Part shown: one piece after another, positions 1 to 44,805 of the stretch
Position numbering within the stretch: the stretch's first letter is position 1
Layout of the letters: every line of letters starts with the position of its first letter
Assembly: GCA_044371785.1 (NCBI GenBank)
Contig: JBILTA010000817.1
Span: forward strand, 1 to 44,805
Source: Pirellulaceae bacterium
Lineage (GTDB): Bacteria > Planctomycetota > Planctomycetia > Pirellulales > Pirellulaceae
DNA length: 44,805 nucleotides
Direction: 5' to 3'
Translations under genes and position numbers: made by a program
The notes under the pieces: generated by a model
Seen by the model: the letters and a program-made list of their open reading frames with translations, nothing else
Told to the model about the DNA's origin: nothing
The model's database searches: none

Positions 1-629
1 GGAGCCACCGAACACACCAGCCACACCAAGCATGTGGAAGGGGTGCATCAGGATGTTGTGCTCAGCCTGGAACACCAGCATGTAGTTGAAGGTGCCGGAG
101 ATACCCAGGGGCATGGCGTCCGAGAAGCTTCCTTGGCCAAAGGGATAGACAAGGAATACAGCGGTAGTAGCCGCCACCGGGGCTGAGTATGCAACAAAGA
201 TCCAGGGCCTCATCCCTAGTCGATAGCTAAGTTCCCACTCCCGTCCCATGTAAGCATAGATGCCAATGAGGAAGTGGAATACTGTGAGCTGGAACGGTCC
301 CCCGTTGTAGAGCCATTCATCAAGTGAATTAGCTTCCCAAATTGGGTAGAGGTGAAGTCCGATGGCATTGCTGCTCGGAACGACGGCTCCCGATATGATG
401 TTGTTTCCATAAAGAAGACTCCCTGCTACGGGCTCTCGGATGCCATCAATATCGACAGGGGGAGCCGCGATGAATGCAATTACAAAGCAAATGGTGGCTG
501 CTAGGAGACACGGAATCATCAGTGTTCCAAACCACCCAACATAAAGACGGTTATTGGTCGAAGTGACCCAGTTACAAAAAAGCTCCCAAGATGAATCCTG
601 AGAGCGACGATCTGCGATAGTTGCAGTCA
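1..629 (-). CDS. psbA: Photosystem II D1 protein, 5' portion. It runs off the window start and the reading frame is broken near codons 5-10.
   Basis: ATG at 629..627 gives MTATIADRR. The D1 frame (..[88 protein letters not shown]) then runs to base 1 in another phase. It is missing from the ORF track because it has no in-window stop. Confidence 0.9.
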
Positions 630-638
630 TAATTGGAA

Positions 639-935
639 TTAGTTTAGTCGAGTTACTGTTACCCGTCCAACTCCAGAGGCAGTGAGACCGATAGCATCAG
701 CCGCACCTTTACTGAGATCCAGATCCCTTCCATATGTGTAAGGACCCCGATCATTGACCGTCACCACAGCACACCGTTGATGGCATACACGTAGACGTGT
801 ACCAAACGGGAGTGACTTATGAGCAGCAGTAAGGCCGTTTTGATTGTATCGAGATCCACTCGCGGTTGTGTTCCCGTGAAAACCAGGACCATACCAAGAG
901 CTAATCACCGACAGAGTAGTCAGAATAGGAATCAT
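639..935 (-). CDS. RlpA-family double-psi beta-barrel (DPBB) protein with an N-terminal hydrophobic anchor or signal
   Basis: 98 aa with an ATG start. [56 protein letters not shown] matches the RlpA DPBB signature almost residue for residue. Confidence 0.8.
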
Positions 936-1020
936 AATTAGATAGCGAAGGACTTGATATTGCTCACTCCTTCAGTCCGCCAACACACTCGCAGTATTGA
1001 CGGAACTATCTTGTTGTTAA

Positions 1021-1071
1021 TCAGTAGCGCTTCTTACCGCCACCGCCTTTGCAGCCTTTACCTTTAGCCAT
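1021..1071 (-). CDS. Tiny Gly/Lys-rich ORF (16 aa), speculative
   Basis: MAKGKGCKGGGGKKRY, with GGAG 7 nt upstream of the ATG (ggagaaatcaaATG), directly after the scaffold stop. Too short to assess its coding potential. Confidence 0.2.
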   Translation of the reverse strand: MAKGKGCKGGGGKKRY

Positions 1072-1087
1072 TTGATTTCTCCAATAA

Positions 1088-1861
1088 TTAGTAGTTAAGT
1101 TCTGAACGTTCGAGCTTTGCATATACATCTTGACGATATGCGGGGTCTCGCTCATATCGTGGATCTGACATAGCAGATACCACTTCCGCTTGAGATCGGA
1201 ACACATCACGGTTGTTTGCTGCCGGCTTACCTTTCAGTAGCTGACCTTCAATTCCATTGGCTTCTGTGTACCGTGCCTTGAGTGCGTGAACAGCAAAGTT
1301 GATTGCATTAAAGCTTCCTTCTGCCATCACACTGTCATACATATCAACCTCCTCGGGAGAGAGATTCTCCGAAGCCCAGGCAATCATTTCTTGGTAACCA
1401 TCGTCACCACCTGCAATGTTCCTGATTGACTTCAGTTGACTCTCATTAAACTCCGGACCACTATTGCCAGATTCAACCTCAGAACGATACTTAATGTACT
1501 CAGCTGCTAGATCAGCAGAATCCATCTTCGACAGCTTTGCCTGAGTCTCCTTTGTCAGCTTTCCAGATACTGCCTCTTGCCAGAGCGTATCCAGAAATGC
1601 ATCACCTGCTTCCGGTGTTTCACCTTCGCTTTGCGTGTCTTCAGATGCTGAAGTCTCTACCTGATTATCACTATTGCGAGAACCAAGCTTCGATTGCAAT
1701 TCAACGTAAGCTTTCTCTAGCTCTTCAGCATCACGGAACTTACCAGCCAAGAGCTGTTGTTCTTTAGCGGCTTGCGCTTCGCCAATCGCTAGAGCCTCTT
1801 GTTCCGCTTCGTTAAATTCAGGTTGATCCACGGGGTTCGGATCATACGTCAGTGTTGCCAT
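1088..1861 (-). CDS. Scaffolding protein (T7 gp9 position)
   Basis: 257 aa, very acidic and helical-looking (..EAEQEALAIGEAQAAKEQQLLAGKFRDAEELEKAYVELQSKLG..). It lies immediately downstream of portal. ATG start. Confidence 0.7.
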   Translation of the reverse strand: MATLTYDPNPVDQPEFNEAEQEALAIGEAQAAKEQQLLAGKFRDAEELEKAYVELQSKLGSRNSDNQVETSASEDTQSEGETPEAGDAFLDTLWQEAVSGKLTKETQAKLSKMDSADLAAEYIKYRSEVESGNSGPEFNESQLKSIRNIAGGDDGYQEMIAWASENLSPEEVDMYDSVMAEGSFNAINFAVHALKARYTEANGIEGQLLKGKPAANNRDVFRSQAEVVSAMSDPRYERDPAYRQDVYAKLERSELNY

Positions 1862-2093
1862 GTGCAGTGATTACTTTTAGGTTACCAAGACCAACCTTCG
1901 TTACATAGTTGGGTGAACGACCAAGGGTAGGAGTTCCAATCTTGGCCTTAGCTTTGTACTTATCCGGTTCAGGAGTCTCTACCTTAAGCACAGGCTTCTC
2001 TGATGGTGGATGCGGAACTTCCTTCATTGAACGAGGAGGTTCCATTTGAGTGGGTCTACGCCGGTTGTTCCGGCTGGGTGATTTGTCCGTCAT
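1842..2093 (-). CDS. Hypothetical Pro/Lys-rich small protein
   Basis: 83-aa ORF bridging portal and scaffold, overlapping them by 38 nt and 20 nt. There is an alternative ATG at 2045. No recognisable motif. Confidence 0.35.
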   Translation of the reverse strand: MTDKSPSRNNRRRPTQMEPPRSMKEVPHPPSEKPVLKVETPEPDKYKAKAKIGTPTLGRSPNYVTKVGLGNLKVITAHGNTDV

Positions 2094-3624
2094 TTATTTG
2101 AGGATTCTTGGATGGATCATTTACTGGTGCAGATGCCAACTGTCCAGCTTGCTTGGTAAGTTCCATTTGCTGTTGTTGTGCCATTGCTTGCTGCTGCTCT
2201 GCCTGGATATCTTGAGTGGACTTAACAAGATTCAGGACATCAATTCCTTGAGATGCTGCTAAACGCTTAATTACTTCCTCAGGATTGACATATGTCTGAA
2301 TAGCATCAGGTCCCATCGTCTGAGCAATTGTCATCAGGAAGGAACCAAGGCTCTCTCGATCTTGCCCACGTCCCAATGCATTGATACCAGCGACAATGGT
2401 TGGCTTGACAATGTTTTTGGGAATACGTGGGATTTCACCAGTCTTCTGGAAGACATTCAGCTTCCGGTTCAAATAGGGAACAAGGAAGTCCACAGTCAGC
2501 ATACTAAATAGTCCGCCAAGCTGTGACTCCAATTCCATTTGAGTCATCCGCACTTCTTCTGCAGTTGTTCGTTCAGACTGTCGTACATTTAAAATCAAGA
2601 ATGCATCCGATAAACGACGCTCCAGTTGGAGAGCCATCTCATATGCAGTCCTAAAGTCTGCAGTCTTCCCAACCTGTACGACACCAATATCATCAGGTCG
2701 TCCCTGAACGATGGCACCGTTGCCTGCAGCGGCCAGTGTGGCCGGTTTGGTTGTGCTTGATGGCGACACAACAAAGACAACCTTTGCTGCTGCTGCAGAG
2801 CCTTCTACAAGTGCCTGGGATAGTGCTTCAAGGGAACGAAGGTCTCCGATAAATTCTTCGACCCTGCCCCTGCCGTACATCTCTCCATCAACCGTATTGA
2901 AGCGCAGTGCGATCCATGGATTTGCATCAAGTGGTGCCTTACCAAATGACTTCTCAATCACTACATCATCAACTTCTTGATGCCAGACGTAGCGATTGTT
3001 GTCACGTCGAACGTGTGTGTAGATATCAACCTCATCTTGATTGTTATGCTTGTCTGAGCCAACCTGATTCGGTTTGCGCTCTGGCAGCATATCCTCGATG
3101 AGTTTCCTTGAGACTCGCTCTTTGGTTACGATTTCAATGACGTTACCATCTCCATCTCGGTCCAACACATAGCGATTAAGTGGATACAACCTCAGCCCTT
3201 CTTTGCCCATGTAAATCAGTGCATTTCCTGCAACCACCAAATGCTTCAACGCTTGGTGCACAACGACTCGATCATCGCTGGCAGCAATCGATTCCATAAT
3301 GGTTCTCTCGATCTTTGCAAAAGCAAGATCAAGTTCTGATTTAATACCGGGTCCGTACTCCTGACCAAGCATTGATTCATCCACTTGAAGCTTAAAGAAG
3401 CTTGTCTGTGGAGGAAGCAAAGCAAGCATGAGCTTTGCAGACAAAGTGACTACACCTTTAGCACCTACGGATTGCCAAGGTGTTGGCAGGATCCTGTTGC
3501 TTTTGTAGTCTTCTTCATCATCACGGATTAGGTAAGGCAACGTAAGCTCTGCTGCTCTACGTGCTGTGTGTAGGTATTGAGTGCGATGACCGTACAGTAA
3601 ATCATACCTTTGTTTAGCCGACAT
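2056..3624 (-). CDS. Portal (head-tail connector) protein, T7 gp8-like
   Basis: 522 aa, ATG start, in the position upstream of scaffold and capsid. The Gln-rich acidic C-terminal tail is typical of T7-group portals. Confidence 0.85.
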   Translation of the reverse strand: MSAKQRYDLLYGHRTQYLHTARRAAELTLPYLIRDDEEDYKSNRILPTPWQSVGAKGVVTLSAKLMLALLPPQTSFFKLQVDESMLGQEYGPGIKSELDLAFAKIERTIMESIAASDDRVVVHQALKHLVVAGNALIYMGKEGLRLYPLNRYVLDRDGDGNVIEIVTKERVSRKLIEDMLPERKPNQVGSDKHNNQDEVDIYTHVRRDNNRYVWHQEVDDVVIEKSFGKAPLDANPWIALRFNTVDGEMYGRGRVEEFIGDLRSLEALSQALVEGSAAAAKVVFVVSPSSTTKPATLAAAGNGAIVQGRPDDIGVVQVGKTADFRTAYEMALQLERRLSDAFLILNVRQSERTTAEEVRMTQMELESQLGGLFSMLTVDFLVPYLNRKLNVFQKTGEIPRIPKNIVKPTIVAGINALGRGQDRESLGSFLMTIAQTMGPDAIQTYVNPEEVIKRLAASQGIDVLNLVKSTQDIQAEQQQAMAQQQQMELTKQAGQLASAPVNDPSKNPQINDGQITQPEQPA

Positions 3625-4873
3625 TCAATCCCCCGCCAATACTAAGAGGACTCATGCCTTGCATCATCGACATCATCATCATGTTCCTCATGTAATCTCG
3701 CCGAGTCTGTGCACGGCGTCGTGCAGCACGAATTGCATCAGTTAGATAGGACTGTCCAAGTGCAGCAAACTGCAGTGGATCATTGATATCAAACTCAGAA
3801 CTTACATCTTCAAAGGACTCCAGCGTTGGCATTGCAGCCATCGCGGGTTCTTCCATAGAAGTCATCAGTTGATCCAGAAAGTCTTGCACGTTCATTTGAC
3901 CCTGGCCTGCAGGAGTCATGTTTGGTGCAGCTGTACCGGTTGGGCTACCCGTCGGCATGGCCGGTTCATTCGATACAGGGCGTGTATTCCTATTTGGCTG
4001 AGTGCCAGTTACAGGACCACGAGGCAAGACTGTCGATGTACTTCCCTTGCTACTGATAAACAACTTACTTCCCTTGTCTAGCTTAGGTGAGTTGTTAATC
4101 TTCTGGAGGATTGGGTTTCCAGAAAAGGGGTCATAGTTGATCTCTTGACCTTTTTGGGTAACAAACCTAGCCGCCTCTGGCAGCAGACTGTTCTCGGCTG
4201 TGTATTGATTGACTACCTTTGAGCCAATAGACAAACCTTTCTGTACGGCCTTTTCCAGAACCTGATCCTGCGACTTGCCAGTAACCCTGGAAATCCTTTG
4301 CAGTTCTTTCTGCGACAGCGTGTTCCCAGCAGCCAATACATTCTGCCCGAAACCTGCGTTCTTATCGAACTTGGGTGCCACTGTTGCTGGGGCATTCGCT
4401 GCTTGCTGAGCATTTGCACCAATCGTCAATCCTTGTGCAGCTGCTTGACTTTGGATTTGTTGTGGTGTCAGCCCACTTTGTATGGCTCTGTTAAATGCTT
4501 GCGCACCCAGCACACCAGGAGTTGAGTTGCCCCCAAGAAATGCTGCCAAGCTATTGGCATTCTGTGGAGCAGGGTTTATCTGTAGTTGTTGCAGTGCTCC
4601 TGCTCCAATGTTCAAGCCTTGTGCAGCTGCTTGGTTCCTGATCTGCTCAGCAGTTAAGCCACTCTCCAGAGCACGGTTTACTGCTTGAGCACCAAGTGAT
4701 CCCTGTGTTGCGTTTGCACCTAAGAACTGATTTAGATTCTGTTGTGGAGCTTGTGCAGGCGCAGCATAATCACCAGCAGGAACTGTGTAGGCATCCCTAC
4801 TTCCTGCGTTCATGATTAGTGGGATACCCTTCCTTGCAGCCGCAGCTCTAATTAGATCTAGTGTAGCGCTCAT
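3614..4873 (-). CDS. Hypothetical protein with tandem ~61-aa Gln/Ala-rich repeats and a Met-rich C-terminus
   Basis: 419 aa, ATG start, stop overlapping the portal start. Internal repeats FLG(A/G)N(A/S)T.G.LGAQA(V/F)NRA..SGLT..QI..QAAAQGL.IGA.A are visible in the translation. Confidence 0.7.
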   Translation of the reverse strand: MSATLDLIRAAAARKGIPLIMNAGSRDAYTVPAGDYAAPAQAPQQNLNQFLGANATQGSLGAQAVNRALESGLTAEQIRNQAAAQGLNIGAGALQQLQINPAPQNANSLAAFLGGNSTPGVLGAQAFNRAIQSGLTPQQIQSQAAAQGLTIGANAQQAANAPATVAPKFDKNAGFGQNVLAAGNTLSQKELQRISRVTGKSQDQVLEKAVQKGLSIGSKVVNQYTAENSLLPEAARFVTQKGQEINYDPFSGNPILQKINNSPKLDKGSKLFISSKGSTSTVLPRGPVTGTQPNRNTRPVSNEPAMPTGSPTGTAAPNMTPAGQGQMNVQDFLDQLMTSMEEPAMAAMPTLESFEDVSSEFDINDPLQFAALGQSYLTDAIRAARRRAQTRRDYMRNMMMMSMMQGMSPLSIGGGLNVG

Positions 4874-5072
4874 TGTCTTCTTCCGTAAGTTGATGTTGAA
4901 TCCACTCGACCACAGAGCGCTGGCCTGAGCGGTACATTATTTGCGAGTGTGTATCATCCGGGTGGGGATTAACTTGTGGGAAGTTCTCCTCCAACTTCTG
5001 AAGGAGAACATTAAATTGCAAACCTGATGTCTCCAGCAGGTTAAGCATATTGTGGGAGGTTGGGGTTTGCAT
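4848..5072 (-). CDS. Hypothetical protein
   Basis: The track start at 5078 is TTG. In-frame ATGs lie at 5072 and 5048. No recognisable motif. Confidence 0.4.
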   Translation of the reverse strand: MQTPTSHNMLNLLETSGLQFNVLLQKLEENFPQVNPHPDDTHSQIMYRSGQRSVVEWIQHQLTEEDNERYTRSN

Positions 5073-5754
5073 GTTCAAAGAAAGATGGCATTCTTGCTCG
5101 TTGCGTTTCGATCAATCCTTCCGCTTTTCCTGCATACATCAGACTGTCACTCTGGTCCAACCAGAATTGCTTGTCGAGATATTTATTGTCCGATTTCTTC
5201 AACGGCTGCATCACCCAATTAATGGTTGCCTTCCTGAGCTTATCCAGACTAGGAGACACAGTGAGGCCAAGCTCACGACATACCAGGCTATTCGTTGCAA
5301 CATGAACTTGTTCATCTCTTGAGATATCAGCGCTTACTGTTCGCATTCCAGCGTCACCATTAAAGCGGAAGAATGGGAGTAGTACGAAGAAAATCGCACG
5401 CTCGGCAACCATTGCTTTGGCGACAGTGTGATCAGGATGCGAGACCCAAGCTTCCCGGAGGCGCATTGCTTCGGCTTCAGCTTTCTCGTCAACGCCGTAA
5501 GCGTTCGCGATGTAGCCGAGAGCCAAGTCGTGGTTTTCTTCGTCCTTGATATTGGACAGCAGTAGGTCGCGTGATAGCTCTGGAACTTCATTGGTTAGTG
5601 CATCTTGAATAAAATCCCCAACGGGGAGTTCCATATGCCGCAAAGCAAGGGCTCGGAAGATTGTTTCCTCTGAGCCTTCTTTGACAGCTCCGGCTGTGGT
5701 CTGAACAGGTGACCACTTACGTTTACGATTAAACAGTTTCTGATACGGGTTCAT
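5041..5754 (-). CDS. Ferritin-like di-iron protein, candidate ribonucleotide reductase beta (R2-like) subunit
   Basis: Two ExxH motifs (DEENHDLAL and RDEQVHVAT) with an intervening Glu (VAERAIFF) about 30 aa before the second. The ATG at 5754 overlaps the alpha-subunit stop (TAATG). The track start at 5766 is TTG. Confidence 0.6.
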   Translation of the reverse strand: MNPYQKLFNRKRKWSPVQTTAGAVKEGSEETIFRALALRHMELPVGDFIQDALTNEVPELSRDLLLSNIKDEENHDLALGYIANAYGVDEKAEAEAMRLREAWVSHPDHTVAKAMVAERAIFFVLLPFFRFNGDAGMRTVSADISRDEQVHVATNSLVCRELGLTVSPSLDKLRKATINWVMQPLKKSDNKYLDKQFWLDQSDSLMYAGKAEGLIETQRARMPSFFEHANPNLPQYA

Positions 5755-7154
5755 TACTCTCCACAATTACAATCAGGTACTGGATCATTTAGAAGCGCAT
5801 CCAAGTAATCGTCAACTTCAGACTCATCCAGTGCAGCGTAGGCACTCGACTTGTCTTGTGTATCTCCCATCACTTGTAGCGAGTAGTAAAGGGAGGTTTG
5901 CGGAGATGCAAGCCACTCTTCAATAAAGGCTTCATCATATGTGATCACATCTGACCACGAGTTAAACGAATAGCCATGAAGAAGTCCCGTCTTATCAAGC
6001 ATCTTTACGATGCCATTTGCCACACGGAAATAATCATCCCAACCAACTTCAGACGCGATCTCAACAGGACCATAGTCAAAGCTCTGGACGCCAAATGTTC
6101 CGCTGTCGCGATCCACTTGACGACCAATAGGAGGAGCAATCTCAGGGCAGGTTGTGTAACCATTAAGGTCTTTATACCTGTAGCTGCAAGATGCTGTAGG
6201 AGCAATGGCAAAGGCTCGATCCATATTGTTCAGCTTTGCAATTTCAGCAGCTGCTTGGATGCCTGCTGCCATCTCCTTGGCCAGAATGATTGCAGGTGTC
6301 GATTCATAGTTACGGAAGTCCTGACCAGTATTCAGCTTTTCTATTGCTTCCCCAAATTCACTGTAGCTGATTCCTTCCTGTCTCAGAAGGTTGGCAAGTC
6401 CCAGCATTCCGAGACCGACTTGGCGATCTGTCTCTGAAGGCAGGTATTCTCCGCTCTCTCCAACACCTGTCTTGCTGTGAAGTACGCACAATTCGGACAT
6501 TCCGTAGACAAACGCACTTTGAATGTCATTGAGTTCGCACCCGCCGAGGTTGACATGTTGCAGTAGACAGGTTCCCCGGCTTGGGAGATAAACTTCCAGG
6601 CAAACGTTACCCCGGATTCGATTTCCATTTCGATCAACCTTAGTCTTGTTAAGCCAGATGTCACCTTTACGAATGCCATTTAGGAGTGCTGCCTTTGTAT
6701 TTTCCGTGGCCTCTTGCCACCAGTAATCATTAATGTTGACGCAGCGCTTAATCCAAGGAAGCTCACTACGGCTAGCAGCAATGAACTCAAGCACATCAGG
6801 ATGGTTGAGATCCAGATGACATACAACAGCTCCATTCTTGTAGATGCCTCCACGACGGAGCACTTCATTCAAGGTCGAATATATTTTGGCAAAGGACACT
6901 GGCCCGCTAGCCACCAACCCTTTGCCATTCTCAGCACCTTTTGGTCGCAGCTTAGATAGGTGTACAGCAACACCGGCACCGTAGCGAAGAGCATGTGAAA
7001 CAAAGCGCCAAGATGCCTCAAGACCATTTGGTCCCTCCATTGTGTCTTCCACCACGAACACGGTGCAAGAAACGGGAAGTCGTGATGTTGGGTCGTCAAT
7101 CCAAGATTGCACTCGCCCAGTTCGGGCAATCAGTTCTTTGGTGGTCGTAGACAT
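5754..7154 (-). CDS. Ribonucleotide reductase catalytic (alpha) subunit, short cyanopodovirus type
   Basis: 466 aa, ATG start. RNR-like blocks are visible (..NVCLEVYLPSRGTCLLQHVNLG.., ..AIAPTASCSYRY..). The C-terminal Cys pair is ..PDCNCGE. Confidence 0.8.
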   Translation of the reverse strand: MSTTTKELIARTGRVQSWIDDPTSRLPVSCTVFVVEDTMEGPNGLEASWRFVSHALRYGAGVAVHLSKLRPKGAENGKGLVASGPVSFAKIYSTLNEVLRRGGIYKNGAVVCHLDLNHPDVLEFIAASRSELPWIKRCVNINDYWWQEATENTKAALLNGIRKGDIWLNKTKVDRNGNRIRGNVCLEVYLPSRGTCLLQHVNLGGCELNDIQSAFVYGMSELCVLHSKTGVGESGEYLPSETDRQVGLGMLGLANLLRQEGISYSEFGEAIEKLNTGQDFRNYESTPAIILAKEMAAGIQAAAEIAKLNNMDRAFAIAPTASCSYRYKDLNGYTTCPEIAPPIGRQVDRDSGTFGVQSFDYGPVEIASEVGWDDYFRVANGIVKMLDKTGLLHGYSFNSWSDVITYDEAFIEEWLASPQTSLYYSLQVMGDTQDKSSAYAALDESEVDDYLDALLNDPVPDCNCGE

Positions 7155-7156
7155 TA

Positions 7157-7546
7157 TTAAACGAGATCAGTAAGATTAGGTGGTTGATAGTTAGGGCCCT
7201 TCAATACCTTTCCATCATCACGGCGGATTGGTTGTCCATCATCCCCAAGCTTGGACATATTGCTTTCGTGTACTCGGTTGAGAGCTTCATCAAGATCCCA
7301 ATCCAAGTTCTCTGCATATTGATAGCAGACATAAACTAGATCTGCTAATTCCTTCAGGCAGTCCGCAGCATTAATGCGGAGTCCCATAATCAATTGGTTC
7401 TCTGATTCCAAGAACTCTTTGAATTCTTCAACGATCAAACTCCGTTGCATAGTCCGTGAAGCTGGCGTCGTACTGTTCCTCACTTGGAAACCAGCCCTGA
7501 ACTCCTTTGCTTGTTGACTGATGAAGGATTTCATGTTCGAGTTCAT
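7157..7546 (-). CDS. mazG: MazG-like nucleoside triphosphate pyrophosphohydrolase
   Basis: 129 aa. The pattern is ..LIVEEFKEFLES..LKELADLVYVCYQYA..DLDEALNRVHESNMSKL..DGKVLKGPNYQPP.., typical of small all-alpha MazG/PRA-PH-like enzymes. Confidence 0.65.
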   Translation of the reverse strand: MNSNMKSFISQQAKEFRAGFQVRNSTTPASRTMQRSLIVEEFKEFLESENQLIMGLRINAADCLKELADLVYVCYQYAENLDWDLDEALNRVHESNMSKLGDDGQPIRRDDGKVLKGPNYQPPNLTDLV

Positions 7547-7727
7547 TCTGCAGATAATGGATGGCTTTAGTTAAATCAGATACCTTGCTGTCCTTGTATC
7601 CAGCTCGGCATATGTATTTGATTGCATTACCAAGATGGAAGTTCAATCCTTGATCTCGGATGAAGTCCCATGCTTGTATTGACCCTCGCCTGTAGTAGCT
7701 TGGGCCTTGGGTGTTGGAGTTGGCCAT
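7428..7727 (-). CDS. DUF3310-family phage protein
   Basis: ..YYRRGSIQAWDFI..GLNFHLGNAIKYICRAGYK....DL.KAIHYLQ.. is the DUF3310 pattern. The non-conserved C-terminal tail runs 119 nt into the next gene. Confidence 0.6.
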   Translation of the reverse strand: MANSNTQGPSYYRRGSIQAWDFIRDQGLNFHLGNAIKYICRAGYKDSKVSDLTKAIHYLQNELEHEILHQSTSKGVQGWFPSEEQYDASFTDYATEFDR

Positions 7728-7930
7728 TTCTTTACAAGGTTTGCCAGTGAATTGCTTAAGACAAAGTTCTGATGCTGTAGAGCTAGAAACACAGTGATCA
7801 CATCTTCAAGCTGTGTCTCTGGACTCCTTAATGCATTTTCAATTTGCTTTAGCTTGAACTGTTGCTCCATCGTCATTTCGACTATTGGAGCTGGGAGACC
7901 AAAGTCTTGGTTCTTGAATGGTGAAATCAT
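7643..7930 (-). CDS. nblA: NblA-like (phycobilisome degradation adaptor) small protein, tentative
   Basis: The core MTMEQQFKLKQIENALRSPETQLEDVITVFLALQHQNFVLSNSLANLVKKW parallels cyanobacterial NblA (LS.EQQF.L......V......LEDL........M.......L.K.QW). The likely start is an internal ATG at 7876 or 7870. Confidence 0.5.
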   Translation of the reverse strand: MISPFKNQDFGLPAPIVEMTMEQQFKLKQIENALRSPETQLEDVITVFLALQHQNFVLSNSLANLVKKWPTPTPKAQATTGEGQYKHGTSSEIKD

Positions 7931-8606
7931 AATCTTCCACTTGTAGGATCTTTGCTAGACGTGCATTCTTAATTGCATCATCTTCAGTGAGACCCTTTTC
8001 CAGGAAGGTCTCCAGAACGGTATTCCACGTTGCTCCTTTCTCAGTCAGCAGAGCGTCCGCTCTCTTGATTCCAATACTTGGTACACCGCTATACCCATCT
8101 GTTTGATCACCAGCCATTGTCTGGATCAAATGCCAGCGCTTTCCCTCTTCTTTTGTGATTGTGACGACTTCATTAGTAAGGTCGTACAAGTCACCTGGGA
8201 TCTGCCGCATATCCTTGTCAGGACTACATATGATGTGCCCTTCTTCCTTTGTAGCGTATATGCCTATAGCATCGTCCGCTTCAAGGCCTGTCATCACGAC
8301 TACGGGATATTCTTCCTTGAGCTTGTTGATGACCCTCTTGTAGCCGCACGGCTTCTTTCTGTTTCTATGTCCTTTATACGCTGGATCAATAGATTTGCGG
8401 AAGTTAACAGAATCAGAAAAGAACAGAACAGACTCATCGAAGCATCCAATGTCATTTGCGATGTTGTATAACTCGCGTTCGACATACTCATATGCTTCAC
8501 TGAACTTGGAGGTGACGACGATGACATCATCTCCGAAGTCGATCTCTGTTTCACTGGCTGCACAGCATTTGTATACGATGAAATCAGCATCAATAAGTAG
8601 ACTCAT
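7839..8606 (-). CDS. 5'-3' exonuclease (T7 gp6-like, FEN/PIN fold)
   Basis: MSLLIDADFIVYK.., ..FFSDSVNFRKSIDPAYKGHRNRKKP.GY.., ..GLEADDAIG.., ..CSPDKDMRQIPG.., ..WHLIQTMAGDQTDGYSGVP.. align with T7 gene 6. Confidence 0.85.
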   Translation of the reverse strand: MSLLIDADFIVYKCCAASETEIDFGDDVIVVTSKFSEAYEYVERELYNIANDIGCFDESVLFFSDSVNFRKSIDPAYKGHRNRKKPCGYKRVINKLKEEYPVVVMTGLEADDAIGIYATKEEGHIICSPDKDMRQIPGDLYDLTNEVVTITKEEGKRWHLIQTMAGDQTDGYSGVPSIGIKRADALLTEKGATWNTVLETFLEKGLTEDDAIKNARLAKILQVEDYDFTIQEPRLWSPSSNSRNDDGATVQAKAN

Positions 8607-8740
8607 TTACCTTGCCCCTTCCGCAGTTTCTTAGTGCCTTTAGGGAGCGATCTGGTTCCGTTTCCTTGGTGTGTATGTTTGAACTTGGCACGTGATTTGA
8701 ACTCAACACGACCAAGTGATGTCTTTGACTTTACTGCCAT
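8603..8740 (-). CDS. Small, highly basic hypothetical protein (45 aa)
   Basis: MAVKSKTSLGRVEFKSRAKFKHTHQGNGTRSLPKGTKKLRKGQGK. It fills the polymerase-exonuclease gap, and its stop overlaps the exonuclease start (ATGA). It is below the track length cutoff. Confidence 0.3.
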   Translation of the reverse strand: MAVKSKTSLGRVEFKSRAKFKHTHQGNGTRSLPKGTKKLRKGQGK

Positions 8741-8742
8741 AA

Positions 8743-10077
8743 TTAGTGTACTTCGCTCCAGTTCAATCCTGATTTAGCATCAGCAGAAATTGGAACCCTT
8801 AGGTTGTAGTATTCTCCAGCTGTAGTTGCCCCCCATAACAGAGCAAACTTCATATCCTCTACCATTTCTGGAGACGTTTCAAATTGCAATTCGTCATGAA
8901 CGAACGCCAGTTGGTGAGCCTCAATACCAGCTCTGATCTTTGCCTCATGCGTCAGTAGCATCCAGCGCTTTGCAATTACCCCTGCAGATGACTGCAGCAG
9001 CATGTTCAGCGCTTTATGCGCCGAGTTAACGCTGATATGCCGACCGTCGATGCTGCGTATGTAACCTCGCTTTGCAGCAGTTTTAGTAGCCTCAACAAGT
9101 TTCTCAAGGCCCGGAATGGCATCCATGTAGGCTTGCCTGATTTCCTTGCCCTTTGCTTTTGCCTTGTCCGGGGGAAGCTGGGCATCGTATGAAAGCCCAA
9201 TCTTTTGGTCACCAGCACCATAGAGGAATGCATAGGTTACGGTCTTAACTAACTTTCTTGAGATGCCGATTTTGTCTGCATTCTCTTGGTGGATATCACC
9301 ATTGAGTAGTACATCGGCGTAGCGACCACCGTCATATCGAGCCAAGTAATGTGCCAGCATCCTCAGCTCAATACCTGCCAAGTCAGCACCAACCATCACA
9401 TACCCAGGACTTGCTCTGAACAATCTCCTGAATTCAGCTTCGCTTGGTGTCTGACCTAAGTTCGGTTTACGATGTGCACATCGATGGGTGATTGTTGCCA
9501 CTGAGCAGTGGTGATGCACTCTGTTTTTCTTGACTAGCTTCAGCCAGGCATTAACACCTTCTGATAACATCCCCAGGAACTTAGTAAGTTCAAGACATCG
9601 GAAGAACTGCAGTGCAATTTCTGATCCAATGTCTTTCAGCACAACTTCATCAATGACAGGTTTACCCTTATCAGTGAATTCTGTCGGCTTCCATCCGTAG
9701 TAAGTCTGCATGACCCACGCAATGTGGTCACGGCTTGTTGGGTTTAGATCCTTCAATCTTGAGAAGGCTGCACCTTCTATGTAGCCTTGGGTTTTGTTAG
9801 CTCTTCGAGGAGTGAATTCCGAGCCGAACACGAGAGGGTGCCTGTCTCGAAGTATTTGACTAACTGTTTCAAGCTCTCTTCGGAGAGTTGATTCAAGTTC
9901 CCATGCAGCAGGCTCATCAAAGTACCATCCATGTAGTTCTTGATCAGTAAGAATCTGAGCAACCCTGTGCTCTAACTGGATCCAGTCAGGTATTTGTGGA
10001 AGTGTTTCCAAAGTCTTGTAGTAACGTTGACATCCTGAATCATGTAATCCTGCATTTCTTGAGACCACATCTTCCAA
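8743..10077 (-). CDS. DNA polymerase, family A: polymerase-domain segment with no usable start codon of its own
   Basis: Motif A VGADLAGIELRMLAH, motif B KTVTYAFLYGAG and motif C FVHDELQFE, compared with T7 gp5. The track start at 10077 is TTG and the next in-frame Met is more than 120 codons downstream. Confidence 0.9.
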   Translation of the reverse strand: MEDVVSRNAGLHDSGCQRYYKTLETLPQIPDWIQLEHRVAQILTDQELHGWYFDEPAAWELESTLRRELETVSQILRDRHPLVFGSEFTPRRANKTQGYIEGAAFSRLKDLNPTSRDHIAWVMQTYYGWKPTEFTDKGKPVIDEVVLKDIGSEIALQFFRCLELTKFLGMLSEGVNAWLKLVKKNRVHHHCSVATITHRCAHRKPNLGQTPSEAEFRRLFRASPGYVMVGADLAGIELRMLAHYLARYDGGRYADVLLNGDIHQENADKIGISRKLVKTVTYAFLYGAGDQKIGLSYDAQLPPDKAKAKGKEIRQAYMDAIPGLEKLVEATKTAAKRGYIRSIDGRHISVNSAHKALNMLLQSSAGVIAKRWMLLTHEAKIRAGIEAHQLAFVHDELQFETSPEMVEDMKFALLWGATTAGEYYNLRVPISADAKSGLNWSEVH

Positions 10078-10490
10078 TCAGCAGTCTTACCGAAACTCCC
10101 TTTGTATTCACCCAGGCGGTATCCATAGGATTCCAATGAGTGGCGACCATAGAGTTGCAACGGCATGTGTTTCCACTTCCGCCGATTGTCGATATCTAAT
10201 ATGTTTGCGTGGTAAAGCCTGCTTAGAAGTAATGTATCCAGAATCTTTCCTTTTGGACTAAACCATGGATACAGCTTCTTGATTACTGGTACGTCGTATC
10301 CGATGATGTTGTGTCCAATGAGGGAGCTGGCATCTTCAAGCATCTGAACACCCTTTGTGATTGGTTGTTCAGTGCCTTCATCGTTAAAGACGAAAGTCTG
10401 CTTAGTGTCGAGATCAAGGATGCCAACACAGTGGATGCAGGTAACATCATCGTATAAACCGTTTGTCTCAATGTCGAAGACTAGATTCAT
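9972..10490 (-). CDS. DNA polymerase, family A: N-terminal 3'-5' exonuclease-domain segment
   Basis: Exo I LVFDIETNGL, Exo II GHNIIGYDVPV, Exo III YMIQDVNVT. The real start is probably the ATG at 10490 (the track start at 10502 is GTG). It ends in a stop 106 nt inside the next segment, in the -1 phase relative to it. Confidence 0.9.
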   Translation of the reverse strand: MNLVFDIETNGLYDDVTCIHCVGILDLDTKQTFVFNDEGTEQPITKGVQMLEDASSLIGHNIIGYDVPVIKKLYPWFSPKGKILDTLLLSRLYHANILDIDNRRKWKHMPLQLYGRHSLESYGYRLGEYKGSFGKTADWKMWSQEMQDYMIQDVNVTTRLWKHFHKYLTGSS

Positions 10491-10573
10491 TGAGGCTTCC
10501 ACACATACGTTTTATCAACGAATTGTGCTTTGACTACATCTTCAGGAGTAGGTGGTTTTGGTCGTGTCAGCAT
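10487..10573 (-). CDS. Tiny hypothetical ORF (28 aa), speculative
   Basis: MLTRPKPPTPEDVVKAQFVDKTYVWKPQ. It fills the helicase-polymerase gap, and its stop overlaps the polymerase ATG (ATGA). Confidence 0.2.
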   Translation of the reverse strand: MLTRPKPPTPEDVVKAQFVDKTYVWKPQ

Positions 10574-10592
10574 TGCTTGCTGATGCGGTGAT

Positions 10593-12194
10593 TCAAAAGT
10601 CTGTTGTTGGCTCGAATTCTTCTTCGTGTTGAGTTTCATTAAACTTACAGGTGGCTAAGTCGTATTTCAATGTGCACGCGATGCCAACCTCGCCTGAATA
10701 GCGATTCTTAAGGACTCGCACAGTCGTATCACTTCCTCCAGATGCGCTCTGCTGGTTTCGTTCGAGTGCAATAACTCCGTCAGAGAGTTGTGCAATGGCC
10801 GCAGATCCTCGCAACTGTCCCAAAGTGACGCGGGCACCCTCTTCATGGTTCTGGTCACTACTTGTACGCCGTAGATGTGAAACAAGGAACATGGCAACAC
10901 CAGTCCGTTCAACAAGACTTCTCAGCCTTGTCATGGTCTGATCAATGATCCTTCGTTCATCACCATCAAGACCGCTCAGCAGGATGCTTAGGTGATCTAA
11001 AAAGATGACCCGTGCATCAAGACCCGCTGCCAAGTATTCAATTCGGTTGTATATGAGATCAGGATCAAAAGAACCAAAGCCGTCGAAAAGAAAGAGATTC
11101 CAGTTAGCAAGAGTTGTTTGATACGCTTCGGTGAGAGTAGATCGGTCATGTTCTCCAAGGTGTAGGGACTTGCCAACAGCAGCGGACATCAGTCCAAGAG
11201 CCGTTCGACGATTTGACTCTTCAAGTGCCAGGTATCCAACCCGTTCTCCTTTGTTGAGAAGGTGAGTTGCAAGTTCACGACAGAAGCTGGATTTTCCGAT
11301 CCCAGAACCTGCAGTAATCGTGACAAGCTCTCCATACCTGATCCCGTGCAGTTTGTGTTGTAGCCCAGAAAATGGGTAGTCATGATCTGCTGGTGGAGTA
11401 GGTGTTGTGACTAATTCAAGGAGTGATTTCCCATCAACGATCCCATCTGGACGGTAAGGTTTCGCGTCCCAAATGGCACGACGAATCGCCTCAGAGTCAT
11501 TCGCTGATAGGGCATCTGATGCATCTTTGTAATCACCTTGGAGCGCAGCAATCTTGCACTTGCCAGGCGGCAGTACGCTTGCTGATTCCTCTGTCGCCCT
11601 ACGGCCTGCATCGTCAGTGTCGTAAAACAACACAACCTCTTCGTACCCTTGCAGCCATTCGAGATTTTTTTGAATCGACTTTTTGGCTGCAGCGGCACCG
11701 CTTGGTAGAGATACCATCGGCCACCCCGGCATCGCTTCTTGACATGAAGCTGCATCGAGTTCCCCTTCAGTGATAACAACTCGTTTTCCTGTGGTGGGAA
11801 ACAAATGCTGTCCAAAGAGCGTGCCTGGTACTTCCCCTTCATAACTAAAGACCTTATCCTTTGTCTTCAGTTTGCATCCTTTAAGGATTCCAGAATTGTC
11901 GAAATAATGGAACCGTAGAACGTCTCCATCTTTAAAGATCTTGTATTGTTGGCAGACCTTTTCTGATAGGTTCCGTTTGTTAAGCCGTTGGGCTTCTCCT
12001 TTGAGGCTGACATGGGCGGACATGGTTTTGTGATTGTGAACAATCTCTTCTGTGTGGCCGTAGTTGTTGCAGCGAAAGCAAAATGTATGGCCATCGGAAT
12101 ACAAGGAGTTTGCATCCGATGACCCACATTGCTCACACGGCAAGTGCCTCACGAACTCGCTTTCGCAATTCTGCATAGGCTCGTGCTTGTGCAT
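10593..12194 (-). CDS. Bifunctional primase-helicase (T7 gp4-like)
   Basis: Zn finger CEQCGSSDANSLYSDGHTFCFRC, TOPRIM ITEGELDAAS / FYDTDDAGRRA, Walker A TAGSGIGKSSF, Walker B VIFLDHLS. The track start at 12218 is TTG. ATGs lie at 12194 and 12176. Confidence 0.9.
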   Translation of the reverse strand: MHKHEPMQNCESEFVRHLPCEQCGSSDANSLYSDGHTFCFRCNNYGHTEEIVHNHKTMSAHVSLKGEAQRLNKRNLSEKVCQQYKIFKDGDVLRFHYFDNSGILKGCKLKTKDKVFSYEGEVPGTLFGQHLFPTTGKRVVITEGELDAASCQEAMPGWPMVSLPSGAAAAKKSIQKNLEWLQGYEEVVLFYDTDDAGRRATEESASVLPPGKCKIAALQGDYKDASDALSANDSEAIRRAIWDAKPYRPDGIVDGKSLLELVTTPTPPADHDYPFSGLQHKLHGIRYGELVTITAGSGIGKSSFCRELATHLLNKGERVGYLALEESNRRTALGLMSAAVGKSLHLGEHDRSTLTEAYQTTLANWNLFLFDGFGSFDPDLIYNRIEYLAAGLDARVIFLDHLSILLSGLDGDERRIIDQTMTRLRSLVERTGVAMFLVSHLRRTSSDQNHEEGARVTLGQLRGSAAIAQLSDGVIALERNQQSASGGSDTTVRVLKNRYSGEVGIACTLKYDLATCKFNETQHEEEFEPTTDF

Positions 12195-12339
12195 CGTGAT
12201 AGTCGAACCATGAATCAATCGCCCGATAGAAACCTTTGATCAGGTTCTCGCAGGTTTCAGGATCTTCTGAATCCACATCAGCAAGTAGAGCGCCGAACAT
12301 CTCTGCATAGAAATCTTCAGTGCCGTACGGAATCTTCAT
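12133..12339 (-). CDS. Hypothetical acidic protein
   Basis: 68 aa with an ATG start. No recognisable motif. It lies in the DNA-metabolism operon. Confidence 0.5.
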   Translation of the reverse strand: MKIPYGTEDFYAEMFGALLADVDSEDPETCENLIKGFYRAIDSWFDYHDAQARAYAELRKRVREALAV

Positions 12340-12452
12340 TTCTGTTTGTGGTAAGTGTTGATCAGTTCTTCGTAACCATCCAGTGCATCCTCGAATCCTT
12401 CGATGATGTCGTTGGCAGAAGCGTATTTATCCAGCGCCATGATGAGATTCAT
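12336..12452 (-). CDS. Small acidic hypothetical protein (38 aa)
   Basis: MNLIMALDKYASANDIIEGFEDALDGYEELINTYHKQK. It fills the gap after endonuclease I, and its stop overlaps the next ATG (ATGA). Confidence 0.25.
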   Translation of the reverse strand: MNLIMALDKYASANDIIEGFEDALDGYEELINTYHKQK

Positions 12453-12472
12453 GGCTAGATCCTTTACCAGTT

Positions 12473-12826
12473 CTAGGTCAGCCATTCAATAGGGATGGAA
12501 TGATAAGCACAGTGTTGAATGCCATTCTTTTCACACCACATGGCGTAGGTGGTTTTAGAACGTTTTTCGATCCTGTTATGAGGCGCCTGAAAGACCATCC
12601 GAATATCGAGATCCGGGTTCGCTTTCTTCACAGCAAGCATCTTGCGGCGATCCTCAGGTGTAAAATGACCTTTGGTTTCTAGATAGACACCATTGGGTAA
12701 TAGAAAGTCTGGCGTGTAATTACATTGCAGTATATAAGGAACCTTAGTAGATTCATACTCAAAGTTCACGCCTAGTCCTGTCAGCAGATCAGCGACCTGC
12801 TTCTCAAGGCCAGAGCGATACTTCAT
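12473..12826 (-). CDS. Endonuclease I / Holliday-junction resolvase (T7 gp3-like)
   Basis: YRSGLEKQVADLL..GV.FEYE..KVPY....YTPDFLLPNGVYLETKG.F...DRRKM.. matches T7 gene 3 closely. Confidence 0.85.
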   Translation of the reverse strand: MKYRSGLEKQVADLLTGLGVNFEYESTKVPYILQCNYTPDFLLPNGVYLETKGHFTPEDRRKMLAVKKANPDLDIRMVFQAPHNRIEKRSKTTYAMWCEKNGIQHCAYHSIPIEWLT

Positions 12827-13389
12827 TAGAACTCGTCGTCACCTTCCGCTTGGTTGATGGTGACGTTTGGATCATTCGCCTTGAATCCTTTGGTCTGTCC
12901 AAACAGGGCAGCCACTTCAGTTTCATCGAGATCACCTGCATCAATGCCAGCACCATTGCTCAAGGCAATCAGCTGCATCCCGACCAGCTTCACGGATGTA
13001 CCGTAGGAACCATCAGGCAATTGATACGGCTTCTGCCTAAAGGCCAGCTTCACCTTGGTACCGCTGTAGATCGGCGTGTTCTCATCGGTGATCGGTGTAC
13101 CTTCGGTATCGACAATCGGCGGATTGTCACCAGGCTTCCAGCTGAACTTCAACACGTAGTTGTCGCCTGCCTCTTCCCAAGGTTCAGGCTTAAGGATCGA
13201 GCGCTTCGGGTTCTTGAGTTTGCTCTCCTGCCATTTCAGCAGGTCTGCTCGCTCCTCTTCCAGGCGTTCAATCAGAGCTTTATCAATCACGGCAGACAAG
13301 TTATGTCGACCGAACTTGGATGGTTTCATCACGGCTTGATAGCCTTCCAGGACCACAGGCTCCTGGGTGATGTGGATATTCTTTGCCAT
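12826..13389 (-). CDS. Single-stranded DNA-binding protein (T7 gp2.5-like)
   Basis: 187 aa in the position between RNAP and endonuclease I. The acidic C-terminal tail ends in Phe (..AEGDDEF), as in gp2.5. Its stop overlaps the next start (TAATG). Confidence 0.7.
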   Translation of the reverse strand: MAKNIHITQEPVVLEGYQAVMKPSKFGRHNLSAVIDKALIERLEEERADLLKWQESKLKNPKRSILKPEPWEEAGDNYVLKFSWKPGDNPPIVDTEGTPITDENTPIYSGTKVKLAFRQKPYQLPDGSYGTSVKLVGMQLIALSNGAGIDAGDLDETEVAALFGQTKGFKANDPNVTINQAEGDDEF

Positions 13390-13410
13390 ATGTCGGAGTG
13401 GATAGGTGGA

Positions 13411-14253
13411 TTAATTAAAACGTGGGCGCTTGTAGCCCTGATCAAAGCGTGGGAAAAATTCATCCAACCCTTTGATGATGAAGTCCATGTTGTACCAACC
13501 ATCACGGCGGACGTTGTTGACCATCATCATGATTGATGGCACCAAGGCACTACGCACCTCAGCTGGTAGGTACTGCCATGTCGTACCGCCCTGTTCCCCC
13601 TTGAGGCGGTTCACCTCTTTGATCACACCAGCTTGAACACGGGAATAGATCCCTTCATTCAGCACACTGGCAAACCAGCGGCCAAATCGTGTCGAACAAT
13701 CCGCTGGCACTTCTGCAGCCTTGGGCCGTCCAAAGTAAGAGCGATAGCACTCCAATTGCAGCAGGCCAAGCGGTCCTTCGTAGGCTCTGGCGGTGTCGGG
13801 GAAATTCCGCAGGATGGAGTTGTTGACTTCCTTGGCGGCCTCCTCGTGCATCAGACCTGCTTCTTTGCGCAGGATCAGATCCAGCGAGACACCAATCAGC
13901 TTGTCCGTGATCTCATCGGCATACCGTCCAGCCTTGGTGTTCTTGCCCCGGTAGAGCTTGAGCAGCGACTTGAAGGTGTCCTGGGTCATGGCCAAGGCTT
14001 CCTGAGCCCGGCCTTTGCCGCTCGTTGTTTGGACCGGCAGAATTCCGGCCAGATCGCTGAGATCGCCTGCAGTGACTGACTTCTTTGGACCGGCAGTTTT
14101 GGCGAGATGAGTTCGTAGCGACTCCAATGAGGAACCGCCGGTGTGCCCATACAGCGTCTTGGTCGCCCCACTCAGCGAGAAGTGGGGGACACCCTCCACA
14201 ACCAGGCAGTCGGTGTTGAAAAATTCTGAGAAGAAAGGGGTGGCCGTCTTCAT
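13411..14253 (-). CDS. Hypothetical protein (280 aa), immediately downstream of RNAP
   Basis: A long ATG-initiated ORF in the GC-rich block. I could not recognise a family, though a Bro-N/KilA-N-like N-terminus is possible. Confidence 0.65.
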   Translation of the reverse strand: MKTATPFFSEFFNTDCLVVEGVPHFSLSGATKTLYGHTGGSSLESLRTHLAKTAGPKKSVTAGDLSDLAGILPVQTTSGKGRAQEALAMTQDTFKSLLKLYRGKNTKAGRYADEITDKLIGVSLDLILRKEAGLMHEEAAKEVNNSILRNFPDTARAYEGPLGLLQLECYRSYFGRPKAAEVPADCSTRFGRWFASVLNEGIYSRVQAGVIKEVNRLKGEQGGTTWQYLPAEVRSALVPSIMMMVNNVRRDGWYNMDFIIKGLDEFFPRFDQGYKRPRFN

Positions 14254-14254
14254 A

Positions 14255-16594
14255 TCAACAAAAGAAATAGGTGGATTCGATCACGGATTCCGGTTCAAGG
14301 TCGCCAATGATCGGGGGGTCTGTCTCTGCTCCGATTTGTCGGGCAAAGTCGCGTAGGTAATCGTGCTCAGCAAACAGGTGCATGTAGGTTTCCCGTACCA
14401 GAGTGGACAGAACTGACATGTCTGTAGCCCTGCACAGCACAGAGTCATGGATCAATGCAATCGGTGCATCGAACCGCAAGGTGGACAAGTGAAGTAAGGA
14501 CGCATCCAACGAGTGGATCAGGTTGGGACTGGTGGCATTCCTGTGGTGGTTGAGATCGACCTGATCGGTATCACCTTTGGCTACCGACAGCTTGCATTCA
14601 CCCAACAGTTGCAGCTCAATGCGGACAACGTCCTTTTTCATCAGCTTTTGCTTGACGACAAAGCCTGATGGTGTGGTCCATTGAAGTTGATCAGCGCCGC
14701 GATTGATCGCGTTGCTCACCTCTTCTTCAATCCAGCGCATCACGCGCATCGGACCTGGCACAATCCGCTCCATGGCGGAACGCACCGCTTTCACCACCTC
14801 ACTGAGCTCCTCTTTCTCCAACTCAATGCCATCCTCTGCAAACGCTTCACGGATGTAGCCGCGGTTGCTGTAAGGCTTGGCGTTGTAGGGAACGGTCATC
14901 ACCACACGTTTCGTCTTTTTCCGATCCATGTGCTCTTGCAGCCGCTTTGGGCAGTGAGGCTTAGCTGCCTCTGCCACCACCTTGTAGGCATCGGCTGGTT
15001 TATCACCAGGCAACACATTGACAAGGCGGGCTGTGGATTGATCCCTGGCTAGACCAGCGAGGATCTGTAAGCCAGAGCAGGTGGCATCGGTGGCCACCAT
15101 CAGTCCTGTGAACTGCCGATCCGCTGCAATCACGCAGTGATAGAACTCCTCACAGGCGGCCAGGAATTGCCAAGGTTCATCAGCCACCTCCCACTCAGGC
15201 AGCGACCCAATCGGATCGGTGGCGACTTTTGTGATGATTGTGAAGTTGTTCGCTGTCCATTCCAGCCGTTCAGCCATGGTCGCCTTGTCCAACCCGTAGG
15301 TTGTGGCGACCTGAAAGGCCAACCATTCCTCCGCTTCCGGAGTCATGTACGACTCCTCAGCAAACCTCAAAAGACTCTTACCGAAGTCCGTGTCTTGTGG
15401 GGTGAGGAAGCCAGGGATTGGATAGGCTCTTCCCCTGTAGTCAAAGCTCCAAGGAATAAAGAACCGCTCCACACCCTTGAAGCGACTGACCGCTTCCATG
15501 GTCATGCGTGTGCGACAAGAGCGTTTGAACTCTTGTGCATTGAGGTTCATCGCCTCTGCTGCACGTCTTCGATAATCCTTCCGGCTATCGTAGTTCTCAG
15601 CAATATCCACGGGCTTGGCTGGTAGCTCGTGGTGGACGATGGGACGGAACTTGCCCACAGGCCTTTGCAACTCTTCTAACTCTTCCGCCACAGCCACAAT
15701 GAAGGGGTTGAGACGGAAGGCAACCTTCTGAATCTTGTTCAGAAAAGCCAGGGGCACCTCCCCCTGTATACATGTCGGATCGCCACGACGCACTAAATCA
15801 TGGCCGCGCATTACCTCATTGAGGATGTAGCCGCCTGGGCGTTCATTCGTCCAATCGTTGGGCTCGATCAGCATCGGCCAGGTCAATGGCGCAAACAGCT
15901 CCGACTCGCTGATGATCTGATCTTTGATCTTGAGGAATTCAGGGGTGGGTGCGATGTAATTCACCCGCCGCTTGCCCTCTTGACGGATCGTGCGCGCTAA
16001 CCAGCCGCTGCTTTGGATGATGCAATCCAGCAGCCAGCCGCCCAACTTGACCCGATTGACCCGGCCCCATTGGCTCCAGCTTTCCACCTCATAGCGGTTC
16101 ATCAGGGTTTTGATCACCACCAATTTCTGGTGGGTGCCAATCGAGCGATGCCAGTAGTTCTGTTTCAGTGTGTTAAGAAGTCCTGGAGCGCACCGCTCGT
16201 AGTGACGCATCTGACACTCCGCCTCGATGGCTGAGCCAATCGCATCACACACTTCGGTGACCTGATCGCTGCCCTTTTTGGTGCTGAACACCTTGTCGAA
16301 GGTGATCTTCAAGGCGATGGCACCGGCCGCTAAGGGTTCAATCTCCGCCAGGTACTGCCGGATTTCCTTGAAGTGGGCCCCGGTTTTGCCCTCATGAATC
16401 CGGTTGGCCGTGTCTTCGATCTGGGCTACGAGCACCGGCAGAAGGGACTCGATTGAGGCCACGCCGTACACCGTTGCACTGGCGTAGCTCTGCTCCTCGA
16501 GTTTGCGGGTGTTCTCCCGCAGGCGTTTCAGACCGAGGCGGATCTGATCGCGCTCCAATTGGATCTGCTCATCGATCTGAGCGGGTGTGGCCAT
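14255..16594 (-). CDS. T7-like single-subunit DNA-directed RNA polymerase
   Basis: Motif A region ATDATCSGLQILAGL, motif B KTKRVVMTVPYNA, motif C ALIHDSV, C-terminal ..TYFFC. ATG at 16594 (the track start at 16600 is TTG). Confidence 0.95.
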   Translation of the reverse strand: MATPAQIDEQIQLERDQIRLGLKRLRENTRKLEEQSYASATVYGVASIESLLPVLVAQIEDTANRIHEGKTGAHFKEIRQYLAEIEPLAAGAIALKITFDKVFSTKKGSDQVTEVCDAIGSAIEAECQMRHYERCAPGLLNTLKQNYWHRSIGTHQKLVVIKTLMNRYEVESWSQWGRVNRVKLGGWLLDCIIQSSGWLARTIRQEGKRRVNYIAPTPEFLKIKDQIISESELFAPLTWPMLIEPNDWTNERPGGYILNEVMRGHDLVRRGDPTCIQGEVPLAFLNKIQKVAFRLNPFIVAVAEELEELQRPVGKFRPIVHHELPAKPVDIAENYDSRKDYRRRAAEAMNLNAQEFKRSCRTRMTMEAVSRFKGVERFFIPWSFDYRGRAYPIPGFLTPQDTDFGKSLLRFAEESYMTPEAEEWLAFQVATTYGLDKATMAERLEWTANNFTIITKVATDPIGSLPEWEVADEPWQFLAACEEFYHCVIAADRQFTGLMVATDATCSGLQILAGLARDQSTARLVNVLPGDKPADAYKVVAEAAKPHCPKRLQEHMDRKKTKRVVMTVPYNAKPYSNRGYIREAFAEDGIELEKEELSEVVKAVRSAMERIVPGPMRVMRWIEEEVSNAINRGADQLQWTTPSGFVVKQKLMKKDVVRIELQLLGECKLSVAKGDTDQVDLNHHRNATSPNLIHSLDASLLHLSTLRFDAPIALIHDSVLCRATDMSVLSTLVRETYMHLFAEHDYLRDFARQIGAETDPPIIGDLEPESVIESTYFFC

Positions 16595-16648
16595 ACGCAA
16601 TGAGTGTGAAGAATTGTTGAGACTCGGTGACTCGACTGAACTTCTAAG

Positions 16649-16657
16649 CTGTCCACT
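16649..16657 (-). promoter_or_regulatory. AGTGGACAG motif copy 1 (reads CTGTCCACT on +)
   Basis: An exact 9-mer, sitting inside the 8-bp inverted repeat 16621-16628/16665-16672, about 55 nt upstream of the RNAP ATG. Confidence 0.5.
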
Positions 16658-16680
16658 CAGGGATACCGAGTCAGGGCAGT

Positions 16681-16703
16681 AAAAAAGCGGGTGTTACCCC
16701 GCT
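16681..16703 (-). terminator. Rho-independent terminator after int/attP
   Basis: The - strand reads AGCGGG-GTAACA-CCCGCT followed by TTTTTT. Confidence 0.6.
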
Positions 16704-16704
16704 T

Positions 16705-16713
16705 GTGTCCACT
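16705..16713 (-). promoter_or_regulatory. AGTGGACAG motif variant (AGTGGACAC)
   Basis: A one-mismatch copy abutting the terminator hairpin. Confidence 0.35.
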
Positions 16714-16735
16714 AGAGCTATAGGTCTAGGTCGCT

Positions 16736-16776
16736 GATTTTGAGTCGAGTGCGTCAACCAATTCCGCCACGCTCCC
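16736..16776 (-). other. tRNA-Leu(CAA)-like 5' half (acceptor 5' strand, D arm, anticodon loop); candidate attP core
   Basis: The - strand reads GGGAGCG-TG-GCGGAATTGGTTGACGC-A-CTCGA-CTCAAAA-TC. The D-arm block GTGGCGGAATTGGT.GACGC is the canonical bacterial tRNA-Leu sequence. Similarity stops 2 nt after the anticodon loop, and there is no T arm or 3' acceptor strand. Confidence 0.5.
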
Positions 16777-16858
16777 AATGGATTCCAGCGATTCTCACGG
16801 GTGAGAACCGACCAGAAATTCCTGGTTGGGGCCAAATTAGCACCCCTCTCGACCGGAC

Positions 16859-17797
16859 CTAGATGGCATTCGCGCAGTTGACAACAGCAGCATACGTGTT
16901 GTGGACGTAGCGCTCGGTGGTCTTCACATTTGAATGTCCCATCGTTTGCTTGACGTGCATCACGGGCGTACCCGCTGCAACCTGCCACGTGCCGTAGCTG
17001 TGCCGCAGTGCATGGAAGACGTGTCCACGGGTGACCGTCTGGTCCTCGTACATCACGAATTCCCGCACGCGGTTGAACTCCCGTTGAATCCTCTGGCGAC
17101 TGTGCCAATAGTCACCAAAGACATACGCATTGGAGGCGCGTCCATCCAACAGCCGATGGGCCATGGGAATCAGACGCTCGTTCAACCCCACCTGGCGGTA
17201 GTTGCTGGTCTTGGTCCGTGATTCAGGGGTACCACCGACATGAATGAACGGTTGGTCCATCCTGAAATCAAAGTCCCAAACACGCAGCTTCCTCAGCTCG
17301 CCTTGCCGCAACCCTGTGTAGGCAGCAAACAAGACAAGATCAGCCAGTTCATCACGTCCGTGGTTCTTTGCAATCGAGCACAAGTGATCGACTTGTTGTT
17401 GCGTAAACCACTCTGTTCGACCCTCTGGTGTCTGATAACGCCTGATAACAGGCATATCATTGATCAGATGGTGATCGAGTAGACACTTGAATGTCGTGCT
17501 GATTGTTGACAGAAACTTGTTCGCACTGTTTTCTGTCCACTCACGTTCATCCTTGATGTCCTCTGTGATGTCACGGATCAGCTTGGAATCCATGGCCTTG
17601 AGGGGGATGGTTTCCCCGTCCATGTGCTCCTTCAGTTGTTTGTGGTGACGCCGTGCATTTGTCCCTTGACTCTTGGCCTCTCGATTCAGAGACCAGTTGG
17701 GATGATTCTCACAGGCAAACTCAAACGCCTGATCAAAGTTCGTGATCTTGGCCTTCTGAGGTTTCCGGTCGAGATAGCTCTGGAGTTTCGATGCCAT
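16859..17797 (-). CDS. int: Tyrosine recombinase / phage integrase
   Basis: Catalytic residues are visible: ..YTGLRQGELRKL.. (Arg), HALRHSYGT (HxxR), GHSNVKTTERYVH (Tyr). The likely ATG is at 17797 (the track start at 17836 is GTG). Confidence 0.9.
   Translation of the reverse strand: MASKLQSYLDRKPQKAKITNFDQAFEFACENHPNWSLNREAKSQGTNARRHHKQLKEHMDGETIPLKAMDSKLIRDITEDIKDEREWTENSANKFLSTISTTFKCLLDHHLINDMPVIRRYQTPEGRTEWFTQQQVDHLCSIAKNHGRDELADLVLFAAYTGLRQGELRKLRVWDFDFRMDQPFIHVGGTPESRTKTSNYRQVGLNERLIPMAHRLLDGRASNAYVFGDYWHSRQRIQREFNRVREFVMYEDQTVTRGHVFHALRHSYGTWQVAAGTPVMHVKQTMGHSNVKTTERYVHNTYAAVVNCANAI
17533..17541 (-). promoter_or_regulatory. AGTGGACAG motif copy inside int (reads CTGTCCACT on +)
   Basis: An exact 9-mer in the same orientation as copy 1. 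Confidence 0.4.
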
Positions 17798-18143
17798 ACA
17801 AATCCTCTTTGATTTGATCAATGAGTCTTTGGCCACGTTTGGTTAAACGTAGCTGTAGTCTTCTTCTGTTCGTAGGGTCCTGCTCCTTGATGATGAGGTT
17901 AAAGCCAGGCTCCCCTAATCGATTCTCTTTAGACAACCTATCAGTGTTTCTACTGCTACTCGATGTTTCAAACTTGAGATCTTCCTCAAGTGCGGTCTTG
18001 TGGCAGTATTCATGGGAAGCGATATACAAGAACGTTGCAATCAGCTGCCCAGGCACTTCCCGATCATAGGTTAGTAGACGTTGGATTGCTTTTAACAATC
18101 GCGCCACATCCGGATCGGTTAGCTGTCTTCTGAGGGGGTCCAT
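17733..18143 (-). CDS. MarR-like winged-helix DNA-binding protein
   Basis: ..QLIATFLYIASHEY.HKTALEEDLKFETSSSSRNTDRLSKE..GLI....DPTNRRRLQLRLTKRGQRLIDQI.. fits the MarR wHTH pattern (D..DrR...l.LT.kG). ATG start. The 3' end overlaps int by about 65 nt. Confidence 0.65.
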   Translation of the reverse strand: MDPLRRQLTDPDVARLLKAIQRLLTYDREVPGQLIATFLYIASHEYCHKTALEEDLKFETSSSSRNTDRLSKENRLGEPGFNLIIKEQDPTNRRRLQLRLTKRGQRLIDQIKEDLYGIETPELSRPETSEGQDHEL

Positions 18144-18185
18144 TGAGGAAGCTCGGACGATCTAATTCTAGACGCAACCTACCTA

Positions 18186-18194
18186 AGTGGACAG
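18186..18194 (+). promoter_or_regulatory. AGTGGACAG motif copy, embedded in the palindrome TGGACAGTCCA
   Basis: An exact 9-mer, 43-51 nt upstream (in gene sense) of the marR-like ATG at 18143. Confidence 0.5.
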
Positions 18195-18275
18195 TCCATG
18201 CAGTGTCAGTGCACCACATGTCGTTAAAGGATGAGGCATCGAGCCCCACATATAGTGCACCGAAACTGATTAGCG

Positions 18276-18440
18276 TCACTGATGGGCCTCCACGAGGTCT
18301 TGCTTGCCTCCAAAACCTAGTACATCCGTATCATCCATTAGCTGCTCATGGGCCAGTTGTAGCACCTCATCTTTATGCGGATGCTGCATAACCTGATCCA
18401 TCAGTTGAACTAGTCGCCGTTGAAACGTGGTTTCACTCAT
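18276..18440 (-). CDS. Small hypothetical protein (54 aa)
   Basis: MSETTFQRRLVQLMDQVMQHPHKDEVLQLAHEQLMDDTDVLGFGGKQDLVEAHQ. Its ATG overlaps the upstream stop by 8 nt (gATGAGTGA). It is below the track cutoff. Confidence 0.35.
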   Translation of the reverse strand: MSETTFQRRLVQLMDQVMQHPHKDEVLQLAHEQLMDDTDVLGFGGKQDLVEAHQ

Positions 18441-18798
18441 CTTGAGTTGGTGGAAATAGGTGATGAATAGAGTCGTGATCTGCCACGGTGAATTCGATAT
18501 CCGTGCGTGTGATCAATTCTTTAACCTTGGCTTCTGCTGCATGTCGCTTTTGATAGACATACTCAGTCACCTTTTTGGTCTTTAGATCTGTTGCTCTGAT
18601 GATGCAACATACGCTGCTCGGTAACTCCCATCCCCCCACTTTCCAAGACATAACCTCTTCATACGTGTGAGGAATGAAGTCGCTTTCATCAGCATCTTTG
18701 TATTCTTGCCAGTTGTTTGGAAAATAATTCTTCTTACCACTCATCAGACTTAAATACTTGGATAGTTTGTGTAGATAACTGAGCACCGGACAATTCAT
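18433..18798 (-). CDS. Hypothetical early protein
   Basis: 121 aa, ATG at 18798 (alternative ATG at 18744). No recognisable motif. Confidence 0.5.
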   Translation of the reverse strand: MNCPVLSYLHKLSKYLSLMSGKKNYFPNNWQEYKDADESDFIPHTYEEVMSWKVGGWELPSSVCCIIRATDLKTKKVTEYVYQKRHAAEAKVKELITRTDIEFTVADHDSIHHLFPPTQDE

Positions 18799-18955
18799 AA
18801 CATGCCAAAAGGGCGCGTTCTTGATTGGCGGCCATGACGTGGAACACCTGGCCGCTGGCTGCTACACAATTGAATTGTTGTAACTTACCTATATAATCTG
18901 ATGAGAGGAAAATACTATCACTTCTCACTTTGATCAAAGGTAAACAGTGAATCAA
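18734..18955 (-). CDS. Hypothetical early ORF, weak
   Basis: The track start is TTG, and the first ATG (18835) would leave only 33 aa. Confidence 0.25.
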   Translation of the reverse strand: MIHCLPLIKVRSDSIFLSSDYIGKLQQFNCVAASGQVFHVMAANQERALLACYELSGAQLSTQTIQVFKSDEW

Positions 18956-19082
18956 TCTCTAGCCATATGCAACTCTCAATATCCCCCTGCAATAAGATGT
19001 TTTCTGCATCATGCCGGCGTAAGCCAGCACTGACGCCACGCTCAATGCATTCAGCCAAGATTGCGTAGATGTTGGGTTTCAT
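18918..19082 (-). CDS. Hypothetical early protein (54 aa)
   Basis: The track start at 19130 is GTG and lies inside the terminator hairpin. The ATG at 19082 gives MKPNIYAILAECIERGVSAGLRRHDAENILL.. Confidence 0.4.
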   Translation of the reverse strand: MKPNIYAILAECIERGVSAGLRRHDAENILLQGDIESCIWLEIDSLFTFDQSEK

Positions 19083-19120
19083 GGCCCTGTTGGTTGATGA
19101 TTGTGAAAACTGTGATGCAC

Positions 19121-19146
19121 AAAAAAACACGGGTGTTATCCCGTGT
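19121..19146 (-). terminator. Rho-independent terminator
   Basis: The - strand reads ACACGGG-ATAACA-CCCGTGT followed by TTTTTTT, 10 nt after the stop of ORF 19156..19341. Confidence 0.6.
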
Positions 19147-19155
19147 CAATAACTA

Positions 19156-19341
19156 TCACTGACGATACATGCAATAAGCATCATCAATGAGTGATAGCTT
19201 GGCTTCATCAATGCAGCCAACATATGACAGGTGTCTAGACATAGCAGCGGTGGCTGACAAGCAGCCAACAGTCGCTAAAGAATACACACCACAAGCAGCA
19301 GCAAAGATGCCAACATTCTTGAAGAGTTTGCGTGTGTCCAT
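19156..19341 (-). CDS. Small membrane or secreted protein (61 aa)
   Basis: ATG start. It has an N-terminal hydrophobic segment (NVGIFAAACGVYSLATVGCL) and five Cys residues. Confidence 0.5.
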   Translation of the reverse strand: MDTRKLFKNVGIFAAACGVYSLATVGCLSATAAMSRHLSYVGCIDEAKLSLIDDAYCMYRQ

Positions 19342-19464
19342 GATTACTATCGGGTGAGAAAGTAAAAACCGATTGCTAATGCAATCAACGGTGGAACTGG
19401 TAGTAGGTGGATCATGTGATCGGTTGAGGGTGTGTGAGTCCCTCAGAAAGCCCGCCTATCCTGT

Positions 19465-19473
19465 AGTGGACAG
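19465..19473 (+). promoter_or_regulatory. AGTGGACAG motif copy
   Basis: An exact 9-mer in the loop of cctg-TAGTGGA-cagg, intergenic, about 125 nt upstream (gene sense) of the ATG at 19341. Confidence 0.5.
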
Positions 19474-19492
19474 GTAGGGCATAGTGAGAGAG

Positions 19493-19681
19493 TCAAATGC
19501 GTCCCATGGCTAGGTCATCCATAAATTCAGCCAGTGTGTCAGCTGGTAGGAAGGAAGCCAGGCGATCTAGTAATCCTTGAGCATCGAATCCACCTTCAAA
19601 AGTCAACCCCGAGAAGTCCTCTCGGATGTCAGCAGAAGGAAGGTTGTTGTCAGGATCGTATGGCTGATCAGCTGTGAACAT
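19493..19681 (-). CDS. Hypothetical acidic early protein (62 aa)
   Basis: The track start at 19768 is TTG. The ATG at 19681 gives MFTADQPYDPDNNLPSADIREDFSGLTFEGGFDAQGLLDRLASFLPADTLAEFMDDLAMGRI. Confidence 0.45.
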   Translation of the reverse strand: MFTADQPYDPDNNLPSADIREDFSGLTFEGGFDAQGLLDRLASFLPADTLAEFMDDLAMGRI

Positions 19682-19734
19682 GGTGTGTTGTTCAGATGGA
19701 GCAGTGCGAACACTGCAGAAAGCCTTCCTGCCGT

Positions 19735-19743
19735 AGTGGACAG
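19735..19743 (+). promoter_or_regulatory. AGTGGACAG motif copy
   Basis: An exact 9-mer between the inverted repeat ctgcc (19728-19732) and ggcag (19746-19750), about 55 nt upstream (gene sense) of the ATG at 19681. Confidence 0.5.
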
Positions 19744-19940
19744 AAGGCAGAGTGCAATGATCAAACAATGCGTGTTGCTCCGCTTACTGCTTGTGCTCCG
19801 TGTGCGTTAGCACGCACTTCGCGGTCAGAGACCCATGCCGCTAGTCGTCACCACTGGTTGATCCAGTAACGGAGCTGTCTTTAGTTGTCTAGATGCTGCG
19901 CACTGCAGCGGTCTGCTGTGCTGAGGTGATGGTATCCGTT

Positions 19941-19949
19941 AGTGGATAG
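19941..19949 (+). promoter_or_regulatory. AGTGGACAG motif variant (AGTGGATAG)
   Basis: A one-mismatch copy in the non-coding control region. Confidence 0.35.
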
Positions 19950-20055
19950 GTTGTCAATGGGTGTGTGGCAATCTGTTGGATGTCACACGGTCAGGCGGTG
20001 GATCTGCCCAGCATTCGCGCTGGTTCGCTTCGCCTATGCAGCAGTATGCTGCCTA

Positions 20056-20064
20056 AGTGGACAG
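20056..20064 (+). promoter_or_regulatory. AGTGGACAG motif copy
   Basis: An exact 9-mer in the non-coding control region. In gene sense it is followed by the hairpin gcagca-tac-tgctgc. Confidence 0.5.
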
Positions 20065-20340
20065 GTTGCCAGTAGGTGCAATGGTATGTAATGATCAGCG
20101 TTTCTTATTGGTAGTGCCTCCATTGATAAGGAGGGCCAGACAGATGTTTTGAGATGATATACGTGTGTTATTGCGAGCAATTCTCAATAAGCCGTGGCTC
20201 CGCCTGCATTGTGTATCAGGAAGGCACATTAAATGGGGAAATGATACTCGACTATTGATCGGGTAGGGTCCAAACTGCGCACCAGGGGGGTACCCCATGG
20301 GGGGCTGCGGCCTTGTTCACGCGTTATATAAGGCTTGAGA

Positions 20341-20357
20341 AATTTTTGTCAAAAATT
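20341..20357. promoter_or_regulatory. Perfect 8+1+8 palindrome AATTTTTG-T-CAAAAATT; candidate operator upstream of the RHH gene
   Basis: Read directly from the sequence. A TACAAT hexamer (candidate -10) follows about 9 nt downstream, and the RHH ATG is 77 nt downstream. Confidence 0.35.
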
Positions 20358-20433
20358 AAAGGCAGTACAATGAGGTGGGCCAGCGTAGCTGTAACTACCT
20401 GACCCGTGACCAACTCAAACAGAGCTTGAGCTG

Positions 20434-20616
20434 ATGAACCATTTTGATTTCAACCAGTCAAAACGACTGGAATCCTTCCGAATCTCTTCCAGGAAACCAG
20501 TCCGACTGACAGCCACAGTCAATTGGGCCACCCATCAGGCACTGATTGAACGAAGTAACAAAGAAGGACGCAGTGTTAGCAACTTAATGGCCTACATCTT
20601 AGAGACCCATCTGTAA
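20434..20616 (+). CDS. Ribbon-helix-helix (CopG/Arc/MetJ-type) DNA-binding protein; the only convincing + strand gene
   Basis: 60 aa. ..KPVRLTATVNWATHQALIERSNKEGRSVSNLMAYILETHL fits a beta-strand, helix, G.S, helix RHH pattern. Confidence 0.6.
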   Translation: MNHFDFNQSKRLESFRISSRKPVRLTATVNWATHQALIERSNKEGRSVSNLMAYILETHL

Positions 20617-20631
20617 GCCTCTGTAAGCCCC

Positions 20632-20964
20632 TTATTTCTCATCGTACACCTCAACATACCAAGGAGCCGTTAGACGCATCTCAGGAAGGCTTGTAGATGT
20701 CTCTGAGTGCGAGTTAGCACTCGCTGACGGCTTCTCTGTATAAATTGGCGTCACCATATCAGGCATTGGTATCTCATGAAGCGTTTCATACTCACGAATA
20801 GCTTCATCCACCTCAGCTTTAACCCGAGCATCAATAAGTTTGGTCTCTAGCCAAACCAAAAGACCCAGAAGCAGATGATCCAACCAAGGGATGCCTCTCT
20901 TCCAGGTCTTATACAGCACTCTGAACTCAGCTAACCTCAGTCTTTGTCCCACATTGCTTTGCAT
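20632..20964 (-). CDS. Hypothetical protein with one hydrophobic helix
   Basis: 110 aa, ATG start, overlapping the thyX stop. Hydrophobic segment IPWLDHLLLGLLVWL. Confidence 0.5.
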   Translation of the reverse strand: MQSNVGQRLRLAEFRVLYKTWKRGIPWLDHLLLGLLVWLETKLIDARVKAEVDEAIREYETLHEIPMPDMVTPIYTEKPSASANSHSETSTSLPEMRLTAPWYVEVYDEK

Positions 20965-21581
20965 ACATTAGGAAGGAATTGATAGAGCAGATCTTGTACT
21001 TGTTCTGCAATGACTGCATGTTCTTTTTGAGTACCATGGCTTGTCCTTAGATCGCAGTAATGCAACCAAGACCGGATCGTACCGTTCATGTACAACTTAG
21101 TTGGAGCTGCCATTGGCAACACTTCCCTTGCACACTCCTTAGCTACACCAGCTGCTACCAATTCTTTGTAAAGACCATAGCAATCTGAATAAAGACTACC
21201 AATCCTGAATTGGAAGTTCTTCTTTACCACCTCATTAAGATCATCAATACTGTTCTGCCTATTCTTTGTGTCTTGCCTGCGTAGCTCTGGGATACCAGCA
21301 TGTTTCTCTACCGTGGCATACCGTTGGGAGAACTCTTGAAAGCTAAAGGATCTGTGTCTGAGGATCTGTGCTGCAATACTCCTTGTTGTTTCAATAGAGA
21401 CACACATGTTCACCATTTCAAATGGAGACCAGTGTTGATGATCAATGAGGTATTTAATCAACCTAGCACTTGTCTGAGTGTTGGATTGATTAGCAGGATT
21501 AGAGACACGTGCCATGTAGCTGATTAAGTCTTCAGCATCAGGAGTGATATGGATCAGTTGTACTTGGTGGGTAGTACTCAT
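20937..21581 (-). CDS. thyX: Flavin-dependent thymidylate synthase
   Basis: The ThyX signature RHRSFSFQEFSQRY (RHRxxSxxxxSxR) is present. 214 aa, ATG start. Confidence 0.9.
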   Translation of the reverse strand: MSTTHQVQLIHITPDAEDLISYMARVSNPANQSNTQTSARLIKYLIDHQHWSPFEMVNMCVSIETTRSIAAQILRHRSFSFQEFSQRYATVEKHAGIPELRRQDTKNRQNSIDDLNEVVKKNFQFRIGSLYSDCYGLYKELVAAGVAKECAREVLPMAAPTKLYMNGTIRSWLHYCDLRTSHGTQKEHAVIAEQVQDLLYQFLPNVCKAMWDKD

Positions 21582-21740
21582 AAGTTAAAGCAGGTGCAGA
21601 TACTATTATTGATACATGATGATGCCGTGCTCTCAGTGCACGAATCCATCATGACTCAATAAGCCTTCTTAAGTTGTGGGTTAGGGGGTGGTTTAGGATT
21701 GGTCTTTGTGATTCATACGGGCAATGCGCCTCGAGCATTG

Positions 21741-21795
21741 CAAGATAAAGGGGAAGATAAGGAAGCTTGTCTTACTTGTCTTCCCCCTTTTTACA
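21741..21795. terminator. Strong hairpin (12-bp stem) with T-rich tails on both strands; terminator after terL, possibly bidirectional
   Basis: GGGGAAGATAAG (21750-21761) pairs with CTTGTCTTCCCC (21775-21786). The + strand tail is CTTTTT and the - strand tail is TTTATCTT. A second 7-bp hairpin, gcaatgc/gcattgc, lies at 21721-21741. Confidence 0.55.
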
Positions 21796-21899
21796 GGAGT
21801 CCGGTCCACCCTTCCATCCCCCTGTATACATGTCGGACCGTCAAACTCATTCCAGCAGAAGGGACTTCAAAGATTCTCTCTTTGTGTCTTATTTGAGAC

Positions 21900-23669
21900 T
21901 CAGACCCAAGTTGGAACCGCTTTTTTGCCAGCTAACTGCCTTGCTTGTCTGCGTTGATCGAGGCTCATTCCAAAGGCCATGTGATTGACAGCGGACTGAG
22001 GATCATCCAACCAAGCCTCTTCTAGGTCTTGCCAGTCTTCCTTACGACGTGTCTTTATGGCCTCATAGGCACTGATGGACATGGCATCAGTGAAGTACTT
22101 AACGCCTTGTGCCAGGGAGTCCAGACGGTCATCATGTCGCACGGCACCCTTCTCCCGGCACATCCGACTCATCTGATAGAAGAGCATGTAGAGGAGGCGT
22201 TCTTCTGGTGCTGCGTCTTTATTGGAGTTGTAATCCCATTCCACCACTGACTTATCAAAGACAAGCCGGTGTTGGTTCATGACTGGTTCAAGGGTATCAA
22301 TGATGCGATCTTCCTTGCGGACATTGGCCCGCACCTCTTCAATGTCTATGGCTTGCTTGGTTTGTTGCAGGTGTTTTTTGAAGAGCTCTGCGACGAGTCC
22401 ATCACCGAAGTTTGTTTCGACCACAAGTTTGGTAACGTTATAGCGCTTACACCCACGAAGGATGTCAAGAAGTGTACTGTCGCTATAACCGTCGCGATAC
22501 GCTCGTACTTCGTGAACGTAGAGAAAGCCATTCTTTTGAGAGATATAGGTAGCTGCTGTTTCATCTGAACCACGACCGGATGGGTCAACAGAGCAGATGG
22601 TTTCTGTGTATGGTCCCCAGTCGCCTTGGAGCTGCATCGGGGAGTAGAAGTAATCACCAGGCAGACCAACGGTTGGCAGGTCTTTCAGGACATTACGTGG
22701 GTCACTACACCAGACGACAGCATCGGGTGCTTGGTTTGGATTGACGGATGTGACAATCAGATCAGAGAACTTAAGTGGAAATTTTTCAGCATCACTGAGT
22801 GTTGTATCCAATTGGAATTGCAGCATGAAGTTGCTGCGTCCCATTGCGGCTTCTCGTTCCAGAAGGTCTTCTGTACTAAAGCGATCACTATCTGTTGGGG
22901 ACCATTCTTCTGCTCCCATCTCAATGTCTTCCACGATCTGTGGAGCAAGGAGACCTTCATATTGAGAGAGCTTGTCTTTCCGTGGGTAACGAGCTGGCCA
23001 AACAAACGGTCGATAGTTGCGCTCTGCTAATCGACGGTATATGGTGAAGGTGGTTTGGGGTGTACCTAGGTACATGATCCGTGAGTCCTTCTTCGGTGTG
23101 AGGATGGACTCCGCTTCTGTACAGAGTTGCAGGAGTTTTTCCCGCATCATTTCAGTCAGACTATTGGATGGTACTTCTACGTCATCCAGAATCATGAGAT
23201 CAGCACGACTACCAGTCAACTGACCTGTTATCCCAACTGATTTCACGGATGGTGCTTGGTGAGGAGCACAGTTGATATCAAAGCTAATACGAGACCAGCG
23301 AGCGGTGTCTGATTTAGGCTGCATGTGTTGCAACCATGGTGTCTCAACAATTAGTTTCTGACAGAAGATGCTGAAGTTATCAGCACGTTCCTTGCTAGCG
23401 CTAATGACCATTACCTTCTTGTCATTATCTTTGAACAGTGTCCACAGCACAAAGGCAGCAGTGATCCACGACTTCCCGACTCCACGAAATGCTTGCACCA
23501 TCAGTCTTTTGGGCCCATACTGCAGGTAATCAGCAATTGAGTATTGAGCGCGTGTTGGAGATGGCAGATCCAGCTGTGACCAGACAGCCTGAAGAAAGTA
23601 CTTAAAGTCTCCCCTCAATAAAGTCAGCGAGTCTTGTTGCGATTCTAAGGAGTTCTTCTGGTGTTGCAT
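21900..23669 (-). CDS. terL: Terminase large subunit (T7 gp19-like)
   Basis: ..FLQAVWSQLDLPSPTRAQ..VQAFRGVGKSWITAAFVLW..ISASKERADNFS..SVKSVGITGQLTGSRADLMILDDVEVPSNS.. is near-collinear with T7 gp19. Confidence 0.95.
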   Translation of the reverse strand: MQHQKNSLESQQDSLTLLRGDFKYFLQAVWSQLDLPSPTRAQYSIADYLQYGPKRLMVQAFRGVGKSWITAAFVLWTLFKDNDKKVMVISASKERADNFSIFCQKLIVETPWLQHMQPKSDTARWSRISFDINCAPHQAPSVKSVGITGQLTGSRADLMILDDVEVPSNSLTEMMREKLLQLCTEAESILTPKKDSRIMYLGTPQTTFTIYRRLAERNYRPFVWPARYPRKDKLSQYEGLLAPQIVEDIEMGAEEWSPTDSDRFSTEDLLEREAAMGRSNFMLQFQLDTTLSDAEKFPLKFSDLIVTSVNPNQAPDAVVWCSDPRNVLKDLPTVGLPGDYFYSPMQLQGDWGPYTETICSVDPSGRGSDETAATYISQKNGFLYVHEVRAYRDGYSDSTLLDILRGCKRYNVTKLVVETNFGDGLVAELFKKHLQQTKQAIDIEEVRANVRKEDRIIDTLEPVMNQHRLVFDKSVVEWDYNSNKDAAPEERLLYMLFYQMSRMCREKGAVRHDDRLDSLAQGVKYFTDAMSISAYEAIKTRRKEDWQDLEEAWLDDPQSAVNHMAFGMSLDQRRQARQLAGKKAVPTWV

Positions 23670-24072
23670 TAGATTTTATCGTATTTGCTTTGTAGGAGAT
23701 AACCCAGACATTTCCTTTCACGTATCCCTGTGTTGAATCAATACGATCTAGAGTTGGGGAATTTGGGCATACATTGCCACTACCGGGAAATAGTTCAATT
23801 CCCAATAAAGGACATTTAGCAGGAATCTGAATATCTTCTATTGTTATGTTGTGCTCGAACCCTTTTTTCTTGGCTCGGCTCTTGCTGCGATCTAGCATGT
23901 AGGCTTCAAGGGTATTACCTTTACCGTGTGTAATCAGATTGGCTCCACGAAGGCATCCGCATGACTTCTGACCAGATTTAACTGCGTCATCACGGATTTC
24001 TTTGATGTTGCCACAATGGCATTGATAAATTGAATATCGGTCCCTAGAAGCCTCTCTGAGGCGTTCTAACAT
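23602..24072 (-). CDS. HNH-superfamily (HNH_3-like) homing-endonuclease-like protein
   Basis: An N-terminal Cys cluster (CHCGN..CGC) and ..LDRIDSTQGYVKGNVWVISYKANTIK... The last 68 nt overlap the terL start. Confidence 0.55.
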   Translation of the reverse strand: MLERLREASRDRYSIYQCHCGNIKEIRDDAVKSGQKSCGCLRGANLITHGKGNTLEAYMLDRSKSRAKKKGFEHNITIEDIQIPAKCPLLGIELFPGSGNVCPNSPTLDRIDSTQGYVKGNVWVISYKANTIKSNATPEELLRIATRLADFIEGRL

Positions 24073-24090
24073 TGATTGATCTGTATATAC

Positions 24091-24122
24091 TAAAAAGCCC
24101 CCACAGGCGTGCTGCAGGGGCT
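24091..24122 (-). terminator. Terminator-like hairpin between the two HNH genes
   Basis: The - strand reads AGCCCC-(14 nt)-GGGGCT followed by TTTTTA. Confidence 0.45.
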
Positions 24123-24143
24123 CCTAGATAGCTCTGAGAGTGT

Positions 24144-24470
24144 TTATTGAATATGTTGAAGAATGAGACGTTCTCTTGGTGTAATGCCAAAAGTTTTTCT
24201 CATCCATTGAAGCCAGTTATTACTACCTTTGTCCTGATTACACTTCCAGCAACTTGGTACGAGATTTGAGGTAAGATCTTCTCCTCCAAAGCACTTAGGT
24301 TTGACATGATCGAGTGTAAGTTCGTGTAATTCATAGGTTTCTCCGCAATAGACACATTGACAATCAAAGTGTTCCTTAATAGCACGCCTCCAAAGGCGCT
24401 TTGCTTCAGGGCTTGTCATGGTTATAAGGTTGTGGAGATAGTGATCAGGACTAGGCAGTAACGGTGTCAT
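24144..24470 (-). CDS. HNH endonuclease
   Basis: CQCVYCGETYELHELTLDHVKPKCFGGEDLTSNLVPSCWKCNQDKG is a classic CxxC...DH...N...CxxCN HNH core. Confidence 0.8.
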   Translation of the reverse strand: MTPLLPSPDHYLHNLITMTSPEAKRLWRRAIKEHFDCQCVYCGETYELHELTLDHVKPKCFGGEDLTSNLVPSCWKCNQDKGSNNWLQWMRKTFGITPRERLILQHIQ

Positions 24471-24724
24471 GATGCGTACTTCTTACCAGTACGTGGCCTA
24501 CGCCGATTTGTGGATGGATTCTCTTTCTTTCCAGTCTTTGGCCCTGTATGAGACGCATCCATGCCGTCTCCATTACCGTATGTACCGAGTTGGCGGTTCA
24601 ATTTGTTCGCATTAGTGCGAATCTTTAGACCTTCAGTCGTCTTGTTATACTTTGCTTGTTGTTCTAGACGCTTTTTACGAGCTTCGGGGTTCTGTTTGTA
24701 GTAATTAGAAGTCTTTCCTGCCAT
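24467..24724 (-). CDS. Hypothetical, highly basic protein
   Basis: The ATG at 24724 (the track start at 24742 is TTG) gives MAGKTSNYYKQNPEARKKRLEQQAKYNK...GTYGNGDGMDASH... It resembles an uncharacterised family seen in marine podoviruses, from memory only. Confidence 0.5.
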   Translation of the reverse strand: MAGKTSNYYKQNPEARKKRLEQQAKYNKTTEGLKIRTNANKLNRQLGTYGNGDGMDASHTGPKTGKKENPSTNRRRPRTGKKYAS

Positions 24725-24956
24725 AAAGCCTCGTATGAACAAGTTCTGGATCTACTTTTGGGAGTATTGTGGCTAGTTTTTCCAATGGACTACCTTCCAT
24801 TGCCACACCACTGATGTCATTTTTGGCTAACCAGTCACATGCTGCCTTCAAATCAGCTGTACTTGCTTCACCAGATTTAATTCTGTTGAGGAGTTCTCGA
24901 GTTACCATGTTATGTAACTCGTTAAACATGTCCTCTGTGGCCTTCTTGCTAGCCAT
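24705..24956 (-). CDS. terS: Terminase small subunit (T7 gp18-like), by position and size
   Basis: 83 aa, helical, in the position after the lysis genes and before terL. The similarity pattern to gp18 is weak. Confidence 0.5.
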   Translation of the reverse strand: MASKKATEDMFNELHNMVTRELLNRIKSGEASTADLKAACDWLAKNDISGVAMEGSPLEKLATILPKVDPELVHTRLYGRKDF

Positions 24957-25182
24957 TTCTCAATACAATCTGATCTAATTTGTTTTCGATGCGGATCATG
25001 TGATCTTCCATCTTCTGAAGAGCGGTAGACAGCTCTTGCTTTTGCACATAATGCTCGGCAACACGAAGCTCTACCTTGTCAATTCGAGAATCGACTTCGA
25101 CAATCTTGTTATTAAGTCGTGTAGTAAGGGCTACCATTGCTGTAACTACAGCGATGCCAGCAGATACGGCGGCTTCAATCAT
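24949..25182 (-). CDS. N-terminal TM plus coiled-coil protein; candidate i-spanin or holin partner
   Basis: MIEAAVSAGIAVVTAMVALTT followed by a heptad-like helix. It lies immediately after the endolysin, in the T7 gp18.5-like position. Confidence 0.5.
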   Translation of the reverse strand: MIEAAVSAGIAVVTAMVALTTRLNNKIVEVDSRIDKVELRVAEHYVQKQELSTALQKMEDHMIRIENKLDQIVLRNG

Positions 25183-26143
25183 GTTCCCGTAAGAGTCGGA
25201 TTAGCTTTTCTGCATACAATGGATCTGTAGCATATTGTTCAACGACAAGAAGTCGTGCACATTCTTCAGCAGAGGTTGCTCTGTTGACCCCTTTGAAGCG
25301 TTTGTAGTCTCGATACCAGCGATCTACAAGGTAAGAGATACAAGTCTGGAGATCTGGGAAGTCAATAAAGCCTGCTTTAATTGTGATCCACTTGCCATTG
25401 ATGAATTCTTTAGTCTCTCGTTCTGAACCAGAACCCTTGAGACCAAATGCGTTCCAGGTTCCAGAAAAATGCTTGCCAAAACCACTCTCAAGTGCCCATT
25501 GTGCAGCCACAACTTCAGCGAATTTAGCTCCAGCTTCCTTTGCACATGCCTTCACACCCTGCCAGGTGTTTTCAACAGTGGTTACAGGACGTGTTTGTTG
25601 TGTTGGACGGAAGGTCATGAACCAGCCAGTCCCTGAGCCTTCTACTTCCCAGCGCTTTAGCCAGTTCTTCCATGTGTATTTAACACTCTTACCGCCGGAG
25701 CCAACCTTGATGTAGCCACCGTTGACGTTATCCATCTCACCGTATGGATCATGGAAGATTCCACGCTCTCCATCATCACCAATCAGCAGCATCCAGTGGC
25801 CACCACCAACTGGATTGGAGACATGGCCTTTATGTAAGATCCCAACAGCAACTGGGAAGCCAGCTTTTAGTTCATTAAGTAAGGTTTGCTTCGTACCTTT
25901 CTGGTAAAAGCAAGCTAAAACACCGTACTGCTGACAAGCTTTGATTTGGCTGGTGGATTGAGTTGTATCACCGTATTTGAGAACTGTTCTCAAGTAATCA
26001 TCATCTGCATTACTACCCTTCAATGCATCAGGACGGAGATACTTGATGGCCATAGCACATGTCGAGCTAAAGCACATTCGATCTCCGTGACCTGTTGCAC
26101 TGTCAGTTTGTGGATAGTACTGCTTAACGTCTAGCAGTACCAT
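25175..26143 (-). CDS. Two-domain endolysin: N-terminal papain-like (C39-like) cysteine peptidase plus C-terminal glucosaminidase (GH73/FlgJ-like)
   Basis: N-terminus: Cys..His..Asp (MCFSSTCAM.., GGGHWMLLIGDD, FHDPYG). C-terminus: ..VVAAQWALESGFGKH..NAFGLKG..EF.NGKW.. Confidence 0.75.
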   Translation of the reverse strand: MVLLDVKQYYPQTDSATGHGDRMCFSSTCAMAIKYLRPDALKGSNADDDYLRTVLKYGDTTQSTSQIKACQQYGVLACFYQKGTKQTLLNELKAGFPVAVGILHKGHVSNPVGGGHWMLLIGDDGERGIFHDPYGEMDNVNGGYIKVGSGGKSVKYTWKNWLKRWEVEGSGTGWFMTFRPTQQTRPVTTVENTWQGVKACAKEAGAKFAEVVAAQWALESGFGKHFSGTWNAFGLKGSGSERETKEFINGKWITIKAGFIDFPDLQTCISYLVDRWYRDYKRFKGVNRATSAEECARLLVVEQYATDPLYAEKLIRLLREHD

Positions 26144-26148
26144 GATGT

Positions 26149-26346
26149 TTACTTCAGAGTGTCTTTGATCCGTTGGATCTGATCGTCTTCCTTACGCAGA
26201 GGCTTTAGAGCATTCACTCCGCTAAGGATAAGTTGTACGACGCCGTTATCCTTCAGTTTGGAAGCACCGATGACCTCGGAGCCAAGGAACAGCGCAAGGA
26301 AAGCAAGTGCCTCATAGGACACTTTGATGCCAAGAAAAGTGATCAT
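26149..26346 (-). CDS. Holin candidate
   Basis: 65 aa with the hydrophobic segment ALAFLALFLGSEVIGA and a charged C-terminus, directly upstream of the endolysin. Confidence 0.45.
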   Translation of the reverse strand: MITFLGIKVSYEALAFLALFLGSEVIGASKLKDNGVVQLILSGVNALKPLRKEDDQIQRIKDTLK

Positions 26347-26813
26347 TGTTCTTCAGGGTTAGTAATTTCAGGAACAGCTTCTTCCCATGCATTAAATTCA
26401 GGACCAGTCACATAGGCAGCAAGCTCATCAGTGGAAGCGGTAGCGGCCAGCAAGGCTTCTTTTTCGTTGCTTAGGGTGCGTATATAGGAACGCTTATCAA
26501 GCACGCTCTGAGGGGCAGCTAGACCTGTTTCAGAAGCACGTGTGATGTACCAGTCGGTTTGCGAAAGAAGAGCGCCAGCAGTTGCTTTGACTTGGGCAGT
26601 CCATTGTTCGACAAGCTGGGCGTGATCCTTTGGATTACCTACACCCCAGTAGAATCTTTGGTCATACCAAGGCTCATCTTCAACCTCAGTAATTCCAATT
26701 GCAGCACGCTCTTCAGGACTGGATAGACGTAACCAATTAGCTGGATACTGCGTACCATCTTCAGTTGTAAATGCCCGGTCAGGTGACAAGGGCTGATTGT
26801 TAAGTATAAACAT
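26343..26813 (-). CDS. Tail-fibre-associated protein (DUF4376-like C-terminus)
   Basis: ..LLSQTDWYITRASETGLAAPQSVLDKRSYIRTLSNEKEALLAATASTDELAAY.. resembles the DUF4376 / tail-fibre chaperone-like pattern. It is positioned after the fibre genes. Confidence 0.5.
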   Translation of the reverse strand: MFILNNQPLSPDRAFTTEDGTQYPANWLRLSSPEERAAIGITEVEDEPWYDQRFYWGVGNPKDHAQLVEQWTAQVKATAGALLSQTDWYITRASETGLAAPQSVLDKRSYIRTLSNEKEALLAATASTDELAAYVTGPEFNAWEEAVPEITNPEEQ

Positions 26814-26831
26814 GATTAGTCTTGTTCACTA

Positions 26832-29246
26832 CTAGCGAGCGCGAGCGTATTGGAAGGGCGATTCGGCAAAAGCAGCGTATACAATCTGATTGGTGCTTCC
26901 GTTCCAGTTGCTTAAACTGTCTCTAATCTTGAAGCCATTGGAAACAATATCCAAGACACTGGATGAAGATTCTGCGCTAGATGTATTGGGCTGTAGGTAC
27001 TTGTCAGCCACGTTGTATTCGTTTCTGGCAGTGTCAAAGAGTTGCCAGTTATTTGTGCCAACAGTGTTCTTGACAAGAATCCACCTTGGGCGGAATCCGC
27101 AGAACACAAACGGCCCATCCGCGCTGCCGTTGCCGGTGTAGCTGCCAAAGGCGCTGTAGCCTGCTACCGGGGCAAAGCAGTAGGCCAACTGCAAACCCCC
27201 GTTATTATTCACGCCAACATCAGTTCCAACACTAAAGACAGTTGATGTTGGAACCGTGCTATTCCACGCGGCCGCCAGCGTCGCTTTTGCACCAGTTGTA
27301 TTAAGCAAAAGATACTCTGTACCCAAAAGCGCCGTATGCCAAACCCCCCAATTTCCAACAGTATTTGATCTTGATTTGCAGATCACAAGGCTAGGAGCAA
27401 CACCCAGGCCGTGTCCCACAGTGGCATTGGCACCTGTGCCCGTATAAGTAACAATCGAAAATCCTGCACTTGCATTGGCCCTGACGTTACTCGTGATGGA
27501 GCCTGCGGTATTGGTGACGGTGCTGCTGCCTGCGTCCCAGGTCCAAGCAACATAAGTTGTGCTGCTAGCATTAAAATCAACGCCGTTAGTAAAACCGTCG
27601 GAGTTAAATGAGGTTACAGCAGCATAAGTCGTTTCAGCATCAGTTGTATTTGATGTCAATCCTTTACCAGTACCTCTGACAGCATCAAAAAGTCCGTGAA
27701 TAAAGGCGCCGCTTCTTGCCTTTAGCCAAACAAAATCTGGCGAGAACCCTAACCCTGAGATTGTTTGCGTGCTCCCATTGCCCGTGTAGAGCTTCACATC
27801 AAAGACGCTACTAGGCTTCGTGACTACTGGGGCGGGCAGGTTGGCCGTGCACAGCGCCTTGAAGCCACTGGGGGCGGTATAGGCAAAACTACGAGCGCCT
27901 GTGTTTAGTGTTCCGGCCCAAGTGCCGTATCCTTGAGCAAACAAATAATAAGTTACTCCCGTAGTAAATGTAGTTGTGGCATTTGTGCCAGACGCAGGAT
28001 TGCCGGAAAGCTCCCACGTTCCGTTTCGAGAAAACCATAACTTTCCAGCATCAAAATCTACGGCAACGCCAATCACATCTCCATTTGTCAAGGTGCTCAA
28101 TCCACTTACCAGGACAACACTATTACCTGCAACAACTGACCCGGATCTAACACGGCTGTTTGAAGTCTCAGCAAAGCCATAATTTGACGGATTGGCACTT
28201 CTAATTTGAGTTACGTCTATAATGCCTGTCCCGTTTGTTGAGCCATTGGTCGTGTTGGTGTATTCAAAATACCATTTACCAGTCGACAAAGCAAAAGTGC
28301 TTAATGCTCCAAAATAAGCACTGCCAGATGAAGCGGCAATGTCAAGGTTGCCGTTAGCAAGTGTGGCAATAGTTTGACTTGATACTGCTATTGGATTAAA
28401 CGTCGCATAATTCCCCCTTACCTCACCGCCCACGCCGGTGTCAGGCTGTACGCCATTAGTGGGAACGTCTACGAGCGAATCATTGCCAGCACCAGCCGTC
28501 ACGCTCAGGTTGAAAGGTGTCCAGTTGTTGCCGTTGCCACTCGTATCCTTTCCAAGAGTGGTTGCAGTGTTGCTGCTGTTGTCCGCAAAATCAAGCTTGA
28601 AACCGTTGGTGCCGTAGGTGCCGCTGTAGCGCTTGGGTTGCCAGATGCCGTTGGTGTCAAACTCACCGAAGCTAGAAGGTGTTAATGCTTGGCCGTCAAT
28701 GAAGTGAATGTCGGCTAGGTAGCTGTCCAAGTAAACCTGTGACGAACCAAGGTCGCGCCCAATCCTGTGCCCATTGACGGTGTTGATCTCTGTTTCGGTG
28801 TTTTGTGGAACGTAGTTTGCTACGTCCAGAGTCGTTATTTGATTTCCGTTTACATACAGCTTGTATCTATTCGAGGCCGTTGCCTGCGTAGTGTCTACCG
28901 AAATGACAATGTGATACCACGCAGAAGAATCTCTAAATACCTGCGTGGTAGTAAGACAAGCTATTCCTGAAATGACAAAAAGTAGCTTGTCCGAAGCGTT
29001 AAAGAAGAGCCAGGTTGTTGTCGTGCCTGTGTTTCCCGTTGAGCACAGAAACAGAAACTGCTCGGTCTGTCTTATCGCACTCCGCTTCACCCATCCCGCC
29101 CAGGTCCACGTCTTGCGGTTACCAGCCGATGCAGGTGTCCTTGATAAATAGGCCGAGTCTGCTGAGTTGAACCTCAGCGACCGCGAGATCTGATATCCTG
29201 CACTACCTTCCTGCCCCAACAGTAACGGGTTGTTAATCACACTCAT
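26832..29246 (-). CDS. Large distal tail / receptor-binding candidate with LamG-like and SPRY-like beta-sandwich modules
   Basis: N-terminus: LRFNSADSAYLSRTP..GNRKTWTWAGWVKRS (LamG/ConA-like). Middle: STGKWYFEYT..GVAVDFDAGKLWFSRNGTW (SPRY signature). Translationally coupled to the tail fibre. Confidence 0.7.
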   Translation of the reverse strand: MSVINNPLLLGQEGSAGYQISRSLRFNSADSAYLSRTPASAGNRKTWTWAGWVKRSAIRQTEQFLFLCSTGNTGTTTTWLFFNASDKLLFVISGIACLTTTQVFRDSSAWYHIVISVDTTQATASNRYKLYVNGNQITTLDVANYVPQNTETEINTVNGHRIGRDLGSSQVYLDSYLADIHFIDGQALTPSSFGEFDTNGIWQPKRYSGTYGTNGFKLDFADNSSNTATTLGKDTSGNGNNWTPFNLSVTAGAGNDSLVDVPTNGVQPDTGVGGEVRGNYATFNPIAVSSQTIATLANGNLDIAASSGSAYFGALSTFALSTGKWYFEYTNTTNGSTNGTGIIDVTQIRSANPSNYGFAETSNSRVRSGSVVAGNSVVLVSGLSTLTNGDVIGVAVDFDAGKLWFSRNGTWELSGNPASGTNATTTFTTGVTYYLFAQGYGTWAGTLNTGARSFAYTAPSGFKALCTANLPAPVVTKPSSVFDVKLYTGNGSTQTISGLGFSPDFVWLKARSGAFIHGLFDAVRGTGKGLTSNTTDAETTYAAVTSFNSDGFTNGVDFNASSTTYVAWTWDAGSSTVTNTAGSITSNVRANASAGFSIVTYTGTGANATVGHGLGVAPSLVICKSRSNTVGNWGVWHTALLGTEYLLLNTTGAKATLAAAWNSTVPTSTVFSVGTDVGVNNNGGLQLAYCFAPVAGYSAFGSYTGNGSADGPFVFCGFRPRWILVKNTVGTNNWQLFDTARNEYNVADKYLQPNTSSAESSSSVLDIVSNGFKIRDSLSNWNGSTNQIVYAAFAESPFQYARAR

Positions 29247-31057
29247 TTCACGTCACCAATAAAGCGGACAGCAATTCGAGTTGCTGACTCACAGTGGTAG
29301 GCCAGCAAATCCACAGCATTTGCTGTTGTTGTGAGCGTCGGAGCAGTGCCTCCTGGGAACTTGAAGACACTGTTGTAGGCAAGCGTTCTAGAGCCGGTGG
29401 CGTCTTGCACAACCCGTATTACACCACTCTGTCCTGCTACAACATTGGTAGGAGCACCAAGGGTGCGGTTGCCACCAAGTGTGACTTGGAACTGGTTACC
29501 AAGGCTCAGGTCCGTGGCAATCGTTGCTGCATCGGTGAGGGTAACGTAAGCACCACGTTGTGCAGCAGTGAATGTCTGAGCCGATCCAAGTGCTGCATAT
29601 CCGCTGATTGAAGCACCTGCTGGGATCGTGACTGTACCTGTAAATGTTGGACTAGCAACAGGTGCGTAAGTAGAACTAGCAGCTGCAGTTGTCAGGTAGC
29701 TACTCATCCCTGACTGTGTTTGGTATGTGCTAGCAGCGTTAGCAGTTGTCAGGTACGACGACATACCTGTTTGTGTCTGATAGGTAGAAGCTGCCGTTGT
29801 AGTGTCCAGGTATCCTGTGATCGACGAACCTGCTGGGATTGTGACCGAATTTGCAAAGGTCGCATTTCCAGACGAATCAAATGTCAGTCTGGGCGTGCCT
29901 CCAGTTACCAGTGCAAGCTCATCAGCGCCTGTGTGAGCAATACCTGTATTTGTATCGCCATCAAAAGAGTAGACAGGTGCAGTTGTGGATGTACTATCGT
30001 CGGCTTTGAGTTGTCCCGTCATGCTTCCGCCTGAAAGCTTCAGATAGCGTGTTTCTGAATTATTGGGGAAGTAGTTCAGCCAGTTCCATGTAGATCCTGT
30101 AGTGGTGTACTGCATCCTCACGCTAAGACCACTATCACCAACAAATCCTGCTGGTCTGTTAAAAACTGGACTAAAGCTTTCAATTCCGGTTGAGTCTGCA
30201 ACTTCAATTGCGTATTGATTGGCAGGGCTACTGGGAATCGCGGCTACATTTGCGACTATTACATACTGTACTGAGCTTGCTACCGCGTTAATTGCTGCAG
30301 TTGCATTTGTGTTCGCAGTGTTTGCAGTTGAAACTGCATTAGAGGCGTTTGTATTGGCTGTATTAGCTGTGGACAGCGCGGTATTCGCTGTAGACAGAGC
30401 TGTTGATGCATTGGTTGCTGCTGTATTGGCCGTCGATGTTGCAGTGTTTGCAGTGGTTACGGCATTATTGGCAGCTGTTGTTGCACTTGTTGCAGCACTT
30501 GAAGCGGCAGTTGCTGTTGATGCTGCACTGTTGGCTGTACTAAGTGCAGTTGCAGCATTTGTGGCAGCGGTGTTTGCTGTTGACAGAGCAGTACTGGCGT
30601 TAGTACTTGCAGTATTAGCGGTTGTCACTGCAGCACTGGCATTTGCAGCCGCTGTATTGGCTGTGCTCACAGCTGTATTTGCTGAGCTTACAGCTGCCGT
30701 GGAATTCGACAGTGCAGTGCTCGATGCTGCTGTAGCAGTTGCCGCATCATTCTTTGACTCCTGGCTTGCAAACAGAATCTGATCAAAGTTATCATTCAGA
30801 TCCTGAGCCCTGATTGCAGCTCCAGGAACAAATGTAGCCTTTGCATTCTCGTCATCAGTGTCACGATAAATGCGAATGGCTACACCATTGGCTGGAGCTG
30901 TGTTGAACTGGACTGTTGTAGCATTGGCCAGGGTATATGCAGTTGTCACTACTCCACCAAGACTTACCTTGATGTCCGTAGTCTCAATATATGGGAAGCT
31001 AAAAGAATAGAGAACGGTTGACCCGTTCCCTGTGTATGTATTCTGAATAACAGCCAT
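29243..31057 (-). CDS. Tail fibre (T7 gp17-like N-terminal adaptor domain)
   Basis: The N-terminus MAVIQNTYTGNGSTVLYSFSFPYIETTDIKVSL...AAIRAQDLNDNFDQILFASQE parallels the T7 gp17 N-terminus. It is followed by an A/T/N/S heptad shaft. Confidence 0.85.
   Translation of the reverse strand: MAVIQNTYTGNGSTVLYSFSFPYIETTDIKVSLGGVVTTAYTLANATTVQFNTAPANGVAIRIYRDTDDENAKATFVPGAAIRAQDLNDNFDQILFASQESKNDAATATAASSTALSNSTAAVSSANTAVSTANTAAANASAAVTTANTASTNASTALSTANTAATNAATALSTANSAASTATAASSAATSATTAANNAVTTANTATSTANTAATNASTALSTANTALSTANTANTNASNAVSTANTANTNATAAINAVASSVQYVIVANVAAIPSSPANQYAIEVADSTGIESFSPVFNRPAGFVGDSGLSVRMQYTTTGSTWNWLNYFPNNSETRYLKLSGGSMTGQLKADDSTSTTAPVYSFDGDTNTGIAHTGADELALVTGGTPRLTFDSSGNATFANSVTIPAGSSITGYLDTTTAASTYQTQTGMSSYLTTANAASTYQTQSGMSSYLTTAAASSTYAPVASPTFTGTVTIPAGASISGYAALGSAQTFTAAQRGAYVTLTDAATIATDLSLGNQFQVTLGGNRTLGAPTNVVAGQSGVIRVVQDATGSRTLAYNSVFKFPGGTAPTLTTTANAVDLLAYHCESATRIAVRFIGDVK
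30278..30748 (-). repeat. About 21-nt periodic coding repeat (heptads such as STANTAA/TNASTAL) inside the tail fibre
   Basis: About 157 aa consist almost only of A, T, N and S with 7-aa periodicity. This also creates the spurious AV-rich + strand ORF 30219..30782. Confidence 0.8.
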
Positions 31058-31076
31058 TGCTTACCTTCTTGATAGG

Positions 31077-34000
31077 TTAATACGACATTGTTTGTTCCAT
31101 GTTCTTCAGGAACTTCTCAGCACCAGCAACATCTCCAACCTGTAGGAAGTTATCAATCGTCTGGTTCTTATAAACCTTCTGAGAGATTCCATCACGTGTG
31201 GAGACCTGGGCTTCAGCAATACGCATCGATGATCGAAGGGCGGAATCTAGGTAGAGCTGAAGATTATTCATTGTATTAAGGTCCGGATTCAAACCCTTAT
31301 CCCTTGCAGCCTTAAACTGTCTTCGGAATTCTTTGGCATCCTCTGTCTTCATAATGCGCTGGATCTCTTGCTTGAAGATACCCATCTTGCCCATCATGCT
31401 TGTTACTTCAGCACGTTCCTCATTGCTGTACTCAACACCACGACCATTAGTCCGTAGTGTTGGACGTGCATCGTATTCAACGTCAATCAGGAATTGCTTC
31501 TCTGGAGAGATCTCACCACTTACCTTCCAAGGAAGATAGGTGTTCCAAACACGGGCAAAGAAGTTAACAGGTTCACCAACCTTGCCACCATCAATCCAGT
31601 CAGCAGCATCAGGTAGATTCTGCTTCAATACTGGGTTACGGTTAGCAACAAGGTCAAAGAAGTTGTTTTCTAGTTCTTTCTTAGCTGGTGAAATCAAACG
31701 TGCAAACTCAGCCATCAGGCTGGAGCCAGGCATCATCGCAGCTGGAACGAATGATGATGTCCAACGATTAATTGCACCAACATCACCACTTACAACATCA
31801 TTAAGAGGTTCTAGCGCGGTCAGCATTGACTTATCCTTGATTGCTGAACTTAGTACAAATCCAGCAATCCTAAAACTCTCTGCGAGCTCCGCAGAACTCA
31901 AGGAATCAAAATTATCCATGATGGTCGCTGTTATTGCTACCCAATCACTTACACCAGGAATGCCGTCATAACTCACCCATTCTCCTCCAGGTGTACGGAT
32001 TGAGCGCTTTGGCCAACCTGCTTCCCTACGGACACGCTGCTTCTCAGCATCGTATAGACCATCACCAGTCAGGTTTCCTGCCATATAAAGGCCAATCGCT
32101 GAGGTCACAGCAATTGTTCCAATAGCCCTACGACCTCTCAGGATTGCTTGTTCAGTCTTATAGACACTCTCAATGTTCTCCATTGTGGAGTCAATACCCC
32201 TGGAGGCAAGTAGACGCTCAACATCTGGACCACTTAATTCATTGAAATTCTTACTGAATGCCTCTGTTCTCCGAATAAACTCTCCTACCGGTGACTGACT
32301 TATGGCATATGTAGCCATATTAAGCGGTGTCTTTGTGAATAGAAAGAACGGTTTTAAGATCGGTGCTGCACGTAACAAAGCGGATATAGCATCATTTGCC
32401 TTGTTGTCTAGAGCCATCGAAATTTCACCTGATGCATATCTAACAGCAGAGTCAGTAATGTTGTCGTTCTCATCAAAGAACTCAGCGTAGACCTCTTTTG
32501 AAAGCCTTTCAGCAGCCTCTTTATCCAGCGGAAACTTACCACCCTGAGTTACCTTGTCCCATGCCCTACCGCGTGCTTCCCAGTTGGCAATCACTGCTTG
32601 TGTAAAGCCATCAAACGCTTGCATCCCGCGTGGACCAAAGCGAAGCCATGGGCTGTTTGCAAGGTCATTCTGAGCTTCAACAATGGACATCATTACCTGC
32701 GGACCATAATCGCCTTCTTGTGCTTTGGCATCAGCAAATGCACTTAGCAGCTCTATTTGCTTTTGATCAGCAACGCCAACGTCTTCTCGCAATGCCATAA
32801 CATATGGATCTGATGCAGACCTACGGAAGACTTGGTTCATGTAACTAAGTCCTTTCGTTAAGGTATCCCACGCAGCAGCGTATTGGAACATACCTTTTCT
32901 CACAACCGACACATCACCACTGAACGTACCAGTCAAAACGGCTCCGGCCATTTGTGATACAGCACGCTCTGCAAGTAATACCATGTTAGATACACCAGCC
33001 TTTGTCGGTGTACCTATAGCTCCGAGTGTTGAATTATATAGGTTAGATAAGAATCCTCGTATTAATACTGCAGGTATCTCTGGCTCTCCATCAATGAACG
33101 CTTTAGAGAAGATACCTAGCGAGTTGCGAACATAGTTGTTCAGCTTGCTAATCGTATCAACCTTGCCATCAGTGAACTCATATGCCATTAGCAATGGAGC
33201 AAGCATCTCAGGACGCTGATCCTTGACTTCACGCAATGTATCGACGGTTTGCTTTGCTTCATTCTTGATGCGTTCCATTGCTTCAAGAGTTGCATTGCCT
33301 TCGCTCTGAATCGCTTCTTGAACGCGCTTGGCATACTTTGCATCTGCTTTATCAGCTCCCTTTGCAGTGAACCGATTAAACATATTCAGCATGTTCAAGG
33401 CACGACCACGTGAGTACGAAGTCATGCCCTTCTGTGCCATCAGGAATTCAACCCGATCAAGGATCTGCTCTTGTGCTCGTTCAATCGCAGCAGTGCCATC
33501 CATCAATCGAACACCTTGAGACATATCAGAGACTTGGCCAGCAAAGGATGTCCCGATGTATGCCTGAGCACGCATCACATCCATGTTGGCAAAGTCATCC
33601 ATATACCGATTGATCGTATTGAAGACAGCCGCATATGCTTCACTCTTCAGTACAGGTACACCGGTATCGATGTCCACACCTTGGAACTGTTTAATGGACC
33701 GCTTCAGTTCAGGGGTATCCATCCCGTAGAACTTCATGGCTAGGTCTTCCCCAGCTGCTTTGATTTCTGCGGAACTTAGGTACTTCCCAGATGCTGTGCG
33801 ATAACCGTATTCCCCAGCATCCTTGAGCTGCTCTGCAAGGCCACGAATAATCGCTTCCTGTCCATTGGGGATCTCAAGACCGAACTTCAGTGCCGACTCT
33901 GAAATGACACTACCAACACGACCGTAAACGGTATCAATGTTGTTGTTAATACGAGCCACATCAACTGCAGCACCTACAACACCAAGACTATCTACAGACC

Positions 34001-34994
34001 GAATGCCAGACTCCTCATAACCATAAAGATCACTAACACCAAACACTGGCTGATCCAGGTCTGTACTCTTTGAGAAGTTGTACTCACCAAGCTCATCCAA
34101 AGCGTCTGAGCGGCGTGCAGCTGACTCTGCAACGGCCTCTTCAATGTCATCGGTAGTCTCAGTACCTAAGTTCTTTGAGAACCAGTTAGCAGCCTTTTCA
34201 GACTCAGGAACCCATTGCGTTGTGCGAACTACTCCACGGATACCCTTGGCTACCTTTGCAATGCCCTCAACGACATCAACAAACAGGCCTAGGCCAACAC
34301 CTTCAGTAACATTCTTCTGACGCTTTACATCAGGACTGTCACTATCAAGTGTCGCAATGTCATCAGAAATCCATCCAAACTGTGCAGGGAAGCTCTTCTT
34401 TAGCGTACCGCTCAGGTTGTCGTCAGTCTGGTTAAATTCAACGGTGTAATCAACACCAGCACCAACACCAGCGCCTAGCAGCTTTGGTGCCACGAACTTT
34501 ACAAATGGATCATTGAGAAGCTTCAAACGGCTAGCGCTTGCTGCTCCAGATAATCCTGTTCCAGCACCCCGTGTGATGAACACTGTAGGCAGTACGACAC
34601 TGCTGATTTCTCGGACACTCTGGGTAATATCATTCTCAAACTTAGGTCTCTTCTTCAGATTGACACCTGGAAGCAGATTGACTGCATCGACAAAGAAGTC
34701 GTTTACACCTTGTCCAGGTGCTGCGAGTGCATCGAATGTTCCTTTTACGAAGTCACCTGTCTTCTGCAGAAGGTTCCTGTTGTCTTGAACTGGTTGCCCT
34801 TGTCCCGTAGGTTGGGCTTGAACTTGTTGCGTAGATCCTTGACGTTGAACAGGAGCAGCTTGCTGCTGTGCCATGTTTTGACCAGCTTGCAAATCACGAG
34901 CAGATTGCTCAGCTTGCAAACGCAGTTGCTGCTCCTCCTCAGCCGTCAGATTTGGCGTACCAAATAGGATCCCTTGCGTGAGATCGTCTTCCAT
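31077..34994 (-). CDS. Internal virion / ejection protein (T7 gp16 position and size)
   Basis: 1305 aa, the last of three large ORFs between tail tube B and the tail fibre. Confidence 0.75.
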   Translation of the reverse strand: MEDDLTQGILFGTPNLTAEEEQQLRLQAEQSARDLQAGQNMAQQQAAPVQRQGSTQQVQAQPTGQGQPVQDNRNLLQKTGDFVKGTFDALAAPGQGVNDFFVDAVNLLPGVNLKKRPKFENDITQSVREISSVVLPTVFITRGAGTGLSGAASASRLKLLNDPFVKFVAPKLLGAGVGAGVDYTVEFNQTDDNLSGTLKKSFPAQFGWISDDIATLDSDSPDVKRQKNVTEGVGLGLFVDVVEGIAKVAKGIRGVVRTTQWVPESEKAANWFSKNLGTETTDDIEEAVAESAARRSDALDELGEYNFSKSTDLDQPVFGVSDLYGYEESGIRSVDSLGVVGAAVDVARINNNIDTVYGRVGSVISESALKFGLEIPNGQEAIIRGLAEQLKDAGEYGYRTASGKYLSSAEIKAAGEDLAMKFYGMDTPELKRSIKQFQGVDIDTGVPVLKSEAYAAVFNTINRYMDDFANMDVMRAQAYIGTSFAGQVSDMSQGVRLMDGTAAIERAQEQILDRVEFLMAQKGMTSYSRGRALNMLNMFNRFTAKGADKADAKYAKRVQEAIQSEGNATLEAMERIKNEAKQTVDTLREVKDQRPEMLAPLLMAYEFTDGKVDTISKLNNYVRNSLGIFSKAFIDGEPEIPAVLIRGFLSNLYNSTLGAIGTPTKAGVSNMVLLAERAVSQMAGAVLTGTFSGDVSVVRKGMFQYAAAWDTLTKGLSYMNQVFRRSASDPYVMALREDVGVADQKQIELLSAFADAKAQEGDYGPQVMMSIVEAQNDLANSPWLRFGPRGMQAFDGFTQAVIANWEARGRAWDKVTQGGKFPLDKEAAERLSKEVYAEFFDENDNITDSAVRYASGEISMALDNKANDAISALLRAAPILKPFFLFTKTPLNMATYAISQSPVGEFIRRTEAFSKNFNELSGPDVERLLASRGIDSTMENIESVYKTEQAILRGRRAIGTIAVTSAIGLYMAGNLTGDGLYDAEKQRVRREAGWPKRSIRTPGGEWVSYDGIPGVSDWVAITATIMDNFDSLSSAELAESFRIAGFVLSSAIKDKSMLTALEPLNDVVSGDVGAINRWTSSFVPAAMMPGSSLMAEFARLISPAKKELENNFFDLVANRNPVLKQNLPDAADWIDGGKVGEPVNFFARVWNTYLPWKVSGEISPEKQFLIDVEYDARPTLRTNGRGVEYSNEERAEVTSMMGKMGIFKQEIQRIMKTEDAKEFRRQFKAARDKGLNPDLNTMNNLQLYLDSALRSSMRIAEAQVSTRDGISQKVYKNQTIDNFLQVGDVAGAEKFLKNMEQTMSY

Positions 34995-35009
34995 TTCTAT
35001 GTTTTAATG

Positions 35010-38000
35010 TTAGCGTTGCATCTGTGATACGACGTAGCGACGCAGGTTATCAAATCCTGCGTAAGGAGTCATACTCTTACTGCCTCGTGGGGCAGGAGCT
35101 AAGAAATCAATGGATGCAATTGTCCCATCAACGGATCGGACATTTCCTGTTCCACCTTGTGTACCAATGATGTCACCAGCCTCAATCGCTTGACCTGGCT
35201 TCAGTTTAATGCCATCGGCTAGGTGGCCATAAAGAACATCAACCTTCTGACCTGTTTGGGGATCAGTCGATTCAATAACAACGTAGTTACCGTAGCCTGA
35301 TTCCCGGCTCACATCTTTGACGACACCGCCAAGCACTGCAGGGAACCTCTTGCTTTCAAAGTAAAGGTCAACTCCCGGCTGGCCACTCGAAGTCTCAAAG
35401 ACGACAGAGGATGGTTTCTCAAAGCTTGCACTACCAAACCGCCGCATCGTTGGACGCATTGTGGCTTGACTCCTCAATGCTGAGGTATCACCATACTTTG
35501 CACGTGCCTTTTCAAACCTTTCATACAGCTTGCTTGCTCGTTGGGATTGAACATCAGACTTAGGTCGGCCTGCTGCTTCCCAATTTGCATAACCAGTTTC
35601 ACCCATATTCCAGGCAAATACAGCATCCTTCCAATTGCCGTACTTCTTGTACAGCTTTGAAAGGGCACCTGCACCTAGCGTCAGGTTTAGCTTTGGATCC
35701 CTCAGGGCTTGCTCACGGGCTTCAACAGAAGACCCCGGACCGTTGTAGACCTGACTTAACTGCATCAGACCAACACCAGTACTTGCCCCATCCCACTTGT
35801 ATCCACCGCCAGAGAAGATGTTTGGATCCCATGCACCGTTCTCTGCTTCTGCCAAGGCAGCAACAGCAACGGGAGTTATCCCTGCCTTCTGAGCAGCTTC
35901 TACCACCATTGGACCATAACCTTTTGGTACAAGGTTCGGATCAAATGTCCGGGTAGACATCATTGCCCGAGCAGAGATCTCAGGCGTTTGATAAGCATCC
36001 AGCTTACGCTTGAGGATAGGGTTGACGGTTGTGCTGAATGTCACTGCAGCCTGTGGCAACTGAACTGGCGACATACCAGCTGCTAGACGCTGCCTGTTGA
36101 TTACAGTAAGCGGGTCAACGCCCATCAATCTGCCAACGTAATCAGCCATTGGATCCATCTTGAATCCTGGACGGCTCATGGATGACTCAATCCGGCTCAA
36201 CTCTTGTGCATTGAAAATTGTTCCAGGTGCATCAAGTGTTTTACTACCCAGTTTTGCAATACTGCTTTGTACTCGTTGTATGCGAGCACTTGCCGCAGAG
36301 CTCGGTTTCGTTGCTTGCGAAAACTGCTTATATGCACCGAAGTTCCCAGGCGTGTTATCAAAGAAACTATCGTTGCTTATCTGCGCCTGAAATTCTTGTT
36401 GAACAAGGCTAAATGCTGCACCTACAGCATTGGGATCTCCACCTGCCTTTAGCTGAGCATACTTTGTGAGGAACTTATTTTGCAACTGCTGTGTCATCAA
36501 TGGTACAGTAAAGTTGTACGTACCATCTGCCTTGGCTTGAATCTGCTTTGGTGATTTAGCAAGATTTGCTAAGGCATCCATCTGAGGCTTGAAGTTCTCA
36601 TTTGCCCTTCGATCCTCACCTATAGCTCTTGCAAGTGGCCGAAACTTTGCAGCAATCGATCCAGGTATGCCCATATTGTCCAACCGCTCTTCAGTCAGTA
36701 GGCTCGCGTCAGCTAGTTCCTGCAAGTCAGCCTCAATCTTCTGTCGATACACAGCATTTGTTGACTCATTCCGCCTCATATTCTCTAGGCGGTCACTCAC
36801 GTAGCCAGGACGGACCTCTCGGATGAATTCATAGAGTCCATCAATATCAGCATCTGTGTACCCGCCAGGAAGCTCCTGCAGTGCTTGGATACCATAGTCT
36901 TCTCTTTCTTTGACCTGTGCAAGACCTTCTTGCTCTTTAAGATTCAGGTCTTGAAGCTTCCGTCTACGTGCTTCAACAAAGGCTCGTGATACTTCGATGA
37001 CAGCCGGATCGTTCTTCCAGAAATCACCAAGTGTTGCCTCAGAACCATCAGCCAGAACCGTGTTCTGATTCAACAGGTCTTGGAAGACAGTCTGATACCT
37101 CTCAGCATCATCACCCGATGCGGCCGTCGCAAGGAAGTTGAGAAGGTTGGCTTTTGCAGCGCTTCGCTCAGATCCTGCTGGCTTTTCCCCAATGTATTGA
37201 GCAGCCCAAGCAGCTCCACCAGTTGCAATGCCTTGATCAAATGCTCGGTTTATGTTGTTTCTGACTTCAACCTCAACAGACTTACGTTCTTGTGCGTTGA
37301 CCGACTGCCTCAGTTGGTTCTCATACGCTTGCATCTGAGGGAAGATGAATGCAGCTGCAACCTGAGGGCTGATATCAAGTGCACCTGATTCCCTCAAGTA
37401 TTGAGATCGTTGCTGGCTGAGAATCACTTCAACAGCATCAAACTGGCCAGTCTGAACGGCCTCAGCCATACTGACTTCAGTTTCACCGACCTTGTACTTG
37501 GTTTCGTAGTTGTCGTTGGAGTAGCTCCCAAATCCACTACCGATCTCTTCAGCAAGACCACGATTTTCATTCCAGTACTTGGCATTGCTGTTCTTCATCA
37601 AGTACCGGATGTCCTTGATGCTCGCTCCATTATCAAGAAGACCTTTGACTGTCGTGTTCTCACTTAGAGCCTGATCATTCAGGTTACGGTCAAGCTTGTA
37701 GATCTCTTGCAAGCCTTTCAGGTCAAGACCTGTCGCGTAAATGGCCTGCTGTACACCAAGCTTGATGCCCTCTTCGCGTTTCTGGTTAAACGTAGCTACT
37801 GCCTTAAACGCAGTATCAGAGAACGTAGCAAGTGCTTGAAGAGTCTGGATTTCTTGACGACCTTGAACCTCTGCATCTCTGATTGTCTGCAGGTAATTCC
37901 TTTGAATCTGATCCTGGACTCGTTGTCGGTTGTCACGATCAAGATTAAAGATCAGCTCTCGATTTCCCTCTTCCAATCGCTGCACATTTGACATTGCCTG

Positions 38001-38150
38001 TGCATAACGATTCCTGTTTTGGAGATCGAAGTCTTGAGCACGTTGCAATGCTCGAAGCGTATTCTGGCCCTGCTGTAGGACCCTATTTGCTTGGTCTGGA
38101 GCCTGTGTCGGGTTAAACCTTTCTGGGCTCCCATAACTTCTAAATGCCAT
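35010..38150 (-). CDS. Internal virion protein with a lytic-transglycosylase (SLT) block and a C-terminal LytM/M23-like domain
   Basis: ..ALAEAENGAWDPN..GVGLMQLSQ.. (SLT-like) and ..ESGYGNYVVIES...VDVLYGHLADGIKLKPGQAIEAGDIIGTQGGTG.. (M23-like). Confidence 0.8.
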   Translation of the reverse strand: MAFRSYGSPERFNPTQAPDQANRVLQQGQNTLRALQRAQDFDLQNRNRYAQAMSNVQRLEEGNRELIFNLDRDNRQRVQDQIQRNYLQTIRDAEVQGRQEIQTLQALATFSDTAFKAVATFNQKREEGIKLGVQQAIYATGLDLKGLQEIYKLDRNLNDQALSENTTVKGLLDNGASIKDIRYLMKNSNAKYWNENRGLAEEIGSGFGSYSNDNYETKYKVGETEVSMAEAVQTGQFDAVEVILSQQRSQYLRESGALDISPQVAAAFIFPQMQAYENQLRQSVNAQERKSVEVEVRNNINRAFDQGIATGGAAWAAQYIGEKPAGSERSAAKANLLNFLATAASGDDAERYQTVFQDLLNQNTVLADGSEATLGDFWKNDPAVIEVSRAFVEARRRKLQDLNLKEQEGLAQVKEREDYGIQALQELPGGYTDADIDGLYEFIREVRPGYVSDRLENMRRNESTNAVYRQKIEADLQELADASLLTEERLDNMGIPGSIAAKFRPLARAIGEDRRANENFKPQMDALANLAKSPKQIQAKADGTYNFTVPLMTQQLQNKFLTKYAQLKAGGDPNAVGAAFSLVQQEFQAQISNDSFFDNTPGNFGAYKQFSQATKPSSAASARIQRVQSSIAKLGSKTLDAPGTIFNAQELSRIESSMSRPGFKMDPMADYVGRLMGVDPLTVINRQRLAAGMSPVQLPQAAVTFSTTVNPILKRKLDAYQTPEISARAMMSTRTFDPNLVPKGYGPMVVEAAQKAGITPVAVAALAEAENGAWDPNIFSGGGYKWDGASTGVGLMQLSQVYNGPGSSVEAREQALRDPKLNLTLGAGALSKLYKKYGNWKDAVFAWNMGETGYANWEAAGRPKSDVQSQRASKLYERFEKARAKYGDTSALRSQATMRPTMRRFGSASFEKPSSVVFETSSGQPGVDLYFESKRFPAVLGGVVKDVSRESGYGNYVVIESTDPQTGQKVDVLYGHLADGIKLKPGQAIEAGDIIGTQGGTGNVRSVDGTIASIDFLAPAPRGSKSMTPYAGFDNLRRYVVSQMQR

Positions 38151-39253
38151 TACCCGAACTTCCCTGTCTTAGGATCATAAGAATTAGCAAACGCATTGAA
38201 GACACCAGGCAGTGCAGCACCAATACCAGCAACAACAGCATTCTGTCCACCAGTAACACCTTTCTTGGGTCTGATCGAGTTAAACAACTCCTTATCAAAC
38301 GGCAGGGGATTCTGAAGAACAGGTCTGGGCAGAGTTAGAGGTGCAGGAATCGGAGGTGGCATCATCGGCTCCAGCAGAATGCTTGCAAGGGCATTCAGAT
38401 CAGCCTGATACTTATCTAGTGCGGCACGGTTACGCAGAGACTTCGTTTGGTTTCTCAAACTCACACGTGATGCTGCAGTCTCCGCCTTGTTCAGGTAGAA
38501 CCTATCGTTGAGACGTTCCAGCGTCAGGTTGGTTGCATCCTTAGTCAGACCATAATTCTGCTCAGCACTAAAGACCTGCTGGATGATTGCTGCCGTAGCA
38601 GCTCCTGCCTCAGCAATTGCAGCACGCGCTACTACATCTGAGTTCTTACCCATATTGCCTCGTGCTTGAGCTTCACCAGCGGCCTTGATGCCTTCTATAT
38701 AAGTACGCTGTTTGTTGATCTGACCTTCTGCTCGCGCCTGCTGGAGGTTGACCTCAGCACCACGCATGTTGACTTCCTGCTCACGTTGATTGAACCTGAA
38801 GTCTTGTGTGTAGGTCTTCTCTTCAAAATCAAGTGCTACATTCTGTTCCTGTTCAAACCTTGCAGCGTCCTGGATTGCATAATCATAGGCTAGGTTATTG
38901 AAGGAAAGCTGTTGACCTGCAGTTTGTTTTGACTTATTGAATGCGCGTACCTGATTAGCAAAATCAAATGCCTGAATCTGCATCTGATAGCGATACGACT
39001 GTTGAGCCGTGGCTTCCTCGTATGCTAACTGCTGCTCAATGTTTCGCCGTTGAATGGCTACGCCTTCTGTAGCAAACTTAATCTGACGCTTTGTACTCTT
39101 CTTGTTGAATCTAAACTCATCAAGAGCTTGCTGGTACTGAATCTTTGCAAGCTTTTCTTGTGCTTTATTCTGTGCATTCTGCTGGGCACCACCAAAGATG
39201 CCACCAGCAATCGAACTGCCAATGCCCAGCGCCAACCCAATAGGAAATGGCAT
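38150..39253 (-). CDS. Internal virion protein (T7 gp14 position)
   Basis: 367 aa. Gly-rich hydrophobic N-terminus (MPFPIGLALGIGSSIAGGIFGG), then a Gln-rich helical region. The call is by position. Confidence 0.6.
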   Translation of the reverse strand: MPFPIGLALGIGSSIAGGIFGGAQQNAQNKAQEKLAKIQYQQALDEFRFNKKSTKRQIKFATEGVAIQRRNIEQQLAYEEATAQQSYRYQMQIQAFDFANQVRAFNKSKQTAGQQLSFNNLAYDYAIQDAARFEQEQNVALDFEEKTYTQDFRFNQREQEVNMRGAEVNLQQARAEGQINKQRTYIEGIKAAGEAQARGNMGKNSDVVARAAIAEAGAATAAIIQQVFSAEQNYGLTKDATNLTLERLNDRFYLNKAETAASRVSLRNQTKSLRNRAALDKYQADLNALASILLEPMMPPPIPAPLTLPRPVLQNPLPFDKELFNSIRPKKGVTGGQNAVVAGIGAALPGVFNAFANSYDPKTGKFG

Positions 39254-39255
39254 AA

Positions 39256-41823
39256 TCAGGCCCTCCTATAAAACTGTTGTGTATAGTTACCTTCCCACGT
39301 CATATTATTCAATGCAAGCGGGAATGGCGACCTACTGTTGATTCGTAGATCATAGTTAGTATTCTTCTGATGAATTGGTACTGTCAATACTGTTCTATCA
39401 ATTGTTGGAGAACTGTTTGCTGTGTAGTAGTTTCCATACTGAACACCAGAGTGAAGCTTCCATTCAGGTGCACCGTATCTCTTCGTGTAGAAGTCCACAA
39501 ACCCACTGAATGCCACATCAAACTTGATACGTGCAATCGTAAGTGATGCAGTCCAATCAACATTATTCTGGGTTCGATAAAATAGCTTTGGCAGCTCTAC
39601 ATCAAAGTCGTATTCATAGCCTGCACACAGCTCCAGCTCCTTACCAGTCCAGTCACCTTCAATCAGCCAGTTACCACTTCCATCAATCTCAACCTTCAAG
39701 ATAAAGTTCGGCGTTGTTCCTGTACTAACACCCGTTTCTACAAAGAGGTTGTCGTAATCAGTTGAAGGGCCTACTGCTACTTGTGGAATCGTAACAACTA
39801 CAGGTGTTTCTCCTGTGATGTTGTTGTACGGCTTGGGAATGGTAGACTTATTCAGTGCACTGCTATACGTGATTGTACCTGCAGACTTCACTACAAAAGA
39901 GTGATCCAGCCTGATGTTCTCTAGTGTGATATCTGTAGGTTTTGAGAAGTCCTGAATCACATCGATTAGGACACCACGATACTGACCCTGAGCCCTTACG
40001 ACAACCAGAACAAAGTTGTTAATGATGAACATGTTCTGGATTTCACCAGCAACCTTCCAGCTAAACCATGCTTGCATCGACGCTTCACCGTCTACTGCAT
40101 AGTATTTGTATAGGTAGATTCTGTTTTCCTTCTTACTCAGAAGGGCCAGCAACGAGTCAGCAGTACTTACTCTTAGATATCGCACATCAGCCGGTAGGTA
40201 ATCTGCTACTACTTTGCTGATGTCAGAAACTAATGCTGCCTGTACTGTGCCTCTTGGTTGCATTCCAAGCAGTCTTGAGTAGCTAGAAGCTGGCGATACA
40301 AACGCAACAAAGTCACCAACATCCTGTGCATTGATCTTTCGATCCGCTTCGTACTGACTGATTGTCCGCAGAATCACGTCATTGGGCGATATCACGCCGC
40401 TTTCTGAGAACAGTAGGTATTGCTCGTATTCACTAAACAATACAAGACCTTGTGCCTGTGGCACCGCACAGTACAAGTTGCTGACCTTTGAACTTGTCGT
40501 CTCTAGATCAATCGGGTCTGATGCAATGACTGTCTGAGAGCTGGTAAAAAAGAAGTTCTGGAAGTCCTTTGCCACACTCATCACAACTGAATCGTTGGTC
40601 ATGAATGTCAGTCGATTACTGTAGACTAAGCCGTACTTAATCTGATCATCAACAAAGCTCGGCGTCGGATTGCCAAACTCATTGCCAGTAATCCGCGGCG
40701 ACCACTTTTCCGTAGAAATTGTGAACTGGTTCGTGCCTGTGTTCACCAACTTAAACGGCATTGTATTAGCAACTAACGATGTGGCAGCTAGCTTTGCAGC
40801 GAACTTTCCACTTGTAGCAATTGGATTACCTTCATCATCTGTATTGATATCCCATCCCCTCGATTCTTCGTAGAAACCAGAACCTGCATTTACACTGCTC
40901 CCTGTCGTTGTACCCGTACCTACAAACTTTACAAAGTAAGACGACCGATCATCAATGGAATTTAGGATCTTAACCCGTCTACCTGGCTTCGTATAAGCAG
41001 CAAGGCGTGAAGTTGTGCTTACTTCATCCTGATAGACAGTCAAAGATACACCCTGTACACCACCAGCAACTTCAATGTTGAATGGTGTCTGACCATCTTT
41101 GATTTCTATCTCCAGGCTGTTGGAATACTTGGTGACAGTGAACGTAGCGCTCAGTGCTGCATCAATAGCCGCTTTCAGTCCAGCAAGAATCTCATCTGCA
41201 TCAACAGGCTCATCCCTTGTCTCGGCCTCAGTAATTGATACTGTGGTGAATGAATACTTTGTGCCATTGATGTATATACTGTATTCCTGATCGTAATCAA
41301 TACTCCCAATGACAACCGTAGCTCTTGTCTTCAGATAGTAATCTGTCTTAGCGTTCATCGTCACAGTCTTTGACTTGTTGATGATGTAGCTACGATCAAG
41401 ATAATAGAATGTATGAAAGTTATGTAGTGTCGACACGCCAGCTGGTGTAGTCAAGTAGGAGACCACGTCTGGATTTGTTTTGCCCGTAACTGTTGCCTCA
41501 GTAAAGGTCAGCACTCCACCAGTGTTTACCGGTACTGTGTTCCAGATCCTTATGTTTCCATTCTTGGTGATTACACCTGCGTAGCGTTCATCATTGTCCC
41601 TGTCAATTGCAAACCAATAGCCATCCTTCAGTTCATCACTGGCATCATTTGCATAGCTGTAAAGATTACCAATAAACTTGGCTCCACTTCGCTTCAACAA
41701 ACCATAGGTTGGATCAGGGTAGCCATTGACAATCTCATTGACTTGTCCGGGAAACTTCTTGGTATCAGCCTGTCGACTTACACCGCCTAAAAATGTCGGA
41801 ACAAACTGTGTAATTGCTGCCAT
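39256..41823 (-). CDS. Tail tubular protein B (T7 gp12-like)
   Basis: 855 aa, immediately after gp11-like, with an overlapping start/stop. The call rests on size and position. Confidence 0.8.
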   Translation of the reverse strand: MAAITQFVPTFLGGVSRQADTKKFPGQVNEIVNGYPDPTYGLLKRSGAKFIGNLYSYANDASDELKDGYWFAIDRDNDERYAGVITKNGNIRIWNTVPVNTGGVLTFTEATVTGKTNPDVVSYLTTPAGVSTLHNFHTFYYLDRSYIINKSKTVTMNAKTDYYLKTRATVVIGSIDYDQEYSIYINGTKYSFTTVSITEAETRDEPVDADEILAGLKAAIDAALSATFTVTKYSNSLEIEIKDGQTPFNIEVAGGVQGVSLTVYQDEVSTTSRLAAYTKPGRRVKILNSIDDRSSYFVKFVGTGTTTGSSVNAGSGFYEESRGWDINTDDEGNPIATSGKFAAKLAATSLVANTMPFKLVNTGTNQFTISTEKWSPRITGNEFGNPTPSFVDDQIKYGLVYSNRLTFMTNDSVVMSVAKDFQNFFFTSSQTVIASDPIDLETTSSKVSNLYCAVPQAQGLVLFSEYEQYLLFSESGVISPNDVILRTISQYEADRKINAQDVGDFVAFVSPASSYSRLLGMQPRGTVQAALVSDISKVVADYLPADVRYLRVSTADSLLALLSKKENRIYLYKYYAVDGEASMQAWFSWKVAGEIQNMFIINNFVLVVVRAQGQYRGVLIDVIQDFSKPTDITLENIRLDHSFVVKSAGTITYSSALNKSTIPKPYNNITGETPVVVTIPQVAVGPSTDYDNLFVETGVSTGTTPNFILKVEIDGSGNWLIEGDWTGKELELCAGYEYDFDVELPKLFYRTQNNVDWTASLTIARIKFDVAFSGFVDFYTKRYGAPEWKLHSGVQYGNYYTANSSPTIDRTVLTVPIHQKNTNYDLRINSRSPFPLALNNMTWEGNYTQQFYRRA

Positions 41824-42491
41824 CAGTATCTATTCAATGTGTTATACGGTTGATAGCTTTGGTAGTAAGTGCCATCACGTGGATAGCCAAACATGCTGTA
41901 ATCCCCTTGATTGCACTCATACTCCAGTGCAAATGCCCTTGTATAGGCTTCCTTCTGCTGAAGTGCCTGATACTGCAGAGCGTCGCTCACAAGCCTGCTA
42001 GAGACGACTACAGCGGCACGTGCGGTGATGTAATCCTGAACAGGAGACGGGATATCTTCCCATTCAAATAGCCAAACAACATCACAATAGACAGTATCGT
42101 TCCATTGATCTGAATGATGCCTTCTGTCGTACAGAACACCATTCCTCTTTACAGTGTCATATTGTCGATAAGCCACATAGCATGGATCATCCGACAAATC
42201 TAATTGCAATACATTATTGGGCCAGACAATCTTCTTATCATTGCCTGGCGTAAAGGGGTAGTTATACTCTTTGTTGAAGGTCCAGCCTTCTGCCTGAACT
42301 TCCCTTGATACCTCCCATAAGGTATCGTAGACAATCGCAACTTCCGGGTTGGAAACTACTGTTACCGCATTACCATCTTGATCGGTAATGGTTTCAGTAT
42401 CAATAGCAGTTACAGGCGCCTGACCAACTGACGCCAGGATCTGATTGACAGCTTGAAGCTCAGTCTTAGAGCCAGTGGTAGAATATAGCAT
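41823..42491 (-). CDS. Tail tubular protein A (T7 gp11-like)
   Basis: 222 aa. The N-terminus ..SKTELQAVNQILASVGQAPVT.. resembles gp11. It is the first gene after the post-capsid terminator. Confidence 0.8.
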   Translation of the reverse strand: MLYSTTGSKTELQAVNQILASVGQAPVTAIDTETITDQDGNAVTVVSNPEVAIVYDTLWEVSREVQAEGWTFNKEYNYPFTPGNDKKIVWPNNVLQLDLSDDPCYVAYRQYDTVKRNGVLYDRRHHSDQWNDTVYCDVVWLFEWEDIPSPVQDYITARAAVVVSSRLVSDALQYQALQQKEAYTRAFALEYECNQGDYSMFGYPRDGTYYQSYQPYNTLNRY

Positions 42492-42510
42492 AACAATGAA
42501 GTTATATGTT

Positions 42511-42536
42511 AAGAAAGGCCCCCATTTCTGAGGGCC
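42511..42536 (-). terminator. Rho-independent terminator after the capsid block (analogous in position to T7 T-phi)
   Basis: The - strand reads GGCCC-(10 nt)-GGGCC followed by TTTCTT. Confidence 0.6.
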
Positions 42537-42543
42537 ATAGAAA

Positions 42544-42741
42544 TCAGGTGGTCGGGTTCAAACGAGTAGTGTTTGCAGCCGGACCATTTGAAACGTCACC
42601 ACCAACGGAGGTGCCGTAGCGATATGCACTACGCATATCTTGGGTTTCACTCTTCACCACAGAACCGAGCACAGCATATACACCACGAGGGTCATAGCTT
42701 TTAGCGGTCTTGGCAACAGAGAATCGAGTAGTGATTGCCAT
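42544..42741 (-). CDS. Hypothetical small protein downstream of capsid
   Basis: 65 aa, ATG start. No recognisable motif. Confidence 0.5.
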   Translation of the reverse strand: MAITTRFSVAKTAKSYDPRGVYAVLGSVVKSETQDMRSAYRYGTSVGGDVSNGPAANTTRLNPTT

Positions 42742-42746
42742 GATTA

Positions 42747-42980
42747 TTACGGGGCAGGAGGAGGAGCAGGAGTCTGATCAGGAATCGGTGCACCCGAGGA
42801 GTTAGTCGTCTCGTACTGCGAAGCAGCAGCGGTACGACCGTATTCAACGGGAGGGCAGGGATCCTGAGTGATCGAAGCGACTGGATTCGGCTGCTTGATA
42901 CCACCAGTAGATTTGGTGATATGAATAGCTGGATCAATCTCTCCGTATTTCTGAGTGCCTGGAACAAGATTCGAAGCCAT
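42747..42980 (-). CDS. Hypothetical Pro-rich small protein downstream of capsid
   Basis: 77 aa. A strong SD (AGGAGG) lies 7 nt upstream of the ATG. Preferred over the overlapping ORF 42701..42967. Confidence 0.6.
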   Translation of the reverse strand: MASNLVPGTQKYGEIDPAIHITKSTGGIKQPNPVASITQDPCPPVEYGRTAAASQYETTNSSGAPIPDQTPAPPPAP

Positions 42981-42994
42981 TATTCAGCCTCCTA

Positions 42995-44041
42995 TCAAAC
43001 GGCTTGCAGCTCAATAGCAGCAGCAGGATTCAGCCAATCAGCACCCATTGCAAGACGACCCACGATCAGGTCACCTTGATACATGGTCTTCACATCACCA
43101 CCAGTGGTTTGGATGCTAGGACCGATACCTTGCACAACAGCAGCAGCGTCGCGCTGGTAGATCAGACCACAGTGGGCAGAGAAGTCACCGCTGTAATCGT
43201 TGTTCTCACCATCAACGCGTGCAACACTACCAGCCATGAAAGGCAGGTTGTTGGAACGCCAGATCTTAATGCCAGCGATCTCATACAGACCCTCACCGGA
43301 GTTCATGCTGCCTTGGGTAGCACCGTACTCACGGTTCAGGATGTTGCTATCAACTTGGCTGATCAGAGCGTAGTACTGTCGGGGAGACAGCACAGCATTA
43401 CGGCCAGTACGGGGTACATTCTTTTCATCAAGAATCGAAGCAGCTTCAAAGAATGCGTCAACGATAGCCTGAGCATTGTACTCATTACCAGCACCCAGTT
43501 TGATCACAGAACCACCAGGCTCGGGGCCGGGGGATGCAGTGATCGGGTGAGCGGTACGGGCAGACTTGGCGATAGTACGGAAGACTTTCTTGTCATATGC
43601 TTCGGCCAGAGCGTGGCCAATCTTTGCACTGATCTCAGAACGCAGGCTGTAATGAGCCAGGGTTTCATCGAGATCGTACACAAATGCAGACGAGACCAGA
43701 AGGTCATCCATGACGATGGTCTTCTCAGCCACCGGAGGATCAGAATCACCTAGGATCGGGGTTCCGGGAAGGTGATATTCGGCCGTCATACGACCGGTAT
43801 AGATAAACTGCAGCGAACGACCATTGCTGAGCGTACGATTCTGCACAGTGTCTTTGGCGATGCATACTGACTCGTACGCTTTAATCATTTCGCCAGAAAA
43901 CAATTTCAAATAGGTGCCATACTTATTGTTGTAATCAGCACCGCCTTGAGTAAGACCGAGACCAGGGGTTTTGTTGATGTTCCCCATCGCGGTCAGCGTG
44001 GTGTTAGGAGCAACACCAGGCCGTTGGGACCAAGTAGTCAT
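42995..44041 (-). CDS. Major capsid protein (T7 gp10-like)
   Basis: ..YLKLFSGEMIKAYE....V.NRTLSNGRSLQFIYTGRMTAEYHLPG.. parallels the T7 gp10 N-terminal region. 348 aa. Confidence 0.9.
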   Translation of the reverse strand: MTTWSQRPGVAPNTTLTAMGNINKTPGLGLTQGGADYNNKYGTYLKLFSGEMIKAYESVCIAKDTVQNRTLSNGRSLQFIYTGRMTAEYHLPGTPILGDSDPPVAEKTIVMDDLLVSSAFVYDLDETLAHYSLRSEISAKIGHALAEAYDKKVFRTIAKSARTAHPITASPGPEPGGSVIKLGAGNEYNAQAIVDAFFEAASILDEKNVPRTGRNAVLSPRQYYALISQVDSNILNREYGATQGSMNSGEGLYEIAGIKIWRSNNLPFMAGSVARVDGENNDYSGDFSAHCGLIYQRDAAAVVQGIGPSIQTTGGDVKTMYQGDLIVGRLAMGADWLNPAAAIELQAV

Positions 44042-44186
44042 TGTTAGTAAAGAGAGAGTTTTGGTAAAGTCTCCCTAAGCGCTTAGGAATTCACACGATT
44101 AGACATGTGCATTCATTGTTTGTTTTGGTGTCGTCTCTCCGACTGTCATGACTAAAGGTTGTCTCCGTAGAGGCCAATAGTCAATA

Positions 44187-44219
44187 GGAACAGGGTCCGA
44201 CTCTGAGGTGCCCTGCTCC
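44187..44219 (-). other. 9-bp stem hairpin between the psbA cassette and the capsid gene (terminator or processing-site candidate)
   Basis: The - strand reads GGAGCAGGG-(15 nt)-CCCTGTTCC followed by TATTGACTATT. Confidence 0.4.
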
Positions 44220-44229
44220 CATTATTAAG

Positions 44230-44406
44230 TTAAGTCCACGCAGCGAGAGTACCAGCTTGAACCTTTGCACCCTTAGGGCTCAGTTCAGTCAGGGTCTGAT
44301 TTGTCTCACCATAAGCGTTAAGGAATGCTGGACTGGTAGCAGTAGGGGTTACATACTGAACAGTCACCGAAGATACCTTCGGATCATAAGGAGTAGCGTC
44401 TGCCAT
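44230..44406 (-). CDS. Small hypothetical protein (58 aa) coupled to psbA
   Basis: MADATPYDPKVSSVTVQYVTPTATSPAFLNAYGETNQTLTELSPKGAKVQAGTLAAWT. The ATG lies 2 nt after the psbA stop (TAAtcATG). It is below the track cutoff. Confidence 0.45.
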   Translation of the reverse strand: MADATPYDPKVSSVTVQYVTPTATSPAFLNAYGETNQTLTELSPKGAKVQAGTLAAWT

Positions 44407-44408
44407 GA

Positions 44409-44805
44409 TTATCCAATGATAGGAGTTTGATGTGTAGCTAGATCAAGTGGGAAGTTGTGAGCATTACGCTCATGCATTACCTCAAAGCCCAGGCCAGCTC
44501 TATTAAGTACATCAGCCCAAGTATTAACCACCCGGCCATTGTTATCAAGAAGTGATTGGTTAAAGTTGAAACCGTTTAGGTTGAAAGCCATGGTGCTAAC
44601 ACCAAGAGCAGCAAACCAGATGCCAACCACGGGCCAGGCGCCGAGGAAGAAGTGCAGGCTGCGGCTGTTGTTGAAGCTGGCGTATTGGAAGATCAGGCGA
44701 CCGAAGTAACCGTGGGCAGCCACGATGTTGTAGGTCTCTTCCTCTTGGCCGAACTTGTAGCCGTAGTTCTGGCTCTCGCTCTCGGTGGTTTCACGCACCA
44801 GGGAG
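44409..44805 (-). CDS. psbA: Photosystem II D1 protein, 3' portion; enters from the window end
   Basis: ..[87 protein letters not shown]. The track 'M' at 44798 is an internal GTG (Val). Confidence 0.95.

Follow-up and report, generated by a model that had tools for sequence, protein, structure and literature searches.

The early region and its repeated element

The window, a stretch of 44,805 nucleotides, derives from a T7-like cyanopodovirus near S-CBP3, and every gene lies on the minus strand. A MarR-like regulator, an integrase (int), a terminator and an RNA polymerase follow one another in an order shared with LUZ100 and its relatives, which are temperate T7-like phages (PMC10134795 and its reference 14). 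This region carries repeated copies of a short element. Comparison with shuffled controls bears out the enrichment of the 9-mer AGTGGACAG, which occurs seven times as against a shuffle mean of 0.46, with 0 of 100 shuffles containing at least seven copies. Six copies had been listed in the initial annotation with correct positions and strands (16649−, 17533−, 18186+, 19465+, 19735+ and 20056+; strands as for the 9-mer), but a seventh, at 14402+ within the 3′ end of the RNA polymerase gene, had been overlooked. The two one-mismatch variants given in that annotation, 16705− and 19941+, are also present. As one-mismatch matches are common window-wide (22 in total, 13.1 expected), a variant counts only if otherwise supported. 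The variant at 19941 is backed by a full dyad and by overlap with a sigma70-like promoter. Another at 13397+ (AGTGGATAG), located between genes immediately before the SSB gene and conserved in the related phage L084, probably belongs to the family. The copies are thus not confined to 3.4 kb as first described, the family extending to 13397-14410; the late region of the window contains none.

Read in the direction of the genes, the element is (a/c)cT(G/A)TCCAC-N4-G(T/C)A. The features discussed below are the following, with strands given for the element in gene sense:

20050-20064, minus strand: predicted operator copy, CTGTCCAC-ttag-GCA in gene sense (exact 9-mer, fits the extended pattern)
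19933-19949, minus strand: predicted operator, full dyad cTATCC-ACTAAC-GGATA (one-mismatch match, dyad, promoter scan)
19729-19743, minus strand: predicted operator copy, CTGTCCAC-tacg-GCA (exact 9-mer, fits the extended pattern)
19457-19473, minus strand: predicted operator, full dyad CTGTCC-ACTACA-GGATAG (exact 9-mer, dyad)
18165-18194, minus strand: promoter of the MarR-like gene with predicted operator (15-phage alignment, exact 9-mer)
17733-18143, minus strand: gene for a MarR-like winged-helix regulator of 136 aa, the proposed binding protein (PHROG 9665, profile matches, annotation)
16705-16713, plus strand: weak copy GTGTCCACT (one-mismatch match)
16649-16665, plus strand: predicted operator, full dyad CTGTCC-ACTCAG-GGATAC (exact 9-mer, dyad)
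14396-14410, minus strand: operator-like copy, CTGTCCAC-tctg-GTA (exact 9-mer)
13397-13405, minus strand: variant copy CTATCCACT (one-mismatch match, kept in L084)

Three of the copies in the window form complete inverted repeats of 16 bp, T(G/A)TCC-N6-GGATA, and the palindrome TGGACAGTCCA previously noted at 18186 is correct. The pattern T[GA]TCC-N6-GGA[TC]A accounts for six strand matches at the three sites, compared with 0.36 expected, and recurs at sites 294 and 5980 of P-SSP7 and in L101. Many copies combine a strong left half with a right half reduced to G(T/C)A. The putative operator would comprise about 16 bp, T(G/A)TCC-AC(T)nnn-GGA(T/C)A, with half-sites one helical turn apart, an arrangement that would suit a homodimer.

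Placement of the individual copies

The leftmost copy (20050-20064) precedes the main early promoter, within the non-coding control region. The adjacent dyad (19933-19949) occupies the 17-nt spacer of TTGACA-17-TACCAT (19929-19957), the sole strong sigma70-like early promoter in our promoter scan, and the orthologous leftmost promoters of three relatives (L005, L009 and L031) likewise hold the motif within the spacer. The copies at 19729-19743 and 19457-19473 precede the ORF starts at 19681 and 19341 by 54 and about 124 nt, respectively, and the distances of about 45-125 nt reported earlier are right. These two copies tip long inverted repeats (19711-19759 and 19440-19490), which fold into three-tier hairpins with differing stems (z = −3.3 and −4.2). 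Such structures, together with a bias towards the sense orientation, would be compatible with a processing or attenuation signal in the loop of an RNA hairpin in the early polycistronic transcript, comparable to the RNase III sites of the T7 early genes. However, almost none of about 40 other copies folded from the window and its relatives had significant structure, conservation resides in sequence and not in pairing, an Rfam search returned no match, and some copies (20056 and that in the MarR promoter) lie upstream of likely transcription starts. An RNA-level element is therefore highly improbable.

The 16649-16665 dyad sits between the int terminator and the ATG of the RNA polymerase gene (16594), and its counterpart in relatives is in sense orientation. 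The weak copy at 16705-16713 abuts the int terminator just past attP; it is retained in L007 and degenerate in S-CBP3 (GTGCACA) and L084 (GTGCATA), and its membership in the family is doubtful. The copy at 17533 encodes Glu-Trp-Thr inside int, and S-CBP3 and L084 conserve it as part of the coding sequence. As the same codons yield an identical 8-mer in RNA polymerase genes of relatives, it is best treated as a coding coincidence. The orientation flip described around the regulator and int is consequently weaker than claimed: minus-oriented copies exist, but that at 17533 is coding and that at 16649 palindromic. With the poor conservation at 16705, the suggestion that this left-hand group drives transcription antisense to int loses its basis.

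At 14396-14410, the motif is embedded in the codons Leu-Ser-Thr-Leu-Val near the 3′ end of the polymerase gene. Relatives always use TCC for this Ser and GTA for Val, whereas the adjacent Ser codon varies, and the core is found at this position in 36 of 81 polymerase genes compared with 13.0 expected from synonymous resampling. The 13397-13405 variant is intergenic, in a short gap, and precedes the SSB start codon by 7 nt.

Two other phage proteins might be considered as ligands, namely the divergently transcribed ribbon-helix-helix (RHH) protein encoded at 20434-20616, or the integrase, for which the sites would be arm-type sites beside attP. RHH dimers bind short repeats in either orientation and the gene for this protein faces the control region, while the attP-proximal terminator is flanked by two copies. 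Nevertheless, the RHH gene is restricted to the window, S-CBP3, S-CBP1, L004 and L009 and is absent from the motif-bearing P-SSP7, L005, L014, L016, L017 and L078, for which reason the MarR-like protein is preferred. Most copies are 1.5-3.4 kb away from attP, too far for arm sites, and both attP-proximal copies are on the same side of the core. We attach very little probability to either protein.

The MarR-like gene and the motif in related phages

The MarR-like protein matches PHROG 9665 'transcriptional regulator' (E = 2.6e-43) and shows weak profile matches to MarR-family structures. The window protein itself has no match in Pfam; MarR_2 was weakly matched by 6 of 11 homologues, and the proteins of S-CBP3 and P-SSP7 are annotated as MarR family. 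In the promoter of its gene, the core TGTCCA (18188-18193) takes the −35 position; 17 nt of spacer separate it from the −10 element TAGAAT (18165-18170), and the ATG is at 18143. An alignment of 15 phages places the 7-mer 17 nt upstream of a TAGA(A/G)T −10 element before the MarR gene, and 7-mer and −10 element (A2 and T6 invariant) are kept while the flanks diverge. A site on the own promoter is the usual autoregulatory layout of MarR-family proteins.

The motif is common to the window, P-SSP7, S-CBP1 and S-CBP3, and P-SSP7 and related marine cyanophages have the same layout. MarR-positive relatives contain the extended motif at eight times the density of MarR-negative ones (3.19 per 10 kb in 10 loci versus 0.39 in 25 loci), a link partly confounded by ancestry as the MarR-positive phages are also closest by RNA polymerase. 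Matches in MarR-negative loci are nearly all coding, L031 being the sole exception. No early-region cluster was found in Syn5 and DSL-LC07, both devoid of the MarR gene, and three further MarR-positive contigs from genome bins also carry the motif. A recognition helix SRNTDxL or SRCTDKL (window, S-CBP1, S-CBP3 and P-SSP7) goes with T(G/A)TCCAC. In S-TIP37, with the helix SRAADWL, the palindrome CTGTGC-N6-GCACAG replaces it at the left end, in the MarR promoter and beside the RNA polymerase gene. Within any one genome, the copies of the site change together. The code from helix to site is not clean, since P-SSP2 retains the SRNTD helix, yet its site is TATACAY.

The bare core TGTCCAC occurs one to three times in sense orientation at the left ends of MarR-negative relatives, which implies that a factor other than this MarR protein may recognize it. 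A host factor could read the core, as part of an unusual host RNA polymerase promoter or as the site of a host protein. Host DnaA is a candidate because the DnaA box TT(A/G)TCCACA contains T(G/A)TCCAC as its positions 2-8. Besides this identical 7-bp core, the same two positions vary: G/A at position 3 and, in P-SSP2, C/A at position 5, both of which are degenerate in DnaA boxes (PMC4285127). The core is kept from Prochlorococcus to Synechococcus phages, and site 651 of P-SSP7 is exactly TTATCCACA. Yet the first and last positions of the box are not retained. The base preceding the core is mostly C, and the A that follows CAC in all listed DnaA boxes occurs at only 26 of 102 sites and at none of the printed left-end sites of MarR-negative relatives. 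The arm conserved 4-6 bp downstream, N4-G(T/C)A or GGATA, is foreign to the DnaA box. Moreover, S-TIP37 swaps the core wholesale at all copies, Syn5 from the same host strain WH8109 lacks the cluster, and most copies have no −10 hexamer at a fixed distance. Recognition by a host factor thus seems improbable.

Phage promoters or operators

The initial annotation favoured T7/T3-type promoters. On this reading, CCACT would match the CACT core of T7, T3 and SP6 promoters, and the phage single-subunit RNA polymerase would start transcription a few bases further on, at the conserved G or A, and serve the early genes, the replication genes and its own gene, the latter in a positive feedback comparable to LUZ100 phi1. 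Like T7/T3/SP6 and Syn5 promoters, the element is an asymmetric sequence of 15-20 bp with CAC(T), a purine at a fixed downstream distance and gene co-orientation, which is extreme for the extended motif (84 sense versus 2 antisense). The spacing CACT-N3-G corresponds to −7 to +1 of T7, and the placement at the left end, before the polymerase gene and at its 3′ end, and ahead of SSB is T7-promoter-like, as is a copy at the helicase 3′ end of L009-L011 and L078. Copies at gene ends resemble class II promoters of T7. Further support comes from the synonymous-site constraint in the polymerase gene and from the terminator-to-polymerase gap of L009-L016, where the motif is the sole conserved block and lacks a −10 hexamer; a LUZ100 phage promoter has been mapped to exactly this place, between terminator and polymerase start (PMC10134795).

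Nevertheless, this assignment is not supported, and several lines of evidence speak against it. The window and P-SSP7 contain full inverted repeats and the orthologous S-TIP37 sites are palindromes. The core stays constant while the polymerase residues matching T7 R746/N748/R756/Q758 vary among the phages sharing it, namely (R,E,K,S), (S,E,R,S), (R,K,E,H) and (N,E,R,K), an indifference to the specificity loop unlike single-subunit RNA polymerase promoters. The motif tracks the MarR gene instead: MarR-negative relatives with polymerases 71-77% identical lack the extended motif in non-coding DNA. One copy sits at the −35 position of the conserved host-type MarR promoter, two window copies face away from genes, and the late region is free of copies. 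The copies agree at only about 11 of 16 positions, whereas the two verified promoters of Syn5 show no difference along 20 nt, and nothing matched the Syn5 promoter within 3 mismatches. A role as phage promoters is unlikely.

The best explanation, to which we assign a probability of roughly 0.6, is that the copies are operators of the phage's own MarR-like regulator. The initial annotation had mentioned operators for the MarR-like or RHH protein as an alternative, which fits the evidence with MarR as the better candidate. The sequences show a family of sites with dyad symmetry, a defined placement, conservation and an association with the MarR gene; from these we infer binding of the regulator, the direction of regulation and its biological role as follows. 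Produced from the early transcript, the regulator would block host RNA polymerase at early promoters, would repress its own promoter and would limit transcription entering the phage polymerase and replication genes. The predicted sites are in the spacer of the main host-type promoter (19929-19957), at the −35 position of the regulator promoter, in the leaders between early ORFs, in the gap between int terminator and polymerase gene, at the polymerase 3′ end and upstream of SSB. The outcome might be an early-to-middle shut-off, or an integrated genome kept quiet. Less readily explained are the co-orientation with genes and the asymmetric 'AC' of the spacer, which are needless for a simple palindromic operator and fit better with a promoter or an orientation-dependent roadblock.

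Operators of this kind would match a model published for temperate T7-like phages, where MarR sites surround the promoter that precedes the phage RNA polymerase (PMC10134795). As in the LUZ100-type system, a host-type promoter drives the MarR-int operon, and putative MarR sites lie around the stretch directly before the polymerase gene (PMC10134795). In contrast to that model, compared here by gene order and site placement, the window site is also present on the main early promoter, in early-ORF leaders and inside or after the polymerase gene. The hosts here, unlike those of LUZ100, are cyanobacteria, in which integration but not lysogeny was found and no repressor had previously been recognized (PMC8776855). 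The layout offers a direct handle on early-gene control in integrase-carrying T7-like phages.

The arrangement also resembles the stoperators of mycobacteriophage L5 in being a short repeated site of nearly uniform orientation with one copy on the early promoter. The L5 repressor gp71, not known to be a MarR protein, recognizes a short, largely asymmetric 13-bp site that is not a dyad and is repeated in 20-30 copies genome-wide. Of these, one overlaps the early promoter and the rest fall into short intergenic gaps, nearly all being co-oriented with transcription. Phages of the window type differ in having 5-10 copies confined to roughly the first third of the genome, several of them true inverted repeats.

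Layout of the early region

The window is a circularly permuted T7-like cyanophage genome, with Synechococcus podovirus S-CBP3 as its closest isolate (76.8% identity across int and the MarR-like gene). All of its long ORFs lie on the minus strand. In gene sense, the early region contains the following features.

20434-20616, plus strand: ribbon-helix-helix (RHH) gene, 60 aa, the sole plus-strand gene, divergent and reading away from the early region
about 20300-19930: control region, upstream end in gene sense
between control region and MarR-like gene: small early ORFs
18193-18188 (TGTCCA) and 18170-18165 (TAGAAT), minus strand: promoter of the MarR-like gene, predicted from sequence
18143-17733, minus strand: MarR-like gene
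17836-16859, minus strand: integrase (Pfam E = 2e-23)
between int and the RNA polymerase gene: attP-like block, then an intrinsic terminator
ATG 16594 to 14258, minus strand: RNA polymerase gene, with the replication genes next

RHH homologues occupy the equivalent position in S-CBP3 (unannotated), S-CBP1 and two related loci (L004 and L009). Between the RNA polymerase and SSB genes, which are adjacent in relatives, the window carries a 280-aa ORF (13411-14253, minus strand) for which PHROG returned no match. The minus strand of the early region contains two intrinsic terminators of canonical form whose stems are nearly identical (GGGATAACACCC and GGGGTAACACCC), one at 19126-19147 after the ORF 19156-19341 and one at 16685-16704 after int. 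Thus, host transcription must read through or restart to get to the phage polymerase gene. The attP-like block, 41 nt just downstream of int (16736-16776, minus strand), is homologous to the P-SSP7 block bearing the known tRNA-Leu attP match (PMC1079782, PMC8776855). It resembles the 5′ half of tRNA-Leu, comprising acceptor stem, D arm and anticodon stem, and is kept in all relatives with an integrase; ARAGORN and Rfam made no call on it.

Copies, symmetry and distribution of the motif

The 9-mer AGTGGACAG occurs seven times in the window versus 0.46 expected copies, and none of 100 shuffles reached seven, which bears out its enrichment over shuffled controls. The six copies listed in the initial annotation are all correct; a seventh at 14402 (plus strand) had been missed. 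One-mismatch matches are common throughout the window (22 versus 13.1 expected). Among such variants, of which 16705 and 19941 had been put forward initially, those at 19941 and 13397 have independent support, 16705 perhaps has, and the others have none. Copy 17533 encodes Glu-Trp-Thr within int, with coding conservation in S-CBP3 and the related locus L084, and in RNA polymerase genes of relatives this tripeptide yields an identical 8-mer; we treat this copy as a coincidence.

The copies, in gene sense, conform to (a/c)cT(G/A)TCCAC-N4-G(T/C)A with an asymmetric AC in the spacer, and agree at about 11 of 16 positions. Complete inverted repeats, T(G/A)TCC-N6-GGATA, are present at 19933-19948, 19457-19472 and 16650-16665, and the pattern T[GA]TCC-N6-GGA[TC]A has six matches in the window (both strands counted) versus 0.36 expected. 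Such dyads also occur twice in P-SSP7 (294, 5980) and once in a further relative (L101). The centres of the half-sites are 10-11 bp apart, and the remaining copies retain only G(T/C)A of the right arm. Long three-tier inverted repeats are centred on motif copies at 19711-19759 (z = −3.3) and 19440-19490 (z = −4.2; both minus strand). Their stem sequences differ and GGCTTTCTG follows both; they could represent an RNA hairpin, a cruciform or an extended operator.

Two window copies are inverted relative to the genes. The proposed orientation flip around int, however, does not mark a second direction of transcription. Copy 16649 is palindromic and its counterpart is sense-oriented in S-CBP3 and the related loci L007, L008 and L009-L016, while copy 16705, directly adjoining the terminator, shows poor conservation. 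We therefore attribute the apparent flip to local turnover.

The motif was followed in 80 loci from IMG/VR, retrieved via the RNA polymerase gene (identity 71-86%). Here, 134 sense and 60 antisense matches to the bare core TGTCCAC were counted, with approx. 46 expected per strand; part of this excess is coding, e.g. the Met-Ser-Thr start of the helicase gene. The extended pattern, which adds -N4-G(T/C)A, matches 84 times in sense versus twice in antisense orientation. A MarR-like gene was detected by profile search in 10 of the polymerase-anchored loci, S-CBP3 and L084, and a single-protein MarR query of viral contigs gave one locus only. The 10 loci with the gene contain 3.19 extended sites per 10 kb versus 0.39 in the 25 loci lacking it whose early region covers 3 kb or more, an approximately 8-fold difference that is confounded by ancestry. 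Matches to the extended pattern in loci without the gene are nearly all coding, L031 being the sole exception; the bare core is still present at the left end of these phages.

Sites recur at defined places. One is the leftmost early promoter, TTGACA-N17-TATTGT, with the motif inside the spacer (L005, L009 and L031). A second precedes the MarR start by approx. 50 nt, a third falls in the interval that separates the int terminator from the start of the polymerase gene (−48 to −71), and a fourth is found approx. 150 nt ahead of the polymerase stop codon. Within the polymerase gene, the copy invariably uses TCC for Ser and GTA for Val, whereas the adjacent Ser codon varies freely. The core is found at this position in 36 of 81 genes versus 13.0 expected from synonymous resampling. 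Codon constraint and excess thus indicate that the DNA itself is under selection at this copy.

Among isolates, MarR-like genes are found in S-CBP1, S-CBP3, P-SSP7, P-SSP2, P-SSP3, S-TIP37 and many pelagiphages. In P-SSP7, T(G/A)TCCAC is found 11 times in sense orientation. Eight of these copies fall within the first 8.2 kb, among them those at the MarR promoter (4488), close to the polymerase gene (5980) and at its 3′ end (8221); S-CBP1 and S-CBP3 show a similar pattern. Syn5 has neither the MarR gene nor the motif cluster. In S-TIP37, the MarR recognition helix reads SRAADWL instead of SRNTDxL. Its sites are CTGTGC-N6-GCA(CAG), located at the left end (570), in an early ORF gap (1431), at the MarR promoter (3603) and adjacent to the polymerase gene (5044), two of them being perfect palindromes (CTGTGC-N6-GCACAG). 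In P-SSP2, the MarR promoter and the region ahead of the polymerase gene contain TATACAY-N4-GYA, and the helix shows no obvious change. A different shared motif, AGTGAGTAA, was observed in Pelagibacter phage HTVC019P at 330, 3279, 4636 and 4657, corresponding to the left end, the region upstream of the MarR gene and the interval from int to the RNA polymerase gene, suggesting that pelagiphages with a MarR-like gene have the same three-place layout.

Operator or promoter

When the MarR upstream regions from 15 phages were aligned, the 7-mer was followed after a 17-nt spacer by the hexamer TAGA(A/G)T, whose A2 and T6 are invariant. Thus, the element occupies the −35 position of a host-type promoter ahead of the regulator gene. 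As in MarR operators, which are palindromic or nearly so over approx. 16-20 bp, the site has half-sites about one helical turn apart, and it lies over the regulator's own, sequence-predicted promoter, as expected for autoregulation. The MarR-like protein matches the PHROG family 'transcriptional regulator'. Its profile matches to MarR structures are weak (E = 0.001-0.05), and Pfam MarR_2 was detected in 6 of 11 homologues (E at least 0.0017), the window protein itself having no Pfam match. We predict, with a probability of about 0.6, that the motif copies are operators of the phage's own MarR-like regulator. A dimer of this protein would bind the sites, repress both the main early promoter and that of its own gene, and limit transcription into the polymerase and replication genes.

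The initial annotation had favoured promoters of the T7/T3 type, i.e. sites of the T7-group or Syn5 class used by the single-subunit polymerase of the phage. The strong sense bias of the extended pattern, the CACT-N3-G spacing and the position of some copies at gene ends agree with this, as does the finding that no conserved block other than the motif precedes the polymerase gene in L009-L016. But several copies in the window, P-SSP7 and S-TIP37 are palindromic, and promoters of single-subunit polymerases are not expected to be palindromes. Moreover, the core is constant despite widely differing residues in the specificity loop, assuming that T7 contacts hold for this polymerase group: the equivalents of T7 R746/N748/R756/Q758 are R,E,K,S in the window, S,E,R,S in L009, R,K,E,H in L013 and N,E,R,K in P-SSP7. 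Relatives with similar polymerases and no MarR-like gene lack the element in non-coding DNA, and no motif copy occurs in the late region of the window. Promoters of this kind would be near-identical over 15-23 bp and precede middle and late genes; Syn5 promoters are identical over 20 nt, unlike the motif copies with their approx. 11 of 16 common positions. These dyads, loop variation, absences and the empty late region count against the promoter reading.

The window polymerase is 39% identical to that of Syn5; no match to the Syn5 promoter was found in the window at up to three mismatches, and a search for a late-region promoter motif revealed no 8-mer common to its intergenic gaps. A tail-tube protein query for the late regions of the closest relatives returned two short contigs only. 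A second sense-only motif, TTCACA(C/A)TCAT, is located on the minus strand at 16600-16610, 19097-19107 and 15234-15244, in one relative (L024) at 5775, 7335, 9360, 11569 and 14795, and in many other loci. It lies 1-14 nt upstream of start codons, among them those of RNA polymerase and helicase, in nearly all relatives with or without a MarR-like gene. When its flank is included (aATTCTTCACACTCAT), 8 of 15 positions agree in register with the verified Syn5 promoter ATTGGGCACCCGTAA. This motif may be the true promoter of the phage polymerase, in which case the mRNAs would be nearly leaderless, or else a translation signal. The operator reading sets the 9-mer apart from the promoter of the phage polymerase.

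Further candidates were rejected. The motif core equals the middle of the DnaA box (PMC4285127). However, the box TTWTNCACA requires T at its first two positions and A at its ninth. The motif core mostly follows a C, is followed by A in only 26 of 102 sites, and is replaced at all copies in S-TIP37. A common RNA hairpin was dismissed after folding about 45 copies, of which only 19735 and 19465 (weakly 16649) are structured. No conserved structure with compensatory changes across copies, as in RNase III-type or other structured RNAs, was seen, and Rfam and tRNA scans of the region gave no match. The RHH protein, initially named beside MarR as a possible operator-binding protein, has a mismatched distribution, its gene being missing from many motif-bearing phages. 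At 3 kb, the distance to attP is too large for integrase arm sites. A fixed sigma70 −10 element five bases after the core is contradicted by the final T of the hexamer, which is not conserved over all sites; this reading holds at some promoters only, and the −10 of the MarR promoter is TAGAAT, 17 nt downstream. For NtcA, CRP and sigma54-like sites, the defining bases are absent.

A possible genetic switch and related elements

The main photosynthetic bacteria of the ocean count T7-like cyanophages among their most abundant viruses, and many of these phages have an integrase, an attP site and a MarR-like gene. To our knowledge, the role of these genes has been unclear since the sequencing of P-SSP7 in 2005, and the phages are at present considered purely lytic and repressor-less. 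In cyanophages, integration is documented, but there are no reports of lysogeny, a repressor or an operator (PMC8776855), while MarR sites near the polymerase gene have already been proposed for temperate T7-like phages (PMC10134795). The literature searched yielded no description of the motif and no usable mapped transcript starts for P-SSP7. The 16-bp site is common to P-SSP7, S-CBP1, S-CBP3 and many uncultured relatives. Its placement on early promoters, on the regulator's promoter and ahead of the polymerase gene therefore names a likely regulator and its targets, and a question open since 2005 becomes testable.

That sites and MarR-like protein jointly form a working genetic switch in T7-like cyanophages, including P-SSP7, is a speculative extension which we consider rather unlikely. 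In such a switch, the regulator would shut host-type early promoters, and orientation-biased roadblock sites would bar transcription into the polymerase and replication genes, so that an integrated or newly injected genome could stay silent. The roadblock sites can be likened to the stoperators of mycobacteriophage L5; orientation bias and positions between genes fit, and the copy number is low. A search of bacterial genomes revealed no prophage, only phage-like contigs binned into MAGs and one integrase-less Prochlorococcus gene. The latter, on a 545-kb contig of Prochlorococcus sp. AG-442-M23 (2303-2812), is a host-encoded homologue of the phage MarR-like protein with 46% identity and no adjoining integrase.

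Related elements were observed in other phages of the group. The left ends of three relatives without a MarR-like gene (L065 at about 5315-5420, L067 and L071) contain tandem 10-bp repeats CCTGTGTCCA and clusters of TGTCC-containing units, which may be a terminal-repeat-adjacent array like that of T7. The TGTCC core thus exists outside MarR-encoding phages, too. A hairpin, GACTCTCCCTGTTAAGGG(T/G)GAGGAGAGTC, is conserved approx. 75 nt downstream of the left-end TGTCCAC in L021, L023, L029, L050, L065 and L067, i.e. in the first transcribed region of relatives lacking the MarR-like gene. Early promoters of another clade (L074 at 3175-3260 and 3378-3460, L077 and L055) read TGTCCAC-N6-TTGACT-N17-(C/T)AT(A/C)AT and are followed by an ATG 6 nt later, implying leaderless early mRNAs in that clade.

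Follow-up and report, generated by a model that had tools for sequence, protein, structure and literature searches.

A ribbon-helix-helix gene and a covarying two-hairpin element beside the predicted concatemer junction of a T7-like cyanopodovirus

The window, by which we mean the whole 44,805-nt stretch of DNA analysed, is the circularly permuted genome of a T7-like cyanopodovirus of lake water origin whose closest isolated relatives are S-CBP3 and S-CBP1. The region at 19770-20616 is best explained, and probably correctly, as the concatemer junction of this phage with an accessory regulator cassette set against it. Read along the - strand, the order would be the last late gene, an opposite-strand gene for a ribbon-helix-helix (RHH) protein, a two-hairpin element and a junction motif that includes a palindrome. 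There would then follow the left genome end at 20328, a 183-bp repeat down to 20146, the hexamer ATCTGT, an early promoter array and the first early gene, the array being made up of host-type promoters that bear a repeated 16-nt box. A sequence-only reading of the same DNA had described a structured control region for a lysis/lysogeny-type switch. The elements it listed are real, but most of the region appears to be the physical genome end plus early promoters.

The RHH gene (MNHFDFNQSKRLESFRISSRKPVRLTATVNWATHQALIERSNKEGRSVSNLMAYILETHL, 60 aa, 20434..20616, + strand) was defined by its open reading frame, homologues, a family profile and a structural model. As had been claimed, it appears to be the sole gene on its strand; the other + strand ORFs of at least 50 aa in the window ORF list do not look gene-like and either overlap long - strand ORFs or fall within two short gaps. 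A full HMMER scan recovered 534 relatives at E<=1e-3, whereas a word-indexed protein search returned three close relatives only. Codon-position differences across 60 homologues (924/437/1356) are highest at the third position. In an alignment of 50 sequences (the window protein and 49 relatives), 47 match Pfam RHH_5, with a best E-value of 1.9e-11. The window protein matches this family weakly (E=0.001, 19.2 bits, below the cutoff of 26), and PHROGs, PADLOC and NCBIfam returned nothing for it. The synteny of the gene is retained in S-CBP1 and S-CBP3 and in one 43.6-kb relative, and it is conserved yet unannotated in the records of both isolates.

The predicted protein has a beta strand at residues 23-29, helix A at 31-44, a G45-R46-S47 turn and helix B at 48-59. 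The turn does not vary across the 50 sequences, and the strand, VRLTATV, keeps the polar/hydrophobic alternation. An AlphaFold model of moderate confidence (pLDDT 70) likewise gave strand-helix-helix, with its extended segment at 22-30. Almost all of its top Foldseek matches were RHH proteins (CopG, ORF56, AmrZ, Arc), superposed at an rmsd of ~2 A across 39 columns, although no E-value was below 0.4. The family profile aligned with CopG (1b01/2cpg) over its full length at E=0.015; a 4-sequence profile found nothing in the PDB. The ORF is thus a conserved coding gene of an RHH_5/CopG-like family, as the assignment to a small Arc/Mnt/CopG-type protein had suggested. Judging from sequence and model, the product would be a small dimeric DNA-binding repressor. 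Its N-terminus is a 20-residue basic arm.

The gene ends against the right-end genes, with which it had been said to converge. Its stop codon (20614-20616) lies 15 nt from the stop of a 110-aa ORF, the last - strand gene (20632..20964, ORF call and match to phrog_22672). On the other side, 665-751 nt of non-coding DNA, close to the 650 nt first estimated, separate it from the first early ORF (19493..19768 by ORF call, - strand; 19493-19682 from the first ATG), the distance depending on which early start is taken. This early ORF has no Pfam or PHROG match, and a tRNA scan of the window found none. The several hairpins noticed in the gap are present.

The gap also holds the perfect 17-bp palindrome that had been pointed out, AATTTTTGTCAAAAATT at 20341-20357, with 8-nt arms around one central base. 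Palindromes of this kind number 2 in the window against 0.9 expected, which is not beyond chance alone; the significance of this one rests on conservation and not on chance statistics. It is contained in a terminal-junction motif, TTAATTTTTGACAAAAATTTCTCAAGCCTTA (20329..20359, - strand), which occurs once in the window and lies directly left of the predicted repeat. The motif aligns column for column with the sequence that precedes the right terminal repeat in T7, Syn5, P-SSP7 and S-TIP37. In all four of these phages, whose repeats have been measured or can be read from linear records, the cut falls 18 nt past (G/C)CA. DSL-LC07 carries the motif as well.

None of these five phages has the RHH gene. 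Since they nevertheless share the junction motif, the palindrome seems unlikely to serve mainly as an operator for RHH. The palindrome does occupy the -35 position of the RHH promoter, as would suit the operator of a lysis/lysogeny-type switch. However, its motif stands at a fixed distance from the known ends of RHH-less phages, and in some relatives it is 80-200 nt away from the RHH promoter. A sigma-70 promoter (TTGACA-16/18-TATA..) was also considered for the junction motif and set aside, as the -35-like hexamer varies among relatives and what is conserved is AAATTT and the spacing to the cut.

Homology to phages with known ends predicts a direct terminal repeat of 183 bp (20146..20328, - strand) and, reading downward, a left genome end at 20328 (20328/20329). 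The predicted repeat carries the run CCCCCCATGGGGTACCCCCC at 20285-20304, set back 24 nt from the end; the C-runs of Syn5, S-TIP37, P-SSP7 and T7 start at base 25 or 26, counted from the end. It also carries the inverted repeat TTATTGAGAAT at about 20168-20194 and shares the motif TATTGAGAAT with the Syn5 repeat, which has it twice. Directly after the predicted repeat comes ATCTGT (20140..20145, - strand), which resembles the T7 class II pause signal, ATCTGTT being the core of that signal at the T7 concatemer junction. The same hexamer comes immediately after the left repeat of T7, Syn5 and S-TIP37, and P-SSP7 has ACCTGT there. Furthermore, 38 of 39 related loci have a boundary motif of this type at a distance of 147-239 bp. 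In S-CBP3 the corresponding left end would fall at about KC310803.1:8471, with a repeat of about 180 bp. Contig breaks near 19914-20030, seen in assembled contigs from four lake metagenomes (depth 4-13), are due to a strain variant rather than to termini.

Because the predicted genome end falls between them, the RHH gene and the early promoters would lie 44.6 kb apart, at opposite ends of the virion DNA. They would adjoin, with one copy of the repeat between them, only in circular, concatemeric or integrated DNA. The sequence-only reading had made its switch depend on where the physical ends are and on whether the ORF is a genuine gene. The predicted termini lie inside 19770-20430, within the proposed control region, which speaks against the switch; the ORF is conserved and coding. 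The landmarks of the junction are common to phages from T7 to the cyanophages, and such an alignment offers a sequence-only means of placing the ends and the repeat length for uncultured T7-like cyanophages whose genomes come out of assembly circular.

Beyond the repeat lies the early promoter array. A promoter scan identified a sigma-70-like promoter, TTGACA-17-TACCAT (19929..19957, - strand), with the 16-nt box CTATCCACTAACGGAT in its spacer, and a motif scan placed the box CTGTCCACTTAGGCAG (20049..20064, - strand) inside a weaker promoter-like site, TGGCAA-17-CATACT. All three box copies first reported (20049-20064, 19935-19950 and 19728-19743) were recovered on the - strand by the motif scan, two of them in sigma-70-like promoters. 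The scan added - strand copies at about 19464-19480 and upstream of MarR at 18179-18194, and an inverted copy upstream of the RNA polymerase gene at 16649-16664. The box is more frequent than chance predicts: 0.46 matches would be expected, 4 are present, and none of 100 shuffles gave as many. It recurs in early intergenic regions on the gene-coding strand, ahead of a further early gene too, and is conserved in early-promoter spacers, and a box-like sequence is also found in DSL-LC07, which lacks RHH.

On the RHH side of the junction, the TACAAT reported after the palindrome (20366..20371, + strand) is probably the -10 hexamer of an RHH promoter used by host RNA polymerase. It was missed by a consensus promoter scan because it has no good -35. 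Many relatives, though not all, have TATAAT, TATGCT or a similar hexamer 2-4 nt ahead of GGTGGG, and transcription of RHH by the host polymerase would start at about 20377-20379. A candidate promoter for the phage RNA polymerase, GGTCCGACATGTATACAGGGGGA (21817..21843, - strand), has a twin copy at 15759-15785, inside the RNA polymerase gene. The Syn5 promoter also occurs in two copies, one of them within the polymerase gene. Late transcription by the phage polymerase from 21843-21817 would cross RHH in the antisense direction, run into the terminal repeat and silence RHH.

The RHH leader is covered, up to the start codon, by two covarying hairpins (20377..20432, - strand; covariance-model match 20372-20439). 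Double-sided changes occur in 12 of the 18 hairpin pairs. The proportion of cells that pair is 95.7% for the - strand and 83.7% for the + strand, and G.U cells number 68 and 6, respectively; the cells come from related sequences and are not independent events. Folding also favors the - strand (-31.9 kcal/mol, z -5.4) over the + strand (-17.7 kcal/mol, z -1.2). Of the 27 loci that matched R1, a covariance model of the element, 26 have a single copy directly against the RHH start, with two copies in L064 and a weak match in L044 as exceptions. The model had no match in the ends of RHH-less phages, including P-SSP7, S-TIP37 and DSL-LC07, and an Rfam search of 16000-22000 (E<=1) found none. Given the strong covariation, the clear strand preference and the absence of an Rfam match, the two-hairpin element is a candidate for a new RNA motif. 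Two other identities were rejected. A Syn5-like phage promoter in the hairpin flank TTGGTCACGGG was set aside, since the flank is single-copy and the window has no Syn5 promoter match. A tRNA-like minihelix or attP core was likewise dismissed, as there is no tRNA signal and the hairpin covaries among phages.

The two-hairpin element may be a cis-antisense RNA. A candidate antisense -10, CAAAAT (20441..20446, - strand), lies within RHH codons 3-5, a proposal that draws on conservation. Across 31 sequences there is an nAnAAT consensus 5 nt before CAT, with the final T present in 27. In most sequences this T falls at a third codon position, and the frame shifts by 1 nt between groups. The consensus could partly mirror a conserved N-terminal Phe of RHH. 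The element has no evident -35 and no U-run terminator after the hairpins. From this -10, a structured antisense RNA of ~60 nt would cover the RHH leader and start codon. It would hold down translation of RHH, much as RNA-OUT does for the IS10 transposase.

The hairpins could alternatively act at the 3' end of late transcripts, as a terminator, insulator or stabilizer, or form as single-stranded DNA hairpins during junction processing. A hairpin intermediate has reportedly been described for T7 junction processing. The hairpins fold on the phage-sense strand, 49-104 nt ahead of the predicted repeat, and the upstream candidate phage promoter would transcribe through them; Syn5, too, has a hairpin ~18 nt before its junction motif. 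However, P-SSP7, S-TIP37 and DSL-LC07 lack the hairpins, although these phages depend on the same packaging chemistry, and no U-run follows the hairpins. Moreover, the element travels with the RHH gene in exact register with its start codon, and the two have moved together into a non-T7 element. We therefore consider a 3'-end or DNA-hairpin role rather unlikely and prefer the antisense RNA reading.

The gene's constant place beside the junction motif in T7-like contexts invites another role for the protein, that of a DNA-bending accessory for end cleavage, like TraY or NikA at oriT, or else of an antitoxin-like or anti-defence decoy against a host toxin. Indeed, one of the 50 aligned sequences weakly matches a RelB-family antitoxin model (NCBIfam). 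Nevertheless, the 40-residue core is not followed by a C-terminal, toxin-binding extension, no toxin gene adjoins it, PADLOC returns nothing, and phages that share the junction motif package their DNA with no RHH gene. Either role is highly improbable, and a small repressor remains the favored product.

In the model that follows from the sequence-only reading, RHH would be the repressor of a lysis/lysogeny-type switch, would bind the palindrome and perhaps the three boxes, and would control the early promoters of circular or integrated DNA together with MarR, int and attP. The MarR-int pair it noted upstream is present, just ahead of the RNA polymerase gene, and MarR and int accompany RHH in 20 of the 30 T7-like loci that have enough flank. 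The protein has a repressor fold free of any toxin-binding tail, and a host promoter whose output is shut off by antisense transcription at late times would fit a gene of a prophage. Yet in 5 of the 30 T7-like loci the RNA polymerase gene follows at most 4 kb from RHH with no MarR or int hit, and the cassette is also present in a non-T7 element, a contig binned to Cyanobium that carries a gene for an HK97-type capsid. P-SSP7 and S-TIP37 present the reverse case, MarR and int with no RHH. The RHH module is not tied to the integration module, because it is found in T7-like contigs with no detected MarR or int and in the non-T7 element. Among the relatives compared, S-CBP1 and S-CBP3 keep RHH; P-SSP7, Syn5 and S-TIP37 lack it.

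A scan of 185,579 species-representative genomes, with narrow search patterns, found no T7-like prophage with RHH; a first scan gave zero loci, and the only four obtained, all in Cyanobium, are not in a T7-like context. Shitrit et al. did not find stable lysogeny in marine relatives, though these integrate. With the predicted genome end between RHH and the early promoters, the palindrome shared by RHH-less phages and the boxes far from RHH, the switch as first proposed finds no support. We conclude that such a role for RHH is possible but improbable overall.

A related reading has RHH and its antisense RNA serve T7-like cyanophages as an overlooked repressor for immunity or maintenance, one that shuts the adjacent early promoters in circular or integrated DNA. 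We think this highly improbable, though an overlooked repressor would matter. Shitrit et al. did not find homologues of repressors in T7-like cyanophages and offered this lack as the explanation for unstable integration. An RHH gene missed by annotation, including in the isolates S-CBP1 and S-CBP3, is a concrete candidate regulator. Were the repressor reading true, RHH would be expressed from its host promoter only while the phage polymerase is silent. True or longer-lived lysogeny would then be expected in those Cyanobium/Synechococcus podoviruses of fresh and estuarine waters that possess RHH, in contrast to the marine relatives, which integrate but for which neither lysogens nor a repressor have been found.

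The predicted junction compares closely with the T7 concatemer junction. The order and spacing of (A/G)CCA/GRCA, n, AAA..TCTSAR and then the cut 18 nt on match, the repeat has its C-run from base 25 or 26 onward, and ATCTGT comes right after the repeat. Like T7 with its phiOR, the window has a candidate phage-polymerase promoter upstream of its right end, although in a sequence unrelated to the T7 promoter. The window repeat, whose ends are predicted from sequence, is 183 bp against 160 bp in T7, and a gene on the opposite strand, probably transcribed by the host polymerase, separates the last late gene from the junction. Terminal repeats of cyanopodoviruses measure 237 bp in Syn5, 206 bp in P-SSP7 and 150 bp in S-TIP37. 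These three phages share with the window the junction motif, the cut position as predicted for the window, a repeat start of TATA(A)CG..., the C-run and A(T/C)CTGT after the repeat. They differ in having neither the RHH gene nor the two-hairpin element, and in P-SSP7 the last gene extends up to the junction motif.

The MarR-int pair is common to integrase-bearing T7-like phages, among them LUZ100, P-SSP7, S-TIP37 and pelagiphages, but none of these described systems includes an RHH gene. In LUZ100, MarR was proposed to bind sites flanking a promoter before the polymerase gene; the window likewise has a copy of the 16-nt box before its polymerase gene.

CopG of pMV158 and Arc/Mnt of the P22 immI region are, like the window protein, minimal RHH proteins of 45-60 aa with a G-x-S/T turn. 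CopG is the nearest solved structure by sequence and fold, with 26% identity. In both of these systems an antisense RNA, RNAII in pMV158 and sar in P22, acts alongside the RHH repressor. The window protein differs by its 20-residue basic N-terminal arm, and the putative antisense element covers the start codon of RHH itself rather than that of a downstream gene. In this last respect it comes nearer to IS10, in which RNA-OUT and RNA-IN arise from face-to-face promoters and a structured antisense RNA spans the start codon. The window has two hairpins instead of one, no sequence relation to IS10 and a predicted RNA, but the two share stem-loops on the antisense strand over the 5' end and AUG of the mRNA, and a pair of facing -10 elements, ~75 nt apart in the window.

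The 19770-20616 region appears to combine an ordinary T7-type end architecture with an overlooked ribbon-helix-helix (RHH) cassette carrying a new candidate antisense-strand RNA motif. The long ORFs of the window all lie on the - strand in T7 order, from early genes through a MarR-like regulator, integrase, RNA polymerase, replication genes and structural genes to terminase (21900-23669) and ThyX (20937-21581); the regulator, integrase and ThyX were assigned by family matches. The record is circularly permuted, with its right-end genes, terminase and ThyX among them, meeting the left-end early genes inside this region. The closest records, at ~77% nucleotide identity, are those of S-CBP3 and S-CBP1, which are estuarine Synechococcus podoviruses; lake-water metagenomes contain the window sequence. 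A 42-nt-period unit in seven copies (30293-30682) within a 604-aa - strand ORF (29243-31057) suggests a repetitive, fibre-like protein segment.

A sequence-only reading had proposed a lysis/lysogeny-type switch built on a 60-aa RHH protein divergent from the early genes, together with MarR, int and attP. Every feature it named was found: the + strand ORF (20434-20616), convergent with a 110-aa ORF, the palindrome AATTTTTGTCAAAAATT (20341-20357), the TACAAT hexamer (20366-20371) and, beside RHH, a non-coding gap that we measured at 665-751 nt, with three motif copies inside. The switch interpretation is supported in part only. Two such palindromes occur in the window against 0.9 expected, which alone is not beyond chance.

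The palindrome appears to belong to a genome-end signal. The 36 nt around it share 94% identity with phage DSL-LC07, which lacks the RHH gene. The - strand of the window reads TTTTTGACAAAAATTTCTCAAGCCTTA, then TATAACGCG..., with CCCCCC 24 nt later. In the linear Syn5 record, which has a 237-bp repeat at both ends, TTTTGGCATAATTTTGTGAAGGGGTA directly precedes the right repeat and CCCCCC runs from base 25 of the repeat. S-TIP37 (150-bp repeat in its record) and P-SSP7 (206 bp, measured by Sabehi and Lindell, PMC3350473) have the same junction arrangement, as does T7, with ACCATAAAAATCTGAGTGACTA, then the repeat, and CCCCC at base 26. Because the known cuts of T7, Syn5, P-SSP7 and S-TIP37 fall in one alignment column, 18 nt past (G/C)CA, we predict the left genome end of the window at 20328, reading downward. 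The conserved junction motif preceding it (20329-20359, - strand) occurs once in the window, which rules it out as a repeated promoter.

ATCTGT begins immediately past the left repeat in T7, Syn5 and S-TIP37, as ACCTGT does in P-SSP7; ATCTGTT is the core of the T7 RNA polymerase class II pause/termination signal known at the T7 concatemer junction. Since ATCTGT lies at 20145-20140 (- strand) in the window, homology predicts a terminal repeat of 183 bp (20146-20328). Among 39 distinct related loci, 38 have this boundary motif at a distance of 147-239 bp from their predicted end. Within the predicted repeat lies TTATTGAGAAT, a sequence present in two copies in the Syn5 repeat. The predicted repeat also holds an inverted repeat, GTTATTGCGAGCAATTCTCAATAAGC (20168-20194), and a TATTGAGAAT motif is common to the window, the Syn5 terminal repeat, S-CBP3 and DSL-LC07.

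The RHH gene is real. Word-indexed searching retrieved only three close relatives, and a full HMMER scan returned 534 proteins at E<=1e-3; most are 50-110 aa long, and all match residues 19-59. Fifty aligned sequences give the consensus RKPxRxTxTV..HQxL..RS..EGRSLSNL.AYLLE, with G45-R46-S47 invariant, and 47 of them match Pfam RHH_5. The family profile aligns full-length to CopG. In the structure model two helices come after an extended segment, and RHH proteins make up almost all of its best structural matches. Differences by codon position over 60 distinct homologous segments (924/437/1356) appear as expected for coding sequence. Since no C-terminal extension follows the RHH core, the protein looks more like a pure repressor (Arc, Mnt, CopG) than like an antitoxin.

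The S-CBP3 and S-CBP1 records carry the ORF unannotated, at 4136-4327 of locus L001 (S-CBP3, KC310803.1) and about 721-912 of locus L005 (S-CBP1, KC310802.1), and a 43.6-kb metagenomic relative has it in the same position and orientation as the window. The sole + strand CDS annotated near RHH in S-CBP3 is S-CBP3_0015 (L001 3570-3800, early-promoter region); since it has no counterpart in the window, this annotation may be spurious. An exact tandem duplication, TCTGTAAGCC TCTGTAAGCC (20610-20629), has the RHH stop codon within its first copy and fills most of the 15-nt gap separating the two convergent genes, between which there is no terminator. A distant homologue (33% identity) in locus L007 (S-SRP02, MW822601.1, 3001-3186) sits among early genes on the strand of MarR and int, and lacks the hairpin element described below.

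The 39 nt upstream of the RHH leader are near-identical in S-CBP1 and S-CBP3 and show compensatory variation over ~30 distinct sequences. The two-hairpin element, whose second hairpin ends at the RHH start codon, has 18 pairs that are 95.7% paired on the - strand versus 83.7% on the + strand, with 68 versus 6 G.U cells and double-sided changes in 12 pairs. Folding energies in the window are -31.9 kcal/mol (z -5.4) for the - strand and -17.7 kcal/mol (z -1.2) for the + strand. A covariance model matches in 27 of 52 sources searched. In 26 of these the match is antisense to RHH and adjoins its start (locus L064 has two copies); the other, in locus L044, is weak (E=0.006) and located elsewhere. 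The end sequences searched from Syn5, P-SSP7, S-TIP37 and DSL-LC07 gave no match. Cyanobium-binned contigs carry the element together with an RHH homologue, and one of them has an HK97-type capsid gene and lacks T7-like genes. Since the hairpins accompany RHH on these contigs and are missing from RHH-less phage ends, they appear to be part of a portable RHH cassette rather than of T7-type packaging. In L098 (Cyanobium MAG contig JBIPLV010000332.1) and L097, the cassette lies in a different mobile element with an HK97-type capsid gene, a Hint-domain protein and an AAA_25 helicase-like gene.

A -10-like hexamer, nAnAAT, lies on the - strand 5 nt before the start-codon complement in 31 sequences. 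Its final T is present in 27 of the 31 and, by our reading, occupies a third codon position in most of these sequences, regardless of the residue encoded; the frame differs by one between sequence groups. The hexamer is a candidate antisense promoter whose putative transcript would start at the base of hairpin one.

The three motif copies are a 16-nt box on the - strand at 20064-20049 (CTGTCCACTTAGGCAG), 19950-19935 (CTATCCACTAACGGAT) and 19743-19728 (CTGTCCACTACGGCAG). A good sigma-70-like promoter, TTGACA-17-TACCAT, has the second copy in its spacer, and a weaker promoter contains the first. Relatives have similar boxes immediately past a -35-like hexamer, and RHH-less DSL-LC07 has a box-like sequence, GTCCACT. 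These sites appear to be early promoters, akin to T7 A1-A3, that carry a regulator site. MarR would be the more natural owner of these putative sites because of the LUZ100 proposal, in which MarR would bind sites on either side of the promoter preceding the polymerase gene. Extra copies of CTGTCCACTTAGGCAG at about 19464-19480 (upstream of another early gene), 18194-18179 (upstream of the MarR gene) and 16649-16664 (in inverted orientation, ahead of the RNA polymerase gene) could be MarR sites.

MarR and int are widespread among T7-like cyanophages and pelagiphages; RHH was found only in S-CBP1, S-CBP3 and the freshwater relatives of these two. Thirty T7-like loci had sufficient flanking sequence: 20 of them have MarR near RHH, and 5 extend as far as the polymerase gene without a detected MarR or int. 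In marine relatives integration occurs, lysogens do not form and no repressor homologue has been found. Narrow search patterns found no T7-like prophage with the cassette in species-representative genomes.

In the virion, RHH would be the last gene of the right end, pointing inward, with the early promoters far left, and host polymerase could transcribe it from TACAAT. It could act beside the early promoters only if the DNA is circular, concatemeric or integrated. A 27-nt - strand repeat, GGTCCGACATGTATACAGGGGGA, occurs inside the RNA polymerase gene (15759-15785) and between terminase and ThyX (21817-21843). The copies are 93% identical, the repeat is kept in relatives, and the pair likely represents phage-RNA-polymerase promoters. 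From the candidate promoter at 21817-21843, antisense transcription would run through RHH, over the junction and up to the ATCTGT site, so RHH would be made only while the phage polymerase is quiet, and the putative antisense RNA would limit it further. The repeat pair matches the two-copy promoter pattern reported for Syn5, and the proposed promoter-to-ATCTGT layout is the one that phiOR and CJ have in T7.
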